Of a stretch of DNA of 64,000 nucleotides, positions 1-64,000 are shown piece by piece. Both the position numbers and the translations under genes were made by a program. Source of the DNA: a candidate division TM6 bacterium GW2011_GWF2_32_72 (lineage in GTDB: Bacteria; Babelota; Babeliae; Babelales; GWF2-32-72); contig LBON01000001.1 of NCBI GenBank assembly GCA_000989525.1, positions 8,096 to 72,095 of the forward strand, in the 5' to 3' direction. A model generated the notes under the pieces. The model saw only the letters and a list, made by a program, of their open reading frames with translations. It was not told the DNA's origin and made no database searches. Each line of letters begins with the position of its first letter. Position 1 is the stretch's first letter.

Positions 1-2
1 CC

Positions 3-386
3 ATGATAAAACCAGATGCCACATCAAAAGGTTATATTGCAGCCATAAAAAACAAAATACAAGAAAATGGTTTTACAATATTACAAGAAAAAGAGATGAA
101 ATTAACAAAAGATCAAGCTGAAGAATTTTACGCTGAACACAAAGAAAAGTCCTTCTTCCCAGAGCTCATAGAATTCATGACATCCGGAGACATTGTTGCT
201 TTAGAATTAGAAAAAAACAATGCAGTAACAGAATGGAGAAAGCTAATGGGCGCAACAAACCCAAGTGAAGCTGCTGAAGGAACAGTTCGCAAAGAATTCG
301 GCGCAAGCAAATCTCAAAATGCTGTTCATGGATCTGATTCAAAAGAATCAGCAGAAAGAGAATTATATTTAATTTTTGGAAAATAA
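3..386 (+). CDS. ndk: Nucleoside diphosphate kinase. The N-terminus lies outside the window.
   Basis: The translation carries the NDK C-terminal core, including the NAVHGSDS active-site histidine region. The frame is open to the window edge. Confidence 0.85.
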   Translation: MIKPDATSKGYIAAIKNKIQENGFTILQEKEMKLTKDQAEEFYAEHKEKSFFPELIEFMTSGDIVALELEKNNAVTEWRKLMGATNPSEAAEGTVRKEFGASKSQNAVHGSDSKESAERELYLIFGK

Positions 387-400
387 AAATAATCTAAAAA

Positions 401-436
401 ACGTGCAATGTTAAACAGGGCATTGCACGTTTTTAT
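401..436 (+). terminator. Rho-independent terminator after ndk.
   Basis: Perfect 10-bp stem acgtgcaatg/cattgcacgt with a 10-nt loop, followed by ttttat. Confidence 0.7.
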
Positions 437-463
437 AATCAATAATAATGTTTAGGGGAACGT

Positions 464-1618
464 ATGAAAAAAATATCTTTATTACTTCTATTTTGTGCCA
501 CAATAATCAAATCAAGTGACTTAATAGAAATACCAGACAGTACCACAGCCCCATTAAATATGAGCCAATTATTTTTTCAGGCAATAAACGAAAATAATGA
601 ACAAAAAGCGCTTGAAATTTTAACCCGCAATATCAAAATTAATAATATAAATCCAAATCACCCAGAAATGCTAAAAGCCCTACACCTTGCAGCCGCTCAT
701 GATATGCAAGAGTTATTTAAACAATTATCTAATTTAAAAGGCAACCCTTCTATTTTAGATTATAAAAGAAACACACCATTGCATTTTGCCCTAAATTACA
801 ATGCTCCACATGTTTTAGATTCATGTATAAAAAATGGACACAATAACTTTAAACAACCAAATAACGTTGGAATTTCTCCTATATATATTTGTGTTTTTAA
901 TAAATCCATGCCGATGTTTAAAGCCTGTTTAGAAAGTGATGCATCCCTAATGTACAAAATTATTGAAAAAACAAAAAACCAAACAAGCTTTTTCTTCAAT
1001 AATGACAGTGTTCATTTAATCCATTTATGCGCAGCATATGGCAATCTTGAACAAATTTTATATTTAGAACAAAAAGGTGTTGATTTAAACAAAAAAACTA
1101 AAAATGGCACAACCCCTTTGTTATGTGCTCTAGAATCACGCAATATAGAAACATTGATTTACATTTTTAAAAAAACCAATCATTATGAAAATCAAACCCT
1201 AGAAATGTCACCATTACATTGGGCTGCAGCTATAGATGATGATGTAAACTTTATCAATGATATCATAAACGACTATAACTTAGACATAAATATTAAAAAT
1301 GCAAAAGGACAAACCCCCTTACACATAGCTGTTCATTTTAATAATAAAAATGCCATAAAATACCTGCTCAAGCACGGGGCAAACCCTAATACCAGGGATA
1401 TTAAAGGAAATAGACCAATAGATTATTCCAACGATTATGAAACAATGTTGATGTTAAAAGAAATTCCCGGCATAATAAATCCTAGTAGCTTGTTCAAAAG
1501 AAAATTAGATCAAGAAGAAAATTTATTAAAAAATACTGAATCCGAAAAAGAATCACCTACAAGAAAAAAAAGAAGAAACGAAATTTCATTCCTATTAGAT
1601 TATTTTAATAATAATTAA
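464..1618 (+). CDS. Secreted ankyrin-repeat protein with a basic NLS-like C-terminal tail.
   Basis: N-terminal Sec-type signal peptide (MKKISLLLLFCATIIKS). Repeated ankyrin signatures are present: TPLHFAL, LHLAAAHD, TPLLCALESRN, SPLHWAA and QTPLHIAVHFNNKNAIKYLLKHGANPN. The C-terminus contains PTRKKRRNE. An RBS (gggga) precedes the ATG. Confidence 0.85.
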   Translation: MKKISLLLLFCATIIKSSDLIEIPDSTTAPLNMSQLFFQAINENNEQKALEILTRNIKINNINPNHPEMLKALHLAAAHDMQELFKQLSNLKGNPSILDYKRNTPLHFALNYNAPHVLDSCIKNGHNNFKQPNNVGISPIYICVFNKSMPMFKACLESDASLMYKIIEKTKNQTSFFFNNDSVHLIHLCAAYGNLEQILYLEQKGVDLNKKTKNGTTPLLCALESRNIETLIYIFKKTNHYENQTLEMSPLHWAAAIDDDVNFINDIINDYNLDINIKNAKGQTPLHIAVHFNNKNAIKYLLKHGANPNTRDIKGNRPIDYSNDYETMLMLKEIPGIINPSSLFKRKLDQEENLLKNTESEKESPTRKKRRNEISFLLDYFNNN

Positions 1619-1648
1619 TTCTTATTAAACTAGTAGTTTATATAAAAA

Positions 1649-1684
1649 AAGAGCAACTAAAATAAATTAGTTGCTCTTTTTTTA
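1649..1684 (+). terminator. Rho-independent terminator after the ankyrin gene.
   Basis: 11-bp stem agagcaactaa/ttagttgctct with a 6-nt loop and a T7 run. Confidence 0.75.
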
Positions 1685-1727
1685 TATAAACAATTATATT
1701 AAGTCAAAAATCAAAAAAGGGGCTATA

Positions 1728-2909
1728 ATGAAGAAAAAACTAAGTATATTTTTTAGTACACTAATATTAATAAATTCAAAATCTCACACAACTGAACAAG
1801 TTGACCCAATATCTAATATCCAAAATAATCAATTGATAAATTTTAAAATTGATACTCTAAACAAATCTGAAACTTTAAGCCCCTGTGAAAATAACAACCT
1901 CAACAATCCAGTAGAGCTAAATATAGATACAGAAATTGGTGAATATGCAGATTCTACAGAAACAAAAAGAAAAAGTGACTGGAAATACGTTTTTTTAGTC
2001 GTTCATGGAACCTGGGCACAAAATACACCTTGGTGGGCATCAGATCAACCATTTGCGCAACAATTACTTGAAGGATCAAAGTTTATTGGAAAAAAAATGG
2101 CCGAAAGTATCGGCTTTAAATGGTCAGGAGAATTAAATCATGAAGACAGAGAGGCTGCAGCCAAAGAATTAGTAAAATTAATTGAACGCTTCGATTCAAA
2201 AACAAAAATAATATGTGTCTCACATAGTCATGGTACAAATATTGTAAATATGGCATCACAAATTCTACGAGAAAAAGAATTAAAACAAGCATCCCAACGC
2301 CCCCATTCATTACTTCCCGAAGCAGAAAATCCAAAACATCGATATAAAATTGATACTGTTTATGCTCTAGCTACACCTGTGGAAATGACAAAATATTATC
2401 CTGATATGAATATCATTAAACGTTTTTATAATTTTTTTTCATTTAAAGATGGAATCCAAACAGTATTTGGCACATACAATCGTATATATCCAAAACATCA
2501 TCGAATTTCCAATATTCGAATTTTTTTAGATGATCAAGAACCTAGCCATACAACTATTCATCCATGTTTACTTTCTCACTGGCTGCCTCTTGTTCACAAA
2601 TATCTTTGGAAGCGCAACATTGGAGGATTTCAAAACTTTCAATTCGGTGAATGTGCGGAAGTTAGAGTTTATAAACACAAAGTTCCAACATATAAGTTAG
2701 ACCCAAATATAATAAATATAGCCGAAGCCGAAAAACACAGCCGATCAGAAGGAACCAGATCATTAATGGAAATAGAAAAAAATTATACAGATGAATTAAA
2801 AGAAAAATTTGAAGAAGAGCAGCAAGCTGAAATACCAGATATTCAAACAGCTGTTGCCTTAAAACTTTACATAACAAAAGTTTGTGAAAATAAGATTTCA
2901 ACAATATAA
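1728..2909 (+). CDS. Secreted alpha/beta-hydrolase fold esterase/lipase-like protein. The start is taken at the internal ATG, which has an RBS.
   Basis: Signal peptide MKKKLSIFFSTLILINS. The VVHGTW motif lies about 100 residues before a nucleophile-elbow-like CVSHSHGTN (GxSxG-like SHSHG). The aaagggg RBS sits 8 nt upstream of the ATG at 1728. The ORF-track start at 1671 lies inside the upstream terminator. Confidence 0.55.
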   Translation: MKKKLSIFFSTLILINSKSHTTEQVDPISNIQNNQLINFKIDTLNKSETLSPCENNNLNNPVELNIDTEIGEYADSTETKRKSDWKYVFLVVHGTWAQNTPWWASDQPFAQQLLEGSKFIGKKMAESIGFKWSGELNHEDREAAAKELVKLIERFDSKTKIICVSHSHGTNIVNMASQILREKELKQASQRPHSLLPEAENPKHRYKIDTVYALATPVEMTKYYPDMNIIKRFYNFFSFKDGIQTVFGTYNRIYPKHHRISNIRIFLDDQEPSHTTIHPCLLSHWLPLVHKYLWKRNIGGFQNFQFGECAEVRVYKHKVPTYKLDPNIINIAEAEKHSRSEGTRSLMEIEKNYTDELKEKFEEEQQAEIPDIQTAVALKLYITKVCENKISTI

Positions 2910-3000
2910 ACGACCAACCAAAAACTCAAACAAATGTTGAAAAAATAATTTTAATATAAGAATTTATAAAAAAATTCAAAAACACTGATTTTTAACATAA

Positions 3001-3230
3001 AAAAAGGACTCGATCCTTCAACTAACTCAGGATGAAATCCGTCTTTATTTTTATTAACAATCAGTGAATATCATTAGAAAAAGTTAGAAGTTTACAGTTT
3101 AAAAGTCTTGTAGGACATCATTTAATAACAATCACATAGTTTAGGACTACAAATCTAGAACAACGCAATAAAATACAAATTAATATGACGGATGTCATCC
3201 TGAACTAGTCGAAGGATAAAGTCCCTTAAA
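3001..3230. repeat. MITE-like repeat element, copy A, with imperfect terminal inverted repeats of about 40 bp.
   Basis: Left end is aaggactcgatccttcaactaactcaggatgaaatccgtc. Right end is gacggatgtcatcctgaactagtcgaaggataaagtccctt, which is its approximate reverse complement. A second copy lies at 24511-24757. Confidence 0.6.
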
Positions 3231-3257
3231 TAATTTTACTATAAACTTTTAACGTAG

Positions 3258-3746
3258 TTATTTATGTTTTTTTAATTCGTCCAAATGTTTTAAAGCCTCG
3301 TCCAAAACACCATTAACAAACTTATAGGCATCTTTTTCTGAAAAACCCTTAGAAAGTTCAATAGCCTCATTCAAAACTATATTTGGAGCAATATCTGTAT
3401 TTAAAAGTTCCCAGATAGCCAATCGTAATATCAAATGAGTACTAACACTTAGACGTTCCAATTTCCAATTAGCAAGCAATGGTTTTATAACTTCATCAAG
3501 CTTTTTTCTGCTCTCTATCACAGACTCGGTTATATTAAAAACTTCACCATCTTCGGCAATATCCAAATCATAAAAACGATTATAATTTGCAACAATCGAA
3601 TTCAAAGATGATTGATAATCAAAACATTCCACAGAATAAAGCAAATGATAAATTAAAGCCCTAACATCTTTACGAGAAAGTTCCGTAACTTTTACAGGGA
3701 TATTTTCATGATTACCATTAGAGTTTTCCATTCCATTTCCCCTCAA
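3258..3746 (-). CDS. nusB: Transcription antitermination factor NusB.
   Basis: 162 aa, with NusB-like helical-core motifs (LIYHLLYSVE...ILRLAIWELL...FVNGVLD). Confidence 0.8.
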   Translation of the reverse strand: MRGNGMENSNGNHENIPVKVTELSRKDVRALIYHLLYSVECFDYQSSLNSIVANYNRFYDLDIAEDGEVFNITESVIESRKKLDEVIKPLLANWKLERLSVSTHLILRLAIWELLNTDIAPNIVLNEAIELSKGFSEKDAYKFVNGVLDEALKHLDELKKHK

Positions 3747-3748
3747 CC

Positions 3749-4315
3749 TTACTTATTTACACGCTCTATATAAAGAGATTCTCTAGTGTCAACTTTAAGA
3801 ACATCGCCTTCTTGAACAAATAATGGAACCTGCAAAACAAGCCCTGTATCCATAGTTGCTGGTTTACTACCTGCACCTTGTGCGGTGTCGCCTTTAACTC
3901 CAGGAGGTGTGTCCATTACTTTTAAATTCATAAACATAGGAGCATTAACTGCTATAGGTTTTTCTTTAAAATACAATATTGTATAAATTTCCTGTTCTTG
4001 CAAAAAATTCATCACATCTTCAAGCGCATTTCTATTTAAAGATTCTTGCTCAAATGATTCTTGATCCATAAAATGATAAATTCCATCGTCTTCATATAGA
4101 TATTGCATCTTTTTATATGCCAAATCTGGAGCAGGAAATTTTTCACCGGATCTAAAAGTTTCTTCTCTTATTAAACCAGTAATCAAATTTTTCATTTTTG
4201 TTCTAAGAAACGCGCCACCTTTGCCAGGTTTTACGTGTTGATAATCAATTACAGAATAAGGCTCATCTCTAAAAAGAATTTTAGTACCTTTTTTAAAATC
4301 TGAAGTAGCAATCAC
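3749..4315 (-). CDS. efp: Elongation factor P.
   Basis: The N-terminal motif ...EPYSVIDYQHVKPGKGGAFLRTKMKNLITG matches the EF-P KPGKG loop. Length is 188 aa. Confidence 0.9.
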   Translation of the reverse strand: MIATSDFKKGTKILFRDEPYSVIDYQHVKPGKGGAFLRTKMKNLITGLIREETFRSGEKFPAPDLAYKKMQYLYEDDGIYHFMDQESFEQESLNRNALEDVMNFLQEQEIYTILYFKEKPIAVNAPMFMNLKVMDTPPGVKGDTAQGAGSKPATMDTGLVLQVPLFVQEGDVLKVDTRESLYIERVNK

Positions 4316-4429
4316 GGTTAATTCCTCAAAAATACGTTAAATAAACAGATTGGATTAAATAATTATAAAGGAAGGAAGGCAAAAACTCAACAACCAAACA
4401 AGCAAAAAGGGCCTGATTTAGCCAAAAAT

Positions 4430-5935
4430 TTAAAAAGTTAAACCAATTTTAGCCCAAAAACCCCATTTAGAAAGGGCTGAGTTTTGATGAGGTGTTTCAA
4501 TAAATCCACCTATACCACCAAATCCGGCATATTGCTCACCTTCACCTTGGAATCCGGCAGCTATATGAAATTTATAAGTAGCAGCTTCTGTTGCAGCGCA
4601 AGACTTTAGATCCAAATCATCCTTTGTAATATAGGTAAAGTTAGAGTCACGAACAAATCCTGATCCTGAATCTGTACCAGAAACTGTTGAAATTGTGCTC
4701 AAGCTCGCAGACGGATAATACTTAACACTTTCAACCTCATACTCATCTCCGGCTATTCCATAAGCATTTGCTCTAAAATGTTTGTCTTTAACTGTAATTT
4801 TTTCATCTCCATGACCCCAATAACCAAAGCCACTATCTAAGCTAAAATGACCACAAACATACCTAAGACCAACACTCAAATCAACCTGATTAAATGGCTC
4901 TACCTTGGCTTTTATAGTCAAATAATTAACCCCAGGAATTGTTCTTGCGCTATCTTTTTCTCTTAACAATAAATATCTAGTCCAAACACCATTTTTTAAA
5001 TCAAAGGTTCTGTATTCATAATTTTTAAGAGCCAAAATAGATTCAACATCCAAAAACAAGGCAAATAAATATCCTGCATCTTGACTGCTAAATGGCACCT
5101 GAAAGTTGGCGCCTGCTATAAAATTAAAATGTCTATTATTGCCAAGTTGAGGTGCAAATATATAGTCTATATTTGGCTTTTTTTCTACTGGAACGGCAAC
5201 ACCAGTAACAGAAGAAACCTCAAAACCTTTATCATTGTGATAGTTGGAAACTAAATTTAAACGAATTTCTGGAACCCCAGATTTATTCAAATCTTTCATG
5301 GAAAATCTAGAATAATGCATATCACAACTACTTAAAGCTTCTCCAATTTCACCAACACAACTACCTAAACACCCAACATTATTTCCAACAACATCTTCTT
5401 TAAAGTTAATATTATTTTTCATTTCAACAATAATTGGAAGAACAACATTTAAAGAAAAATACTTAAAAAAGGAATGCGATAAAAACTTTTTAAGATCCTG
5501 ACTATACTCAAACCAAAAACCCATTTGCTCCTGCTTGGGGTCTATTTGAAAATTACCAGAAAAACTACTAGGCAATCCTAACCATTCTGCTCTGATGTCT
5601 CTTTCTAAAAAAGTATTATTCACAAAGTCATCACCATCACCTTTAACAGTGATAACACGTTTTCTTGCAGGTAAAAAATAATATCCAGTTTTTACATGAC
5701 TTATAGATTGTTCACCAAATGCAATCGCCTGAAATCCTGCCAAAAATGGACTTTTTTTACCATGAGTTATTGCGTGCCAAAAACTTTGCACCATGCTTAC
5801 ACTCTGATAAGCAGGCCGCGTATACATAAACGATTTACCAAAATATTTTGAACCAAAATGAATACAATCTTGACTCGTTGTATCTGCATTTAAACCCGTA
5901 AATATAGTTAAAAATATAAGAAACTTTTTCATCAC
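4430..5935 (-). CDS. Outer-membrane beta-barrel protein (porin-like).
   Basis: Signal peptide MMKKFLIFLTIFTGLNA. Alternating amphipathic beta-strand composition rich in G, Y and F. The C-terminal residue is aromatic (…KIGLTF), as expected for BAM recognition. Confidence 0.55.
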   Translation of the reverse strand: MMKKFLIFLTIFTGLNADTTSQDCIHFGSKYFGKSFMYTRPAYQSVSMVQSFWHAITHGKKSPFLAGFQAIAFGEQSISHVKTGYYFLPARKRVITVKGDGDDFVNNTFLERDIRAEWLGLPSSFSGNFQIDPKQEQMGFWFEYSQDLKKFLSHSFFKYFSLNVVLPIIVEMKNNINFKEDVVGNNVGCLGSCVGEIGEALSSCDMHYSRFSMKDLNKSGVPEIRLNLVSNYHNDKGFEVSSVTGVAVPVEKKPNIDYIFAPQLGNNRHFNFIAGANFQVPFSSQDAGYLFALFLDVESILALKNYEYRTFDLKNGVWTRYLLLREKDSARTIPGVNYLTIKAKVEPFNQVDLSVGLRYVCGHFSLDSGFGYWGHGDEKITVKDKHFRANAYGIAGDEYEVESVKYYPSASLSTISTVSGTDSGSGFVRDSNFTYITKDDLDLKSCAATEAATYKFHIAAGFQGEGEQYAGFGGIGGFIETPHQNSALSKWGFWAKIGLTF

Positions 5936-6098
5936 TACTTAACCTTTCAATCTAAATAATCAATCATACGAATATCAGATTTGTTTACCCAATCTTTCCA
6001 CAAAGATTTTACATCACAGAAAGCCTTTTTTTATAATCGGTGATGTTTAGCTTAAATAAGGTTATCAGGAAATACAAGACTTCAGGTTATTTTAACTA

Positions 6099-6974
6099 TT
6101 ATATTGTCCAATTCGCAGACTTATTCTCATAAACAATATCCGCTATGGCTTGAGAAATCGCGATAGCATTTTCTGTAGAGTTCTGAAAAATATTTCTGCC
6201 GGTTGCTGTGCCCATAGCCCCACCAAGATAAATTTGATCGTGTAAAGTTTGTAAATATTTTTTTGTATCTTCTTTTGCACCACCTGAACAAATTAAATTC
6301 GTCCTACCTGCAGCTTCAACCGCAATTTTTAAATCAGCTATTGTTTTTGGAGCTTTTACTTTTACAAAATCTGCACCCAAACAAAGTCCAACACCAGCCG
6401 CACCTGCTATAATTTCAGGATCATATTCATCTTTAATGCATTCGCCTTTTGGATAAATCCAAAGCGTTGCTATTAAACCAAATTGATGCGCCTCAGAAAC
6501 AATTTGCGCAGCCTGAGTCAACATATCCGATTCATATTTGCTGCCTAAATAAATTGTATAACCAACTCCACAAACTTTTAAACCAGATTGAATTTTAAAA
6601 TTCATAACATTGTTTACACCCCAAAGAGCCCGACTTGTTGGATCACCCGCACAAAAAAGATTTGTTTTAGAATTTAATTTAACAATATAATTTATATCGT
6701 TGTAATCTTTTCCATATTTTGAAATCAAACCAAGTTGAGTTGCAAAAGCGCCACAACCACCTTTTTGTGCAATTTTAAAAAGATTTTCTGGATCATTTAC
6801 ATCTGGATGCAAACTCTTATCATAAAAATCTTTATTCATATGTTCTAGTTTGTGGTCTGCAGCAAACAAAAACAATTTGCCAGTATCTTTTGTTATGGTT
6901 TGATAATTTTTTAAATAAAGTTTTTCTGCCTGATGAAAAACATCTGCCGGTATTCTAATTTTTAAATTCTTCAT
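6099..6974 (-). CDS. fbaB: Class I fructose-bisphosphate aldolase, DhnA/FbaB type.
   Basis: Blocks match FbaB: VKLNSKTNL, GYTIYLGSK, LGADFVKVK (Schiff-base lysine region), ICSGGA and ATGRNIFQ. Confidence 0.75.
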   Translation of the reverse strand: MKNLKIRIPADVFHQAEKLYLKNYQTITKDTGKLFLFAADHKLEHMNKDFYDKSLHPDVNDPENLFKIAQKGGCGAFATQLGLISKYGKDYNDINYIVKLNSKTNLFCAGDPTSRALWGVNNVMNFKIQSGLKVCGVGYTIYLGSKYESDMLTQAAQIVSEAHQFGLIATLWIYPKGECIKDEYDPEIIAGAAGVGLCLGADFVKVKAPKTIADLKIAVEAAGRTNLICSGGAKEDTKKYLQTLHDQIYLGGAMGTATGRNIFQNSTENAIAISQAIADIVYENKSANWTI

Positions 6975-7007
6975 ATTTATCCTTATATTGCAAATTGTGT
7001 TGAAAAA

Positions 7008-8648
7008 TCAAATAACACGATCATGAATTAAAAGTTTTTCTGCAATTTTTTCAAATAATGGGGCAACAGTATTTGCAGCAAATAATTTTTGTTTAACTTC
7101 CGGTTCTTTTGCAAATGTCACTATAACTCTTCTATAATCACCTTTTTCAACAATTCCACAAAATGCATACCTATTTTTTGTAACATCATATTTACCATTA
7201 ACAACCATATTGGCTGTTCCTGTTTTTCCCATAACTTTATACCCATTAATTTTTGCTTTTACAGCCGTTCCTTGCAAAATTGTTTTTTCTAAAATATCTC
7301 TAATTTCCGAAATACTTTGGTCGCTATAAAGTTTTTCTTTTTTATTTTCTACCGGGTTTTCAGTCAAAATTAACTTTGGATGAACTTTATACCCACCATT
7401 TGCAACAATACAAAAAGCTTTAGCTAATTGGAGCAATGATCCAGTAATTTCATATCCAAAAGAAAGGGAAACGGGCGATCGCTTTGACCAATTATTGGGA
7501 GGATTTACAAAGCCAGATTGTTCTCCAGGAAGAGGAATATTAGTTTTTTCACCAAATCCAACCCTGGTGTAATGATCATAAAGCTTTTCACCTAACTTTT
7601 TACCCACAAATGCCATGCCTATATTATTTGAATTTTGAACAACTTCTGCAAATGTTGCTTTACCTAAAGCTATAGTTGTGCTCAAATTAATACCATCTAT
7701 TTTTACATTTTTTGAACCACCACAATCAATAATATCATCTGGTCTAATCACACCTTCTTCAAGAGCAGCCAAAGAAACAAAAACTTTCATAACAGAACCA
7801 AGCTCATACACATTAGAAATGGTTCTATTTTTTATACTTTCAACATCAACATTTGATATATCATTAGGATCAAAATCAGGAAGACTTACTAGTGCCAAAA
7901 TTTCACCATTATCAGGATTTATAATTACAGCCGAAACTTCCTTAAAGCCGAATTTTTCAAGACATTCTTTTGCTTCTTCCACGGCTAAAAACTGCAAGTC
8001 TGAATCTATAGTTAATTTAATTGGCAAAGAACTAATACCTTCTTCTTTTGTAGATTTTTTAAAATAAAACTGATTAGATCTAGCATCTTTTTCTAAAGAA
8101 ACTTTTTCTGGAGATCCTGACAATTTATCATTAAAAAGCAATTCTATTCCTGTAATTCCTACATTATCAATATTGGTCATTCCAACAATCGTCCCTACAA
8201 ATGGGCATGGATAGAACCTACCGGCTTCTTTAACAATTTTAATGTCTGATATATTAGAATCTTCTATAAGTTTTTTTTCCGCATCACTCAGTCTTCTTTT
8301 TATATAAAAAAAGTTAGGTTCAGTATTTTTTTCAAATCGCTCTGCGGCATGTGGAAAATTTTTCTGTAAAAACATTAAAGTGTGTTCCGCTGTTTCCATA
8401 CTTTTTGGAACTAAAAAGGCAGAATATATTTCTTTATTAATCGCCAACGGCCTTGTACCTGTCCGATCATAAATCAATCCCCTTGGTGGAGAAATTTCTA
8501 ACGATACATTATATTGTCGCTCGGCCAAAGATGAAAAAAAACTTTGTTGTTTAATTTGCACAATATAAAGATTGAATATCAATAAACCATACAAAACAAT
8601 AAATATAAAAAAAACAAAAGAAGTTCTAATTTTGATCGAATGATCCAT
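7008..8648 (-). CDS. ftsI: Penicillin-binding protein (PBP2/FtsI-type transpeptidase).
   Basis: N-terminal TM anchor. The three transpeptidase motifs are present: SxxK (GSVMK), SxN (NSNN) and KTG (MGKTGTA). Confidence 0.85.
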   Translation of the reverse strand: MDHSIKIRTSFVFFIFIVLYGLLIFNLYIVQIKQQSFFSSLAERQYNVSLEISPPRGLIYDRTGTRPLAINKEIYSAFLVPKSMETAEHTLMFLQKNFPHAAERFEKNTEPNFFYIKRRLSDAEKKLIEDSNISDIKIVKEAGRFYPCPFVGTIVGMTNIDNVGITGIELLFNDKLSGSPEKVSLEKDARSNQFYFKKSTKEEGISSLPIKLTIDSDLQFLAVEEAKECLEKFGFKEVSAVIINPDNGEILALVSLPDFDPNDISNVDVESIKNRTISNVYELGSVMKVFVSLAALEEGVIRPDDIIDCGGSKNVKIDGINLSTTIALGKATFAEVVQNSNNIGMAFVGKKLGEKLYDHYTRVGFGEKTNIPLPGEQSGFVNPPNNWSKRSPVSLSFGYEITGSLLQLAKAFCIVANGGYKVHPKLILTENPVENKKEKLYSDQSISEIRDILEKTILQGTAVKAKINGYKVMGKTGTANMVVNGKYDVTKNRYAFCGIVEKGDYRRVIVTFAKEPEVKQKLFAANTVAPLFEKIAEKLLIHDRVI

Positions 8649-8657
8649 ATCAGTATA

Positions 8658-8924
8658 CTACCCCAATCTTTTAACCTGATTCAAATTAAGTTTCTGCATT
8701 TTTAATTCATCTTGAGCAAACTTTTTAACATTTTTTTGACTCTTAATTTCATAAAGCTCTTCCAGCAATCTATCCTTTAAGGTGGACAAATCCTTTTTTT
8801 GATTTTCAAGTTTTTGATTTCTGTAAGACTCTTTTACAAATAAACTATTTTTATGAATGTGCAAAAAAATAAGTGATATTTGGATAAATACAAATAAAAT
8901 AAAAAAAAGAAAACGCTTTTTCAT
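8658..8924 (-). CDS. ftsL: FtsL-like small bitopic cell-division protein.
   Basis: 88 aa with a single N-terminal TM followed by a charged coiled-coil segment. It sits immediately upstream of ftsI in the same orientation, with a 9-bp gap. Confidence 0.45.
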   Translation of the reverse strand: MKKRFLFFILFVFIQISLIFLHIHKNSLFVKESYRNQKLENQKKDLSTLKDRLLEELYEIKSQKNVKKFAQDELKMQKLNLNQVKRLG

Positions 8925-8949
8925 TACCTACTCAACCTATAAAACCTTT

Positions 8950-9483
8950 TTATACTACACCCTCTATAGTCATTCTGAATGTGTTTGTTTTTTTATCCAA
9001 CCATAAAATAGAATAAAAAGACACTTCTTTATTTAATAATTCTTCTGAATCATCATAAGCCAACTCATCTACAACTCCAACATGTTCTGATAATAAAAAT
9101 GTTTGATTAAACCTAGTCGTTTGAAAAATTGGTGTTTTATCTTCTAATAAAATAATTTGTCCCTTGAAAAAACCCTCTATACTATTTGGTACAAAACCAT
9201 CTTTAGCTAATTCAGATATTATAGAATTAATATCTAACATAGGGCCATCCAAAGACATTAAATCAAAATATCCAGACTCAAAATCATTATCTTTTTTTAC
9301 AAAATTAATTGAAGCTAAACCACTGACAGATTTTAACCTTTTAATAGCTAATTTTGCACAAGTCTTACACTCAACATCATCTATCTTAATTTTAAAGGGG
9401 GTTGCAACAATTTGATTTTTTCTATTTTTTATTTTAGAAGAAACCTTTTGCTTACAACCACCCATCAAAATTAAAACAACCAT
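8950..9483 (-). CDS. Putative lipoprotein with a CxxC (HMA-like) domain. The start is uncertain.
   Basis: The internal start MVVLILMGGC gives a lipobox-like LMGGC. The IKIDDVECKTCAKLAIKRLKSVSGL segment resembles a heavy-metal-associated CxxC fold. The longer ORF starting at 9561 would overlap trxA. Confidence 0.35.
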   Translation of the reverse strand: MVVLILMGGCKQKVSSKIKNRKNQIVATPFKIKIDDVECKTCAKLAIKRLKSVSGLASINFVKKDNDFESGYFDLMSLDGPMLDINSIISELAKDGFVPNSIEGFFKGQIILLEDKTPIFQTTRFNQTFLLSEHVGVVDELAYDDSEELLNKEVSFYSILWLDKKTNTFRMTIEGVV

Positions 9484-9541
9484 CGAAACAATTAATAAAT
9501 GTTTGTTCTTGAATAAAGCTTGAATCAAGTAAAATAAATTT

Positions 9542-9865
9542 CTAACTTGCAATATGTGCATCGATCTTTTCTTTGAGCGCTTTTTTACTTAATTGACCCA
9601 TTTCTTTTTTTACAACATTTCCATTTTTAATAAAAACAAATGTAGGAATTGACGTTACTCCGTATTCTATAGCCAACTCTCGCGCCTCATCTACATTCAA
9701 TTTAGCAAATTTACACTTACCCAAAAATTCTTGTTCTAATTCTTCAAAAATGGGAGTCATCATTTGGCATGGTCCACACCAGCTGGCATAAATATCTAAA
9801 ATTATTGGACCTGAGTGAGATTTTATCTCTGAGTTGAAATTTTCTTTTGTTATTGCAACAACCAT
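9542..9865 (-). CDS. trxA: Thioredoxin.
   Basis: 107 aa with the WCGPC active site. Confidence 0.9.
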   Translation of the reverse strand: MVVAITKENFNSEIKSHSGPIILDIYASWCGPCQMMTPIFEELEQEFLGKCKFAKLNVDEARELAIEYGVTSIPTFVFIKNGNVVKKEMGQLSKKALKEKIDAHIAS

Positions 9866-9935
9866 AATTACCTTTCATTATTTTTTAGCGGTTTATAAAA
9901 GATATAATTTAGATAATTTTACACACAAGTCTAGA

Positions 9936-10655
9936 TTATTTCCCATTTGTTAAACCAACAGCCTTTTTAATTTTATAAAGAAGATCGTTTATACGTGCAA
10001 TATTATTATCTAACACTTCTTTAGCTTTTTCTGGCATTGTTTGAGCTTCTTTTTTTAACTCTTCAGATGCATTTGCAACAGCATCAAATTGATCTTTCAA
10101 ATCCAACTTTTGCTCCGCAGACATCGGCCCGGAAGTACTTTCTTTTTTAGACTTATATCCATTTATTTTCAAACTATTAATAGCTTTAAATGCCACCTTT
10201 TTTTCTGTTGGGCCAGCCATATTAATTTCATCACAGAAAATCCATCGGTTTTCTTCAATTATATATTTATTTTCTGTGCCCTTATCGTCTTTTGATACAA
10301 CTATAATTTCGACGTACTTTCTATTTTTAAATTCATGAATAACAGGTTCTGCTGGATTTTGTTGCTTAATTTCTTGAATTTCAGACAAATCTAATTCTGT
10401 AACATTATCACCAGGTAAAGTTTCTTTATTACCCGGAATTTCATAAACCGCTATTTTTTTATAAAGGCCCGGTCTTGAACTTCCTATTGAGATATTTTCT
10501 ACATTAAATTTATTACCTGCGGCATCTATAAGTTCTCCATAAAAATTTACATCTGGTTTTTCTTGCGTGTCATCTGATTGCTGAGATAAATTCATTAAGA
10601 CAAATAAAGATGGTATCAATAAATAAATTGATAACGTTTTTTTCTTCATTTTCAA
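9936..10655 (-). CDS. Secreted hypothetical protein.
   Basis: Signal peptide MKMKKKTLSIYLLIPSLFVLMNLS. No domain was recognised. It is divergent from the Cache operon. Confidence 0.45.
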   Translation of the reverse strand: MKMKKKTLSIYLLIPSLFVLMNLSQQSDDTQEKPDVNFYGELIDAAGNKFNVENISIGSSRPGLYKKIAVYEIPGNKETLPGDNVTELDLSEIQEIKQQNPAEPVIHEFKNRKYVEIIVVSKDDKGTENKYIIEENRWIFCDEINMAGPTEKKVAFKAINSLKINGYKSKKESTSGPMSAEQKLDLKDQFDAVANASEELKKEAQTMPEKAKEVLDNNIARINDLLYKIKKAVGLTNGK

Positions 10656-10812
10656 CTCCTTTAGTTTAAGAAAAATAATATCCTTTTATATTTACTATAA
10701 ATTAACAACTAGAAGCAAGTAGTAGGAAAATTTACTAAAAAGTTGTATTTATGGTCCTTGGATATATATGATGGCAAAAAATAACAAATCAATAATTATT
10801 TAGGAGATAATA

Positions 10813-12669
10813 ATGAAAAAAATAGCCATAATTTTGGCACTGTTTTTTGTTCCCAGTTTAATCTTATGCTCAGAAAGCCCAGAACAATCAACACAACTTC
10901 CCCAAAAAGAAATGGTTGATGAAAAATCAAATGAATATCTAACTCAAACACCAGAAATAGATACAACCAAAACAGATATAAATCTTCCAGAAATACCAAG
11001 TGCAGCAACAAAAATTATAGAAATCGAAACACCACAAGAAAGTATTGCTGAAACACAAGAATCACCCTTGGAACAAACAATAGAAAAAACTAAAGAAGCA
11101 ACGACTGCTTCAGAAAAAATAACATCTGAAGAAATTCAAATAACACCAAAGACGCAAGCTGTAATAGACCTAGTCAATAACGCAGTCGACTATACAATAA
11201 GTCATTCATTCACAGAATGTATGACTTATTTTAGAAACTTAACAAATGGAGACATTAACCTTCTTGTCATAGATCAAAAGGGAACCATTTTTATAGATAC
11301 AAATTATCCAAGAAGAACCTGGAAAAATATCCTTGAAGATCAAGACTCTGATGGGAAATATTATACAAAAGAAATAATCAATATAGCCTCTGAAAAAAAT
11401 GAAGGGTGGCTCACATATAGATGGGCCGGAATGACAAAATTAAGTTTTGTAAAAAAAATGATAATAAATAATAAAATGTTTATAGCCTGTTCTGGTGTGC
11501 ACCCATATACAAAAAAAGATGCAACAATGAATATGGTTAAATCAGCAATCGATTACTTACAACAACATGGAAAACAAGAAACATTTAACGCAATATCATA
11601 CCCACTTGGTCAATTCGTAGAAGGCGATATCAAAGTAGAAGCTTTTGACCTTCATGGAAAATGTTATGCCAGCGGATATGAATCATCTATGATTGGCGCA
11701 GATGTTATTGACCGGAAAGATCAAAATGGTGTTGCATATATACAAGAATATATAAAAGCCGTTGAACAAAAAAATGACAAAGAGGGAACTTGGGTTAAGC
11801 ATATGTTTAACAATGCTCCAAAAGAATCATACGTCGTACAAACCATAGACCCTCGAACCAATGAGGCATTTATTTTAGTATCAGGATACTTTCCTGAATC
11901 AACAGCCGAAAAAGTTCAAGATCTTGTAAACGCCGCAGTTGATTACATACAAAAAAACGGCCTTAAAAATGCAGACAAAATATTTGCTGATGTAAACAAA
12001 CCTTTTTTATTTGGTGATTTATATGTTTTTGTTCAAGGCCTTGATGGATGGGGATATGCCTGTGGACAATTATCAGGCTATGTAAATGTGAATCTTTTAA
12101 ACAATCAAAATGATGAATTAAAAAAAATCATAACAGATATAAACACAACCGCTGAAAATGGTGGCGGTTGGTCTGGTTACCAATTTCAAAATGGATACAA
12201 AAATTCATTCATAAGTCCTGTTGTTGATGTTGAAGGCAAAAAGGTTGTTGTTGGAGTTGGTTATTTCCCAGTCTCTAAGGAAACAACGAGTTTAATTTTA
12301 ATAAATAAAGCTGCAGAATATATGAAAAATCATGGTAAAAAAGCTATTTTACGAGAACTTGTAAAAGATAGAGGCCCTTTTGAAATTGGAGACTTATTTA
12401 TTTTTGCCTTTGACTTTAATGGCTATTGTCTAGCTTATAATGGTTATTACGATAGAATCTGGAAAAACTTCTTAGACCTTAAAGATAAAGATGGGGTGGA
12501 CGTCATAAAAGAAATGATAGAAACCGCCAAAAAGGGTGATGGATGGGTAAAATATAAAGCAGGCAACTTAATGCGAAGAATATATGTACATCCAACAGGC
12601 AAATTTGAAGATGCCTCTCAACCATTTTCAACCTCACCATTAATGCTAGCTGTAAGTTTCTATGAATAA
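10813..12669 (+). CDS. Secreted protein with four tandem sCache_2 domains, preceded by an acidic Thr/Glu/Gln-rich low-complexity stalk.
   Basis: Signal peptide MKKIAIILALFFVPSLILCS. The Cache_2 signature recurs four times (GDL[YF][IV]F..D..G..[LW]A...........[LI]..[KN]D.DG........I..A..G.GW..Y.W.N......Y[VI]...). An RBS (aggag) is present. Confidence 0.8.
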   Translation: MKKIAIILALFFVPSLILCSESPEQSTQLPQKEMVDEKSNEYLTQTPEIDTTKTDINLPEIPSAATKIIEIETPQESIAETQESPLEQTIEKTKEATTASEKITSEEIQITPKTQAVIDLVNNAVDYTISHSFTECMTYFRNLTNGDINLLVIDQKGTIFIDTNYPRRTWKNILEDQDSDGKYYTKEIINIASEKNEGWLTYRWAGMTKLSFVKKMIINNKMFIACSGVHPYTKKDATMNMVKSAIDYLQQHGKQETFNAISYPLGQFVEGDIKVEAFDLHGKCYASGYESSMIGADVIDRKDQNGVAYIQEYIKAVEQKNDKEGTWVKHMFNNAPKESYVVQTIDPRTNEAFILVSGYFPESTAEKVQDLVNAAVDYIQKNGLKNADKIFADVNKPFLFGDLYVFVQGLDGWGYACGQLSGYVNVNLLNNQNDELKKIITDINTTAENGGGWSGYQFQNGYKNSFISPVVDVEGKKVVVGVGYFPVSKETTSLILINKAAEYMKNHGKKAILRELVKDRGPFEIGDLFIFAFDFNGYCLAYNGYYDRIWKNFLDLKDKDGVDVIKEMIETAKKGDGWVKYKAGNLMRRIYVHPTGKFEDASQPFSTSPLMLAVSFYE

Positions 12670-12680
12670 AGGCTAGGCCC

Positions 12681-14123
12681 ATGAAAAACAAATTAATAAC
12701 TATTTTTTTTCTGTTACTTTTTACAAAAACTATAGAAGGAACTCTTGCTGAAGAGCAAAAGAAAACCTTAGAAACTACACTTAAAAAAATAAAAAAAAAT
12801 AAAGATGAAAAACTTCAAATAGAAGCTAAACAAAAAATCGAATCTGAAAATACAATAAAACAAAATATTAAATTTTCAGGCTTTATAAAATTAGCTGCAT
12901 ATGATGATACAAGACAAGTTTATGGTGCTAGAGACGATTATTTTCTTCTTTACCCTGAAAAAAAAGAACTTTTATGTGGCCTTGATAAAAATGCAAAGGC
13001 TCAAGGCTATATAACACCTATAGAAAGTAGACTTAGGGTCGATATAGATGGCCCTAAAATTTGGGAACTTGGCCTAAATGGTGTAATCGAAGGTGATTTT
13101 TTTGGTACAAATGAAGAAAACATTTATACACCAAGAATGCGGCTCGCTTATTTAAATATTCGGGGAAAACAATTTTCCATCTTAGCAGGACAAGAATATC
13201 ATCCACTAACACCCCTTAAAATTATTCCAGAGACCGTTTCATTTAACTCAGGTTGTCCAATGGAGCCATTTGCTCGATCACCTCAATTGCGATTTACACT
13301 ACATTTTCCAAAAATCAACGCCTTTCTTTGTCTTCTCTCTCAAAGCCCTGGTGAAGTTACCCCTGGATTTGAAGGATGTGACTGTAAATATTTAAGAGAT
13401 GCTGTTGTACCAAATATTAGCTTAGGTGCTGATACAAAAATTAAAGATTCAACATTAGGTTGTTGTTTGGACTGGAAACAAATAAGACCCAGACTTAAAA
13501 GCATCGATGAAACAAAAACTGTAAGTGAAATGTTTGCCTCAACATCTTTTTGTGCTTATACATCAATTGATATTCCCAAAGCTATCATTAAAGGCAAATT
13601 TACTTATGGAAATAACCTTCCTGAACTAAGCATGCTTGGCGGGTACGCTGTTCAAAAAATATCGGGGTGTTGTTCGGAAGAAAACACCATCGCCAACAGA
13701 TCATTTTCTTACACAGGTTTACGTGCAATTGCAATTTGGAATGATAATACACTAAAAATACATAAGCGCATTGAGCCCGGGCTATTCTGGGGATACACAA
13801 AAAACATAGGTGCAAATGACGATTTTATAATTAGCTATAAAGATTCAAACGGTGTAACCACACCATTAACTTTCACTTTGACCAATGCAACACAAATTGA
13901 CTACGTATTTAGACTTTCACCCAGAATTAAAATAAAAGAAAAACCAGTTGTATTTGGTGGAGAAATTGAATGGACAAGGGCTCGTTACGGTACAATTAAA
14001 AGTATAACAACATCAAATTCAAATAATCAGACAGTTGTAGCAACAACAGATAAAGGTTCTCTTGAAAATTTATACTCGGTTAACAATATACGATTTATTG
14101 CCACAGTCTCATACAATTTTTAA
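12681..14123 (+). CDS. Outer-membrane beta-barrel protein with an N-terminal coiled-coil segment, encoded inside the Cache operon.
   Basis: Signal peptide MKNKLITIFFLLLFTKTIEG. A Lys/Glu-rich helical segment is followed by a beta-rich body. The C-terminus is aromatic (…VSYNF). It starts 11 bp after the upstream gene and ends 15 bp before the next. Confidence 0.6.
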   Translation: MKNKLITIFFLLLFTKTIEGTLAEEQKKTLETTLKKIKKNKDEKLQIEAKQKIESENTIKQNIKFSGFIKLAAYDDTRQVYGARDDYFLLYPEKKELLCGLDKNAKAQGYITPIESRLRVDIDGPKIWELGLNGVIEGDFFGTNEENIYTPRMRLAYLNIRGKQFSILAGQEYHPLTPLKIIPETVSFNSGCPMEPFARSPQLRFTLHFPKINAFLCLLSQSPGEVTPGFEGCDCKYLRDAVVPNISLGADTKIKDSTLGCCLDWKQIRPRLKSIDETKTVSEMFASTSFCAYTSIDIPKAIIKGKFTYGNNLPELSMLGGYAVQKISGCCSEENTIANRSFSYTGLRAIAIWNDNTLKIHKRIEPGLFWGYTKNIGANDDFIISYKDSNGVTTPLTFTLTNATQIDYVFRLSPRIKIKEKPVVFGGEIEWTRARYGTIKSITTSNSNNQTVVATTDKGSLENLYSVNNIRFIATVSYNF

Positions 14124-14138
14124 ATAACAGGAATAAAT

Positions 14139-15788
14139 ATGAAAATAAAATTTTTACTTTTTAGCATATTGCCTATACAACTTTTTGCATCCGCTATCAC
14201 AGATCAAACGAATGAGCCAAATTCACAATTTTTTTTAAATAAAACGGAAATTGAAATTGATTTAGAATTAAAAAAAAAACAGGCCAAAGACTTAGTTTTA
14301 AAAGCGATAGAATTCACCAAATCACATTCTTTTGACAAATGCATGGAACAATTTAGAACCCAAGAATTTATTAAAGGGGATACTTATATTGCCGTAGGTG
14401 ATATGAATGGTCGAATAATCACACATGGAAACAATAATGAAATAATCTGGAAAGATTTTTATAACGTACAAGATGCTGAAGGAAATTATTTTATCAGAGA
14501 TGCCATTAACACAGCCGAACTTGGTGGTGGTTGGATAACATATGAATGGTTTAATGTCACAAAAAAATCATATGTCCAAAAATTTGAAAAAAATGGTGAT
14601 TCATACTTTATTTTAGCCGGTTATTACCCTCATTCAAAAAAAGATGCTGTTATTACCTTGGTTACACAAGGTGTTAAATATTTTAATGCCAATGGGAAAA
14701 CAAAAACGCAAAATCTAATCAGTTACCCGCTTGGAAGATTTGTAGAAGGTGATTTATTTTTATTTTTATTAGATTTTAATGGAGTATGTTGGGGCAATGG
14801 TAAATCCATTGGATTAATTGGAAAAAATTTAATTAACGAAAAAGATTCAAATAACAAACTTTATATACAAGAATTTATTCAATCGTTAAAAGTAAACAAA
14901 TTTGATTGGATTTCATATTCAATTAATGAAGATCCAAAAGAAGCATTCCTGGTCAAAATAACTGATGCACAAACAAAACAAGACTATATCTTGGGTTGTG
15001 AATATTCCCCCGATATAAAAAGTGATGTTGTAAAAAATTTGGTAAAAAAAGGTATACAATTTTTTAAAACCCATGGACCAATAGAAGCCTCCAAAAATTT
15101 TAGTAAAGAAGAATCAGACTATTCCCATGGATACGTTACTCTTTTTGTTTTTGATTTTAATGGTAAATGTATAGCCCATGGAGAGGAGCCCTCATTTGTA
15201 GGCAAAGATATGTTAGATATTAAAGATCAGTCTGGTGAAAAATTTGTTGAAAAAATAATAAAAAAAGCAAAAGAAAATGGTGGATGGTTAAGCTATAGAT
15301 GGAAAAATGCAAATTATTTTACATACATAGAAAAAATAACGCTTAGCAACAAAAATTATGCCATAGGAGCCGGTTTTTTTCCTATATCAAAATATGAAAC
15401 ATCACAATTGTTAATAAATTCTGCCGTAGATGCTATTAATCAAAATGGCTCTATCGCAGCCTTAAGAGATTTCACAAAAGATGAAGGTCTTTTTATCAGA
15501 GGTGATCTATTCATTTTTGCATATGATCTTAAAGGCAATTGCCTTGCATATCGCAATGAGTTTTCAAAAATATGGCAAAATTTCTTAGAAGCAAAAGATG
15601 ATAATGGAAAGAACTACGTAAAAGAAATGATAGAAGAAGCTACCTCGGGTTATGGCTGGACAGACTACTCCATAAATAATTCACCACAAAGAGCATTTGT
15701 TAAATTAATCCAACCATCAACAAAAAAAATTAAATATGATCTAGACCTAGACTTTCCGTTCATAATTGGCACAGTCTTCTATAAATAA
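14139..15788 (+). CDS. Secreted protein with four tandem sCache_2 domains (paralog 2).
   Basis: Signal peptide. There are four repeats of the Cache_2 signature, for example ...IAVGDMNGRIITHGNNNEIIWKDFYNVQDAEGNYFIRDAINTAELGGGWITYEWFNVTKKSYVQKF.... Confidence 0.8.
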   Translation: MKIKFLLFSILPIQLFASAITDQTNEPNSQFFLNKTEIEIDLELKKKQAKDLVLKAIEFTKSHSFDKCMEQFRTQEFIKGDTYIAVGDMNGRIITHGNNNEIIWKDFYNVQDAEGNYFIRDAINTAELGGGWITYEWFNVTKKSYVQKFEKNGDSYFILAGYYPHSKKDAVITLVTQGVKYFNANGKTKTQNLISYPLGRFVEGDLFLFLLDFNGVCWGNGKSIGLIGKNLINEKDSNNKLYIQEFIQSLKVNKFDWISYSINEDPKEAFLVKITDAQTKQDYILGCEYSPDIKSDVVKNLVKKGIQFFKTHGPIEASKNFSKEESDYSHGYVTLFVFDFNGKCIAHGEEPSFVGKDMLDIKDQSGEKFVEKIIKKAKENGGWLSYRWKNANYFTYIEKITLSNKNYAIGAGFFPISKYETSQLLINSAVDAINQNGSIAALRDFTKDEGLFIRGDLFIFAYDLKGNCLAYRNEFSKIWQNFLEAKDDNGKNYVKEMIEEATSGYGWTDYSINNSPQRAFVKLIQPSTKKIKYDLDLDFPFIIGTVFYK

Positions 15789-15799
15789 TTGGAGCATAA

Positions 15800-17392
15800 A
15801 TGAATAAACTAATTTTTTTAATATTACTAATAATAGTCAACCTGAATGCGAAAGCAACATCATCAAACAAAGCTTCCCCAAAAAATCCTTTTGAAACTTC
15901 AAGCCAACGAATTGAAAAGCAAGTTGATAATGCATATACAATTCTAGAAAACAATTCATTTGAAAAAGCAATATCAATGATCGGCAATCCTGAATTAATT
16001 TATGGAAAAGAAGCTGTTTTTATACTTGATTTTGAAGGAAACATAATTCAACAATACATAAACCCTCAAAATATTTGGAGCAATATATTTAATGCCCAAG
16101 ATAAATTTGGTAAAAAATATATAGAAGCTATTTTAAATCAAGCCTCACAAGACAGTGGATGGGTTTCTTATGCATGGCAGGGCACAACTAAATTTACATT
16201 TGTAAAAAAGATTGAAAAAGAAAATACTCCATACGTCATTGGCTCTGGCTTTTACCCATACACCAAATGGTCTGCTGCCGTTAATATGGTTGATAATGCA
16301 GTAAATTATTTTTACAAAAACACGACCGAAGAATCCTTTGCAGCATTTAGCTATCCAGTAGGAGAATTTATCTCTGGAGACTTATACGTTTTTGCGTTCG
16401 ACTTAGAAGGCAATTGCCTTGCTCATGGAAATGACCCCGGACTTATAGGTCAAAATCTATATGACCTTCAAGATCCTGATGGTAAATATTTTATTCGAGA
16501 TTTCATAGAAAAAGTTAAACTTGTAGATTATGCCTGGTCCGATTATATTTGGTATGGTGCCCCTAAAAAAAGTTATATAACAAAAGTAACAGATCAGATC
16601 TCCAATAAAAAGTACATTCTTGGAGTTGGATATTATCCAAACACAAACAGAGAAAAAGTCGAAGAATATGTTAAAAGAGGCTTTAGTTTCCTTAAATTCA
16701 ATGGGGTATCTCACGCCGTTAAAGAATTTCAAAATAGACTGGGAAACTATGTTTATGGTGACATATTCTTATTTGTATATGATCTGAAAGGCAATTGTCT
16801 CGCCAATGGAGAAAAACCTTCATGGATAGGTCAAAATGTATTAAGTATAGAAAATCAAGATGGTGTTAAACCTATTGAACTTCTAATTGATAAAGCACAA
16901 AGAGGTGGAGGATGGATTGACTATCAATGGAACAATGGAAACACATCTGCTTATATAGAACCTATAAACATTGGACCTGAAAAAGCCTTGATAGGCTCAA
17001 GTTTTTATCCAATATCTCAATATGAATTCGCTATATTAACAGCCAACTCAATTTATGATGAAATAGAACAGGAAGGCGAAGAAAAAGTATTTAATAAACT
17101 AGTATCTGGAAATTCAAAATTTTTACGTGGTGATTTAGATACAAGAATCTATGATATAAATGGAAACTGCCTTGCCTCAAACAATTACCAACACATATGG
17201 AAAAAATACTTTGACGCAGTTGATCAAACTGGAAAACCATATTTTATAAAAATGGCTAAAAGCGCAGAACAAGGTCTTGGCTGGATAGAAACCAAACAAC
17301 GCAATGCAACAAAAAAAACATTCACACTTCGAGCCGGAAATCGTCAATTTATGGGGTTACCGTACTTTATTACTACAAGTTTTTTTGAATAA
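15800..17392 (+). CDS. Secreted protein with four tandem sCache_2 domains (paralog 3).
   Basis: Signal peptide MNKLIFLILLIIVNLNA. Four Cache_2 repeats are present. An RBS (ggag) precedes the start, 11 bp after the upstream gene. Confidence 0.8.
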   Translation: MNKLIFLILLIIVNLNAKATSSNKASPKNPFETSSQRIEKQVDNAYTILENNSFEKAISMIGNPELIYGKEAVFILDFEGNIIQQYINPQNIWSNIFNAQDKFGKKYIEAILNQASQDSGWVSYAWQGTTKFTFVKKIEKENTPYVIGSGFYPYTKWSAAVNMVDNAVNYFYKNTTEESFAAFSYPVGEFISGDLYVFAFDLEGNCLAHGNDPGLIGQNLYDLQDPDGKYFIRDFIEKVKLVDYAWSDYIWYGAPKKSYITKVTDQISNKKYILGVGYYPNTNREKVEEYVKRGFSFLKFNGVSHAVKEFQNRLGNYVYGDIFLFVYDLKGNCLANGEKPSWIGQNVLSIENQDGVKPIELLIDKAQRGGGWIDYQWNNGNTSAYIEPINIGPEKALIGSSFYPISQYEFAILTANSIYDEIEQEGEEKVFNKLVSGNSKFLRGDLDTRIYDINGNCLASNNYQHIWKKYFDAVDQTGKPYFIKMAKSAEQGLGWIETKQRNATKKTFTLRAGNRQFMGLPYFITTSFFE

Positions 17393-17406
17393 ACCTTTAA
17401 CAAATA

Positions 17407-17444
17407 AACAAGAGTCTCTGGTTTTATTGAGACTCTTGTTTTCC
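17407..17444 (+). terminator. Rho-independent terminator closing the Cache operon.
   Basis: 12-bp stem aacaagagtctc/gagactcttgtt with a 10-nt loop and a T-rich tail. Confidence 0.7.
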
Positions 17445-17503
17445 AAGATCTCTTTAGATTCAAATTAAATTTTATGCTAAACTAAACGCATCTTAAAATA
17501 TTT

Positions 17504-19522
17504 TTGTACAAAAATGGATCCAATAATTCAATGCTTATAGAAGTCAAATTACTCAAGGGATTTTCCGAAAAATTAATTTACAAAGTGCCAGAAGACTGGG
17601 ATACAAATGATATTGAAGGTAAAATCGTAAAAGTTCCACTCAAACAGATGGTACTTCCTGCAATTGTAACAAACAAATTTGACTCACATCCCAATGAAAA
17701 AACATTTAAGATCCGCAATGCAATAGAAATTGAAAACTTTCCACATGATGCAAATTATGATTCATTAATCAAAAAACTTTCTGTCTATTACCAGATTGAA
17801 GAATTACATTTTATAAAACGCATTCGTCAATTTATGATTCAAAAAGAGGCAAAAGAAATTGATGTAATCCAACATGCTGCATTAAGTCAAAATAATTTAC
17901 AAAAAACTTCCGTTGTACAACTCACACAAGAACAGCAAGATGTTGTTGATTTTGTTGTTCCATTTATTAAAAAACCAAAATATTTGCCAACTTTAGTTCA
18001 CGGCGTAACTGGTTCTGGTAAAACTGAAATTTATAAAAGATTAATTTTAACAGCTATTGAACAAAATAAATCTGCAATTCTTTTACTTCCAGAAGTCACT
18101 CTTGCTACAAACTTTGAAAACATCTTAAGAGAGCAACTTCCAAGTAATGTAGAAATATTTGGATTTCACTCATCTACAACAATTAAACAAAAACAAATAT
18201 TGTGGCAAAACTTACTTAAAGAAAAACCTATTTTAATAATCGGCGTTCATCTCCCAACACTTTTGCCTATTGCCAACTTAGGATTAATTATCGTTGATGA
18301 AGAACACGAAGCAGGCTTTCAAGAAAAAAAACATCCAAAATTAAATTCAAAAGAAGTCGCTTTACTCAAGGCACAAGAAAACAAAATTCCAATTATTTTA
18401 GGATCTGCGACTCCTTCAATAACCTCTCTCTATAATACGGCCGAAAGAGGGTGGAAATTGTTTAAACTTCACAAACGTTTTGGTGGAAGTTTTCCAAATA
18501 TAAAAATTATAAATCTAAAAGATAAAAAACAACGTAGAAATTTTTGGATATCTCAAGAACTTGAAAATGAAATTAAAATTAAATTACAAAAAAAAGAACA
18601 AGTAATAATTTTTTTAAACAGAAGAGGATTTAGTTTTTTTGTTCAATGCAAACTCTGTGGATTTATTTTTGAATGTCCAAACTGCTCTGTAAGTCTAACT
18701 TTACATAATGACAATAACCTTAATTGTCATTATTGCGAACATCAAAAAATATTTGAAAACAAATGTCCAAAATGCCCCGCAAAAGAGCAAGACTTAATTA
18801 AAAAAGGTATTGGCACACAACAAGTTGTAACAATTTTAGAAAAACTTTTTCCCCAAGCAAAAATAGCGCGCGCCGACATGGACACAACAACTAAAAAAGC
18901 TCTTTGGAAAAAAACATTAGAAGATTTTAAATCCGGCGAAATAAATATACTTGTAGGAACCCAATCAATTACAAAAGGCTTTCACTTCCCTAAAGTTACT
19001 TTAGTTGGAATATTATGGTCAGATCTAAATTTACATTTTCCAATTTACAATGCAGCAGAAACCTGCCTTCAACAATTAATTCAAGTTGCAGGAAGAGCTG
19101 GAAGACAAAGTCAAGAAAGTACTGTGATTGCACAAGTTATGTCTGAACATTCAATTTTCAACCATTTAAATGAACAACATTATTTAAATTTTTATGAGTT
19201 GGAACTAGAAAAAAGAAAAATGGTTTCTTACCCACCATTCATTAGACTTGCAGAACTTGAATTAAAAAGCACCAATGAAAAAATATTAGAATATGATGCT
19301 CAACAAGTTGCAACCAAGTTACGCTCTATCTGTCAAGAAAAAAAACTAGATATTTTTATTTTAGGTCCTGCCAAGCCGCCTATTTATAAATTAAACAACT
19401 CGTATTCAAGAAAAATTTATATTAAATCTAAAGACATTCAAGAGATCTTTTTACTTGTTCAATTTGCACAAAACATCAAGCTTAAAAGTCAAATATTCTT
19501 TACTCCAAATCCTTTGAATTAG
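17504..19522 (+). CDS. priA: Primosomal protein N' (PriA helicase).
   Basis: Walker A (GVTGSGKTEIY) and DEEHE box are present. Cys-rich zinc fingers follow (CKLCGFIFECPNC...CHYCEH...CPKCP), then the C-terminal helicase domain. The true start may be the internal ATG at 17531. Confidence 0.9.
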   Translation: MYKNGSNNSMLIEVKLLKGFSEKLIYKVPEDWDTNDIEGKIVKVPLKQMVLPAIVTNKFDSHPNEKTFKIRNAIEIENFPHDANYDSLIKKLSVYYQIEELHFIKRIRQFMIQKEAKEIDVIQHAALSQNNLQKTSVVQLTQEQQDVVDFVVPFIKKPKYLPTLVHGVTGSGKTEIYKRLILTAIEQNKSAILLLPEVTLATNFENILREQLPSNVEIFGFHSSTTIKQKQILWQNLLKEKPILIIGVHLPTLLPIANLGLIIVDEEHEAGFQEKKHPKLNSKEVALLKAQENKIPIILGSATPSITSLYNTAERGWKLFKLHKRFGGSFPNIKIINLKDKKQRRNFWISQELENEIKIKLQKKEQVIIFLNRRGFSFFVQCKLCGFIFECPNCSVSLTLHNDNNLNCHYCEHQKIFENKCPKCPAKEQDLIKKGIGTQQVVTILEKLFPQAKIARADMDTTTKKALWKKTLEDFKSGEINILVGTQSITKGFHFPKVTLVGILWSDLNLHFPIYNAAETCLQQLIQVAGRAGRQSQESTVIAQVMSEHSIFNHLNEQHYLNFYELELEKRKMVSYPPFIRLAELELKSTNEKILEYDAQQVATKLRSICQEKKLDIFILGPAKPPIYKLNNSYSRKIYIKSKDIQEIFLLVQFAQNIKLKSQIFFTPNPLN

Positions 19523-21716
19523 ACATAATCCAATCATAAAATGGCCCTGAATTAATACCTTGGTTAATTAAAATTTCTTTTAATGGATTTAAATACAAAT
19601 TTTTAAATTCACGGTTATTTTTTAAATTATTTAATTTTTTTAAAGCTACATCAACTAAAGAACCGTTGGTTAATTTACTTAAAACAAGAGCTTTTAAAAA
19701 AGCAGGAAATTGTTGTTTTATAAAATCTTGATTTTCTGCTGCCTCTAAATTGTGCTCCAAATCAAATCTTTCTAAAAAATTAGCAAACCAATCTTCAAAA
19801 TAAGATTTACCTGGATTAATTTCTAAAAAAAAGTTCGCAAATAACCATTTTTGATCAAGCGGTAAATTATCCAAATAATTTATACAATCATCCTTTAAAT
19901 AATCCAATGCTATATTATAATTAACCAAATCCTCAATAAGATCTTTTTTTATGTCAGCCTTTTCACCGGCTTTTTTATATAAATACTTAATAATCTCTTC
20001 AAAACCTGTAGACCGAGATAAAACAACAATGGCATGAGATATCGAAAAATCTCCGACAAAAATAGCTTGCAAGACTTCACACTTGGTCAAATTATCTAAA
20101 TCATTAACTTGATTGATTAAATACGAACGCTCCGGCCAAGGATATTTTTTTAATTCATCACTATTTAAGTTAAAAACACTATTTATACTAGATTTTGGAA
20201 AATCAATCTTAAAATGCCATTGTTTAAATACCCAAGTAAAAGCAGTCTCTCTAATTTTTAATTTTATTTTTATATTTGCGAATGCATTATCTAAATTTAA
20301 TTCTGATTTATCCAATTCATATGATATAGGCACACCAAAACTAGCAACCTTTGCAAGAAACTGGATGATACCATCAGATCCAGTTAAACTTTTAATAACA
20401 GAATTCATATTATAAAAAGCTCTTTGTGCATTATATGCAGGTATTTCGCATCCTATTGATCGCTTATACTCTTGGCCAGGAATACCTGAAACAACTTCCG
20501 CCCATTCATTATGTATTTTATCAAAATCAGAAATATCTGGATGTTCTTCATAAAAAGCGATTAATCTTTTTCCATATTCATTTTTAGACGCGACTTTTTT
20601 AACTAATTCCAAATTAAAAGATTTTGTTTCAGGTAAATAAAAAATCAAATTTAAAAAATTTCTTAACGACGTTTCACCACAATCAGAAAATGTTTGGTCC
20701 CGATATTTAACTTGATAAAGATATAAAATTTCTGAAGGATAATCAGATTTAAAACGTTTTTCATAAACTCCCTGTGCAAGATCCATTTCTATAGAGCTTA
20801 ACGACTGTTTTTCAAAAAAATTAAAATCTCGCTTTCTCCTAAAATCTCTTATTTGTTCTTCATTATATTTTTCATCAATCCACTGCTGTTGTAAAACTCC
20901 ATCTTCATAAAAATTCAACCAATTATCTGAGAATAATTCTTGTTTAAGCTCATTAGGAATTAGCGTTTTATGAAATGAATTTAAGTATAATAAAATAGAT
21001 TTTTTATCCTGAACTTTATGCCATAAAAAAGTTAAAAACATATATTGCAAAGAATATTTAGGTAAACATTCAGATTCCTGATCTTTAAAAACATCTAAAA
21101 TTAATTTAATAATTTTATCAGTATCTCGACCTAAAAAAGTATTTTCTATCTTCCCGTCTTCTATAGATTTTTTAGCATTTTCCAAAGTCTTCATTTCACT
21201 TTGAATATCAACTCCTTTTTTTACCTTTAAGGCATCGATTCTATCTTCTATTAGTTGTAATGCTATTGTTGATGACTGCTTTATCTGTCTAAAAAATATT
21301 TTTTTTAGATCTTTTTTTAAAACACCTAACTTACTATCAGATGCCCACATTTTTTCTTCAACTTTATTTTGATAATTTTTAATAGCCGCTAAAAATTCAC
21401 CTATAAATTCTGGTGTAAAATAAGTCGCTGGCTTTAAAGGATGATGCGTTTCTTTTAAATCTTCCTCATTACCCAATATATAAAACATCTCATAAACTAA
21501 TTTGGTTAAATTAGACTCCGGGTCTCCATATTTATAAATATTTTTAAAATAATCATTATACGAATAAACACCGCCTTGAATTGGTGTATATTCAAAAAAA
21601 CTTTCCTTAAAAATATTTCCCAAGCCCTTAAATTGCATCGGATCTGTTATATTTGCAAAAAATTGATTTGAAAAAAGTATAAAAAAACATACTTTTTTAA
21701 CTTTAAAACAACTCAT
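19500..21716 (-). CDS. Large hypothetical protein with an N-terminal hydrophobic signal-like segment.
   Basis: 738-aa uninterrupted ORF with the Lys/Asn-rich composition of the genome. No recognisable motif was found. It overlaps the priA 3' end by 23 bp. Confidence 0.5.
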   Translation of the reverse strand: MSCFKVKKVCFFILFSNQFFANITDPMQFKGLGNIFKESFFEYTPIQGGVYSYNDYFKNIYKYGDPESNLTKLVYEMFYILGNEEDLKETHHPLKPATYFTPEFIGEFLAAIKNYQNKVEEKMWASDSKLGVLKKDLKKIFFRQIKQSSTIALQLIEDRIDALKVKKGVDIQSEMKTLENAKKSIEDGKIENTFLGRDTDKIIKLILDVFKDQESECLPKYSLQYMFLTFLWHKVQDKKSILLYLNSFHKTLIPNELKQELFSDNWLNFYEDGVLQQQWIDEKYNEEQIRDFRRKRDFNFFEKQSLSSIEMDLAQGVYEKRFKSDYPSEILYLYQVKYRDQTFSDCGETSLRNFLNLIFYLPETKSFNLELVKKVASKNEYGKRLIAFYEEHPDISDFDKIHNEWAEVVSGIPGQEYKRSIGCEIPAYNAQRAFYNMNSVIKSLTGSDGIIQFLAKVASFGVPISYELDKSELNLDNAFANIKIKLKIRETAFTWVFKQWHFKIDFPKSSINSVFNLNSDELKKYPWPERSYLINQVNDLDNLTKCEVLQAIFVGDFSISHAIVVLSRSTGFEEIIKYLYKKAGEKADIKKDLIEDLVNYNIALDYLKDDCINYLDNLPLDQKWLFANFFLEINPGKSYFEDWFANFLERFDLEHNLEAAENQDFIKQQFPAFLKALVLSKLTNGSLVDVALKKLNNLKNNREFKNLYLNPLKEILINQGINSGPFYDWIMSNSKDLE

Positions 21717-21834
21717 TAAATTTCCCTCAAAAAATAATTATACGTTTTATAAAAACTTTTGATCCTTTTACATAATCTAAAAAAATGCTACCATGCCCAA
21801 GATTAAAATTATAAAAAATTAAAGGAGCCAAATC

Positions 21835-22596
21835 ATGATATATTGTAAAAATATTTGTATTTCATTAGCAATAATTTTTTCAACACACGTATTTGGTTCA
21901 GATTTAACCAATAAAACCAAAAAATATGATGCTATAATCTTTGATATGGATGGAACAATAGTCGATACCGAAACTATTTGGCGGAAAACGATCTCTATTC
22001 TATTATTAAAACAGGGCATTAAGATAACAGAGGAACAAGAAAAATTTACCTATGCAAAATCAAGAGATCTAAGCGCTATAGAAAAAGCTAAAGCATTAAT
22101 AAAAGATTATGATCTCAAAAATATTACAGCTGAACAAATTGTAATAGAGCGTGGCGATATTGCTGAAGAACTTTATAAAACAGGTCTTTCATATATTGAT
22201 GGATTTAAAGAATTTTTTGAAAAGGTAAAAAAACTTAATTTAAAAGTAGCAATCGCAACCGATGCTGATGAAAAATTTATCAATATAGTTAATAAATCTA
22301 TTAATATACGTACATTTTTTGGTGAATACATCTATGGACGACACAATGTTGCAAATCAATGGAAACCCTGTCCAGCAATCTTTCTTTATGCCGCCAGCCA
22401 AATTAATGTTGATCCTTCAAGATGCATAGCAATCGATGATGCACCCTGTGGAATAAAGGCATGTAATGATGCTGGCATGTTTAGCATCGGATTTAATAGC
22501 AGTGGCATCCAATCCGATGTCGTCAATGCTCGCCTTCCTGTTAATAAGTATGAAGAAATTAACTTAGAAGACTTAATTTATGAGCAAAACAAATAA
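21835..22596 (+). CDS. Secreted HAD-superfamily hydrolase (beta-phosphoglucomutase-like subfamily IA), paralog 1.
   Basis: Signal peptide (MIYCKNICISLAIIFSTHVFG) precedes HAD motif I (IIFDMDGTIVDTE). Motif IV is IAIDDAPCGIKA. An RBS (aaaggag) is present. Confidence 0.75.
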   Translation: MIYCKNICISLAIIFSTHVFGSDLTNKTKKYDAIIFDMDGTIVDTETIWRKTISILLLKQGIKITEEQEKFTYAKSRDLSAIEKAKALIKDYDLKNITAEQIVIERGDIAEELYKTGLSYIDGFKEFFEKVKKLNLKVAIATDADEKFINIVNKSINIRTFFGEYIYGRHNVANQWKPCPAIFLYAASQINVDPSRCIAIDDAPCGIKACNDAGMFSIGFNSSGIQSDVVNARLPVNKYEEINLEDLIYEQNK

Positions 22597-22689
22597 ACAA
22601 TCGATATATTATTAACAGAACTGTTGCAAAATTTTAAAATATTTACTTAAGCTTACTTATATAAATATCCAATTAAATAAGGAGCTAAG

Positions 22690-23442
22690 ATGACAAATTT
22701 TAAAAATATTGTTCTTTCATTAATAATCATTTTTTCAGCCCAACTGATTGATACAAAAACTCATCCCAAAACTCCAAAATATGAAGCTATCATTTTTGAT
22801 ATGGATGGAACAATAGCTAACACCAAGCCCATCTGGCAAAAAACATTAACAATATTTTTAAAAAGAAGGGGGATAACAATAACCAAAAAAGAAGAAGAAG
22901 CCTTATCTAAAAATAATAACGGCAAAACAGTTCCCGAAATAGCATCGGATTTAATAAAAAAATTTAATCTAAAAAATATAACACCAAACCAAGTCGTTCA
23001 AGAAAGAACAGAAATCGCAAAAAACAATTATGATAGTTCTTTAAAATTTATTATAGGATTTAAAAAATTCTTTAATAAAACAAAAAAATACCACTTAAAA
23101 GTCGCCATAGCATCAGATAGTGATACAAAATTCATAGATATAGTTAGTAAAGACCTAAATCTCAAAAAATTATTTGGAAAACATATTTATAGTCGGGAAA
23201 ATGTTAACAATAAGTGGAAACCAAACCCAGATATATACCTTTATGCAGCCAAACAATTAAACATAGAACCTAACAAATGCCTTGCCATAGATGATTCACC
23301 CAGTGGGATTAAAGCAATTAACCGAGCGGGCATGTTCAGCATAGGTATCAACACAGGCAAAAATCCCAAGGATGTGGAAGAAGCTCGTTTACCAATCAAC
23401 AAATACAGCGAAATAAATTTAGAAAAACTACTCTTTGACTGA
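22690..23442 (+). CDS. Secreted HAD-superfamily hydrolase, paralog 2.
   Basis: Signal peptide precedes IIFDMDGTIANTK...LAIDDSPSGIKA. It shares the same architecture as the upstream gene at about 45% identity. An RBS (aaggag) is present. Confidence 0.75.
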   Translation: MTNFKNIVLSLIIIFSAQLIDTKTHPKTPKYEAIIFDMDGTIANTKPIWQKTLTIFLKRRGITITKKEEEALSKNNNGKTVPEIASDLIKKFNLKNITPNQVVQERTEIAKNNYDSSLKFIIGFKKFFNKTKKYHLKVAIASDSDTKFIDIVSKDLNLKKLFGKHIYSRENVNNKWKPNPDIYLYAAKQLNIEPNKCLAIDDSPSGIKAINRAGMFSIGINTGKNPKDVEEARLPINKYSEINLEKLLFD

Positions 23443-23698
23443 GTTTCTAAAACAAACAACATTTTTAATTTTAAACTCATTAAACACTTTATTGTTCAAA
23501 GCCCGAAGTCAATTTAAGCCCAAAATTACCCAATTCAAACCTATGTAAAAATCGTTTTTTACCCATCAAATAGATATTTCTGCAGATCAGCCCCTTTTTT
23601 TTAACATTTATGTAACTCTTGTATTGACACTGTTACAACATTGTACATACTTGGCAATAGTTAATGTTTAAAAACACCAAAACACAAGGGGCATAAAA

Positions 23699-24232
23699 AT
23701 GCTAAAAAAACTAACCAAATATGGCAATAGCAACGCGCTATTGATCGACAAGGCAATAATGGAATTGCTAGAAATGACAGAAGGATCGGTCGTTAAACTA
23801 AAAATTGAAGGCAACTCTCTAATTATTACTCCGCAAGAACCAAAAGAAGGTCAAAAAATAAATATGACCGGACTTGAAAAATCCATGCAAATAATGAAAG
23901 AAAGAGAAAAAGAGTTCGCTGGAAACAGTGAGTATTTAAGATGGCAACCAGGCGGTGACATGTATCCAATACTTCTTGAATTAAGCACAAAAATTACCCC
24001 TAAATATATGAAGGCCTTTCAGACTCTTCAAAAACCGGAGTACCTAAGTGAGTTGGATGCCATAGCTGAGCAACATGCTGATGATAAAACCTCAGAGGGT
24101 TTTGAAAAAGCAAGCAAAGACCTATTGTTAAAGCATGCACCCGAGCTTTTAGAAATGTACAAAGAAATAGCAGAAGCCGCTCGAGAAGCTGGCATGCCAG
24201 AAGAATTGATTAAAAAAACCTATAATTTTTAA
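23699..24232 (+). CDS. Protein with an N-terminal AbrB/MazE-type swapped-hairpin domain fused to an unknown acidic helical C-terminal domain.
   Basis: The N-terminus TKYGNSNALLIDKAIMELLEMTEGSVVKLKIEGNSLIITP matches the kwGnS...IPk...lgl.eGd.v.i SpoVT/AbrB/MazE pattern. An RBS (aagggg) is present. Confidence 0.5.
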   Translation: MLKKLTKYGNSNALLIDKAIMELLEMTEGSVVKLKIEGNSLIITPQEPKEGQKINMTGLEKSMQIMKEREKEFAGNSEYLRWQPGGDMYPILLELSTKITPKYMKAFQTLQKPEYLSELDAIAEQHADDKTSEGFEKASKDLLLKHAPELLEMYKEIAEAAREAGMPEELIKKTYNF

Positions 24233-24510
24233 TCAAATAAATAAAAGTAAGGCCCTCATTGCGCAAGGGGGCTTTGCAAATAAGATTATTTACTATGTTT
24301 TGAATTGACTTAAACAATAAAAAACAAATCAGCATAACTCTAAATCGTAATTCAAAATAAAGAGGGCGGCAGAAAGGTTATAGAGTTGAACTTTTTATCA
24401 AATTAAATTGACTTAGTATAAGAAGGGGTAGCTTAAAAGTAAGCTTAATATTGAGATTTTTTAATAAAAACGGTTAGGATAACACCAAAAAGATTTCCAA
24501 ATCAAACAGT

Positions 24511-24757
24511 AAAAAAAGGACTCGATCCTTCGACTAGCTCAGGATGACATCCATCCTTATTAATTTATATTTTATTGAGTTGTTACAGCCTCTGTAGGAT
24601 TAAAATATGAAACTGTTGTTAATTTAGATTTTCAACTTTTAAATATTGAGTAAAAAATAAAAATAAAGACGGATGTCATCCTGAGCTAGTCGAAGGATCT
24701 CATCCTGAGTTAATCCAAACGTAGTAAGAATTTGTACCGAAGGATCAAGTCCTTTTA
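24511..24757. repeat. MITE-like repeat element, copy B, with a rearranged right terminal inverted repeat.
   Basis: Left end is aaggactcgatccttcgactagctcaggatgacatcc. Right end is gacggatgtcatcctgagctagtcgaaggatc, followed by a second partial TIR (tcatcctgag...gaaggatcaagtcctt). It is homologous to copy A at 3001-3230. Confidence 0.6.
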
Positions 24758-24802
24758 AATATTAAAATCAGCGCTTATAATTTGCATATAAACTCTAAAA
24801 GT

Positions 24803-25345
24803 TTATTTCACAAAAAAATGTTTTCGATAATGTTTTAACTCATTAATAGATTCACGAATATCATCCAATGATCTATGAACTTCTTGTTTTTCATAAAATG
24901 CTGCAGGGTTTTCTGAATACCATCTGCGAACAAGCTCTTTTACAGTTGTTACATCAATTATTCTGTAATAAAGAAAATTGGCTAAATTTGGCATCCATTT
25001 TTTTAAAAAGGCTTTATCTTGCCAAACAGAATTTCCACAAAGCAAAGTGCGATCTGGATCGCAATGTTCTTTTAAAAAATTTAAAACTCGCTCTTCAGCT
25101 TCATGCAACATCACAGAAGAATCACGAACAGCATCAAGCAAACCTGATTCTTGATGAAAAGCTGCAGACCAAGGATCCATATTTTCTAAAACTTCTGGAA
25201 GTTGATTTATAGCAATTGCCGGACCTTCTACCATAATATTTAAATCATTATCTGTAACAATAACAGCTATTTCTAAGATATGATTTTTTTGAGAATCAAG
25301 ACCTGTCATTTCAAGATCTAACCAGGCCAAAGAATATTGCTTCAC
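24803..25345 (-). CDS. orn: Oligoribonuclease (DEDDh 3'-5' exonuclease).
   Basis: The N-terminal motif LAWLDLEMTGLD and the C-terminal H-x4-D motif (HRSLDDI) are present. Length is 180 aa. Confidence 0.85.
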   Translation of the reverse strand: MKQYSLAWLDLEMTGLDSQKNHILEIAVIVTDNDLNIMVEGPAIAINQLPEVLENMDPWSAAFHQESGLLDAVRDSSVMLHEAEERVLNFLKEHCDPDRTLLCGNSVWQDKAFLKKWMPNLANFLYYRIIDVTTVKELVRRWYSENPAAFYEKQEVHRSLDDIRESINELKHYRKHFFVK

Positions 25346-25370
25346 TTTATTTATTCCTTTTTTTAAAATC

Positions 25371-26060
25371 TTAATTATTAATTAGCGCTATTATACAATT
25401 GGTACTCTTATTTAAGTCAACAAGTTTCTTTTTCATATCTTCTTTCAATTTTGCAATCAAAAAGTCATACCTTTTATCATTAATTCGCAACTTAATTTGC
25501 TGCAATTCTTCAAGATCCTTTTTTAAATGCAAACATAAATTTCCGGCATAATGAAATTCACCCTTTAGATTCAACAAATCATTTTTTAAATCAAATCTAC
25601 CAAGCGCCTCTAAAATATTAAAAATTTCTCTAAAATCTACGGCCACAGCATAAAAACTTTCCATAAAAGAATCACAATCTGCAACATCTAAAAAATTCCA
25701 ACGTATAGTCAAAAAATCACAAAATTTTACTATACATGGATTCAATTTCTTTTCTAAAATCCTAAAAATTACTTGAAAATAATATTCCATCAAAAGATTT
25801 TGATAATCACTGTTTTGAAGTTCAGCAAAATCGCCAAACAAAAGCTCTTCATCCTTATCTAAAGATGGTAGAGAGATAACATAATGTATTTCTCCAGTTA
25901 GTGTTTCTCCTCGCCTAATCTTAACAAAATCAGAATTTAAACATTTAGAATACTTCTTTTCTAATTCACTAAATTCGGAATGACTAACACAAATATTAAT
26001 TCCACAGTAAGACATAAAATTCAAACCAAACAAAACCGAAAAGAACAATTTTTTTAACAT
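25371..26060 (-). CDS. Secreted hypothetical protein.
   Basis: Signal peptide MLKKLFFSVLFGLNFMS. No recognisable domain. Confidence 0.4.
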   Translation of the reverse strand: MLKKLFFSVLFGLNFMSYCGINICVSHSEFSELEKKYSKCLNSDFVKIRRGETLTGEIHYVISLPSLDKDEELLFGDFAELQNSDYQNLLMEYYFQVIFRILEKKLNPCIVKFCDFLTIRWNFLDVADCDSFMESFYAVAVDFREIFNILEALGRFDLKNDLLNLKGEFHYAGNLCLHLKKDLEELQQIKLRINDKRYDFLIAKLKEDMKKKLVDLNKSTNCIIALINN

Positions 26061-26225
26061 AAAAACCTTTATCTAATTAACTAAATATAAAAAAACAGAA
26101 AGTGAAGCTTGCTTCATTTTTTAGGAAAAAGCAAGTACTTGTCTTATTTCAAAAAAGAACTTCACAAAAAAAAAGGAACCTTTAAGCTAAAGTCTAATCA
26201 AACTCAAATTGTTCTGGGGTAAAAA

Positions 26226-28445
26226 ATGAGTAAAAAAAACATAGGCGTTTTAATGGGTGGAAGGTCTGAAGAAAAAGAGGTTTCATTCAATTCTGGTAGA
26301 ACTATTTCAGACCATTTAGACACATATAAATTCAATGTAATTCCTCTTTTCCAAACACAAAAAAATGAACTGTACATACTGCCATGGAAATTTTTATACA
26401 GAGGAAAAATAAAAGATTTTGAATATCGTTTGGCAGCTGAAGCAACCCAAATTAAATGGGATGATCTAAAAAATTTAATAGATTTTATGTACATAGCAAC
26501 ACATGGAAGATTCGCAGAAGATGGAACACTACAGGGTTTTTTAGAAGTTTTACAAATCCCTTATCTTGGCTCAAAAGTTTATTCTAGCGCCATAACAATG
26601 GACAAAATAAAGCAAAAAGAAATTTTACAAATTCATGGAGTTGAAACACCTAAGGGAATAAGTTTTACCCCACAAGAAATTGAATCTTTAAATCAAAAAA
26701 CATTGGAAGAAAAAATCATCAAACAAAAATTAAACCTTCCATTAATTATAAAACCCCACAAAGAAGGCTCCAGTATTGGTATTTCAGTCTTAAAAGAATT
26801 TAAAAATTTAAAAAAACATTTAGAATTTGCCATGAATGCCTACCCAGAAAAAAAACAAGATGTAATTGTGGAAGAAAAAATAGGTGGTATGGAATTCACA
26901 TGTATTTTGATAACAGATAAAAAAACAAAAAAAATAATTCCTATGTCTGTTACAGAAGTTGTCAAAGAAGCAAATAGTGATTTTTTTGATTATGAACAAA
27001 AATATATGCCGGGAAGAGCAACTAAATTTACACCCGCAAGAACAACCTCAGAAAATCTAAAACTCATAGAAAACACCTGCTTAAAAGTTGTAAAAGCCCT
27101 AGAAATGAGTAACACAGCTAGAATTGATGGAATTTTAGATAAAGAAGGCAGGGTGATAATTATAGATCCAAATACCCTTACCGGAATGTCTCCTTCAAGC
27201 TTCTTATTCAATCAAGCTGCTGAACAAAATTTAAGTCACACAGATTTGATCAACCATTTAATTGAAACGGAAATAGATCAAATGGAAATTGTCCCAACAA
27301 AAAACAAATCCACAAATAAAAAAAGGCTCAAAATTGCGGTAATACTGGGCGGCAGAACAAACGAAAAAGAAGTATCCTTAGACTCAGGTCGAAATGTTGT
27401 TTACAAACTCTCTCCACACAAATATGAAGTTATTCCTCTTTTTTTAAACCAAAACCTCGAATTGTTTAAAATCAACAATAAACAACTCGTAAAAAATTCG
27501 ACTAAAGAAATTGAACTCAGCTTAACGCCAGAACAAAAAGTTTTATGGAATGATCTTCCTAAAATTGTTGAATTTGTATTTCTAGGGCTTCATGGTGGTG
27601 AAGGAGAAAACGGCTGTATACAAGGGACACTTGAAATGTTAGATCTTCCATATAATGGATCTTCTGTTCTTACAAGCAGCATGTGTATGGACAAATTCAA
27701 AACAAACGAATTTTTAAGATCACTCGGACATAGTGTTCCAAACTCAATATTAATTTCCAAAGAAGATTTTGAAAAAAATAGCAAAGAAATAGAAAAACAA
27801 ATTTCTAACCTATTCAGTTTTCCTGTAATTTTAAAGCCTCATGATGATGGTTGCAGTGTTGGCGTACAAAAAATAAACAATCAAAGTGAAATAATTAACG
27901 AAGTAAAAAACTTTTTCACATTACGTAAACATGCTTTAATAGAGGAAATGATCACAGGTATGGAATTAACAGTTGGCTGCATAGGAAACACAAAGGCCAC
28001 AGCATTACCTCCAAGCCAAGCTGTAGCAACCAAAGGCATTCTATCAATTGAAGAAAAATTTCTTCCAGGCGCAGGTGAAAACCAAACTCCAGCATTACTA
28101 CCAAAAGAAGCAATTAAATTTGTTCAACAAGAAATTGAAAAAATATATACGGATCTTGGTTGCAAGGGTTATTCCAGAATTGATTGTTTTTATCAATCTG
28201 CAAAAGAAAGTGTTACAAAAAAAGAACGCCTTATTTTTATTGAAGCAAATACTCTACCTGGTATGACACCCGCAACATGCCTATTTCACCAAGCAGCTGA
28301 AATAGGAATAACACCAATGGAATTCATAGATAAAATTGTTGAACTTGGATTTGAAGAGCACAAACCTATTTGCTTAAAAATGAAAGCGAATAGCGCAATA
28401 GTTGATCAAAAGAACAACCCGAGCCAGCATACTTTTCACGAATAA
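26226..28445 (+). CDS. ddl: Tandem fusion of two complete D-alanine--D-alanine ligase (ATP-grasp) modules.
   Basis: Module 1 (about aa 1-350): IGVLMGGRSEEKEVSF...HGRFAEDGTLQGFLEVLQIPYLGS...IIKPHKEGSSIGISV...ARIDGILD...DPNTLTGMS. Module 2 (about aa 365-739): IAVILGGRTNEKEVSLDSG...HGGEGENGCIQGTLEMLDLPYNGS...ILKPHDDGCSVGVQK...SRIDCFY...EANTLPGMT. Both modules carry the full set of Ddl signature blocks. Confidence 0.8.
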   Translation: MSKKNIGVLMGGRSEEKEVSFNSGRTISDHLDTYKFNVIPLFQTQKNELYILPWKFLYRGKIKDFEYRLAAEATQIKWDDLKNLIDFMYIATHGRFAEDGTLQGFLEVLQIPYLGSKVYSSAITMDKIKQKEILQIHGVETPKGISFTPQEIESLNQKTLEEKIIKQKLNLPLIIKPHKEGSSIGISVLKEFKNLKKHLEFAMNAYPEKKQDVIVEEKIGGMEFTCILITDKKTKKIIPMSVTEVVKEANSDFFDYEQKYMPGRATKFTPARTTSENLKLIENTCLKVVKALEMSNTARIDGILDKEGRVIIIDPNTLTGMSPSSFLFNQAAEQNLSHTDLINHLIETEIDQMEIVPTKNKSTNKKRLKIAVILGGRTNEKEVSLDSGRNVVYKLSPHKYEVIPLFLNQNLELFKINNKQLVKNSTKEIELSLTPEQKVLWNDLPKIVEFVFLGLHGGEGENGCIQGTLEMLDLPYNGSSVLTSSMCMDKFKTNEFLRSLGHSVPNSILISKEDFEKNSKEIEKQISNLFSFPVILKPHDDGCSVGVQKINNQSEIINEVKNFFTLRKHALIEEMITGMELTVGCIGNTKATALPPSQAVATKGILSIEEKFLPGAGENQTPALLPKEAIKFVQQEIEKIYTDLGCKGYSRIDCFYQSAKESVTKKERLIFIEANTLPGMTPATCLFHQAAEIGITPMEFIDKIVELGFEEHKPICLKMKANSAIVDQKNNPSQHTFHE

Positions 28446-28959
28446 ATCTCATGGCGGAAGCAACCTCTGTTTTAGAGTAACTTAAAGAGTCCAGGGTGTC
28501 GGAGACGCTGTTCCAGATTCCCATATTTTCTGCAACTGCTTGAGGGATATCACCAGAACTAATTTTAGAAACTTTTCTACGAAGGCTGACAACTATTTGC
28601 TCAGCCTTTTTTGTACCAATGCCATTTAATGAGCTAAGTCGCTTTTCATCCTCCGCTTGAACAGCTAATACAAACTCTTGAGCACTTATCTGACTCAAAA
28701 TATTAATCCCCATTTTAGGACCAATTCCCTGACAATCTATTATTAACAAAAACACAGCCCGTTCAAATTCAGCCTGAAATCCAAAAATAGATGGACCATT
28801 ATCAGAACTCCAGTGCATATAAGTAAATAATTTTTGCTGCTTACCAACTTCAAACAAACCTGAATTGGGGACCTGAAAAGACAAACCAAACCCGCCAACT
28901 TCTATTATTACAGATGTATCAGCAACAGCTACTACGACTCCATTAACATAATTAATCAT
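28366..28959 (-). CDS. ruvA: Holliday junction DNA helicase subunit RuvA.
   Basis: The N-terminal OB-fold motif (MINYVNGVVVAVADTSVIIEVGGFGLSFQVP) is followed by HhH motifs (LNGIGTKKAEQIV). The 3' end overlaps ddl convergently by about 80 bp. Confidence 0.85.
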   Translation of the reverse strand: MINYVNGVVVAVADTSVIIEVGGFGLSFQVPNSGLFEVGKQQKLFTYMHWSSDNGPSIFGFQAEFERAVFLLIIDCQGIGPKMGINILSQISAQEFVLAVQAEDEKRLSSLNGIGTKKAEQIVVSLRRKVSKISSGDIPQAVAENMGIWNSVSDTLDSLSYSKTEVASAMRFIREKYAGSGCSFDQLLRYSLSFLSK

Positions 28960-29222
28960 CCCGATACTCCTTAAATCACCAAATTTTAAACTTTTGAACG
29001 TTAAATATAGCGAATTTGTTTATTTTTCGACAAGCATTTTAATACTTTTAACACACTCTAAATTCCAAAATACGTAAAATATATGTACCACAAAAAAGAT
29101 CCTATTTAACGAACGATTACTCCCACAATAGCCGCCTCCGCCAACACAAATGCAAGTTTGTGTTGACAATTTATCGCCATATGATACTTTTTCAATGTTT
29201 CCTTTTTGAAATTTATAGGTAT

Positions 29223-29298
29223 GCGAGAATAGCTCAGTTGGTAGAGCGTTGCCTTGCCAAGGCAAAGGTCGCGGGTTCAAGTCCCGTTTCTCGCTCCA
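29223..29298 (+). tRNA. tRNA-Gly (anticodon GCC).
   Basis: 76-nt cloverleaf read directly from the sequence. Acceptor stem is gcgagaa/ttctcgc. D-arm is gctc-agttggta-gagc. Anticodon stem is ttgcc/ggcaa with loop ttGCCaa. T-arm is gcggg-ttcaagt-cccgt. A discriminator t and encoded CCA follow. Confidence 0.85.
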
Positions 29299-29401
29299 TT
29301 TTTTTGTCTAATTTTAAAAAAACATTATTTTTGTTATACTTTTTGTATAAAATTAAATCCAAAATATAAAAATTTTACTAAACTTCGCCCAGGGAGGCAT
29401 T

Positions 29402-30196
29402 ATGAAATCAATAATTGAAGAAGGGTCAACACTTTTTAAGGCCATAGAAAAAGGCTGGGAAAAAGCAGGAAAGCCCGAAGAATTTACAGTTAGAGTTTTT
29501 GAAAAAGAGGAAAGAGGCTTTTTAGGTTTTTCAAGCAAACCTGCAAAAATAGCCATCCTTTTCAACGAAGTGGAAGACGAAGAGCTGGAGCCAAGAGGGT
29601 CTAGGCAATACGGCCAAGGCAAGCCTTACCAAAAAAAACAATACAACCAACCAATGGAAAACAAAGAAATTCAAGAAGCTGTCAAACCTATTATTAAAAA
29701 AAACAATGTTCAGCCTGATCCTGTAAGACAAGCAAGACCTCAAAAACAAGCTGAGAATACACGTCACACAGAACCTCAAAAAAAACATGAGCCATTGAAA
29801 AGCACAGAGCAACCAAAACAACCTGAACCTATAAAGCAAACTCTTGTTCAACCAATAGCTCCTCAAAAACAGATTGAAGACGAACAACCTCAAACCACAC
29901 CTGAACCAATAAAAAAACAGGTATGGTCTGATGAAATGGTGACAACAGCTCAAACATGGCTACAAACTTCTTTAGAAGCTGCTAATCTTGAAGCATTCAA
30001 ATTTAAAACTAAGGTTGATAAGTTTCATATCAAGTTTACATTTTTGGAACCTGTACTTGAAAGCAAAGATAAAGAAAAACAATTGTTCAGCAGTTTTGCA
30101 TATCTTTTAATGCTAAGCCTAAGACACAAATTCAAAAGAGAATTAAGAGGCTATAAGGCTGTGATCACTTCTAATGGAAGTCAAACTCAAAATTAA
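29402..30196 (+). CDS. jag: Jag/KhpB-like RNA-binding protein (Jag_N domain, P/Q/K-rich linker, C-terminal KH-like domain).
   Basis: The N-terminus MKSIIEEGSTLFKAIEKGWEKAGKPEEFTVRVFEKEERGFLGF matches the Jag_N pattern. It lies immediately upstream of mnmE, which is the conserved (yidC-)jag-mnmE synteny. An RBS (agggagg) is present. Confidence 0.6.
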   Translation: MKSIIEEGSTLFKAIEKGWEKAGKPEEFTVRVFEKEERGFLGFSSKPAKIAILFNEVEDEELEPRGSRQYGQGKPYQKKQYNQPMENKEIQEAVKPIIKKNNVQPDPVRQARPQKQAENTRHTEPQKKHEPLKSTEQPKQPEPIKQTLVQPIAPQKQIEDEQPQTTPEPIKKQVWSDEMVTTAQTWLQTSLEAANLEAFKFKTKVDKFHIKFTFLEPVLESKDKEKQLFSSFAYLLMLSLRHKFKRELRGYKAVITSNGSQTQN

Positions 30197-30213
30197 TATA
30201 AAAACGAAATAAC

Positions 30214-31572
30214 ATGATCAACAACACAATAATAGCTCAATGCACACCTAAAGGTTCTGGCGCCATAGCATTAATAAGAATCTCTGGCAACAAGGCCGTC
30301 ACCATAACAGATTCTATTTCCAAACTCGCGTCAGGAAAAAAACTTTCTGAACTTGAAAGTCACACTATTCACTTTGGATGGATAACAGGCTCTAATGGAA
30401 AAAAAATAGATCAAGTGATGTTTTTACTAATGAAGGCTCCTAAAACCTTCACCGGTGAAGACACGGTAGAAATAACCTGCCATAATAATCCATTTATAAT
30501 TGAAGAAATAATAAATTTAGCAATTCAAAATGGCGCAAGAATAGCCCAACCAGGTGAATTTGCAAAACAAGCTTTTTTAAATGATAAACTCGATCTTATT
30601 CAAGCCGAAAGCATAAACGAATTAATTCATGCTCAAACACAACAAGCTTTAAAAAAATCGCTCTCTCAAACAGAAGGAAGCCTTTCTAAGTTTATTTGTG
30701 AAATAGAAGAAGATATTATTTTGGCGCTGGCACATTCTGATGCAAGCTTTGAATTTCTAGAAGAAGAAGACATTGCATTTGCACCACAGATAAAAGAAAT
30801 TTTAAATACAATTCAAAACAAAATCGCACGCATTAAACAGAATTTTGAAAAAAGACAGCTAATTAAACAAGGTGTAAAAATTGCTCTGGTTGGCGGTGTA
30901 AACGCAGGCAAATCATCTTTATTCAATGCGCTTATTGGTCAAGATAAAGCAATAGTCACAGATATTGCCGGCACAACTCGAGATACCGTTGAATCAAGTC
31001 TCTATAAAAACGGATCTTTTTTAACGCTAGTGGATACAGCTGGAATACGAGAAACAACAGATATTGTAGAACAAAAAGGAATAGAAAAATCTATTCAGCA
31101 AGCCGCTCTAGCTGATATTATATTATTAATAACTGATGCCTCAAAAGAACCTTCTGACCAAGAAAAATCTTTATTTAATGAGCTTTTAACAAAATACCCA
31201 TCAAAAATAACAACTGTTTTTCATAAAATAGACCTAAAAGACAATGCGGAACTTCATGTTGATATCAAAACATCAATAAAGGATTCAAACAGCATAGAAC
31301 ATTTAAAAAAACACATTGATAATAAAATAGTCAACTTGCTTACTACAGCAGATTCACCATTTTTACTCAATGAAAGACAAATCGAATTGATTGAAGATTT
31401 GGAAAAAAATATAACCGAAATTCAATCAATGTTAAAAACCAAAAGTGTTGAATATGAGCTTGTTTCATATCAACTAAAAAAATCTTTAGAAAGCCTTGCC
31501 GAAATAACAGGTAAAACCGTATCTGAAGAATCAATGAATAAAATTTTCAAGCAATTTTGCGTTGGAAAATAA
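30214..31572 (+). CDS. mnmE: tRNA modification GTPase MnmE (TrmE).
   Basis: G-domain motifs GGVNAGKSSLFNAL...TDIAGTTRD...DTAG are present. The C-terminal CxGK motif (FCVGK) is characteristic of MnmE. Confidence 0.9.
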   Translation: MINNTIIAQCTPKGSGAIALIRISGNKAVTITDSISKLASGKKLSELESHTIHFGWITGSNGKKIDQVMFLLMKAPKTFTGEDTVEITCHNNPFIIEEIINLAIQNGARIAQPGEFAKQAFLNDKLDLIQAESINELIHAQTQQALKKSLSQTEGSLSKFICEIEEDIILALAHSDASFEFLEEEDIAFAPQIKEILNTIQNKIARIKQNFEKRQLIKQGVKIALVGGVNAGKSSLFNALIGQDKAIVTDIAGTTRDTVESSLYKNGSFLTLVDTAGIRETTDIVEQKGIEKSIQQAALADIILLITDASKEPSDQEKSLFNELLTKYPSKITTVFHKIDLKDNAELHVDIKTSIKDSNSIEHLKKHIDNKIVNLLTTADSPFLLNERQIELIEDLEKNITEIQSMLKTKSVEYELVSYQLKKSLESLAEITGKTVSEESMNKIFKQFCVGK

Positions 31573-31601
31573 TAACCCCTTCATACAAACAAAGGAATAT
31601 C

Positions 31602-32399
31602 ATGAATTATGAACGCATAACATCAATATTGCTAACTTTTTTTATATTTTTAATAGCAGCAGGCGCTCTTCTCTTTCAATCTTTTTATATTGTACAACCA
31701 GGATACTCTGCTTTACAATTGCGCCTTGGTAAAATTGTAAATATGCAAAATGCAGCCGGTGGATACTTAAAGGTCCCTTTTCTTGATAAAGTAATTTTCA
31801 TAAATAATCGAATATGTAAATCCGTAATTGAAACAACTGCACTCTCTAAAGACCTACAATCTGTTTCTATCGGTGTAGCAATAAATTATCAAATTGAAAA
31901 TGCATTAAAACTTTACGAAGCTGTTGGTACAGACTTTGAAAAGGTGATAATTGATCCATTTGCGCAAGAAAGCATTAAAGCTGTTGTGGCTAAATATACA
32001 GCAGAAGATTTAATTCAATTCAGACATGAAGCAAAAGAAAAAGTAAGTCTTGAATTAAGAGACAGACTTGGAGTCCACAATATACGCTTAATTGATTTTA
32101 ACTTTGTTCACTCAGATTTTTCTCCTGATTTTATAAAAGCAGTTGAAGATAAACAAATTGCAGAACAAAGCGCAAAGATGGCTAAAAACTTAACTGAAAA
32201 GGTAAAAGAAGAAGCCATTCAAACAAGAGCCAGAGCTGAAGCTGAAGCTTATGCCATGAAAATAAAAAAAGAATCCGCAACAAAAGAATTAATTGAACTT
32301 CAAAACATAGAAGCTCAATTGAAAGCAATCAACAAGTGGGATGGCAAATTACCACAAGTCTCTGGTGGAGCAACACCATTTATTAATTTAAATAGATAA
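31602..32399 (+). CDS. SPFH/band-7 (prohibitin/HflC-like) membrane protein.
   Basis: An N-terminal TM is followed by the SPFH core, then a C-terminal Ala/Glu-rich coiled coil (QTRARAEAEAYAMKIKKE). The start is placed at the ATG with an AAAGGA RBS. Confidence 0.7.
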   Translation: MNYERITSILLTFFIFLIAAGALLFQSFYIVQPGYSALQLRLGKIVNMQNAAGGYLKVPFLDKVIFINNRICKSVIETTALSKDLQSVSIGVAINYQIENALKLYEAVGTDFEKVIIDPFAQESIKAVVAKYTAEDLIQFRHEAKEKVSLELRDRLGVHNIRLIDFNFVHSDFSPDFIKAVEDKQIAEQSAKMAKNLTEKVKEEAIQTRARAEAEAYAMKIKKESATKELIELQNIEAQLKAINKWDGKLPQVSGGATPFINLNR

Positions 32400-32430
32400 A
32401 ACTTAAAACTATTAACTTATTAAACAACAA

Positions 32431-32462
32431 AAAACGAGCCGAAAGAATTTCCGGCTCGTTTT
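32431..32462. terminator. Bidirectional rho-independent terminator between the convergent SPFH and OmpA-like genes.
   Basis: 11-bp stem aaaacgagccg/cggctcgtttt, flanked by an A-run on one side and a T-run on the other. Confidence 0.7.
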
Positions 32463-32490
32463 TTAATTAAATTTATACTTATTTTTTAAA

Positions 32491-33171
32491 TTACACAGAC
32501 AATGTAAAGAATTCGCCGCGACGATTTCTCCATTGAGCTTTGCGATCCTTAGAAACAAGCGGTTTGCCATCAATAATTACTGGCATATCCTTACCACGTC
32601 CAACAACTTTAATATTAGACTTTGGTATTCCAGCTTCTATAAGTTCATTAGCTATTGCACTTGCTCGTTTTTCAGATAATGCATAGTTATAAACAGAAGA
32701 TCCAGCAGAATTGCAAGCGTGTGCTTCAATTACCAATGAGCCACCTTTTTTTACAATTTCTTTAGCCGCTTCTATATTTTTATTAACAACATCGGCTTGA
32801 TCTTCTTTTACCCCATATTGATCAAAGTCAAAATAAACTGTCTTAAAAGAATCTGATCTTTCAACATCAACTAAATTATCTTCTACAGAAAGCTTATCAT
32901 TTGATTTTTCCAATGAAGCTACATCAAAGGCTGCGCCACCTGAATTAAGTGCTTTTGAATCAGCATCTTCTTCCAAAACAAAAGCATCTATATCTTCGTC
33001 AAAAAAGCTTTTTACTTTTTCATTATTTGTAAGAACTTTCTTTTGCTTCATCTTGTCTTTTTTTTCAACTTTTGCTGATTTGCCAGCTTTAGGCGAAGAC
33101 TGTTTTTTCTTACCCCAGCAACCAGGGAGACATAGCAACATTGCTAATGATAATACAACCAATTTCTTCAT
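32491..33171 (-). CDS. OmpA-family peptidoglycan-associated lipoprotein (Pal-like).
   Basis: The internal start MKKLVVLSLAMLLCLPGCWG has a lipobox and an upstream aaggag RBS. The C-terminal OmpA-like domain is present (AHACNSAGSSVYNYALSEKRASAIANELIEAGIPKSNIKVVGRGKDMPV). Confidence 0.7.
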   Translation of the reverse strand: MKKLVVLSLAMLLCLPGCWGKKKQSSPKAGKSAKVEKKDKMKQKKVLTNNEKVKSFFDEDIDAFVLEEDADSKALNSGGAAFDVASLEKSNDKLSVEDNLVDVERSDSFKTVYFDFDQYGVKEDQADVVNKNIEAAKEIVKKGGSLVIEAHACNSAGSSVYNYALSEKRASAIANELIEAGIPKSNIKVVGRGKDMPVIIDGKPLVSKDRKAQWRNRRGEFFTLSV

Positions 33172-33356
33172 AAAACTCCTTAAGGTTTTTTGTAATAAAA
33201 AATTTCTATTATTACTTACAGAAACGGAAGTTACCACATTTTTAAAGGTTTTTCTACTCAGATTGCGCATTATTTTATATATTAAGTTAAGAAAGATAAA
33301 TTTTTTAAGGGAGAGTAAAGGGTTTTAACCCTTCAAAAAATTTTTACGGGAACGAT

Positions 33357-34859
33357 ATGAAAAAAATTTTAATAAGTCAAAATACATGGCAAACAAAAAT
33401 AGCCATCTTGCGGGACGACCTCCTACAAAATATATATTTTAAATCCCACAATTCTATTAACCTGGAAAGATCTTTCTTTAAGGGAACAATTTCAAAGGTT
33501 CTTCCTGGTATTCAAACAGCTTTTGTTGATATCGGACAAGAACGTTCTGGTTTTTTACATATCTCTGAAGTGGATCGTATTTCAGGATTTACAAAAATGG
33601 AAGGCCTAGATGCCTTAGATGAGGTTGAAGAAAAAAAAGTAATTCACCACCCAATGGATATAAGCAAAATATACAAAGAAGGTGAAGAAGTTCTTGTACA
33701 AGTAAGTAAAGAACCAATATTTGAAAAGGGCGCAAAACTCACAACATGCTTTATTCTTCCAGGTAGATTCATTGTTTTAATGCCCAATATTCCAAAAATT
33801 GGCGTTTCAAAAAAAATAGCCAACAGAGATGAGCGCACAAGACTCAAAGAACTTGTAAAATCAGCACTTCCAAAAGGCATGGGCGCAATTATTAGAACAA
33901 CATCAGAAGGGCGTCTTGAAAAAGATATTTCAAAAGACATAGCCTTCTTAGTAAGCACATGGCGATCAATAGAAAAGAGGTACAAAAACGCAAAGCCTGC
34001 CGAAATGCTTTATGAAGATATTGATATTTCATTCCAAGTTGTTCGAGACAATCTGGATGAAGATGTTGAAAGCATAATTGTTAACAATAAAGACGATTTA
34101 TCAAAAATATACAAATTTGTTAAAAACATAGCCCCTGAGCAGGCCTTTAAGGTCAAATTTTATGAAGAGCCACCACAATTATTCGATCACTTTGGTGTTA
34201 ATGAGCAAATCGAACAAGCACTAAATAAAAAAGTGGCTTTAAAATCTGGCGGATCATTAATAATAGAATCAACAGAAGCAATGACTGTTGTAGATGTAAA
34301 TACAGGCAAGTTTATTGGCAAAAAAAATCAAGAAGACACTATTTTAAAAACAAATCTAGAAGCGGCAGAAGAAACCGTTAGACAACTTAGATTAAGAAAT
34401 ATTGGCGGATTAATTGTTATAGATTTTATTGATATGGGATCATCTTCGAACAAACAAAAAGTTTTTAATCATCTTGAAAAAACACTTAAAGAAAGAGATA
34501 AGTTCCAATCTGTTGTTCTAAAGATTTCCGAGTTTGGACTTGTACAAATGACAAGAAAACGTTCTGGCAAGACCCTAATACAACAACTCATGGAAACATG
34601 TAACAAATGCAAAGGCCTTGGCGTTGTAAAATCAATTCAAAACATCAGTTATACAGTCTTAGAACAAGCAAAATCCCAAATGGGGACATATAAAAATAAA
34701 GAAGTAACTATTTCTCTTGGAAAACGAACCTTTGAATATATAACAAACAAGGAATACAATTCTATTCTTGATTTGGAAAAGAAATTTAATAATAAAATCA
34801 CTCTAGCTGAGCAAGACAATTTATCCGACAGTCATTTTATTATTCAATTAAGCCAATAA
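33357..34859 (+). CDS. rng: Ribonuclease G/E-family endoribonuclease.
   Basis: The N-terminal S1 domain (GTISKVLPGIQTAFVDIGQERSGFLHISEV) is followed by the catalytic domain motifs VVDVNTG and VIDFIDM. Confidence 0.85.
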   Translation: MKKILISQNTWQTKIAILRDDLLQNIYFKSHNSINLERSFFKGTISKVLPGIQTAFVDIGQERSGFLHISEVDRISGFTKMEGLDALDEVEEKKVIHHPMDISKIYKEGEEVLVQVSKEPIFEKGAKLTTCFILPGRFIVLMPNIPKIGVSKKIANRDERTRLKELVKSALPKGMGAIIRTTSEGRLEKDISKDIAFLVSTWRSIEKRYKNAKPAEMLYEDIDISFQVVRDNLDEDVESIIVNNKDDLSKIYKFVKNIAPEQAFKVKFYEEPPQLFDHFGVNEQIEQALNKKVALKSGGSLIIESTEAMTVVDVNTGKFIGKKNQEDTILKTNLEAAEETVRQLRLRNIGGLIVIDFIDMGSSSNKQKVFNHLEKTLKERDKFQSVVLKISEFGLVQMTRKRSGKTLIQQLMETCNKCKGLGVVKSIQNISYTVLEQAKSQMGTYKNKEVTISLGKRTFEYITNKEYNSILDLEKKFNNKITLAEQDNLSDSHFIIQLSQ

Positions 34860-34947
34860 TATTACAATATATTAATACCATACAGTACTATTTTATTTTA
34901 CCTGTATGCTAAATCTTTAAAGCCTATGAAAAACAAAAGGAATCGGA

Positions 34948-36405
34948 ATGTCCAGCAATAGTATTTTAGAAAAATATCCAAATTACAAAACTGATATTGG
35001 TATTGAAATTCACGTCCAATTAACAACCAAAAGTAAAATTTTTTGTTCATGCCCCAACACAATAAATCCTCAGCCTAATTCTACTATCTGCCAGGTTTGT
35101 GCGGGGTATCCAGGAGTTCTTCCTGTTTTAAATAAAGAAGTTGTTAATATGGCAATTATGGCAGGACTAGCGACAAACTGCACAATTAATAAAATTTCTG
35201 AATTTGATAGAAAGCATTATTTTTATCCAGATCTTCCAAAAGGTTATCAAATTACCCAAGGCAAAAAACCCATATGCAACAACGGCTACATTGAAATTAC
35301 AAAAGAAGATGGAACAACTAAAAAAGTTCGAATAAATAGAATTCATATAGAAGAAGATGCGGGCAAAAACACACATTCAGATGCAAGCCTAGAAAGTTTT
35401 GTAGATTTAAATAGAGCCGGAACACCTTTACTAGAAATAGTTACAGAACCAGACATAGAAAGCGCGCATGAAGCAAGAGAATATTTAAAAAATCTAAGAC
35501 TCATTGTTCAACACCTTGGGATATGCACAGGCAATATGGAAGAAGGTGCATTTAGAGGTGACACAAATATATCCGTTCGAAAAAAAGATAGCCTCAAATT
35601 AGGTACTAAGTGTGAACTTAAAAATATTAACTCATTCAAATTTATATCTGATGCAATAGAATATGAAATTGAAAGACAAATTATAGCAATTGAATCTGGT
35701 GAAAAAATTCTGCAAGAAACACGACTTTGGGATTCAAAAGAAAAGAAAACATTTGTAATGCGCGTTAAGGGCGAAGCAGCCGATTACAGATATCTAAACG
35801 ACCCAGATATGCCTATATTAGAAATTCAAGAAACATGGATAAAAGAAATTCAAAAATCAATGCCAGAGCTTCCGCAAGAAAAAAAAGAAAAACTAAAAAA
35901 AGACTTTGGTCTTTCTGATTATGAGGCAAATATACTTTTAAATGAACGAGAAATTTCTACTTTTTTTGAAACATGTTTTAAAATTAATCCAAGCAAACAA
36001 TTAATAAATTGGATATTGCGAGATCTAATTGGTTTTTTAAAAGAAGAAAAAATTCTACTCGCAGAATCTAAAATCACACCAGAATTAATGGCAAATTTCA
36101 CAAAGCTTCTTGATGATGGAAAAATAAATTCTAGAGTTGCAAAAGAAGTATTTGATGAATTTATTAAAACAGGAGAAGTCCCTTCAGATATAGTTAAAAA
36201 CAAAGGACTTGAATCTATTACTTCTGTTAATGAAATAGAAAAAATCATAAAACAAATCATCGCCTCAAATCCAAAACAACTTGAAGAATATAAATCAGGC
36301 AAAACAAAATTATTTGGATTCTTTGTTGGAAAAACAATGGAAGCCACTGCTGGAAAATGTGATCCTAAAATACTTCAAGAATTACTACATAAATATTTAA
36401 ATTAA
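34948..36405 (+). CDS. gatB: Asp/Glu-tRNA amidotransferase subunit B.
   Basis: N-terminal GatB motifs are present (IGIEIHVQL...SKIFCSC...CQVCAGYPGVLPVLN). The C-terminal GatB/YqeY domain is present. Length is 485 aa. Confidence 0.9.
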   Translation: MSSNSILEKYPNYKTDIGIEIHVQLTTKSKIFCSCPNTINPQPNSTICQVCAGYPGVLPVLNKEVVNMAIMAGLATNCTINKISEFDRKHYFYPDLPKGYQITQGKKPICNNGYIEITKEDGTTKKVRINRIHIEEDAGKNTHSDASLESFVDLNRAGTPLLEIVTEPDIESAHEAREYLKNLRLIVQHLGICTGNMEEGAFRGDTNISVRKKDSLKLGTKCELKNINSFKFISDAIEYEIERQIIAIESGEKILQETRLWDSKEKKTFVMRVKGEAADYRYLNDPDMPILEIQETWIKEIQKSMPELPQEKKEKLKKDFGLSDYEANILLNEREISTFFETCFKINPSKQLINWILRDLIGFLKEEKILLAESKITPELMANFTKLLDDGKINSRVAKEVFDEFIKTGEVPSDIVKNKGLESITSVNEIEKIIKQIIASNPKQLEEYKSGKTKLFGFFVGKTMEATAGKCDPKILQELLHKYLN

Positions 36406-36432
36406 AATATCACATGTAAATTTAAAACAATA

Positions 36433-36467
36433 AAAAAGCCGGATATTTTATCCGGCTTTTTTATTTT
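36433..36467. terminator. Bidirectional rho-independent terminator between gatB and the convergent phosphoesterase gene.
   Basis: 11-bp stem aaaaagccgga/tccggcttttt with a 7-nt loop. Confidence 0.7.
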
Positions 36468-36471
36468 ATTT

Positions 36472-37845
36472 TCAACCTATTAAAATGCCCTTGCTTCTGA
36501 GCAAATTAAAATAATCTTTATCCGCACCTTCAGGCGCCAGAAGTTTACCATCCTCATTTTCTTCTAATAAAATTTCACTTGAATTAGGATCAAGTTCTTT
36601 ATAATTCATTCGAACCTCTTTAGCATCTGATTTATATATAGCACCCTTGCTGTTCCTAAATTCAACATCTAAACCACCAGCTCCATTATTCAAAGCAGGA
36701 TGATATTTACACACAGCAAACTCTCCACCCGCACAACAAATAACTGGAATGTTATGCCATGTATCATAAAAAGTTTCATGATCATGCCCAACAACCAAAC
36801 CTATCACATTAAAATTTTCTATAACCCTATAAAATGCATCTTTTTCTTTATTAAACCACCAGTTACTCATTTTACCAACAGGTGGATAATGGAAAAAAAT
36901 AACAATAGGAGTTTTATACTGTTTTAAATTTTTATTTTTCAATTGCGCCACTGGTTGTTTTAATAAATCTTGAGCAGCTACTAAAGCCAAATCAGTCTTT
37001 AAAAAATCAAGCGAATTTATATTACGTTTTTCATCAACCCATGTATTATATGGAGCTAAACCGCAACAAACAAAATGAACACCGTCTATATCAAAAGAAT
37101 AAAACAAATTGCCATGCTTTTTTAAAAGAAAATCTACTGCAGCAGTTGTACCGCCAAACCGTGGTGAACCCAAATACACATCATGATTTCCAACACAAAG
37201 ATATATACTACAATCTTTACTAAAGCACGCTTTTTCAAGAGGATTAAACCAATACTTCTCAAACGCCAGCAAGCTATCATTTTTACCCATCTTATCTGTA
37301 TGAACTAAGTCGCCCGTCATAATAATAGCTCTACAACCATTATATTGCTTCATATAATCAATTATTGCGCCAACGTTTTCTATTTTGTTTTGACGACCAA
37401 GACATTTGGTTGGATCTAAAATATCATCCCAACATTTTTTTGCATTATCACCTTTTTTACCCAAACAAATAACTTCTGCCTTAGCCTTTAAAACGTTCTT
37501 AAATGCAATCTCTTTATCCTTTTCACTCTTAGATCGATCATATGCTTTTAAATCACTTGCTGCATGAACATCTCCCACCCCAAAAAAATAAAAAGGGGCA
37601 TCTGCTAACATAAAATGCTCAACCAACAACCCCTTTAAAATGTTTTTTATTTTTTGTAAATCATTCTGAATTGAGTTAGCTATTGTTAATTTAAAATCCG
37701 ATAGTTCATCAAGTAACGATAAGCCAGAATTTAAACTTATATTTATAATTATTTCACCATCTTTTGTCTTAACATCCACAACGTCATCGCAATAACACAT
37801 ACATGATGAAAACAAAAAAACAGAAATTATTATTTTTAAATTCAT
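36472..37845 (-). CDS. Secreted calcineurin-like metallophosphoesterase.
   Basis: A signal peptide precedes the phosphoesterase motifs GDVHA (GDxH), GDLVH, GNHD and GHDHE. Confidence 0.7.
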   Translation of the reverse strand: MNLKIIISVFLFSSCMCYCDDVVDVKTKDGEIIINISLNSGLSLLDELSDFKLTIANSIQNDLQKIKNILKGLLVEHFMLADAPFYFFGVGDVHAASDLKAYDRSKSEKDKEIAFKNVLKAKAEVICLGKKGDNAKKCWDDILDPTKCLGRQNKIENVGAIIDYMKQYNGCRAIIMTGDLVHTDKMGKNDSLLAFEKYWFNPLEKACFSKDCSIYLCVGNHDVYLGSPRFGGTTAAVDFLLKKHGNLFYSFDIDGVHFVCCGLAPYNTWVDEKRNINSLDFLKTDLALVAAQDLLKQPVAQLKNKNLKQYKTPIVIFFHYPPVGKMSNWWFNKEKDAFYRVIENFNVIGLVVGHDHETFYDTWHNIPVICCAGGEFAVCKYHPALNNGAGGLDVEFRNSKGAIYKSDAKEVRMNYKELDPNSSEILLEENEDGKLLAPEGADKDYFNLLRSKGILIG

Positions 37846-38050
37846 ATTTATCTCCTATTAAAAAACAACCCAATCTAAACTTTTTAAAAGTTTCATTTTC
37901 TCCGTATTTAAGTCAATAGTTTTTATATATACATTAAACAAACGCTCAACATTCACTTTAAAATAAACTTATTTTTACAAACTATAGATCTCGGCCAAAG
38001 AAAAATGATAGACTTTTTTAAATCAAAAAATTTATTACAGGGAGAAAAAA

Positions 38051-38317
38051 ATGATGTGGGCCCAAAACTACTTATTATTTATATTATCTTTTTTCTGCAC
38101 AACATCATTTGTAGGCCTTGGCTATTCAATAATTACACATCTAAAAACACAAATTAAATGTAACAAACAAGAATTAAAAACCAATGAACAATCTAAAAAT
38201 AAAACTACCCGCGTTGAAATGAACCTCGCAAACCAGCTTTTACAAATAAGTAATTTTATTGATACATCTCTATTAAAAAAGGAAGTACATGAATACAAAA
38301 GTATATTATCGAATTAA
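38051..38317 (+). CDS. Small hypothetical membrane protein.
   Basis: 88-aa ORF with one hydrophobic N-terminal helix. Support is weak. Confidence 0.25.
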   Translation: MMWAQNYLLFILSFFCTTSFVGLGYSIITHLKTQIKCNKQELKTNEQSKNKTTRVEMNLANQLLQISNFIDTSLLKKEVHEYKSILSN

Positions 38318-38426
38318 GTCTATTATATTTTTAGCAATAACATTTACCATTTTGGCATCATATCAATTCCGAAAAAAGAGTAGTCCACCAGAAAAACAAA
38401 AAATAGATGTCGTAATAAACGAATAA

Positions 38427-38458
38427 AAAAAGAGCCGCTAATTTCGCGGCTCTTTTTC
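38427..38458. terminator. Rho-independent terminator between convergent genes.
   Basis: Stem agagccgc/gcggctct with a 7-nt loop, then ttttt. An A-run lies upstream. Confidence 0.6.
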
Positions 38459-38468
38459 TACAATTTTT

Positions 38469-38993
38469 TTATTTTCTAAGCCAACCAAAACTCCAAAAAC
38501 TTGGTTTTAAATTAATTTTCCAAAAAGAATAATTCCAAAAACTTGCAACAGAAATCCACAATAAATATGGCAAAAGCAATAAAACAACCGTTTTTGAGCG
38601 CTTATAAGACAACAACATTATAAAAACCAATGATAAAATCAAAGCAAGAACAATGTAAAAAGAAAGGCAGAACATTTGAGCTCTAAAAAAAACATAGCAC
38701 CAAGAAAAATTTAATATTGCGTTGACTGATAACAAAGCAATAATAGTCCAAAAGATTTTGTCTCTTTTAAAATTATTCCAAATTAATAAAGCGGCCCAAG
38801 AAGTCATAAAAAATATCGCCGCCCAAACAAAAGAGAAAACCCATGAGGGTGGCACACCGGCTGGCTTTGTAAGAGCGGAATACCACTTCATACCACCCTC
38901 CGTGAACAATTCTCCCAAAAGGGGAACTAACACGCCTATTAATGGAATTAAAATATAATTTGGCTTAACAACCAAGCCTTCAGATTTTTTCAT
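38469..38993 (-). CDS. tspO: TspO/MBR-family tryptophan-rich sensory (translocator) protein.
   Basis: Five-TM hydrophobic profile rich in Trp and Phe (WY..L.KP...PP.WVFSFVW...F...W) typical of TspO. Length is 174 aa. Confidence 0.7.
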   Translation of the reverse strand: MKKSEGLVVKPNYILIPLIGVLVPLLGELFTEGGMKWYSALTKPAGVPPSWVFSFVWAAIFFMTSWAALLIWNNFKRDKIFWTIIALLSVNAILNFSWCYVFFRAQMFCLSFYIVLALILSLVFIMLLSYKRSKTVVLLLLPYLLWISVASFWNYSFWKINLKPSFWSFGWLRK

Positions 38994-39074
38994 AAAGAAA
39001 TCTCCTTAAGTTAAAAACACAACGCTTTTATCCTAAGGAGATCATATTTATTAAGTCAATAGATCAAAATAAAT

Positions 39075-41780
39075 TTAAACTCGACCAACTTTTAATTCGA
39101 TCATATTATTAGTATTCAAAACCTTCTTTGCTGCATCAAGAACCTCTTCTTTTGATATTTTTTCAAGTTTAGAAATTCTTGTATCAAAATAATCTGCTGG
39201 AAATCCAAACCTATCTAAAAATAAGAAAGTCGAAGCTATACTTGCATTTGATGAGAAGAAATTTATCAAAGCACTTTCAACAGCACGCTTGGCTTCTTCA
39301 AGCTCTTGATCTGTCATATTGTTTGCAGACGTATTAATAGTAGCCTTAATAACATCAACTGCCTCCTTTAATCTATCATTAGAAACAATTGTCTTAACTA
39401 TGCAAATACCTGGTTGAATATCTGCGCCAGAAATTAAAGAACCCGCAATTGTATAAAATAAACCTGATTGTTCGCGAAGATCAAATAATCGTGAACTCAT
39501 AGATCCAAGGGCGCCACCACCAAAAACCTGATCAAACAAAAGCAACTTTTCATAATCCTTATTTAATCTATCAATAGAAAGTCCCGCAAAAGAAAGAACT
39601 GTTTGATCCCTATTAATTGGATAATTAATAACCTTAAATTCAACCGGTTCTAATTTAGGGAAATGAACATCTTCAACTAAACCGCCTTTCCAAGAAGACA
39701 AACATTTATTCAAAGATTTATTTATATCATATTTACCTAAATCACCAACAATGGATATCTTTGCTCCCCTTGGTGAAATATTCTTATTATAAAAATCAAC
39801 CAAATCCTTTTTTGTAATAGAATTTATACTTTCAATCGTTCCTAGAGAACATTTACTATATGGATGATTCTTATAAATATGTTCACTCAATATTTGATTG
39901 CTAAATTTTGTAGGTGTATCCCAAAAATATTTAACATCAGAAAGAATTTGTGCTCGAACTTTTTCAACTGATTTTTCATCAAAAATTGATCTGCATAAAA
40001 TTTCTTCCAATATCTCTAAACCCTTTTCAAAATCTTGAGAAAGCATGCTCAAATGAATATAGCCAGGTGTTGTTGCAATAGTCATTCCATATTGTTCAAT
40101 TTCCTGAGCAAGTTCTGTTGCTGTATAATTTTTTGTACCCTCTAGCAACATTTCACTAACAAAACTTCCCAGCCCTTGTTTATTTTCTGGATCATAATAG
40201 GATTTTGCTTTAAGTTCGAGAACCAAACAAATCTTTGGTATATGCGAATCATTATAATAAAAAACTTTGGCTCCATTTGATAATTCAAACTTGCTTGCTT
40301 TAGGAAAATCAAACCTATCTAATTGTTTAGGATTAACTTTATTTGCATAATTAGGTTCTTCAACCAATGATTCTCTTTGCTTATCAGATAAAAATTCAGT
40401 GTCCTGTTTATCTGATTCTTCCTGCATCTCAAGCCAAACAGCCTTTTCTTTTTCTTCTATAGGTAAAACAAAACCCTTATGCATCATAGAAGGGCGCAAA
40501 TATTTAGAAGCTATAGCCTTTATTTCTGCCTCAAGCGTTGATGAATCATGGTTCATATAATCAAACATATAGTTTTCATCACCTGTTGCTAAATAAGTTC
40601 TGCCAATAAATTGAGCCTGACTTTGATTATTTTCTAAAACAGATAAAAATGAAGAAAGCGTTTTTTTAATAGCTCGCTGCAATTCTTTTTCACCAATTCC
40701 CTTTTCTACTATCGACCTAATTTCTTCATCGATAATTTGTTCAATTTTTTCAACATCTTTTATATCTTTTGGCTGGAAGAAAATTAAAAACAAACCATAA
40801 TCAAATAAATCTTCTGAATATGTATCCAAACTTGTTACCAACTGAAGTTCATCAACAAGCCTTCTTTGTAATCTAGAACTTTTACCAGAGCCTATAATTC
40901 TATTCATGATGTCTAAAACATAATCTTTTTTAGACTTAGCGCCAGGAACAACAAAAGCGAATATTCCCACGGGTTCATTAATATCTCTATGTAAAACAAT
41001 TGTCCTAGAAACCAAATCAGGATTGTGATAATAAGTTTCGCGCTTGTAATTATGGTTAGGTTTAATATGCTTAAAGTTGCGTTCAGCCTCGTCAAAAACA
41101 ACATCTGGTTCAACGTCACCAACAACAACTAATGTTGCGTTATTTGGAACATAATGTTTTTTATAAAATGCGTCCAAATTTTCTCTAGTCAAACTCCAAA
41201 GATCCTGTTTGTAACCAATTATTGGATTATGATAAGGGTGATCCGGGAACACTTCTGATATTAAATTATCTATCAATGCGTGAGTTGCATCGTCCTTATA
41301 CATTTTTAATTCTTGAATAACGGCCTTTAACTCAGAATTAAGCATGTCTGTTTTAAAAGTGCAACCAGTCATGCAATCTGCAAAAACCGGCAAAGCTTCT
41401 TTCCAGTTGCTTTTAGGCAAATCGAATAAATAACCTGTGTAATCATAAGAAGTAAACGCATTTGCAGAACCAGAAAGTTTATGGGTCAACATATTAATAT
41501 CAGACTCTGAAAGTTTTTTGGTGCCCTTAAAAATCATATGTTCAATAAAATGGGCCAAACCCTTTTCACCCGACTTTTCATCTTTGGAACCAACCCCATA
41601 CCACAACTGCAAAGATACCTTTGGAATTTTATGGTTTGGATAAACCAAAACAGTTAATCCATTTTTTAAAACCTTTTTAAAAACCTTTTGGTTTGCAACC
41701 ACTGGCATAGGACAAGACCCTTCCAAATAAAAAAATCCAATTAAACAACAAAAAAAACAATTAAAAAAACGAAGCCTCAT
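39075..41780 (-). CDS. Secreted double-module M16 (pitrilysin/insulinase-family) zinc peptidase.
   Basis: A signal peptide precedes the inverted zinc motif HFIEHMIFKGT (HxxEH). The 901-aa length fits two M16 active/inactive halves. Confidence 0.8.
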   Translation of the reverse strand: MRLRFFNCFFCCLIGFFYLEGSCPMPVVANQKVFKKVLKNGLTVLVYPNHKIPKVSLQLWYGVGSKDEKSGEKGLAHFIEHMIFKGTKKLSESDINMLTHKLSGSANAFTSYDYTGYLFDLPKSNWKEALPVFADCMTGCTFKTDMLNSELKAVIQELKMYKDDATHALIDNLISEVFPDHPYHNPIIGYKQDLWSLTRENLDAFYKKHYVPNNATLVVVGDVEPDVVFDEAERNFKHIKPNHNYKRETYYHNPDLVSRTIVLHRDINEPVGIFAFVVPGAKSKKDYVLDIMNRIIGSGKSSRLQRRLVDELQLVTSLDTYSEDLFDYGLFLIFFQPKDIKDVEKIEQIIDEEIRSIVEKGIGEKELQRAIKKTLSSFLSVLENNQSQAQFIGRTYLATGDENYMFDYMNHDSSTLEAEIKAIASKYLRPSMMHKGFVLPIEEKEKAVWLEMQEESDKQDTEFLSDKQRESLVEEPNYANKVNPKQLDRFDFPKASKFELSNGAKVFYYNDSHIPKICLVLELKAKSYYDPENKQGLGSFVSEMLLEGTKNYTATELAQEIEQYGMTIATTPGYIHLSMLSQDFEKGLEILEEILCRSIFDEKSVEKVRAQILSDVKYFWDTPTKFSNQILSEHIYKNHPYSKCSLGTIESINSITKKDLVDFYNKNISPRGAKISIVGDLGKYDINKSLNKCLSSWKGGLVEDVHFPKLEPVEFKVINYPINRDQTVLSFAGLSIDRLNKDYEKLLLFDQVFGGGALGSMSSRLFDLREQSGLFYTIAGSLISGADIQPGICIVKTIVSNDRLKEAVDVIKATINTSANNMTDQELEEAKRAVESALINFFSSNASIASTFLFLDRFGFPADYFDTRISKLEKISKEEVLDAAKKVLNTNNMIELKVGRV

Positions 41781-41872
41781 AATTCCAACTCCCCAAAAGC
41801 TAATGTTTAATTTTAAGAAAAAACTGATATATTAAAACAAGTTTTCATATAAAGTATAGAAGTTAGACCATA

Positions 41873-42991
41873 ATGACAAGACAACCAATCAATTTTAATG
41901 CTTTTTCATTTAACCTGCCCTGGGTTCCTCCACTTATTATTGAAGCGAGCAGCTTAATGCTTGGAATTTCAATAGGGCACTCAATGCCTTCCTGGATAGG
42001 TATGTTAACCGCTTTGCTAAGTTTATATTTTACAATTAAATTAAGTACATTTTCACAACCGTTAATTTGTGCCTGCTGTTTTACGTTTGGTGTAATTTCT
42101 CTGCAAATTCAAAAAGATTATTACTCAAATCTGTATACAATAACCCAAAATAAAAACTTTAGTATTGTTGGTACAGTAGAAGAAATTTCAGAAAACATAG
42201 ATAACAAATTTCCATATTTAACTGTAATAACAACAAAAAAAATAAAGCCTTATAGTGTTAAAAAGTGGTTAAACTCTGAGCACAAAATCCAAATTTACTC
42301 AATAAACAAACCCTATGTTCAACCCGGTGATAAAATATTTGTAAGAAAAATAAAAATAAGTAAGCCTAAAAATTCTTTTCTTAACCACTTAATAAAAGAA
42401 GGAGCATCAGGAACGTTTTTTACGAATACCTTCTATGCAAAAAAATTAAAAAAAGATGAGTCCTATCTTCAAAAATTAGAAAAATTCAAAAAACAATTGT
42501 TGTTAAAACTAAAAAATAAAATCAATCCTGAAAGTTATTCTCTAGTTAGTTCTGTTTTTTTTGGACAAAAAAGTGAAAACAAACAACAAACTATCGAACA
42601 AAAAAACAATTTTAAAACCTGGGGGCTATCGCATCAGCTAGCCAGATCAGGACTGCATTTGGCAATTTTTATTTTATTATGGCAAATACTGCTTTCTTTT
42701 ATTCCCATTCATATCAAAATCAAACAAATTACAGTTCTTTTAATGGGATCAATATATGGCCTATTAACCTGGTGGAGCATCTCATTTTTTAGAGCTTTTT
42801 TATGTTTTTTTCTTTATAAAACCAATGAACTTTTTGAACTTCAATCAAATTTTACATATCTACTTACTCTAACGTGCTTAATTTCCCTAGTTTTTAATCC
42901 AATTCAATTATTTTTCTTGGATTTTCAACTAAGCTTTGCGCTTACTTTTGCCCTTTCTACAACAGGATTGTTTAAGACTAATCAAATATAA
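41873..42991 (+). CDS. ComEC/Rec2-family membrane protein, truncated to the N-terminal portion (OB-fold region plus the start of the competence domain). It lacks the metallo-beta-lactamase domain.
   Basis: N-terminal TMs are followed by a DUF4131-like OB segment, then ...WGLSHQLARSGLHLAIFILLWQIL (the ComEC tGl.HLlaISGlH pattern). The ORF ends after 372 aa with no continuing frame. Confidence 0.45.
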   Translation: MTRQPINFNAFSFNLPWVPPLIIEASSLMLGISIGHSMPSWIGMLTALLSLYFTIKLSTFSQPLICACCFTFGVISLQIQKDYYSNLYTITQNKNFSIVGTVEEISENIDNKFPYLTVITTKKIKPYSVKKWLNSEHKIQIYSINKPYVQPGDKIFVRKIKISKPKNSFLNHLIKEGASGTFFTNTFYAKKLKKDESYLQKLEKFKKQLLLKLKNKINPESYSLVSSVFFGQKSENKQQTIEQKNNFKTWGLSHQLARSGLHLAIFILLWQILLSFIPIHIKIKQITVLLMGSIYGLLTWWSISFFRAFLCFFLYKTNELFELQSNFTYLLTLTCLISLVFNPIQLFFLDFQLSFALTFALSTTGLFKTNQI

Positions 42992-43081
42992 ATTTATTCA
43001 AACCATTGACTCATAAGCCAACAATAAAATAAACTTAAATTTGAGTATTAATAAAAGGGGATCTTTCTTTAGGGGGAAATA

Positions 43082-44521
43082 ATGAAGAAAACCATATTCT
43101 GTATATCTAATCTTTTCTTAACGGCCGCATTTTTTGCAACGGTTCATTCCACAGACCAATCATTTGAAAGTTTTTATCCTGAAAATTACAGCACAAAAAA
43201 CATAACAGACAAGGAATGCACAGAAGAAATAAAATCACCAAAACAAACAAAAAAGTGGACCATAATGGTTTATATGGCGGCAGATAACGATTTAAGAAGA
43301 TACGCCATTCAAAATATTGAAGAAATGTTAAAAATTGGATCAACAAACTATGCCAATATGATAATTCATTTAGATATAAGAGAAAATCAAAAGAAAAAAG
43401 TTACACACAGATACTTTGTTGAACCAAATAAACTAACCAAATTAAATACACAAAGTAATGAACAGTGTATGGATAGTGGAGCGCCAGAAACATTTATCGG
43501 ATTTTGCAAACAAGCCATCCAATTATTTCCAGCAGAAAAATATGCTGTAATATTCTGGAATCATGGAACTGGTCCACTGGACCCATATAGAAGTAAAATT
43601 TTAAATCCAAATAACTTCTTTAAATACAACCCTAATAATGATGTGCTAGAAATTGACAGGTCTTTGGCATTCTTTGATTCAATAGAAGAGGAAAGCACAC
43701 TATCTGCCATCGCGCCTAAACCAGAAGGACGAGGAATTTGTTTTGATGACTCAACAAGAAATTATATCACAAATGCAAAATTAGATACCTGCTTAGAACA
43801 AGTTAGAAAAGAAGCATTGAATAATGCAAAGTTTGATATAGTTGGCTTTGACGCTTGCTTAATGAGCGGAATTGAAATTGCAAATATTGTAAAAAAACAC
43901 AGCAAAATTATGATAGCCTCTCAAGAAATTGAGCTTGCAGCAGGATGGAAATATGATAAAATTCTCCAAGCTCTTCAACAAGCAAATGTTTCAGCAGAAA
44001 GTCTTTCAAAGACTATAGTTGATATCTATAGACATGCGTACAATCCAATAACAAAAGACCTAACTCTTTCTGCTTTAAATATGGATGCCATACAACATAT
44101 CGAAAACAATATTAACATCGTCTCTCAATTGCTAAATAGCGCACTAGATTTACAAAATGAACAAAGTGTTATAACGCAACTTAAGGATTGTAGAAACAAA
44201 CACAAATGCACACAATTTGAAGAGCCAAGCTATGTTGACCTTGGACATCTTTATAAAAACCTTGCTGCCGCCACAAACTCAATGAAGTTAGTAGATGCAG
44301 AAAAGGAAAAACAATTCCATAAAGATTTTAAATTAGCTATATCAGAAGGCTTAAAATTGATTGATCAAAGCATTATAGATATATACACAGGGGGCAACAT
44401 CAAAGAGGCCAAAGGTATTTCAATATACTTCCCTGAAAAAAGAATTCACAACTCATACCCGTACACACCATTTGCAAAAACAAATAATTGGATAAACCTA
44501 TTGCCTAAATATTTTAAATAA
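43082..44521 (+). CDS. Secreted clostripain-like (peptidase family C11) cysteine protease.
   Basis: A signal peptide precedes WTIMVYMAADNDL... The His block is AVIFWNHGTG and the Cys block is VGFDACLMSG, matching the C11 His/Cys dyad context. An RBS (aaagggg) is present. Confidence 0.65.
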   Translation: MKKTIFCISNLFLTAAFFATVHSTDQSFESFYPENYSTKNITDKECTEEIKSPKQTKKWTIMVYMAADNDLRRYAIQNIEEMLKIGSTNYANMIIHLDIRENQKKKVTHRYFVEPNKLTKLNTQSNEQCMDSGAPETFIGFCKQAIQLFPAEKYAVIFWNHGTGPLDPYRSKILNPNNFFKYNPNNDVLEIDRSLAFFDSIEEESTLSAIAPKPEGRGICFDDSTRNYITNAKLDTCLEQVRKEALNNAKFDIVGFDACLMSGIEIANIVKKHSKIMIASQEIELAAGWKYDKILQALQQANVSAESLSKTIVDIYRHAYNPITKDLTLSALNMDAIQHIENNINIVSQLLNSALDLQNEQSVITQLKDCRNKHKCTQFEEPSYVDLGHLYKNLAAATNSMKLVDAEKEKQFHKDFKLAISEGLKLIDQSIIDIYTGGNIKEAKGISIYFPEKRIHNSYPYTPFAKTNNWINLLPKYFK

Positions 44522-44609
44522 TAAAAAACAAACTAAAGGGATACTTCTTAAACGAATTTTTTTCATGTAATCTTTTTTATGCAATCTTCAAAAAAAGAAA
44601 GTTAATTCC

Positions 44610-45173
44610 ATGAACAAAATAAATGAATTAGAAAAACTTAAACAAATGTATATAAATTGCACCTCCTGCCCGCTCGCAAAACTTGGCCGCACACAGGTTG
44701 TTTTTGGCTGCGGCAACCCTAATGCCAAATTAATGTTAATCGGGGAAGCACCAGGCAAAAATGAAGACATTCAAGGCGAACCATTTGTTGGCAGGGCAGG
44801 AAAGCTTCTTGCACAAATATTAGAATCTTGTGGAATTAACCGCAAAGACATTTATATAACAAACATTGCAAAATGCAGACCGCCACACAACAGAACTCCT
44901 CTGCCAGAAGAATCAAAAGCCTGCAAAACGCTTATCTTGGAAAAGCAAATAGAAATAATTCAGCCAAAAATAATCTGCACACTCGGCTCATGCGCAACAC
45001 AAGCCATTTTGGGGCGTCCTGTTCAAATAACAAAAGAAAGAGGCCAAACTATAAAAACCAATCTTGGCCTTATTCTTCCAACATTGCATCCGGCATACAT
45101 TTTACGCAATAAAACTAAATATAAATTATTGGCAGAAGACATTGAGTCTGCGATAAAATTTTCAAAAAGCTAA
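44610..45173 (+). CDS. ung: Uracil-DNA glycosylase, family 4.
   Basis: The Fe-S cysteines (CTSCPL) and the family-4 motifs GEAPGKNEDIQGEPFVGRAGKLL and HPAY are present. Confidence 0.85.
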   Translation: MNKINELEKLKQMYINCTSCPLAKLGRTQVVFGCGNPNAKLMLIGEAPGKNEDIQGEPFVGRAGKLLAQILESCGINRKDIYITNIAKCRPPHNRTPLPEESKACKTLILEKQIEIIQPKIICTLGSCATQAILGRPVQITKERGQTIKTNLGLILPTLHPAYILRNKTKYKLLAEDIESAIKFSKS

Positions 45174-45210
45174 AACATTACTCCAAAGAACACTAAATAC
45201 AAATAGAAAA

Positions 45211-45252
45211 TGTGGATAACTTGTGGATAACCTGTGGATAACTTGTGGATAA
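45211..45252 (+). promoter_or_regulatory. Array A of four perfect DnaA boxes (TGTGGATAA orientation) at exact 11-bp spacing.
   Basis: tgtggataa occurs at 45211, 45222, 45233 and 45244. Confidence 0.8.
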
Positions 45253-45364
45253 CTCAAAAAACAATAATTTTAAAATATCTAGAAACGTCTAGCCAGAGCA
45301 TAATTCGGCAAATCAGAAAAACCAAAATGTCGGCTGGAAAGAGTTATTCGACACGTCAAAAAAG

Positions 45365-45417
45365 TTATCCACAAGTTATCCACAAGTTATCCACAGGTTA
45401 TCCACAGGTTATCCACA
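45365..45417 (+). promoter_or_regulatory. Array B of five perfect DnaA boxes (TTATCCACA orientation) at 11-bp spacing, inverted relative to array A.
   Basis: ttatccaca occurs at 45365, 45376, 45387, 45398 and 45409. Confidence 0.8.
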
Positions 45418-45499
45418 TTGCGCAAAAGTCTGGATTTGACGTATAGAAGAAAGTATACACAGAAAAGACTCGCCCAAATTTCCCCAAAAAGACGCTCAC

Positions 45500-45660
45500 C
45501 TATTATTATTAATTAATAATATAAGATATATATATATAAATAATTACAGACCATTTAAAAATTTGGTTTATATAAAAAAGCGATAATCTTCCATTTTCTA
45601 AAAAATTATATAAACTAAAAGGCATGACTTTAAAGCCATATATTAATTAATAACTAGTTA
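45500..45660. other. AT-rich putative DNA-unwinding element adjacent to the DnaA-box arrays.
   Basis: Stretches such as ttattattaattaataatataagatatatatatataaataattaca are nearly 100% A/T over tens of bp. Confidence 0.5.
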
Positions 45661-45666
45661 GGTCTT

Positions 45667-46758
45667 ATGAAAAATACTATAAATTTATTAGAAGTGATCC
45701 AAAGCTTAGAAGAAGAGCGCGGTCTTGATCGAGCTGTTCTTGCGGATATTGTTTGCGAAGGCATGCTTGCAGCATATTCAAAAAAATATCCAGATTTAGA
45801 GCTTAAAGTTTCCCTTGATCAAAAAACAGGCGACCTTGTTGTAGAGGTTAAGAAAAATATTGTAACATCAGTCGAAAATTCTGAATCTGAAATTACTGTG
45901 CGAAAAGCAAAGGGTTTTGACACTAAGGCTGAGGTGGGCGGAGAAATCTGGCTACCATTCGATGAAGAAATTGGCCGAGTCGAAATCTTGCGAGCAAAGC
46001 AGGTGATTACCGGAAAAATTCGAGCCGTGGAAGCGCTTGCCGTTTACAACGAATTTATTGGGAAAAAGGGCACCATTGTTGTTGGCGTTATTCATAAATG
46101 CGAGTTCGGTGGAGCCTCAGTGAAGCTTCAAGATGATGCGATGGCGTTTTTACCAAAATCTTTAACGCTACCATCAGACAAATGTGTTCCGGGACATCCT
46201 GTGCGAGCATTGTTGAAAGAAGTTTACGAAGAGCCTAGAAAAGAAAATCAACTTATTCTTGATCGAGCATCTGCTGAATTTTTGCAGCGATTGGTTGAGT
46301 TGGAAGTTCCAGAGGTTTTTGAAAAGATAGTGGAAATAAAAAAAATAGTTAGAGCTCCTGGCTACAAGTCCAAAATGGTTGTTGCTTCGAATGATAAAAA
46401 CATTGATCCTGTTGGAACATGTGTTGGTGTTGGTGGTGGTCGTATAAAGCCTATCTTAAAAGAAATTGGCGGAGAAAGAATTGATATAATTTCTGCTTCC
46501 GGCAGTCTTGAAAGCTTTATAAAAGATGCCCTTAAGCCTGCAGAGGTTAGTCGGGTTGAGATTAAAGGCGATGATTCTGTGAATGTTTGGTTAGAAGATG
46601 ATCAACGCTCTTTGGCTATCGGTAAAATGGGCCAAAATATTTCTCTTGCCTCACAGCTTGTTGGAAGACATATTAATTTGGTTCAATCACAGGAATCTGC
46701 GGAACGAGATGCTTTGGTTGATGATGAAGCGAATGGCGCTTTTGATGATGAAGAATAA
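45667..46758 (+). CDS. nusA: Transcription termination/antitermination factor NusA.
   Basis: An N-terminal domain, an S1 domain and two KH domains are present (IDPVGTCVGVGGGRIKPILKEIGGERIDII). The tail is acidic. Confidence 0.9.
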   Translation: MKNTINLLEVIQSLEEERGLDRAVLADIVCEGMLAAYSKKYPDLELKVSLDQKTGDLVVEVKKNIVTSVENSESEITVRKAKGFDTKAEVGGEIWLPFDEEIGRVEILRAKQVITGKIRAVEALAVYNEFIGKKGTIVVGVIHKCEFGGASVKLQDDAMAFLPKSLTLPSDKCVPGHPVRALLKEVYEEPRKENQLILDRASAEFLQRLVELEVPEVFEKIVEIKKIVRAPGYKSKMVVASNDKNIDPVGTCVGVGGGRIKPILKEIGGERIDIISASGSLESFIKDALKPAEVSRVEIKGDDSVNVWLEDDQRSLAIGKMGQNISLASQLVGRHINLVQSQESAERDALVDDEANGAFDDEE

Positions 46759-46781
46759 TTTTTAGTATTTAGAGTGGGCCC

Positions 46782-48800
46782 ATGCGAATATATGAAACGG
46801 CAAAACAATTTGGTGTGACAAGTAAAGATTTGATAGAAATTCTGTCAGGTGCAGGATTTGATGTTCAGACTCACATGTCTGTAGTTTCGGATGACGCATT
46901 GGCTTTTTTAAATAAAAAGTATTCTAAAACAGCTCCTGTTACGCCTAAGTCTTTAGAAAAAAAAGAACAAGAAAAGACTCCTGAAAAAAAATCTTCGGCT
47001 AAAAATAAGCCTGCTGAGAACAAAAAGTCGGTTGCGCATAAAGCTCCTGCTAAAGCTTCTATTGAGAAAAAAATAGAAGTTAAAGAGGTTGCTCCGGTTG
47101 TTATTTTAAAAGCGATGACTCTTTCTGAGTTGGCCGGGCAAATGCAAAAACCTGTTACCGAATTGATAACGACTTTGTTAAAGCAAGGCGTTGTTTATGG
47201 CATGAATCAAATTTTGCCTGTTGAATTGGTAGAAACTTTGGCTGAATTTTTTGAGATACCTATTCAAAAAACAGAAGAAGCGTCTGTAGCTGTTAAGTCA
47301 GACATAGCAGCTGAAGAAAATTTTAAAAACTTAAAATCAAGAGCTCCAGTGGTGGCCGTTTTAGGTCACGTTGATCATGGAAAAACATCCCTTTTGGATT
47401 TTATTAGAAAAACTCGAGTTGCACTTAAGGAAAAGGGTGGAATTACCCAGCATCTTGGTGCATATCAAGCAACCACTTCTCATGGCCCTATAGTTTTTTT
47501 AGATACACCAGGACATGAAGCTTTTTCTTTAATAAGAGAAAGAGGTGTTCGGGCTGCAGACATTGTTATTTTAGTAATTGCTGCAGATGATAGTATCATG
47601 CCTCAAACAGTTGAGGCTATTAAATATGCTAAATCCATGGAAACGCCTATTGTTGTTGCTATAAATAAAATGGATAAAGTGGATGAGGCTCGAATTGAAG
47701 TTGTTCGTAGGGGCATGTCTCAATACGATTTACTACCAGAAGAGTGGGGCGGGGATGTTATTAGCGTACCTGTATCTGCAAAAACTGGAAAAGGCGTAGA
47801 CAAACTTTTAGAAATGATTTCCCTTCAAGCTGAAATGATGGATTTAAAGGCGGACGCTTCTGTTCCGGCTCGTGGCTTTGTCCTTGAATCTAAGGTTGAA
47901 GTAGGTCGAGGTGCTGTTGCGACAATCATTTGCAAGCATGGCACTTTGCAAGTTGGAGATTATTTTGTTTGCGGCAAGACTGTGGGCAGGGTAACTTCGA
48001 TGACCAATTCTTATAATGAAAGACTCAAATCTGTTGGGCCATCTATACCAGTTTTAGTTGCTGGATTTGAAGCTCTTCCTGCTGCGGGAGACTTTTTTGA
48101 GGTTGTTTCTGCTGAAGAATATAAAAATAAAAGATTTGAAAAACCGGCATCTAAGCCATTTCTCGGCTTTGATTTTGGTCAAGAGTATTATGGTTTAATA
48201 TTAAAAGGCGATACACATTCTTCCGTTGAAGCCATTGAAGAATCGATTAATAAATTAAATCCAGATCTTGAGGGCGACAAAAAATTTAAAATCCTTGAAA
48301 GAGGTGTTGGTGGTGTCACTGAAGGCGATGTTGCCATGGCCGATAGCACTAAGTCTTTGATTGTTGCATTTAATGTTAAGACCGATCCGGGTGCTATTGC
48401 ATTAGCCAAAAGAAATCATGTTGTTATTAAGCACTATAATATTATTTATAGGCTGTTAGATGAGCTTCAAGAAATAGCAAAGGCTGGCAAGACAATCGAA
48501 ATGGAATGGAAGAAAACTGGCGAAGCTGTTATCCGAAAAGTATTTGCTATAAAAGGTGTGGGCGTTGTTGCTGGAGCTTATGCTAATGAAGGTGTTTTGC
48601 GAGCAAAAGGCTCTAAGGTTATGGCTTGGAGAGGTAAGCAAAAAATAGGCGAAGGCACAGTTGATAGCCTTCAAAGAGACAAAAAAAATGTTAAAGAAGT
48701 TCATGCTGGTTATGAATGCGCCTTCTTGATTAAGGGCATTGATGATTGGCAAGTTGATGATAGAGCCGAATTTTATATAGAGGTTCCAAAACTTGATTGA
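46782..48800 (+). CDS. infB: Translation initiation factor IF-2.
   Basis: G-domain motifs VVAVLGHVDHGKTSLLD, DTPGHEAF and NKMD are present. The IF-2 beta-barrel domains are C-terminal. Confidence 0.95.
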   Translation: MRIYETAKQFGVTSKDLIEILSGAGFDVQTHMSVVSDDALAFLNKKYSKTAPVTPKSLEKKEQEKTPEKKSSAKNKPAENKKSVAHKAPAKASIEKKIEVKEVAPVVILKAMTLSELAGQMQKPVTELITTLLKQGVVYGMNQILPVELVETLAEFFEIPIQKTEEASVAVKSDIAAEENFKNLKSRAPVVAVLGHVDHGKTSLLDFIRKTRVALKEKGGITQHLGAYQATTSHGPIVFLDTPGHEAFSLIRERGVRAADIVILVIAADDSIMPQTVEAIKYAKSMETPIVVAINKMDKVDEARIEVVRRGMSQYDLLPEEWGGDVISVPVSAKTGKGVDKLLEMISLQAEMMDLKADASVPARGFVLESKVEVGRGAVATIICKHGTLQVGDYFVCGKTVGRVTSMTNSYNERLKSVGPSIPVLVAGFEALPAAGDFFEVVSAEEYKNKRFEKPASKPFLGFDFGQEYYGLILKGDTHSSVEAIEESINKLNPDLEGDKKFKILERGVGGVTEGDVAMADSTKSLIVAFNVKTDPGAIALAKRNHVVIKHYNIIYRLLDELQEIAKAGKTIEMEWKKTGEAVIRKVFAIKGVGVVAGAYANEGVLRAKGSKVMAWRGKQKIGEGTVDSLQRDKKNVKEVHAGYECAFLIKGIDDWQVDDRAEFYIEVPKLD

Positions 48801-49819
48801 TTAGCGCTTTAAAGGAGAGAGAAGTGTCTGATTTTTTGTTATCTATATTCTTTTGTTTAATTAATTCATTTTGGTTTGCAGCGAGTTTTGCTCCCATTTG
48901 TATTTATTTTGCAAAAAAATTTAATATAGTTGATGTTCCAGATGGACGAATTAAAATACATAAACAACCAACCCCTTATTTAGGCGGGTTGGTTGTTTAT
49001 TTTGGTTTAATGGTTGGTTCTTTTATTTTTTTACCAAATATTTCTACATTTACACTGATGTTGTTTGCATTATTTGGGTTAGTTTTGTTATTGGGTTTGC
49101 TGGACGATTTAATATTTTTACACCAAGGGATAAAGTTTTTGGGAATCGCAGTCCTATCCTTTTTTTTCTTATTAACTATTAATCATTTTATAGGCTTAGG
49201 CGATCATTTTTGGATTAAGTTTATTATCTATTGGGTTTGGATTATGTCTATTACCAACGCCTTTAATTTAATAGATATTATGGACGGCCTGTCTTCTACA
49301 TCTGTGTTTTTCCCGGCGGCATTTTTTCTTTTCGTGGCTATTTATCAGGGAAATTATCTTGCAACAATTTTGATTGCTTCTTTTTTGGGTGGAATTTTAG
49401 GCTTTTTCATTTTTAATGCGCCGCCTGCAAAAATATATATGGGTGATTCTGGCTCGCTTTTGTTGGGTTGTTTTATCTCAGTTGTGCCCTTGTTGTTAAA
49501 TTGGGAAAGCTTTGGATTGACAGGCTATTCTTTACCGATAATTGTTTTGGCAATTCCATGTCTTGAGGTTTTTGCATTAATTATTATTCGGTCTTATAAA
49601 AAGATTCCATTTTATTTAGGAAGTCCAGATCATTTTGCGATTTATCTTCAAAAAAGTGGCTGGTCAAAGTGGGGAGTGTTGGGTTTAGTCTCAATCCTAT
49701 CTTTGGTTGAAATTTTTGCGTGCCTTTCATATGTAATTTTTAACTTTAACTTTTTTGGGCTTGTTGTGGCTGGGGTTTGGTTTTTAATTGCATGGATCTT
49801 CTTAATATTCATTCTTTAG
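48797..49819 (+). CDS. Polyprenyl-phosphate N-acetylhexosamine-1-phosphate transferase of the MraY/WecA family.
   Basis: Multi-TM protein carrying the LLDDLIF (DDxxD) and NAFNLIDIMDGLSS (NAxNxxDGxDGL) motifs. The start overlaps the infB stop (ATGA). Confidence 0.65.
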   Translation: MISALKEREVSDFLLSIFFCLINSFWFAASFAPICIYFAKKFNIVDVPDGRIKIHKQPTPYLGGLVVYFGLMVGSFIFLPNISTFTLMLFALFGLVLLLGLLDDLIFLHQGIKFLGIAVLSFFFLLTINHFIGLGDHFWIKFIIYWVWIMSITNAFNLIDIMDGLSSTSVFFPAAFFLFVAIYQGNYLATILIASFLGGILGFFIFNAPPAKIYMGDSGSLLLGCFISVVPLLLNWESFGLTGYSLPIIVLAIPCLEVFALIIIRSYKKIPFYLGSPDHFAIYLQKSGWSKWGVLGLVSILSLVEIFACLSYVIFNFNFFGLVVAGVWFLIAWIFLIFIL

Positions 49820-50013
49820 CTTTTTGTTGCAAATTTTTGTTTTTGTTGTTTTTTGCATCACAAAAATAAAAAAAAGCTTTATTTAAGGCGTTTTTTTATG
49901 TTGCGTTTTTTTCTTTTAATAAAAAATTGTTTTTTGTGTTGTCTAGTTCATATTTGACATAGCTTACATTGATTGGTTGTAATTGAGGTTACACTGTATA
50001 CCAAAATGGAGGG

Positions 50014-50084
50014 GTGCAGATTTTAGTTAAAGGGTTTTAAGCTACGGTTTTCTTCCCAGCTCACCTAGAATCTGCACTTTTTTT
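50014..50084 (+). terminator. Long-loop hairpin followed by a T7 run. This is a possible terminator or small structured RNA.
   Basis: 9-bp stem gtgcagatt/aatctgcac enclosing a 46-nt loop, followed by ttttttt. Confidence 0.35.
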
Positions 50085-50152
50085 ATGTGTTTTTTTTATT
50101 AATTTTAAATATCTATTCAGGTTTGTTTTTATAAAGTATCTGTTAAAGAGGG

Positions 50153-51016
50153 TCAAACTATAAGTTTTTTTAATGTTTTTAGGTTAATTTGATCTTCTTT
50201 TAGATCTTTATCTTTAGGGGTTTCTAATATTTTGGGAACATTAATTAAATTTTTATCGTTCATAATGAGCCTAAATGCTTCAATTCCAATTTTGCCTTTA
50301 CCGATGTTTTCATGGCGGTCTTTTTGTGAGCCTTGGTCGAATTTGGAGTCGTTAACATGTATTGCTTTAAGGTTGGCAAGGCCCAAGACGTCATCAAAAT
50401 GTTTCCACATTATTTTATATGATTTTGGATTGCTAAAGTCATACCCAGCTGCAAACGCGTGACAGGTATCAAAACAGAAGCCTATTTTTTCCTTGTGTTT
50501 TATGTGTTTGCGAATTTCTGCAAGTTGTTCAAATGTTTTTCCTAAAGAGCTGCCTTGTCCTGCCATAGTTTCAAGAAGAATATTGGTTTTCGTTGAAATT
50601 TGTTCCAACGCGTTATCAATATTTTCTGCAACTATTAATAACGCGTCCTGAATAGAGCTCTCCAGGCTTGATCCTGGATGTAAAACTAAATAAGGTATGC
50701 CAAGTTGCTCGCATCTTTCTAATTCAATGGCAAGGGCTTCAATTGATTTTTTTTGAATGTCTTTGTCTGGCGATGCTAAATTTATAAGATAAGAGGCGTG
50801 TGCTATTACTACTTCCACAGATGAGTTTTTCCAGGCTAATTTAAAATCAGATATTTCTTTTTCAGTTATTTGTTTTGCCCTCCATTGTCTATTGCTTTTT
50901 GTGAATATTTGAATTGCGGTGCAATTTATTGATTCTCCTTTTTCAATTGCTTTGTCAAATCCATCAGAAATTAACATGTGTGCGCCAAGCAATGGATTTT
51001 TTAGGTTATGTGACAT
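50153..51016 (-). CDS. nfo: Endonuclease IV (AP endonuclease family 2).
   Basis: TIM-barrel Nfo blocks are present (…VVIAHASYLINLAS…LVLHPGS…CFDTCHAFAAGYD…AIHVNDSK…). Confidence 0.85.
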   Translation of the reverse strand: MSHNLKNPLLGAHMLISDGFDKAIEKGESINCTAIQIFTKSNRQWRAKQITEKEISDFKLAWKNSSVEVVIAHASYLINLASPDKDIQKKSIEALAIELERCEQLGIPYLVLHPGSSLESSIQDALLIVAENIDNALEQISTKTNILLETMAGQGSSLGKTFEQLAEIRKHIKHKEKIGFCFDTCHAFAAGYDFSNPKSYKIMWKHFDDVLGLANLKAIHVNDSKFDQGSQKDRHENIGKGKIGIEAFRLIMNDKNLINVPKILETPKDKDLKEDQINLKTLKKLIV

Positions 51017-51144
51017 AAATTCTCCATAAAAAGTTGAACATTTTTTTATTCCATTTAATCGGTTGTATCAGTTTTTATTGACAAAGGCCACTCTTATTTT
51101 AATCTATTCGTTTTGTTGTAAATCATTACAGTTTCGAGGGTTAT

Positions 51145-53136
51145 ATGAGTTTTAAAAAAGGCGGTCTTTTTGTATTAACTGCGTTGTTATTTAATTTTAT
51201 ATCTGCATCTGAAAAATCTAATAATGAATTGATTATACCTTTTCATAAAGAAAGTCCTGTGCATTTTAGAGAAAATGATATTGAATTTCAGTTTAAATTA
51301 AATCAAAGAACAGAGGCTTTTTTGGGAGAGTGGACGACTTACTTCAATACCCATGAAAGCTCAGATCAAATTTTTTATATACAGCATACTTTAGATGCTG
51401 AAGCCTATGCGGCTTATGGCTGTGAACGATTTGGTTCGAAGGTATTAGAGCTTGTGGGTGGAATGAGAAATCAGGCTATATTTGGTACGCCGGATTCCAT
51501 AGCTCAGACAACAGAAAATGAAATAAATGCAATAAACATGAATTTTGGCGCACATTATCATTTTTTACATAAACATTTAGTGTGGATGAAAGAGGCTTGG
51601 TTAAAATTTTCTTTGGATCATGCTTTTAAGTGTGAACATTCGCCGATTGATCCTGCTTATTTTATAAAGGCAGGTTATTTTTCGTTTGAGTTGGGCAGAG
51701 GTATTTCTTTGGGCGATGCATTTGCAGTCAATTCAGAGGTATTGGGCTTTTTTGGAAAAACATCGATTGTTGATCAGTTTGCACCAGGTTTACTTATCAG
51801 CGGTAAATGTTTAAAGGATCGCTGCACCTATGATTTTTATTTGTCTACTATTGATAATCAAGATACTGATTTAGAAAAAACATCAGAAAAAATTTATTCA
51901 CAAATGTATAAAAAAAGGAATCAAATTAATGGTTTATATAGAGGGCCTTTTCATATAGCAACCATTGCTGCAAGTAGATTAAAATGTAAAGTAGTTGATC
52001 AAAAAGTAGATAGTGGAGTGGCAGAGCTTTATGGTTTGTGGTTATATGATCCTGAACAAGATGTAGAGACTAAAGCTGATGCTAAATCGAATTTGTATAC
52101 AGTTGGTGTTTCTGGAGAATTTCATTTAGGAAAAGTGGAGTTTGGTTTTGATACAGCTAAAAACTTTGGTTCACAATTTGTTTTCGCTCTTGATCGAAAT
52201 AAAAAAAGTTTAGCTGAAAATACAGAATATGTTGGGGCAGCAACTGTAGTGAATAGCCATATTGTTTTAAATGATGATTCTGGAAAAGAAGTGTTGGGTG
52301 CACCATATGGTGTACAAACCTCAAAAAATAGAAGCGTTCAAACACTTGTTAATGATTGTGAGGTTGGGGAGGCCTTTAATGGTAAACAATTGGGGCTTGC
52401 AGATGAAACGGTGACCATTGGTGAGGATCAATCTTATAAAATTTACAATGCTGAAGATCGCTTTAGGAATTCTTATTATAATAAATTTTCGGGCGTTATG
52501 TTTGTCTCTGATGTTTGTTATTGGGTCAAGCCGGAAGATTTTTTTGTGGCCGCAGCATTTGGCTATGCTTCAGGTGACGGAGATCCTCAAATAGAAACTA
52601 AAGACAAGACATTTAAAGGATTTATCCCGGTACAGTCTGTTTATTCTGGCGGGGATAAAGTTCGAAGCTTTTTTGTTTTGGGTGGAGGCGGAAGTCTTAA
52701 GCGTATTATTTCGATTCAGCATAAGAGCAATGAAGCTACAACCATATCAGGGCTTACGGATTTGATGTATGTAGGTATTAGCGCAAAGCGAGCACCGGCA
52801 GATTGTGAACAAAAATGGTATTTTAATCCCAACGTTTTAGCTTATTGGAAGACACATCCGCTCAAAGAATATTTGAATTGTTTCAGTATTCCAATTGATG
52901 ATGAAGATGCTAATCCATGTACGGATAGACAAATAGAATTGAGTCGTTTTTTAGGAATAGAACTTAATATCTTTGCGGGTTATTCAATATTTGAAAGTAT
53001 CGAAGCCTTTTTTGCTGGTTCAGCGTTTATTCCAGGACATTTTTTTGAGGAGAGAAAAGAAGATTTATTGGGCGATTATGTTTTGGGTGATGATATTGGA
53101 TTCAGTTTAAACTTTGGTTTTAACTATCATTTCTAA
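51145..53136 (+). CDS. Outer-membrane beta-barrel protein, tandem paralog 1.
   Basis: A signal peptide is present. The body is G/Y/F-rich and beta-strand-like. The C-terminus is FGFNYHF. It is about 60-65% identical to the downstream gene. Confidence 0.6.
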   Translation: MSFKKGGLFVLTALLFNFISASEKSNNELIIPFHKESPVHFRENDIEFQFKLNQRTEAFLGEWTTYFNTHESSDQIFYIQHTLDAEAYAAYGCERFGSKVLELVGGMRNQAIFGTPDSIAQTTENEINAINMNFGAHYHFLHKHLVWMKEAWLKFSLDHAFKCEHSPIDPAYFIKAGYFSFELGRGISLGDAFAVNSEVLGFFGKTSIVDQFAPGLLISGKCLKDRCTYDFYLSTIDNQDTDLEKTSEKIYSQMYKKRNQINGLYRGPFHIATIAASRLKCKVVDQKVDSGVAELYGLWLYDPEQDVETKADAKSNLYTVGVSGEFHLGKVEFGFDTAKNFGSQFVFALDRNKKSLAENTEYVGAATVVNSHIVLNDDSGKEVLGAPYGVQTSKNRSVQTLVNDCEVGEAFNGKQLGLADETVTIGEDQSYKIYNAEDRFRNSYYNKFSGVMFVSDVCYWVKPEDFFVAAAFGYASGDGDPQIETKDKTFKGFIPVQSVYSGGDKVRSFFVLGGGGSLKRIISIQHKSNEATTISGLTDLMYVGISAKRAPADCEQKWYFNPNVLAYWKTHPLKEYLNCFSIPIDDEDANPCTDRQIELSRFLGIELNIFAGYSIFESIEAFFAGSAFIPGHFFEERKEDLLGDYVLGDDIGFSLNFGFNYHF

Positions 53137-53179
53137 TTGACAAAGATGCGTCTTATTTTAGTCTATCATTTGCGTTTAG

Positions 53180-55216
53180 TTGTTATATTTCAAGAGGGAT
53201 TTTATGGATATTAAAAATAATTATTTTTTAGGGTTAGTTTTATTGGCTTCAAATTGTGTGTTTGCGCAAGAGCAGAAAACAGAAGATAAGAAGACAGCTA
53301 AAACAGTTGTTCCCTTTAATAAAATATCGCCAGCTCATTTTTTTGATAACGATACTGAATTTAAATTTAATTTAACTAACAGGTCAGAAGCTTTTTTTGG
53401 TGAATGGACAACCTATTTAAATCATAGTGTACCTCAAGATCAAATGTTGTTTGCAAGGCATACGTTAGATGCAAAAGTAACAATTGGTTATGGACAAAAT
53501 CGTTATGGCTGTAAAGTTGTTGAAATGGGTGCAGGTATGCGAAACAGGGCTATTTGGGGAACTCCTGATTCTATTGCGCAAACAACAAGAAATGAAATTC
53601 CAAGTATGGGTGCAAATTTTGGTGCTCACTTCCACTACTTACATAAACATTTTATTTGGATGAGAGAGGCTTGGTTGAAATTTTCTTTAGACCATGCATT
53701 TAGATGTATGGATGATTCACAGCCTCAAGTAGATCATTTTATTAGACTTGGATATTTTTCATATCAGTTAGGTCGAGGTATTTCTTTGGGAGATGCTTTT
53801 GCCGTTAACTCTGCCTTTTTAGGTTTCTATGGAAAAAGTTCTATTGTCGATCAATTTGCTCCTGGATTACAAATTAGTGGTAAATGTATAAAAGGTCGTT
53901 GCAATTATGATTTTTATCTTTCCACAGTAGACAATAAAGACACAGATTTAGATAAAACAGGTCAAAAAATTTACACTCAAATGTATGAAAGAAGAAATCA
54001 GACAAATGGTGAAATTAGAGGAGCATTCCATATAGCAACAATTTTAGCAGCAAGATTAAAATGTAAAGTTATTGATCAGCCAAAAGATAAAGGCAATGCA
54101 GAGCTTTATGGTTTATGGTTTTATGATCCAGAACAAATGGTTGAGCTTCCTGCTGATACAAGATCAAATCTTTACACTATTGGCGCTGCCGGTGAATTTA
54201 ATTTAGGTAAAATAGAATTTGGTTTTGATTGTGCTAAAAACTTTGGTTCGCAGTTTGTATTGGGAATTGATCGTAACAAAAAGTCATTAGAAGAAAATAA
54301 AGATTCAATAGGCGCTGTAACATTAACAAACAGCCACGTTGTGTTGAATAATGCATCAGGCACAAAAGTTTTGGGCGCTCCTTATGATGTAAAAACAAGC
54401 AAAGACAGAAGTGTTCAAAGACTTGTTACGGATTGCGATACTGGTGAATATTACAACGGCAAACAATTGGGTTTTGAAGATGAAACCATGGTGACTGTTG
54501 TTGGAGGAACCCCATATAATATTTATAACGCAAGCGATAGATTCAGAAATTCTTATACTAATAAATTTAATGGGGCAATGTTTGTTACAGATGTAAGTTA
54601 TTGGGTTGTTCCAAAAGATTTTTATATAGCAACGGCTTTTGGTTATGCCTCTGGTGGAGACAATCCTCATACTCGCCACAATGATGAAACATTTACAGGT
54701 TTTATTCCTGTGCAATCTGCTTACGCTGGTGGTGATAAAGTTCGCAGCTATTTTGTTCTTGGTGGTGGTGGAAAATTAAAACGAATTCTTTCTTATAAAC
54801 GTAAAAACAGCGTGGCTGCAACAGTTTCTGGTTTTACAGATTTGATGTACATTGGTATCGGTTCCAAGTGGGCACCCGTTAAGTGCAATAAAAAATGGTA
54901 TATTCATCCAAATGCTTTGATCTATTGGAAGACACACCATATTGCAGAATATGTTGATTGTAATACTAATGTTGCTTCAGATGAAAGAACCAATTCTTGC
55001 ACCGAACAAGAAAGGCTTGCAAGTAACTTTTTGGGATCTGAACTAAATTTATTTTTGGGATATCATACATTTGAAAGTTTAGAGTTCTTTTTTGCCGGCT
55101 CTTTCTTTATTCCGGGCAATCATTATACGGAAAGAAAGGGTGATTTAGCTGGTGATTATCCATTGGGAGATGATCCTGCATTCGCCTTAAACTTTGGTTT
55201 TAACTATAGGTTCTAG
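53180..55216 (+). CDS. Outer-membrane beta-barrel protein, tandem paralog 2.
   Basis: A signal peptide is present. The C-terminus is FGFNYRF. Long identical blocks are shared with paralog 1 (RNEI...NFGAHFHYLHKH.IWM.EAWLKFSLDHAF). Confidence 0.6.
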   Translation: MLYFKRDFMDIKNNYFLGLVLLASNCVFAQEQKTEDKKTAKTVVPFNKISPAHFFDNDTEFKFNLTNRSEAFFGEWTTYLNHSVPQDQMLFARHTLDAKVTIGYGQNRYGCKVVEMGAGMRNRAIWGTPDSIAQTTRNEIPSMGANFGAHFHYLHKHFIWMREAWLKFSLDHAFRCMDDSQPQVDHFIRLGYFSYQLGRGISLGDAFAVNSAFLGFYGKSSIVDQFAPGLQISGKCIKGRCNYDFYLSTVDNKDTDLDKTGQKIYTQMYERRNQTNGEIRGAFHIATILAARLKCKVIDQPKDKGNAELYGLWFYDPEQMVELPADTRSNLYTIGAAGEFNLGKIEFGFDCAKNFGSQFVLGIDRNKKSLEENKDSIGAVTLTNSHVVLNNASGTKVLGAPYDVKTSKDRSVQRLVTDCDTGEYYNGKQLGFEDETMVTVVGGTPYNIYNASDRFRNSYTNKFNGAMFVTDVSYWVVPKDFYIATAFGYASGGDNPHTRHNDETFTGFIPVQSAYAGGDKVRSYFVLGGGGKLKRILSYKRKNSVAATVSGFTDLMYIGIGSKWAPVKCNKKWYIHPNALIYWKTHHIAEYVDCNTNVASDERTNSCTEQERLASNFLGSELNLFLGYHTFESLEFFFAGSFFIPGNHYTERKGDLAGDYPLGDDPAFALNFGFNYRF

Positions 55217-55230
55217 TTATAAATTATGTA

Positions 55231-55262
55231 AAATGGGCCAGTTAATCTGGCCCATTTTTTGT
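55231..55262 (+). terminator. Rho-independent terminator after the OMP pair.
   Basis: Stem aaatgggcca/tggcccattt with a 7-nt loop and a T-run. Confidence 0.7.
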
Positions 55263-55402
55263 GCACAATTTTGATTTGTGATACGCTTTAAATTATATTT
55301 TTAACATTTTTGTGTTGAAATTGAGATTTGTTAGTTTGTTTTTAGCAAAACATTTTTAACAAAATATAAAGTTGGTTTTAAAAAGATTTTTTAAGGAACA
55401 AA

Positions 55403-57169
55403 ATGGCATTTTTTGAAAAAACTATTGCTTGTGGTCTGGTCAACAAAAGTTTAGTTGGCAAAGAAGTTACCCTTGTTGGTTGGGTTAATAAAAGAAGAGA
55501 CCTTGGAAAATTAATTTTTATAGATTTAAGAGACCGTGAAGGTTTAATGCAAGTTATTTTTAGTTCAGAGTTTTCAGAACCTGCCCACGAACTTGCACAC
55601 TCTCTTCGTCCAGAGTTTGTGATTCAAGTTACAGGTAAAGTTGTAGAAAGAGTTGGTGATATTAATAAAGATATGCCAACTGGTGCCTTAGAATTACAGG
55701 CAACATCATTAGAAATTTTAAATGAATCAAAGCCTTTGCCATTTTCTTTAACTAGCGCAGATGAAATTGATGAAGAGTTGCGATTGAAATATCGTTATCT
55801 TGATCTTCGTCGTCCAGAAATGCAAAAAAAATTAGCGCTTAGAAATAAAGTTATTTTTGCAATGCGAAAATTTTTAATTTCAGAAGGTTTTTATGAAGTT
55901 GAGACTCCTATCCTTAGTCGATACACTGTCGAGGGAGCTCGTGAATTTTTGGTGCCTTCTCGTGTGCATAAAAAATGTGTTTACTCTCTTCCTCAATCGC
56001 CACAAATTTTTAAACAAATTTTGATGGGTTCCGGAGTTGAAAAATATTTTCAAGTTGCTAGGTGTTTCCGTGATGAAGCTTTGCGTGCAGATAGACAGCC
56101 AGAATTTACTCAGCTTGATTTAGAAATGTCATTTGCAAAGGATGGTGATATTAGAAGCATTATAGAAAAATTATTGACGTTTGTTTTTGAAAAAGTTTTT
56201 ACAACAAAACTTAAGACACCATTTAATTCGATTGCATACGATGATGCTATGTTTAATTATGGCTCAGATAAACCAGATGTTCGCTTTGAATTAAAAATTA
56301 GAGATTTTACATCTTGCTTTAAAAATACAGAAGTTAAGTTTTTAAAATCTGTATTAGAGTCTGAGGGTAAAATTGGCGGTATTTGTGTGAAGGATCATAA
56401 TTTTTCTAGATCCGCATTAGATAAATGGACCAAGCAAGCACAGGAGTTTGGGGCAAAGGGTCTCCTTTGGATTAAGTTTTCTGAAGACGGAAAATTTGAA
56501 TCACCTATTGCTAAATTTTTACCAGCAAATTTTTTTGATTTGGCAAAGAACATTTGTCCAGAGTTAAAGATGGGTGAAACCTTATTTTTGATGGCTGGCG
56601 AATATGTTGATACTTGGGGCTTGTTGGGTCGTTTAAGATTAGATTTAGCAAAAGAATTAAATTTAATTCCTGCAAATACATCAGCATGGTTGTGGGTTAC
56701 AGATTTTCCTCTTTTTGAATTAGATAAAGAAACTGGCAAGTGGAATCCTGTTCATCATCCATTTACAACACCAGCAAAGGGTTGGGAGAACTTAGCGCCA
56801 GGACAAATGAAGGCAATTGCATATGATCTTGTTTTGAATGGTGTTGAAATTGGTGGTGGTTCTGTGCGAATTCACAAACCAGAATTACAGGCTAAAGTTT
56901 TTGATTTATTAGGTTTAAATAAACAACAAATGGAAGAAATTTTTGGTTTCTTTTTGGCGGTTCAAGAATCTGGTTTACCTCCACACGCAGGGATTGGCTT
57001 AGGTTTAGATAGATTATTAATGTTATTAACAAATTCACCATCAATACGAGAAGTTATAGCATTTCCAAAGACCTTAAAAGGTTATGATTTAATGACAGGA
57101 TCTCCAACATCGATTCCTGAAGAAAAGTTGGAAATGTACGGACTAAAGTTTGTTCCAGAAAAAAAATAG
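55403..57169 (+). CDS. aspS: Aspartyl-tRNA synthetase.
   Basis: Class II aaRS motifs are present ([30 protein letters not shown]). The N-terminal anticodon-binding OB fold is present. GatB is also in the window, so this enzyme may be non-discriminating. Confidence 0.95.
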
Positions 57170-57186
57170 TTTTTAGGAGAGAGTAA

Positions 57187-58449
57187 ATGAAGATTTCACG
57201 AATCATAGCAAGAGAAATTTTTGATTCTCGTGGATTGCCAACTATAGAATGTTCATTGTTTTTAGAAGATGGAAGGTTTGTTAAATCTTCTGTGCCTTCT
57301 GGGGCCTCCACTGGAAAATTTGAAGCGCATGAATTGCGTGATGGCGGTAAAAGGCTTTTTGGAAAGGGTGTATCTAAAGCAATTAACAATATTGAGTCGA
57401 TTATAGCTCCTGCGTTGATTGGAAAAGAGGTTGACGCTATTTCCACGGATTTGATTTTATTAAATTTAGATGGAACAGATAATAAAAGTAAATTGGGCGC
57501 TAATGCAATTTTGGCTGTTAGTATGGCTGCTTTCCGTGCGCAGGCCTTGGTTCAAGATATGGAACTTTATGAACTTATAGCCCACCTTCACGGCACACCT
57601 GCTGTTTCTATTCCTTTTGCCATGATGAATTTTATTAATGGTGGAATGCATGCAGATAATTTTTTACGCATTCAAGAATTTATGATTTTACCAACTAAAG
57701 GTTCTTCTTTTAGGCAGTCTGTTGAATCTTCCATAGAGGTTTATTACAAGCTTAAAGAGTTATTAAAAGAAAATGAACGCAGTACAGCTATTGGAGATGA
57801 AGGGGGCTTTGCGTCAGAATTTGCAAACGACTTAGAAGCACTTGATTTTTTGGTTGAGGCAATTGCAGCAACTCCTTCTGCAAAAGAAAATGAATTTGGC
57901 ATAGCGTTAGATGTTGCGGCTTCGGAATTTTATAATTCAAAGAAAAAGATATATGACTGGAATGGTAAAATTTTTACATCAGAAGAGTTAGCTAATTTTT
58001 ACATTAGTTTGGTAAATAATTATCCAATATTATCCATAGAAGATGGTTTTGCTGAAGATGATTGGAAAGGCTGGGAGACATTTAACAGTTTGCTTGGCGA
58101 AAAAATTCAAATTGTTGGTGATGATCTTTTTGTAACCAACCCAGAAAGAATACATAAAGGTATCGAAAAAAAGGCTGCAAATGCTTCCATTATCAAACCT
58201 AACCAGATTGGCACCATCACAGAAACGTTACAAGCAGTAAAACTTTGTCAAGAGAATGGTTTTGCAACTGTGATTTCACATAGGTCGGGTGAAACAAATG
58301 ATAGTTTTATTTCTGATTTAGCTGTTGGAACAGCTGCGGGTCAAATAAAGTCTGGCGCCTGTGTCAGAGGAGAGCGTTTAGCAAAATATAATCGTTTATT
58401 GGAAATAGAAGATAGCTTAGTCTTGGGTGAATTAGATAGATTGATATAA
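57187..58449 (+). CDS. eno: Enolase.
   Basis: The N-terminus is MKISRIIAREIFDSRGLPTIE. The enolase signature SHRSGETNDSFISDLAVG is present. Confidence 0.95.
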   Translation: MKISRIIAREIFDSRGLPTIECSLFLEDGRFVKSSVPSGASTGKFEAHELRDGGKRLFGKGVSKAINNIESIIAPALIGKEVDAISTDLILLNLDGTDNKSKLGANAILAVSMAAFRAQALVQDMELYELIAHLHGTPAVSIPFAMMNFINGGMHADNFLRIQEFMILPTKGSSFRQSVESSIEVYYKLKELLKENERSTAIGDEGGFASEFANDLEALDFLVEAIAATPSAKENEFGIALDVAASEFYNSKKKIYDWNGKIFTSEELANFYISLVNNYPILSIEDGFAEDDWKGWETFNSLLGEKIQIVGDDLFVTNPERIHKGIEKKAANASIIKPNQIGTITETLQAVKLCQENGFATVISHRSGETNDSFISDLAVGTAAGQIKSGACVRGERLAKYNRLLEIEDSLVLGELDRLI

Positions 58450-58464
58450 ACGTTTTATAAAATT

Positions 58465-58507
58465 AAATAAGGAGCAAATGTTTTAATCTTTGCTCCTTAT
58501 TTTTTTA
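58465..58507. terminator. Bidirectional terminator between eno and the convergent secretin gene.
   Basis: 12-bp stem ataaggagcaaa/tttgctccttat with a 10-nt loop and a T6 run. Confidence 0.7.
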
Positions 58508-58516
58508 TAAAAATAA

Positions 58517-61249
58517 TCAGGCATTTAAAAAATTGTCATCTTCATCGGCTAATAATTTTTGCAATTGAGCCAACCTTAAATCCTCGGAGTTGCTTTTTGT
58601 TTTTTGAGGTTGTGTTTCGGTTGAATTTTTAATTGTTGATTGCAAAAATTCATTTTCAGTAACGTTTTCTGAAAGCAATTTTTTTAATTGATTTTCTTTA
58701 GCATCGTTTTTTTGTACTGAATTTAAAGATTGTATGGTTGATGGCCACTCTGTATTTAACGCGATATTTTCGATTTTATCTTCAATTTTTTGAATTGCTT
58801 CAATATCTTGCATTTTTTTTACAGAATCAGAGGCGGAAGATTTTTTTGTAGTATTATTTTTATTGTTTATTTTTTCAGCTAATATTTCTGATTCTGATTT
58901 TTCTATATTTTTTTTCAAATGTTTTTCTGTAGACTCTAAACTTTTTTTGAATTTTGTTTCACTTAATCTTGCTTGTTCTTCTCGTGTTTCTTGAGCAAAG
59001 AAATCAAGCCCTGTTTTCATATCAGTTGTTTTTTTGAAGAATACGCGGGTTATTGGATCTTTCATCCCATTAAATAACCCACCTTCATTTTCAGCTTTTA
59101 AAATATTTTGGGTGTACATTTCGGTTGTATTTTCAATGCCGGCTCTAAATTGAGGTAATATTACAGTTGGGGATATAAAGAGAATTAAATTACTTCTGGC
59201 AACTTGTCGTGCCTTATTTTTGAATAAGTATCCAATAATTGGAATACTTCCTAATATTGGGGTTTTGTATTCAATGCTTGTTTCTTTATTTTCAATTAAT
59301 CCACCAATCATAATTATTTCTTTATCATTAACTGTTAGGTTTGTTTTGATGTTTCTATTTGATTGTTCATTATTGGTTGTGCTTAAAAATTGACTGATTT
59401 CTGCAGCGATATTTAAGTTGACTCTGCTTGAATCAATTCCAGTTGCTTCATCTTTATAAGTAACAATTTTAGGTATGATAGTTATCTTTTGTGATGCGGT
59501 AAAGTCGATGTTCGGAATTAAGATGTTTCCTGTTCCTATTGATGTTGCTTCACCTTTAACACGACGACTTTCATAGGATTCAAAATAGGCTTCTTCATTG
59601 TGTGTAGCTATAAAATGTGGATGTCCTAAAATTTGAGAATTAGTTGTTTCTTTAAAAATATTAATTAAGCCCCAAATGCCACTTGGAAATTGGCCACCAG
59701 GTCCATTGTCATTTAATGCTAGCATAGCCGATGTGCCCCAAATGCTTTCTGTTAAGCGTGCGGCATCAGTAATTGGTGTACTTTGTGTTGCAGGAATTGT
59801 TTTGAGTTCATCTGTAGAAAGAGGTACAAATGGTACATCTGGAGACATTGGTTGAACGGGAAAATCCTGCGCAGCCGGTGGTACAAGGTGGGATGTTTGA
59901 TAATCAAATCCGCCTGGCAATTTGATATTATAGTTTTTTCTGATAGCAGCTCCTAATTGGGCCTCATCATCATTGCTTAAATCTACAATTAAAACTTCTA
60001 TAAATACTTGAGACTTCGGTGTATCGATTTCTTCTAATAGGTTTTTTACTATTTGCCAATCTTTATTATTGGCTGCAACAATAAGTCTGTTGCCAACAAG
60101 TGGAATGTCTGTTAACACAAATTCTCCACTTATATCAGCAGATTTGACTTGTTGTTTTTCTATTCCTTTTGCTTCTGATTGAATTACGACGCCTTCAAAG
60201 TATCTTTCTGTTGAGCCTGTTTCTTTTGTCCCTTTAGCTTGCCCCGCCGGAGATTCTTGCTCAGATTTAACTATTCTGTCTAAAATAGGGATTATGTCTT
60301 CAGCTTGAATATATTTAAGTTCATAAACATGTAAAACGGATTTTCCGGAGTCTAAAGGTACATCAATTTGTTTAGCTATAAAGTTTTTAATTTTTTCAAG
60401 TGTTTTTTCTGAACCTAAAACTAAAATTGAATTGAGTCGTGGTATGGCTGTTACCTTTGTGTTCTGTGAAAAATATTGGTTTTCTTGGACCTTTTTACGT
60501 TTTATAATTGGTCCAAATTGTTTTTCTTCTTTTTGTCCAAGAAGGTCTTTAAATAATTCTTCAATATATTTGGCATTGATGTAATTTAATTGGATAATAT
60601 CCATTGATTCAGGTAAGTCAGATCTATCCAGTTCATTTAATATTAAAATTACATTTCTAATGCTTGTTCCCCTGTCTGTTATTATTAGGCTGTTAGATAG
60701 ATTATCGGCTAGAATTGAGGTATTGGGTAGAACATTGTTTAGAATATTTATTAGTTGAGCGCCACCATTTCCTTCTTTACCTAGGTTGATGTTGTTTAAG
60801 TAGAACAAAACTTTGATAATCTCTTCTGTGTTTGGTAAATCTTCGGGTGATTTGGGATTTATATATATGTTAAAAGTTTCTCGCGCAAGTTGATCTTTGG
60901 CCGTTATTTTGATTTCAAAGGTGTCGCCAATATCATTTTGGGGAATCATTTTATAACCAGACATTTCAAGGGCTTGATTTAGAATACTGGTTGCTGCGTC
61001 TAATGTTATTAAGTCTTTTTCTTCGAATGTAAATTTTTGCATGATTGGTTGTTTAGGAAAAATTATGTTTAAATTTTTTTCAGCGGCAATAAAATTTATG
61101 ACATTTGTAAGCGGTTCATTTTTATATTCAAATTTTATTTTTTTTGCTTCATCTGTTTTGTTGATACTGTTTTGTTCAAGATCTGCAGTTGTTCCGAAAA
61201 TAATTTGGCCAAAACAGACGCACAGTCCAAAGTAAATTATTTTTTTCAT
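58517..61249 (-). CDS. pilQ: Secretin (PilQ/GspD family) with a Lys/Glu-rich C-terminal tail of about 200 aa.
   Basis: A signal peptide and N-terminal secretin N-domains precede the C-terminal secretin motif ...IMIGGLIENKETSIEYKTPILGSIPIIGYLFKNKARQVARSNLILFISPTVI. A long charged tail then follows. Confidence 0.8.
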   Translation of the reverse strand: MKKIIYFGLCVCFGQIIFGTTADLEQNSINKTDEAKKIKFEYKNEPLTNVINFIAAEKNLNIIFPKQPIMQKFTFEEKDLITLDAATSILNQALEMSGYKMIPQNDIGDTFEIKITAKDQLARETFNIYINPKSPEDLPNTEEIIKVLFYLNNINLGKEGNGGAQLINILNNVLPNTSILADNLSNSLIITDRGTSIRNVILILNELDRSDLPESMDIIQLNYINAKYIEELFKDLLGQKEEKQFGPIIKRKKVQENQYFSQNTKVTAIPRLNSILVLGSEKTLEKIKNFIAKQIDVPLDSGKSVLHVYELKYIQAEDIIPILDRIVKSEQESPAGQAKGTKETGSTERYFEGVVIQSEAKGIEKQQVKSADISGEFVLTDIPLVGNRLIVAANNKDWQIVKNLLEEIDTPKSQVFIEVLIVDLSNDDEAQLGAAIRKNYNIKLPGGFDYQTSHLVPPAAQDFPVQPMSPDVPFVPLSTDELKTIPATQSTPITDAARLTESIWGTSAMLALNDNGPGGQFPSGIWGLINIFKETTNSQILGHPHFIATHNEEAYFESYESRRVKGEATSIGTGNILIPNIDFTASQKITIIPKIVTYKDEATGIDSSRVNLNIAAEISQFLSTTNNEQSNRNIKTNLTVNDKEIIMIGGLIENKETSIEYKTPILGSIPIIGYLFKNKARQVARSNLILFISPTVILPQFRAGIENTTEMYTQNILKAENEGGLFNGMKDPITRVFFKKTTDMKTGLDFFAQETREEQARLSETKFKKSLESTEKHLKKNIEKSESEILAEKINNKNNTTKKSSASDSVKKMQDIEAIQKIEDKIENIALNTEWPSTIQSLNSVQKNDAKENQLKKLLSENVTENEFLQSTIKNSTETQPQKTKSNSEDLRLAQLQKLLADEDDNFLNA

Positions 61250-61818
61250 TCTTTAACCTCTGTTTCTTCGGAGGATTCTTGGCCTTCAGTTTTAATTGTT
61301 CCAATAGTTATTTCAGCCGTAATTTTAGAACTTCCTTCTTTTTTATTTATTTCAAACTCTTTGGTATAAGCCAGTTTGCTTTTTTTTATGGCATCAAGGA
61401 TGCTAACAAATTGTTTTGTGGTTATGTTTTCAATCGAGGCCTTTAATATAACTTCACTAAATCCATCTTCAAGCTCATTGACAATAGGATTAGTATTTAT
61501 TTCAGATAAATTTAAACTTTTTATAATTTCATTAAACTTTTTCTTAATTACAAAGTCTGGGTTTTTACGCAACATTTCTTCTATTTGATCTTTTTGTGTA
61601 AGAATTAATTTGTATTCTTCTATAACTTTTTGCACATCCAATCTTTGTTCATTTATTTTTTTTAAATTTTTTGTAAGTTTAGATGCACTATTATTATTAA
61701 AATAATATATTGTACTTATTAATATTAAATTTATAAGTATCGTTATGATTATATATTTTTTAGTTTGTTCTTGGTCCAAGTCGTATATTGAGTCAATTAA
61801 TTCGTCGAATATCTTCAT
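61246..61818 (-). CDS. PilO/PilN-like bitopic pilus-assembly protein.
   Basis: 190 aa with a short cytoplasmic N-terminus, one TM (IIITILINLILISTIYYF), a coiled coil and a periplasmic domain. It overlaps pilQ by 4 bp and pilMN by 4 bp. Confidence 0.45.
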   Translation of the reverse strand: MKIFDELIDSIYDLDQEQTKKYIIITILINLILISTIYYFNNNSASKLTKNLKKINEQRLDVQKVIEEYKLILTQKDQIEEMLRKNPDFVIKKKFNEIIKSLNLSEINTNPIVNELEDGFSEVILKASIENITTKQFVSILDAIKKSKLAYTKEFEINKKEGSSKITAEITIGTIKTEGQESSEETEVKE

Positions 61819-63428
61819 AAATATTCCTTGTTGTTTGGATTTTTAAGGGGCATATCTAGTGAAAAACTTTCTTGTTCAAGTGAAATTGGAGTTTTGAAAA
61901 GCTTTGTATCATTTAATTCTTTTTGAAAGTTTTTAATAACACTAAGATCTTTTACAGATCCTTCCAATATTATTCTTTCTTTAGAGATAGCAAGTTTTGT
62001 TATATTAAGTCCGATGCTTTCTTTATCTATATTTGCACAAAGTTTTTCCCAATATTTTAAAAGATCGTTTTGTTGAGAATAAGCAAACCATTTTGTGTTT
62101 TCAGTTTCTAGTTCTTTGGTTGCTTCTTCTAGGGCGCCTTTTAAATTGTTTTTAGAAATTGTTATATTATTGCTTTTTAATTGAGTTAAGGCTTCTTGAG
62201 TAGATTTTTTTATTTCCGCATTTAATTTACTGCTTTTCCAAAATCCGTTAAAAATAATTAGCCCGTAAACCATAATCATAACTATAAAAAGTGTTATTAA
62301 TTGATTTTTTAGAGTTGTCTTTAAAATTTTTTGTTCTTCTATTTTGTTTAAATTGAATTCATTGTAGGTTCTATCTGAAATAGCTGTTGCAGCACTTAAT
62401 AAACCTCTTTGGTTTAATGAAATATCTTTTTTAAACTTAATCCATGTTGCATCTTGTAATTGTTTGAGATTGAAGTGATTACACGTTATTTTTAGATAAT
62501 TGGAAATAAAATTAGTTATATTTTTTATCTCTGCACCACCACCTAAGAGTAAAATTTCTTGAGTTTTGCCAACCAAATTGAGTTTACTTTCAAATGTATC
62601 AAGAGTGAATTTTAGTTTATTAAGAAGCTCTTCGGAGTGTTTTTTTATACTTTCAAATTCTTTATTAGAATTTTGTTCTAAGCCAAATCTGATTATTCGT
62701 TCCATGGCTTCATTTTTTCCTAGCCCTAAATCTTTACCAACAAGTGTTGCGATTAAAGAAATTCCGGTGGGAATAGTTCTTATAAATCTTAGCGTATTAT
62801 TTTCTATGTAGGCGATTCTGGTTGAACTAAGGCCCATATCTATGAGAGCTCTGGGGCCAGTGTAATTAGAAGAAGATGTTTTTTTGAGAATGCCATATAA
62901 GTCAAAAAGATCTACGGTTATTTTAGCGGGTTCTATCCCGGCTTGGCTGAATAAATTTATATGCTCAAGAATGTATTTTTTTTGTACAGCGGCCACAATA
63001 ATATTTGTTATTTTGGCTTTTTTATCTTGTTTGGTTATTAAAAAATCAAAATAAGCATCATCAATTGGAAAGGGTAAAGAGCCTTCAATTTCACTGCCAA
63101 TAACTTTTTGAATTTGAGAGTTATCTATAAAGGGTAGTTCTAATTCTTTAAAGATCATTATAGAGCTTGAAATTGAAGAATAAATTTGTGCATTTTTATT
63201 TGATTTCTCTAATGAATGTTTTATAGCTAGTGCTATTTTTTCTTCATAACTTTGAGCCTCAAATGATTCAATTTCTAATTCTGTGGAGTTTAAAATTGTT
63301 GTTGTTGTTCCGCTAAGTAAAACATCTGTTGAATTAACATGTGTTTTACCAATGTCAAAACCAACTATTATTTTGTCAAATAGGTAGTTTTCATTAATTT
63401 TTTCAGGAAGGAATGGATTTCTTACCAT
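61815..63428 (-). CDS. pilM: PilM (actin-like ATPase fold) fused to a PilN-like TM and periplasmic domain.
   Basis: The N-terminal phosphate loop FDIGKTHVN is present, followed later by LLLGGGAEI. A TM segment (LITLFIVMIMVYGLIIF) and a coiled-coil periplasmic segment follow. Confidence 0.6.
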   Translation of the reverse strand: MVRNPFLPEKINENYLFDKIIVGFDIGKTHVNSTDVLLSGTTTTILNSTELEIESFEAQSYEEKIALAIKHSLEKSNKNAQIYSSISSSIMIFKELELPFIDNSQIQKVIGSEIEGSLPFPIDDAYFDFLITKQDKKAKITNIIVAAVQKKYILEHINLFSQAGIEPAKITVDLFDLYGILKKTSSSNYTGPRALIDMGLSSTRIAYIENNTLRFIRTIPTGISLIATLVGKDLGLGKNEAMERIIRFGLEQNSNKEFESIKKHSEELLNKLKFTLDTFESKLNLVGKTQEILLLGGGAEIKNITNFISNYLKITCNHFNLKQLQDATWIKFKKDISLNQRGLLSAATAISDRTYNEFNLNKIEEQKILKTTLKNQLITLFIVMIMVYGLIIFNGFWKSSKLNAEIKKSTQEALTQLKSNNITISKNNLKGALEEATKELETENTKWFAYSQQNDLLKYWEKLCANIDKESIGLNITKLAISKERIILEGSVKDLSVIKNFQKELNDTKLFKTPISLEQESFSLDMPLKNPNNKEYL

Positions 63429-64000
63429 ATGAGATTTCCTTCATCATTTTGACCATTTTTAGTTAATTTTACTTTTGATTTTGAAGAAGGAAGTTTGTAT
63501 TTTTTCTTCTCTTTTTCTGCTTTTATATTTTTTGCTTTTTGCCCGAGGGATTCAATAGCTTCTGGATGGTTTCTGAAGAACATGTCATTGAAGGCGGATT
63601 CTTTAGGGAAGAAACCTTTTGTTATAGGATCATGTTTTTCAGCCTTTCCAAAAGATTCTTCAAAGGCCTCTTGAGCTTTATCAATATATTTTTGTGTAAA
63701 ATCTGTAATTGTACCTTTTTTATCTTTGGTTACTATTTTTGCTTCTAATAAAACTAGCAAGCTTTCTTTTTCTTTTTCTTTTGATTTGTTTTTAAATAAC
63801 CATCCAATTAATGGAATATCACCCAAGATAGGCACTTTTTTAATAATATCAGATGTTCTTTGTGAAATTTGTCCACCAAGAGCTAAAATTTCTTTATTTG
63901 CCAAGCTTACTTGTGTTTTTAATTTTTTACCGGCCTTGTTACCACTGCTTGCATCTGTGCTTGTAAAATCTTCCATGCTTACGGCAATGTTTAAATTTAT
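63422..64000 (-). CDS. C-terminal part of a second secretin-family protein. The N-terminus lies beyond the window.
   Basis: It carries a secretin C-terminal motif (ILALGGQISQRTSDIIKKVPILGDIPLIGWLFKNKSKEKEKESLLVLLEAKIV) paralogous to the pilQ motif. A Lys/Glu-rich tail follows. The frame is open to the window edge. Confidence 0.6.
   Translation of the reverse strand: MNLNIAVSMEDFTSTDASSGNKAGKKLKTQVSLANKEILALGGQISQRTSDIIKKVPILGDIPLIGWLFKNKSKEKEKESLLVLLEAKIVTKDKKGTITDFTQKYIDKAQEAFEESFGKAEKHDPITKGFFPKESAFNDMFFRNHPEAIESLGQKAKNIKAEKEKKKYKLPSSKSKVKLTKNGQNDEGNLIW

Follow-up and report, generated by a model that had tools for sequence, protein, structure and literature searches.

Predicted exported four-Cache proteins and a distant DcaP-family porin encoded at one locus in the Dependentiae

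Bacteria of the phylum Dependentiae live as obligate intracellular parasites and have minimal genomes. In the window analyzed here (the whole 64,000-nucleotide stretch of a contig of candidate division TM6 bacterium GW2011_GWF2_32_72), three genes encode proteins that each contain four Cache domains, and a gene for a predicted outer-membrane barrel is lodged between the first two of them. The initial annotation of this locus viewed the twelve Cache modules and the barrel as a candidate dedicated system for periplasmic binding, uptake or sensing, and considered a free-standing Cache array to be atypical; indeed, more than 90% of Cache domains are fused to signaling modules, and stand-alone Cache domains are recognized as unusual (PMC12889525). 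The locus raises the question of what Cache arrays without an output domain do in these bacteria, and whether they and the barrel belong together. The parts are all of known kinds; the uncharacterized element is the gene for the output-less four-Cache protein, which is widespread in the phylum, and its pairing with a porin is rare.

Four co-directional genes and their Cache products

All four genes lie on the forward strand, in the order Cache paralog C1 (10813-12669, 618 aa), porin (12681-14123, 480 aa), C2 (14139-15788, 549 aa) and C3 (15800-17392, 530 aa), as taken from the ORF list, and are separated by gaps of 11, 15 and 11 bp, each of which contains an AGGAG/GGAG-like ribosome-binding site. 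Downstream of C3, folding reveals an intrinsic terminator on the same strand (17406..17445, with the hairpin at 17406-17441) that has a 13-bp stem (dG -18.3 kcal/mol, z = -4.5; equally stable folds in 0/200 shuffles) and is flanked 5' by an A-tract and 3' by a U-tract; this terminator is absent from the output of the consensus scan because its loop is 10 nt long. Such a layout bears out the original description of tightly spaced (11-15 bp) genes closed by a terminator, and all four genes look co-transcribed, apparently as one transcription unit. The consensus scan also yields a weak sigma-70-like promoter candidate upstream of C1 on the forward strand (10702..10731, TTAACA-18-GAAAAT, 9/12 positions); sigma-70-like consensus sites are fewer in the window than in shuffles, so that this promoter is to be regarded only as a candidate.

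The profile search suggested in the initial annotation gives significant matches to the Pfam family sCache_2 (PF17200), in 3-4 stretches per protein, for C1 (E = 6e-19, 68.9 bits), C2 (E = 1.2e-43, 149.2 bits, 4 stretches) and C3 (E = 8.5e-35, 120.4 bits), all above the cut-off of 25 bits, and supports the description of these proteins as paralogs of 530-618 aa with four Cache copies each. The scores obtained with dCache_2 are close to those with sCache_2. The Cache fold, with a long N-terminal helix followed by a PAS-like antiparallel sheet, is present. In each of the three proteins, the sole hydrophobic segment is N-terminal (beyond residue 30, the maximum KD19 is at most 1.26), no domain besides Cache was found by Pfam or NCBIfam search, and the receptor context, that is, two transmembrane helices together with a cytoplasmic output module, is missing. 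Judging from their sequences, C1-C3 are predicted exported proteins consisting of four sCache_2 modules, with no transmembrane helix beyond the N-terminal segment and no output domain, as had been originally concluded.

In C1, the N-terminal hydrophobic segment ends in LILC/SES and is followed by an acidic T/E/Q-rich linker extending to about residue 110 and then by the four modules. The acidic stalk that had been pointed out as an additional feature of this paralog is indeed there (18 E, 16 T and 9 Q in residues 21-125, net charge -14), but it is not special to C1: acidic low-complexity stalks are common across the four-Cache family. The C2 protein, which is 100% identical to UR26_C0001G0024, has its modules at residues 42-165 (module 1, forward strand 14262..14633), 167-292, 295-416 and 418-549, and C3 consists of a short N-terminal linker and four modules. 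Lipoprotein anchoring was considered and rejected as a family feature, with a strict lipobox in just 7 of the 106 members and a non-canonical LILC in C1. Heme-Cache identity was rejected as well: CXXCH is absent from the C1-C3 translations, as read by eye, and DUF3365 gives no match. Like the window proteins, the sCache_heme/Tll0287/DUF3365 proteins are exported and combine a Cache fold with the lack of signaling output, but they are single modules with a covalent c-type heme and a probable redox role, whereas the window proteins are four-module arrays with carboxylate-type pockets.

Ligand pockets of the Cache modules and the accompanying porin

The window proteins share both the fold and the sequence family with the sCache_2 sensors PscD (5G4Y/5G4Z), Adeh_3718 (4K08), VP0354 (4EXO) and TlpB (3UB6). 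In PscD, the carboxylate is contacted by Y90, H103, Y143 and K156, with W92 and W145 as flanking residues (PMC5062169). The profile of module 1 aligns to 4EXO (E = 1.5e-10), 3UB6, 4K08 and 5G4Y, and in the profile alignment to 5G4Y, 4K08 and 4EXO the equivalents of PscD Y90, H103, Y143, W145 and K156 are in register; in module 1 of C2, where the pocket is canonical, the predicted pocket residues are Y83, H96, Y135, W137 and K142. Among the 106 family members, the module 1 pocket is retained family-wide (Y, F, H, Y, W and K are present in 87, 95, 75, 105, 102 and 95 members, respectively), module 2 carries a variant with Q or H in one position and S in another (Y, Q or H, Y, S and K are present in 98, 60 or 38, 104, 92 and 104 members, respectively), and the pockets of modules 3 and 4 are degenerate. 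The Tyr, His, Tyr, Trp and Lys residues with which the sensors contact the carboxylate are kept in module 1 and partly in module 2, and the pockets do differ between the repeats, a point that the initial annotation had proposed to check. The closest solved structures contain bound carboxylates, namely, acetate in 4K08, pyruvate in 4EXO and propionate in 5G4Y. The conservation of the pocket may be partly structural because Y, H and K are conserved throughout sCache_2 generally (PMC5062169).

In the window itself, C3 has a fully canonical pocket in module 2 (Y, F, H, Y, W, K) and has lost Tyr and His in module 1, and in C1 none of the four modules carries a canonical pocket (the module 1 residues are N, L, D, Y, W and K). 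The sensors possess a single Cache module, in contrast to the four tandem modules of the window proteins, two of which have degenerate pockets. The window proteins also differ from the sensors in lacking a second transmembrane helix, a HAMP domain and any output module of the MCP, kinase or cyclase type, and are predicted to be exported and either soluble or tethered at the N-terminus. Classical signaling by these Cache proteins is unlikely.

The product of the second gene had been described as a barrel with an N-terminal coiled coil and a terminal aromatic residue, and the AF2 model (pLDDT 88.6) has helices at 2-57 followed by a barrel: a predicted signal peptide and a charged helical N-terminal extension reaching to about residue 57 precede a beta-barrel (residues ~62-480) that ends in a C-terminal Phe (...SYNF). 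The N-terminal helices (2-39 and 43-57) are modeled at pLDDT 57-70 and have a charged sequence with weak heptads, and the barrel would comprise 16-18 strands, an ambiguous count parsed from the DSSP strand list alone. An N-terminal extension longer than 50 aa is found in about 10 of the 44 porin homologs.

A profile built from these 44 homologs produces a sole significant match in the PDB, 6eus_A (E = 2e-10), and the Foldseek search with the porin model returns the same chain on top (E = 3e-18, TM 0.77 on target), followed by 16-stranded general porins. This best structural match is the DcaP porin of Acinetobacter baumannii (PF19577; 6EUS), which shares the C-terminal Phe and has a helical periplasmic N-terminal extension comparable with the one predicted for the window porin. 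The differences are that the window porin is only ~16% identical to DcaP, is unusually Cys-rich, with 10 cysteines, and gives no match to PF19577 even at E <= 10; the same Pfam family matches 15 of the 44 homologs (best E = 1.2e-9), and one homolog is annotated by NCBI as a DcaP-family transporter. The four constriction arginines that give DcaP its anion preference, Arg114/148/150/189 (bioRxiv 10.1101/306035), align with R117, R152, R154 and R199 of the window porin, which are conserved in 43, 42, 44 and 44 of the 44 homologs, respectively. Growth on di- and tricarboxylates requires DcaP porins (PMC12338516). Rather than the dedicated channel that was originally proposed, this protein is, by profile and model comparison, a distant member of the known DcaP family and is ordinary in itself.

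The four-Cache family across the Dependentiae

The four-Cache gene is widespread in the Dependentiae: with a limit of E <= 1e-30, the family profile recovers at least 244 clusters of sequences at 50% identity, and the 110 homologs listed contain Cache-family Pfam domains only, most of them being 530-710 aa long. A literature search on Dependentiae Cache proteins found no relevant publication. In all 46 of the 46 species genomes retrieved, the gene is single-copy and occupies a fixed position; this set, which was assembled by a search with a 12-sequence alignment and three peptide patterns favoring canonical orthologs and which leaves the window genome outside, is a biased sample. The fixed gene order is thioredoxin, 239-aa protein, BI-1, Cache, and it belongs to a longer conserved block (PBP...BamA, CysS, thioredoxin, 239-aa protein, BI-1, Cache). 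Nearly all 46 loci have thioredoxin upstream of the Cache gene, and about 25 have a homolog of the 239-aa protein. A BI-1/TMBIM gene (PF01027, E = 1.7e-51) lies directly upstream and co-directional in 40, with a median gap of 37.5 bp; in the remaining 6 loci, BI-1 is missing from this position.

In the window, the thioredoxin gene (9542-9865, reverse strand) and the gene for the secreted 239-aa protein (9936-10655, reverse strand) are divergent from the operon and indicate where the Cache gene lay ancestrally; they are context and only candidate members of any system. No BI-1 gene was detected in the 64-kb window by tblastn. The twelve Cache modules result from a lineage-specific triplication of an otherwise single-copy gene, with the porin gene recruited between C1 and C2. 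The distances among C1-C3 are 1.4-1.5 versus a family median of 0.90, and long-branch attraction of the three paralogs is possible in the family tree, which is a neighbor-joining tree only. These paralogs have lost 17-22 of the 83 family-invariant positions, with C1 being the most diverged (61/83 kept) and C2 the least.

Cache modules of this type also occur in fusions. In the Fundidesulfovibrio protein P0369, an LctP lactate permease is fused to two sCache_2 modules, which links such modules to carboxylate transport, and a relative, P0333, carries at least seven sCache_2 modules as an autotransporter passenger, that is, at the cell surface. Together with the BI-1 pairing, these fusions to LctP and to an autotransporter offer concrete leads to a wider role of Cache.

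Possible roles of the Cache arrays

The reading that we tentatively prefer, as plausible rather than probable, is that small host carboxylates enter via an anion-selective porin and are bound in the periplasm. The porin, assumed to be a trimer by analogy with DcaP, would form an anion-selective channel in the outer membrane through which small carboxylates from the host could pass, with the four-arginine constriction of DcaP kept. The Cache proteins, which we infer to be periplasmic, would then bind these carboxylates in the pockets that retain the sCache_2 carboxylate residues, namely, those of module 1 and the module 2 variant in the family at large, and those of C2 module 1 and C3 module 2 in the window. 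Because they have no output domain, the Cache proteins would act in binding, retention or hand-off and not as classical receptors, with modules 3 and 4 as a scaffold. The role proposed here is similar to that of the ABC/TRAP/TTT solute-binding proteins, which also are exported, soluble, small-ligand-binding proteins with no catalytic or signaling domain; however, those proteins are Venus flytraps, whereas the window proteins are Cache/PAS-like and have no importer genes nearby (no ABC, TRAP or TTT importer among the window ORFs scanned). A partnership of Cache folds with ABC, TRAP or TTT importers is not known.

Several observations speak against carboxylate uptake: the conserved neighbor of the family is BI-1, neither a porin nor a transporter; no inner-membrane carboxylate transporter is encoded among the ORFs scanned in the 64-kb window; C1 has no canonical pocket; and family-invariant positions have been lost in all three paralogs. 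If carboxylates are bound, as the pockets suggest, the four-Cache proteins would provide a rare clue to how the Dependentiae acquire or monitor host metabolites, and the role of Cache would be widened from receptor inputs to free-standing binding proteins.

Alternatively, the four-Cache protein might sense ligands outside the cytoplasm on behalf of a membrane protein, with the upstream BI-1/TMBIM as the most likely partner. The adjacency of the porin would then be incidental, and ligand binding would modulate BI-1 as a channel or leak, or act via FtsH control. We consider such a partnership rather unlikely. The co-directional linkage of the two genes in most of the 46 genomes and the lack of an own output in the Cache protein are in its favor, and PAS domains are absent from Dependentiae proteomes (PMC10468136), so that a non-canonical route would be needed. 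A eukaryotic precedent for an output-less multi-Cache auxiliary subunit, the alpha2delta protein of voltage-gated calcium channels, is among the fold matches; it is extracellular and acts through a membrane partner, but its modules are of the dCache_1 type, are accompanied by a VWA domain and belong to another lineage, and the resemblance to the window proteins is architectural only. However, given the length of the conserved gene-order block, the adjacency may be inherited synteny in reduced genomes and not a sign of function, and in the six loci and the window where BI-1 is absent from the position, the Cache genes persist and, in the window, have even multiplied. The literature search also found no link between the BI-1 and Cache families.

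It seems similarly doubtful that the four-Cache protein represents a new functional class, an output-less extracytoplasmic ligand-binding array that serves either as a BI-1 sensing subunit or as a host-carboxylate binding protein. In the first form, it would be a bacterial counterpart of the arrangement of alpha2delta with its channel; in the second form, it would capture host (for example, mitochondrial) carboxylates, with the window containing a porin-coupled, subfunctionalized three-paralog version. In either case, the protein has been retained in bacteria that have no PAS domains and on the Cache proteins of which no classical output domain was found.

Under another scenario, which we regard as quite improbable, the Cache arrays are envelope, surface or host-facing proteins (structural, adhesive or antigenically variable) that do not bind metabolites and employ the fold only as a scaffold, such that pressure from the interaction with the host would lie behind the triplication and rapid divergence. 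The large distances among C1-C3, with their many lost family-invariant positions, are compatible with this possibility, as are the frequent acidic low-complexity stalks, the surface display of Cache modules by the P0333 autotransporter, the abundance of cysteines in the window porin, and the signal peptides on 44% of the CDS in one cultured member of the Dependentiae, many of them putative effectors (PMC6561590). Nevertheless, few positions in the family are as well conserved as the pocket residues of modules 1 and 2 (95-105 of 106), which is hard to square with a pure scaffold, and variable surface antigens would not be expected to be single-copy and syntenic in 46 species.

The conserved pairing of a Cache protein with an outer-membrane protein that was anticipated in the initial annotation does not hold across genomes: a porin gene follows the Cache gene in 2 of the 46 Dependentiae genomes of the biased sample, and a Cache gene adjoins the porin homolog in 0 of the 5 porin loci examined. 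The functional coupling of the two may be incidental, with the adjacency rare and most porin homologs located elsewhere. That a specialized outer-membrane channel and soluble Cache binding proteins are obligatorily paired in a conserved, dedicated system of two parts is highly improbable and, as a conserved unit, largely refuted, even though the four genes look co-transcribed and both partners have features that point to carboxylates: beyond the scarcity of the pairing, the porin family reaches Bacteroidota and Ignavibacteria, and no names from these phyla appear among the four-Cache family matches. The order of a Cache gene followed by a porin gene, which speaks for the carboxylate reading preferred above and could also be taken in support of such a system, is seen in three lineages (the window, L006 and L031), with the window porin grouping apart from those of L006 and L031. 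In its usual context, the porin gene comes after those for RecD2 and an amidase and a small gene.

Operon of exported four-Cache proteins

The four open reading frames of the operon lie exactly where the initial annotation had placed them: the first four-Cache paralog, C1 (10813-12669, +; 618 aa); the porin gene, OMP (12681-14123, +; 480 aa); and the second and third paralogs, C2 (14139-15788, +; 549 aa) and C3 (15800-17392, +; 530 aa). Gaps of 11, 15 and 11 bp separate the genes, which have AGGAG/GGAG-like ribosome-binding sites. The terminator proposed to close it is borne out by a hairpin 3' of C3 (17406-17441; 13-bp stem, dG -18.3 kcal/mol, z = -4.5 vs shuffles), which a consensus terminator scan missed because the loop is 10 nt long. 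The C2 sequence matches UR26_C0001G0024 from candidate division TM6 bacterium GW2011_GWF2_32_72 at 100% identity; the host-dependent setting assumed at the outset is therefore right.

In agreement with the original domain assignment, all three paralogs match Pfam sCache_2 and dCache_2 (E = 6e-19, 1.2e-43 and 8.5e-35 for C1, C2 and C3, respectively), in three or four stretches per protein. The Pfam scan detected nothing beyond these families, and each paralog contains a single hydrophobic segment, at the N-terminus, with none later in the sequence. The lack of output domains noted at the outset is right, and such an architecture is indeed atypical: in over 90% of cases, a Cache domain is joined to a signalling module (PMC12889525). 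In NCBIfam, the only matches were partial ones to the sensor domains of the carboxylate sensors MctS and CtpM. The AF2 model of C2, built from a 36-sequence alignment (pLDDT 89.9, pTM 0.84), consists of four modules (residues 42-165, 167-292, 295-416 and 418-549), each with a long helix leading into a five-stranded sheet. The acidic, T/E/Q-rich stalk reported for C1 spans residues 21-125, with a net charge of -14.

The operon is surrounded by housekeeping genes, namely, those for PBP, thioredoxin, PriA, Ddl, NusA, IF-2, enolase, secretin and PilM. One of the neighbouring ORFs (26226-28445, +; 739 aa) is a tandem Ddl-Ddl fusion with two complete D-Ala-D-Ala ligase units, in which Dala_Dala_lig_N and Dala_Dala_lig_C each match twice. 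Two adjacent paralogs (51145-53136 and 53180-55216, +; 663 and 678 aa, 62% identical) have an N-terminal hydrophobic segment, no Pfam match and the C-termini FGFNYHF and FGFNYRF, an outer-membrane-barrel-like signature. The window further encodes a 738-aa ORF without a family match that overlaps the end of priA by 23 bp (19500-21716, -), tandem HAD_2 hydrolases with near-identical domain layouts (21835-22596 and 22690-23442, +) and a TspO/MBR homolog (38469-38993, -).

Distribution, genomic context and triplication of the family

We identified at least 110 homologs of C2, most of them 530-710 aa long and 27-42% identical to C2; all those listed contain Cache-family domains alone and, where the source names an organism, come from Dependentiae or Babeliales. 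At E <= 1e-30, an exhaustive profile search recovered 244 clusters (50% identity); almost all are 500-700 aa long, with a single full-length match.

For the genomic context, species-representative genomes were scanned, which gave 46 Dependentiae loci; these were taken with 10 kb of flanking sequence as far as the contig reached and surveyed by tblastn. Each of these loci contains one Cache gene, which always borders a conserved block (PBP...BamA, CysS, thioredoxin, 239-aa protein, BI-1, Cache). In 40 of the 46 loci, the gene immediately 5' of Cache is co-directional with it, at a median gap of 37.5 bp, and encodes a BI-1/TMBIM protein (PF01027, E = 1.7e-51). Where they adjoin among loci L004-L049, BI-1 and the four-Cache gene resemble a conserved bicistronic pair, and the same order is seen in locus L001 (7262-7960, then 8001-9872). 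The window keeps the thioredoxin and 239-aa protein genes, but BI-1 was not found at this position or anywhere else in its 64 kb. The 239-aa protein (9936-10655, -) is secreted and has no Pfam match; in about 25 of the 46 loci, its gene lies between thioredoxin and BI-1/Cache.

C1, C2 and C3 form one clade in a neighbour-joining (NJ) tree (82/100 bootstraps), at mutual distances of 1.4-1.5 vs a family median of 0.90. By the same tree distances, C2 is the paralog nearest to the orthologs, and no closer relative of any of the three was found in the libraries searched. Of 83 family positions with a conservation of at least 90%, each paralog has lost 17-22. On this sequence evidence, the three genes stem from a lineage-specific triplication, after which they diverged rapidly.

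Across the four-Cache family, the signal peptide is commonly followed by an acidic linker, so the C1 stalk is ancestral in kind; the length ahead of the first Cache module has a median of 73 aa and exceeds 80 aa in 45 of 106 members. In many orthologs (for example, P0074, P0054, P0022, P0004, P0050 and P0062), a cluster of Arg, Lys and His residues directly follows the predicted signal-peptide cleavage site and precedes the acidic linker. Sec substrates do not usually have such a cluster, which could act in tethering or as a sorting signal.

A DcaP-type porin and its adjacency to Cache genes

The 139 homologs of OMP come first from Dependentiae (33-41% identity), then from Bacteroidota and Ignavibacteria (about 30%). 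Some contain PF19577, and NCBI names one of them "DcaP family trimeric outer membrane transporter"; Pfam gave no match for the window OMP itself, and 15 of the 44 aligned homologs match DcaP. When the family profile was compared with PDB, the DcaP structure 6EUS was the sole significant match (E = 2e-10). In the AF2 model (pLDDT 88.6), helices occupy residues 2-57 and a barrel follows; the best Foldseek match is 6eus_A (E = 3e-18, TM 0.77 on target), with general porins behind. DcaP is a trimeric 16-stranded porin with a periplasmic coiled coil at the N-terminus, and its constriction, lined by Arg114, Arg148, Arg150 and Arg189, favours anionic substrates (bioRxiv 10.1101/306035). By alignment, all four arginines are present in the window OMP, as R117, R152, R154 and R199, and are kept in 43, 42, 44 and 44 of the 44 homologs, respectively. 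Thus, the barrel initially taken for a novel dedicated channel is a distant DcaP-family porin. With 10 cysteines, among them two CC pairs and a CxC, the window porin exceeds the median of 3 in 43 homologs, and eight of the positions occur in it alone or in just one homolog besides; by analogy with chlamydial outer-membrane proteins, disulfide cross-linking is conceivable.

Judged by the 46 loci, the pairing of Cache with OMP is not conserved: an OMP homolog follows Cache in just two species, represented by L006 (on the same contig as L002; 33% identity to the window OMP, E = 9e-61) and L031. The proposal of a dedicated new uptake system does not hold either. L031 resembles the left half of the window, with the thioredoxin and 239-aa protein genes divergent from a long-stalk Cache gene that is followed by OMP; it lacks BI-1, and the contig ends inside the OMP gene. 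In other Dependentiae, the usual porin site, after RecD2, an Amidase_3 gene and a small gene, does not adjoin Cache and sometimes holds a tandem pair. In an NJ tree of the porins, those of the Cache-linked loci L006 and L031 group together, apart from the long branch of the window porin. More than one origin of the adjacency is therefore possible, although this is weakly resolved.

In two Dependentiae loci (L050 8274-11660 and L052 8455-14711), the DcaP-like porin gene and those of very large secreted Peripla_BP_6 proteins (1128, 457 and 1599 aa) are convergent, a second case of porin genes beside those of exported ligand-binding-domain proteins.

Ligand pockets and possible functions

In PscD, Tyr90, His103, Tyr143 and Lys156 contact the carboxylate, and Trp92 and Trp145 sandwich the ligand (PMC5062169). 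The module 1 profile aligns to 4EXO (E = 1.5e-10), 3UB6, 4K08 and 5G4Y, with the PscD contact residues in register. Among 106 family members (order Tyr90, Trp92, His103, Tyr143, Trp145, Lys156), module 1 has a canonical carboxylate pocket (Y 87, F 95, H 75, Y 105, W 102, K 95), and module 2, the most conserved module overall, has a conserved variant (Y 98, Y/F, Q 60 or H 38, Y 104, S 92, K 104); the pockets of modules 3 and 4 are mainly hydrophobic or variable, that is, degenerate. The canonical pattern is divided among the window paralogs: C2 retains it in module 1 (Y, A, H, Y, W, K), in C3 it is gone from module 1 but complete in module 2 (Y, F, H, Y, W, K), and C1 has it in none of its modules.

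A Fundidesulfovibrio magnetotacticus protein, P0369 (WP_173086552.1; L056 6001-8427), combines a signal peptide, two sCache_2 modules and LctP, an L-lactate permease (PF02652), in one ORF; P0378 is a second, independently assembled member of this fusion. The fusion ties tandem sCache_2 modules to carboxylate transport and supports a role for them related to transport.

From the anion-type DcaP constriction and the canonical sCache_2 pockets, along with the LctP fusion, we infer each functional step of a tentative scheme, which we consider plausible but somewhat short of probable. Host carboxylates would enter through the DcaP-type porin and be bound by the Cache arrays in the periplasm; the two ancestral binding modules would have been partitioned between C2 and C3. 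This reading is the best supported of those considered, and constriction and pockets both indicate small organic anions. The main rival explanation, under which the Cache array is the ligand-sensing partner of the BI-1/TMBIM membrane protein, draws on the much stronger conservation of the BI-1-to-Cache gene pair; we regard this explanation as unlikely. A surface or host-facing scaffold would agree with the stalks, with how fast the paralogs diverged and with the display of at least seven sCache_2 modules by an autotransporter relative, but agrees poorly with the extreme conservation of pocket residues and seems quite improbable.

Neither the sCache_2 domain nor the DcaP porin is a new family. 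The novelty lies in an exported protein of four sCache_2 modules without an output domain, which is conserved throughout a phylum of reduced parasites and of which the literature searched holds no description; it is usually paired with BI-1 and, in the window, is triplicated and joined to a porin. This protein offers a good and testable lead for the biology of Cache domains and of Dependentiae.

Giant output-less Cache arrays also occur outside the four-Cache form. These are the autotransporter relative, P0333, from a TARA metagenome (L055 6001-12429; 2142 aa, with an autotransporter beta-domain), P0232 (L057 5001-11300; 2099 aa, at least 13 sCache_2 stretches) and P0231, a doubled form of 1179 aa with eight modules.

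Follow-up and report, generated by a model that had tools for sequence, protein, structure and literature searches.

Gene Neighborhood and DnaA-Box Arrays

In the 64-kb stretch of DNA analyzed here (the window), a single intergenic region separates a UDG-superfamily gene (44610-45173, + strand; PF03167, E 3.8e-37), transcribed toward the arrays described below, from nusA (45667-46758, + strand) and infB (46782-48800, + strand), both of which are transcribed away from them. The UDG gene is family-4-like and carries a GEAPG motif, which we take to be typical of family 4; the earlier note, made from the sequence alone, had placed the locus between ung and nusA, and whereas the nusA side of that placement stands, the left-hand gene belongs to the UDG superfamily (PF03167, GEAPG) and is not a classical Ung. 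A UDG neighbor was found in most relatives as well. The NusA protein matches that of candidate division TM6 bacterium GW2011_GWF2_32_72 at 100% identity. No DnaA or DnaN was detected among the 46 window ORFs of at least 150 aa, which bears out the earlier statement that the window holds no dnaA gene, and dnaA was also absent from a further 8.5 kb leftward, to the end of the ENA scaffold; this leaves ~54 kb on the left of the arrays and 18.6 kb on the right free of dnaA. Linkage to dnaA is common for oriC, without being a defining property; in 80 related loci, too, the ±10 kb around nusA held no dnaA.

An exact search of the window returned nine TTATCCACA sites, all of them within 45211-45417. 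In dinucleotide-preserving shuffles (n = 100) the mean was 0.69 sites per window and the maximum 3, with nine or more sites in 0 of 100. The left array, distal to the candidate DNA-unwinding element (DUE) described below, occupies 45211-45252 on the minus strand and comprises four exact DnaA boxes, reading TGTGGATAA on the + strand, that start at 45211, 45222, 45233 and 45244 and are thus set on an 11-bp period with 2-bp linkers. After an inter-array spacer of 112 bp (45253-45364), the right, DUE-proximal array (45365-45417, + strand) presents five exact copies of TTATCCACA with starts at 45365, 45376, 45387, 45398 and 45409, on the same 11-bp period and directed at the DnaA-trios and DUE. Both arrays share a single 11-bp register, as the distance between their first boxes (45365 - 45211) is 154 bp, or 14 x 11. 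Nine perfect boxes in two opposed arrays, with exactly this period and this spacer, had been proposed in the earlier note, and all of these elements were re-found by exact search. An oriC box cluster has been defined as at least three DnaA boxes with a mean spacing below 100 bp (PMC7561715); here nine exact boxes fall within 207 bp. Elsewhere in the window, outside this intergenic region, there are 18 one-mismatch boxes and no exact one. Additionally, a box with two mismatches, GTATACACA (45453-45461, + strand), lies on the array lattice, 8 x 11 bp from the first box of the right array, and is possibly a low-affinity site.

The region had also been described as one large inverted repeat. The opposed orientation of the arrays is as stated, but the arms are imperfectly complementary, since their 2-bp linkers differ. 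A hairpin or cruciform reading was set aside, because the linkers are non-complementary between the arms and what is conserved is the boxes and their step lengths, not arm pairing. A 70-aa ORF that runs across the arrays (45234-45446) has no Pfam family and was treated as spurious, and an Rfam scan of the window at gathering thresholds returned a tRNA-Gly only, with no match at the array locus.

Several other features of the window were recorded along the way. An ORF at 26226-28445 (739 aa) shows two matched stretches each of the N- and C-terminal domains of D-Ala-D-Ala ligase, which suggests a fusion of two Ddl units in tandem. The stretch 10813-17392 is taken up by four + strand ORFs in a row (480-618 aa each); three of them have a sensor-domain-like match and are tandem paralogues, and the fourth (12681-14123) has no family match. 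Two adjacent paralogues of the HAD/beta-phosphoglucomutase family are found at 21835-23442.

DnaA-Trios and a Candidate Unwinding Element

To the right of the arrays lies a second set of elements, in an order that recalls the basal unwinding system (BUS), for which the trio definition, the 3'-GAT-5' consensus and the order of the AT tract have been set out previously (PMC8287927). It opens with a decayed box remnant, ATTTCCCCA (45478-45486, + strand), which has three mismatches and stands 13 bp from the first trio. A GC cluster, CGCTCAC (45493-45499), directly precedes the trios and has the counterpart CTC(A/G)C in relatives. The DnaA-trio repeat itself (45500-45511, minus strand) reads CTA TTA TTA TTA on the top strand, that is, 3'-GAT AAT AAT AAT-5' on the bottom strand, and leads into a candidate DNA-unwinding element (45501-45560) of 85-93% A+T. 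The least stable 40-mer of the whole window starts at 45504 (dG -33.0 kcal/mol, the next best being -35.4) and adjoins CTATTATTATTA, and would provide the adjacent AT-rich unwinding element looked for in an oriC. The motif (YTA)x4 is rare, with only two occurrences on both strands of the 64 kb (128 kb in all). The other occurrence, at 61688-61735, overlaps the second least stable 40-mer (start 61695, dG -35.4) and lies inside an ORF (61246-61818) of a pilus/secretin cluster.

In the terms of the BUS definition, the window has at least three NAN trios, with a GC cluster ahead of them and with the strand and side that the box orientation prescribes. The same definition calls for a box with at most two mismatches 0-16 bp from the first trio, and the window departs from it in this one respect because ATTTCCCCA has three mismatches, whereas its relatives conform: of the 69 related loci in which a right array and a trio could be recognized, 67 have a trio-proximal box that matches the locus's own consensus with 0-1 mismatch, the two exceptions being a detection error and the window itself. 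The geometry of the module is nevertheless kept in the window, where the last array box stands 91 bp from the trios as compared with 89-92 bp in 15 relatives, and where the right array has five boxes against the usual four. A mirror-image second unwinding module to the left of the left array was considered and rejected: on that side only 37 bp separate the array from the UDG stop codon, and there is no AT-rich tract.

Strand Composition

The cumulative G-C curve of the window reaches its minimum at 45654, within the intergenic region that bears the arrays; this is the minimum of the 64 kb examined, one part of a 294-kb contig from an incomplete MAG. On the left of the arrays bulk GC skew is -0.11 and on the right +0.16, and bulk AT skew changes in the opposite sense, from +0.11 to -0.11. 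The flip cannot be explained by the direction of transcription, since every flanking gene on either side (comEC, C11 peptidase and UDG on the left, nusA and infB on the right) is read from the + strand. GC skew at 4-fold sites, measured on the + strand, is -0.516 for + genes and -0.052 for - genes on the left, and -0.073 and +0.531, respectively, on the right. Solved for two components, these values yield a coding-strand term of about -0.25 and a replication term that passes from about -0.28 on the left to about +0.23 on the right. The sign change of the replication term at the arrays has the polarity of an origin, not of a terminus. The earlier note had reasoned that a skew minimum and a dnaA-linked box cluster elsewhere on the replicon, with no skew inflection at this locus, would point to a titration or regulatory site; within the window the inflection is present, as judged from both the minimum at 45654 and the sign change at the arrays.

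The relatives show a difference of the same kind. When co-oriented genes to the left and right of their arrays were compared, 4-fold GC skew was -0.26 vs. -0.06 (p 1.6e-16) and 4-fold AT skew +0.05 vs. -0.27 (p 7e-77), and AT skew was lower on the right side in all 26 of 26 relative loci, the same direction as in the window. This left-right difference at codon sites in the relatives could in part reflect the expression-linked codon bias of nusA and infB.

Conservation Across the Dependentiae

The region was aligned first with three relatives, whose NusA proteins are 63-65% identical, and later with many more. In about 90 of 96 Dependentiae loci the interval between UDG and nusA follows one layout, namely the left array, ~110 bp, the right array, ~67 bp, a lone box, 13-14 bp, the trios and an AT-rich tract; arrays are missing in only about 4 of the 96. 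The left array of relatives comprises 3-6 boxes (up to 20) and the right array 3-5, with a within-array step of 11 bp in 133 cases and 12 bp in 29. The sequence of the inter-array gap is not conserved but its length is, with the innermost boxes 121 bp apart from center to center in the window and mostly 108-123 bp apart in relatives. The lone box, which has the same orientation, stands 67±1 bp from the last array box in 16 loci, 54-55 bp in four and 77-78 bp in two, classes that differ by steps of ~11 bp. From the lone box to the first trio there are 13-14 bp in 59 of 67 loci; this stretch ends in the GC cluster and is followed by CTATTATTATTA, the AT-rich tract and nusA.

Two scans contributed to this comparison. 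A pattern scan for three boxes in 11-bp phase, restricted to one genome per species, returned at least 119 loci. Forty-nine of the matches listed have dnaA inside the 8-kb block and come from many phyla; the 30 Dependentiae loci listed all share the window's gene neighborhood and none has dnaA, and they include closed genomes, namely that of Vermiphilus pyriformis and several closed MAG chromosomes. A second scan of metagenome contigs, anchored on NusA and thus unbiased with respect to the boxes, gave 80 loci, 67 of them with enough upstream DNA. Searched with the E. coli consensus, 45 of these 67 carry both arrays, six carry one and 16 carry none, and most of the 16 consensus-negative loci have arrays of a variant unit at the same place.

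Some loci are of note for the form of their arrays or for their surroundings. The left array, usually of four boxes, is much enlarged in L025 (JAHDWT010000008.1), with 20 boxes (15 + 5) on an exact 11-bp period, and in L045, with 11. Mirror-image step patterns, with 11, 11 and 12 bp from the inside outward in both arms, were seen in five loci (L003, L021, L032, L048 and L102), and mirror symmetry over the shared length in 14 of 23. Between UDG and the left array, L002 (3965-5452), L005 (3938-5416) and probably L039 carry an ORF of ~495 aa on the opposite strand; it has no Pfam family and is absent from the window. Furthermore, the Dependentiae gene order (comEC, C11, UDG, arrays, nusA, infB) occurs in L017, L021, L045, L057, L066 (titled Pseudomonadota), L076 (Saccharimonadales) and several records named "uncultured bacterium." Where nusA is present in these oddly labeled records it is window-like (E 1e-115 to 1e-143), and their taxonomic labels may be wrong or the bins contaminated.

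Variant Boxes and Their Covariation

The repeat unit is not the same throughout the phylum. Over the 96 loci it is TTATCCACC in 51 and TTATCCACA in 22, the window included; other Dependentiae arrays are built of TTATCAACC, TTATGAACA, TTATGCACC, TTATCCCC, TTATCCAAC, TTATTAACC or CTTTCCACA, and 15 loci upstream of nusA have such variant units. In the variant lineages the trio-proximal box is mostly identical to the array variant, and trio and spacing stay constant. This covariation indicates that a single protein recognizes all of the sites and that selection acts on the layout and not on the exact 9-mer; the pattern resembles concerted evolution of all sites, with DnaA specificity perhaps changing alongside. 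In three of the variant loci (L174, L184 and L189) two box types alternate within an array, giving a super-period of 22 bp, for example GTGCATAA with GTTGATAA or TTGGATAA with TGGGATAA.

These observations lead us to a broader proposal, which we offer tentatively and hold to be somewhat less likely than not. The Dependentiae origin would be fixed, unlinked to dnaA, lattice-phased, two-lobed and ancestral to the phylum, its box sequence having been swapped wholesale several times (TTATCCAC(A/C), and TTATCAACC-TTATTAACC) as the two arrays and the trio-proximal box evolved in concert, DnaA domain IV presumably changing with them. If this is true, the phylum constitutes a natural series for the study of initiator-origin co-evolution, and it possesses an origin that runs wholly on high-affinity sites, in which timing would be controlled at the trio or ATP step and not through graded box occupancy.

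Interpretation of the Locus

Taken together, the boxes and their phasing, the strand-composition switch, the trio, the unstable tract, the conservation of the layout and the covariation of the boxes indicate that this locus is very probably the chromosomal oriC of a Dependentiae (TM6) bacterium, adjoining nusA and not dnaA. An origin was the first of the readings listed in the earlier note, and it gains support from the skew switch, the trio, the most meltable 40-mer and the presence of the module beside nusA phylum-wide.

By analogy with characterized origins, binding of DnaA, formation of a filament, the site of unwinding and the firing of the origin would all be located here, and a sequence of events can be proposed. 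DnaA would fill the two opposed, helically phased, high-affinity arrays and so form two head-to-tail oligomers that face apart. The right oligomer would be aimed at the module of box, GC cluster and DnaA-trios, from which ATP-DnaA may spread along the bottom strand (3'-GAT AAT AAT AAT-5') and melt the AT tract at about 45501-45560, at which helicases would then be loaded. The left array would play a supportive part, like the Right subcomplex of E. coli (PMC9198467). Since the arrays consist only of high-affinity consensus boxes, timing cannot depend on weak sites that are filled in a graded, ATP-dependent manner; we speculate that a switch, if there is any, more likely resides in the trio step or in the decayed proximal box.

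A different role for the same boxes was weighed, namely that the locus is a datA-like site of DnaA titration or inactivation, or a reservoir of DnaA, and does not fire replication. A dense cluster of high-affinity boxes distant from dnaA is what such a site would offer. In E. coli, boxes that are all of consensus sequence bind ADP-DnaA and ATP-DnaA alike, and this indifference to the nucleotide would suit titration. However, a strand-composition switch of origin polarity falls exactly at the arrays, next to them stand a conserved DnaA-trio and the tract of the window that melts most easily, and the Dependentiae matches listed in the pattern scan are all at the nusA locus with none next to dnaA. 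We therefore regard a titration site as very unlikely.

The arrays sit 250-450 bp upstream of nusA in nearly all relatives, a position that would also agree with a locus whose main role is that of a DnaA-controlled operator region of the nusA-infB operon, tying translation and transcription factors to the level of the initiator. DnaA is a known transcription factor. A precedent for regulation of this kind may be seen in Pseudomonas, where boxes of an origin-like region are reported to regulate gidA (PMC13438810). Against this, a simple scan of 44900-45800 found no sigma-70-like promoter on the + strand, nor any terminator after UDG, and nine or more phased boxes, opposed arrays, trios and a skew switch would be superfluous for an operator. 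An operator as the main function thus seems highly improbable to us, and a regulatory role could coexist with origin function.

The assembly was checked against Logan contigs of SRR3309375, which match the window at 100% over 41610-45250 and 45390-56758 and end only inside the arrays, which is how a k-mer graph would behave at an inverted repeat; the inter-array spacer had no exact match among the metagenome contigs searched. That the structure is an assembly artefact, as breaks of short-read graph assemblies within both arrays and a join over the 112-bp spacer that is present in the MAG scaffold only might suggest, or the terminal inverted repeat of a mobile element, is next to impossible in view of ~90 independent assemblies, closed chromosomes among them, that show it in the same gene neighborhood with different spacers and box variants, and of flanks that hold no transposase or other mobile-element gene.

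With the origin reading as the preferred one, the locus can be set beside two origins assigned previously within the phylum. For Chromulinavorax destructans (Dependentiae) a 593-bp region in the middle of the genome, 651,641-652,233 bp, was assigned from GC skew and TTATCCACA (PMC6561590); the assignment takes up one sentence, without anatomy or flanking genes, and concerns the same phylum and the same box as the window. The origin of Babela massiliensis was set 152 nt upstream of dnaA on the basis of GC skew alone (PMC4378268). Two MAGs labeled Babeliaceae (L022 and L117) have nusA-linked arrays and no dnaA nearby, and the dnaA-adjacent origin of B. massiliensis consequently merits re-examination. 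We found no published account of how the Dependentiae arrays are built, of their linkage to nusA or of their box variants. The present assignment would fix the origin in a phylum that has been little studied and whose members, obligate intracellular bacteria, are known mostly from metagenomes, and would be of use for closing and orienting genomes and for estimating growth rates from read depth.

Comparison with Known Origins

The layout can be likened to a more regular form of the E. coli and Bacillus origins. In E. coli oriC, too, two opposed arrays of about four 9-mers are set 2 bp apart on an 11-bp period (PMC6070618; PMC9198467), and the window shows the same bilobed region, as 4 + 5 boxes with 2-bp separation in "<>" order. 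Each half of E. coli oriC carries a cluster of four low-affinity sites 2 bp apart (PMC6070618), which fits the remark in the earlier note that arrays in phase and head to tail have the geometry of DnaA filament nucleation. The outer E. coli boxes, R1 (TGTGGATAA) and R4 (TTATCCACA), have the divergent order seen in the window, and in both cases the DUE, a candidate one in the window, is found past the end of the array that is directed at it. In E. coli MG1655 the last 13-mer ends in TATTAG and is followed by 13 bp and by R1 (TGTGGATAA), which is the reverse complement of the Dependentiae arrangement; R1, 13 bp and TAG-TAT thus agree in polarity and spacing with the box, 13-14 bp and trios of the Dependentiae. 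Counted on the sequence, R1 and R5M, the latter of which we take to be TGTGAATGA, are 55 bp apart, a distance equal to the short class of 54-55 bp in Dependentiae.

The E. coli arrays consist of low-affinity ATP-DnaA sites nucleated from R1 and R4, whereas all nine array boxes of the window are the exact high-affinity consensus. The Dependentiae have a longer inter-array gap (~110 bp) and no GATC clusters, and their neighboring genes are UDG and nusA and not gidA and mioC. No conserved sequence, including an IHF-like one, was seen in the gap between the right array and the box across 17 anchored loci; an ATCAA-like motif is present in that gap in a few relatives only.

The module to the right of the arrays resembles the BUS of Bacillus subtilis, with its DnaA-boxes 6/7, and of other bacteria, where a box, 13-14 bp ending in a GC cluster, CTA/TTA repeats and an AT-rich tract follow one another in the same order, on the same strand and with the same spacing (PMC8287927). 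It differs in that most Dependentiae have one recognizable box before the trios, the position of the second box being degenerate, and in that the module stands beside nusA and not between dnaA and dnaN. In the Bacillales, the dnaA-dnaN spacer of a Kroppenstedtia (L114) reads TTATCCACA c TATCCACAG CCC CTACTACTACGACTATTA and then enters an AT-rich tract, with the polarity of the window. The trio of C. difficile, written CACCTACTACTATTACTACTATGA, agrees with the window trio in orientation.

With datA the window shares a cluster of DnaA boxes distant from dnaA. The E. coli datA has no unwinding element, trios or skew switch, and needs IHF; the window, by contrast, is not a cluster without origin features, having a skew switch, trios and an unstable tract.

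Paired phased arrays are also found outside the phylum. Among the matches listed for other phyla, arrays of at least three boxes at 10-12 bp are paired in the "<>" order at 17 loci and in the "><" order at four, the exceptions being three Bifidobacterium loci and one Sarcina locus. The "<>" examples include one Pseudobdellovibrionaceae locus (5 + 5 boxes; L044), one of Meiothermus (L116), two of Chloroflexia (L034 and L113) and two of Spirochaetaceae (L033 and L064). Four triple phased-box matches within ~200 bp were also recorded on the 3,828-bp plasmid pSOE2 of Candidatus Pantoea edessiphila (NZ_CM009570.1; L078). Many of the paired arrays of other phyla lie beside dnaA with gaps of 13-80 bp, whereas those of the Dependentiae are unlinked to dnaA and have a gap of ~110 bp. 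The Dependentiae locus would be a very regular, natural example in which two models that are usually treated apart are joined, namely the opposed arrays in 11-bp phase known from E. coli and the unwinding by box plus trio known from Bacillus.
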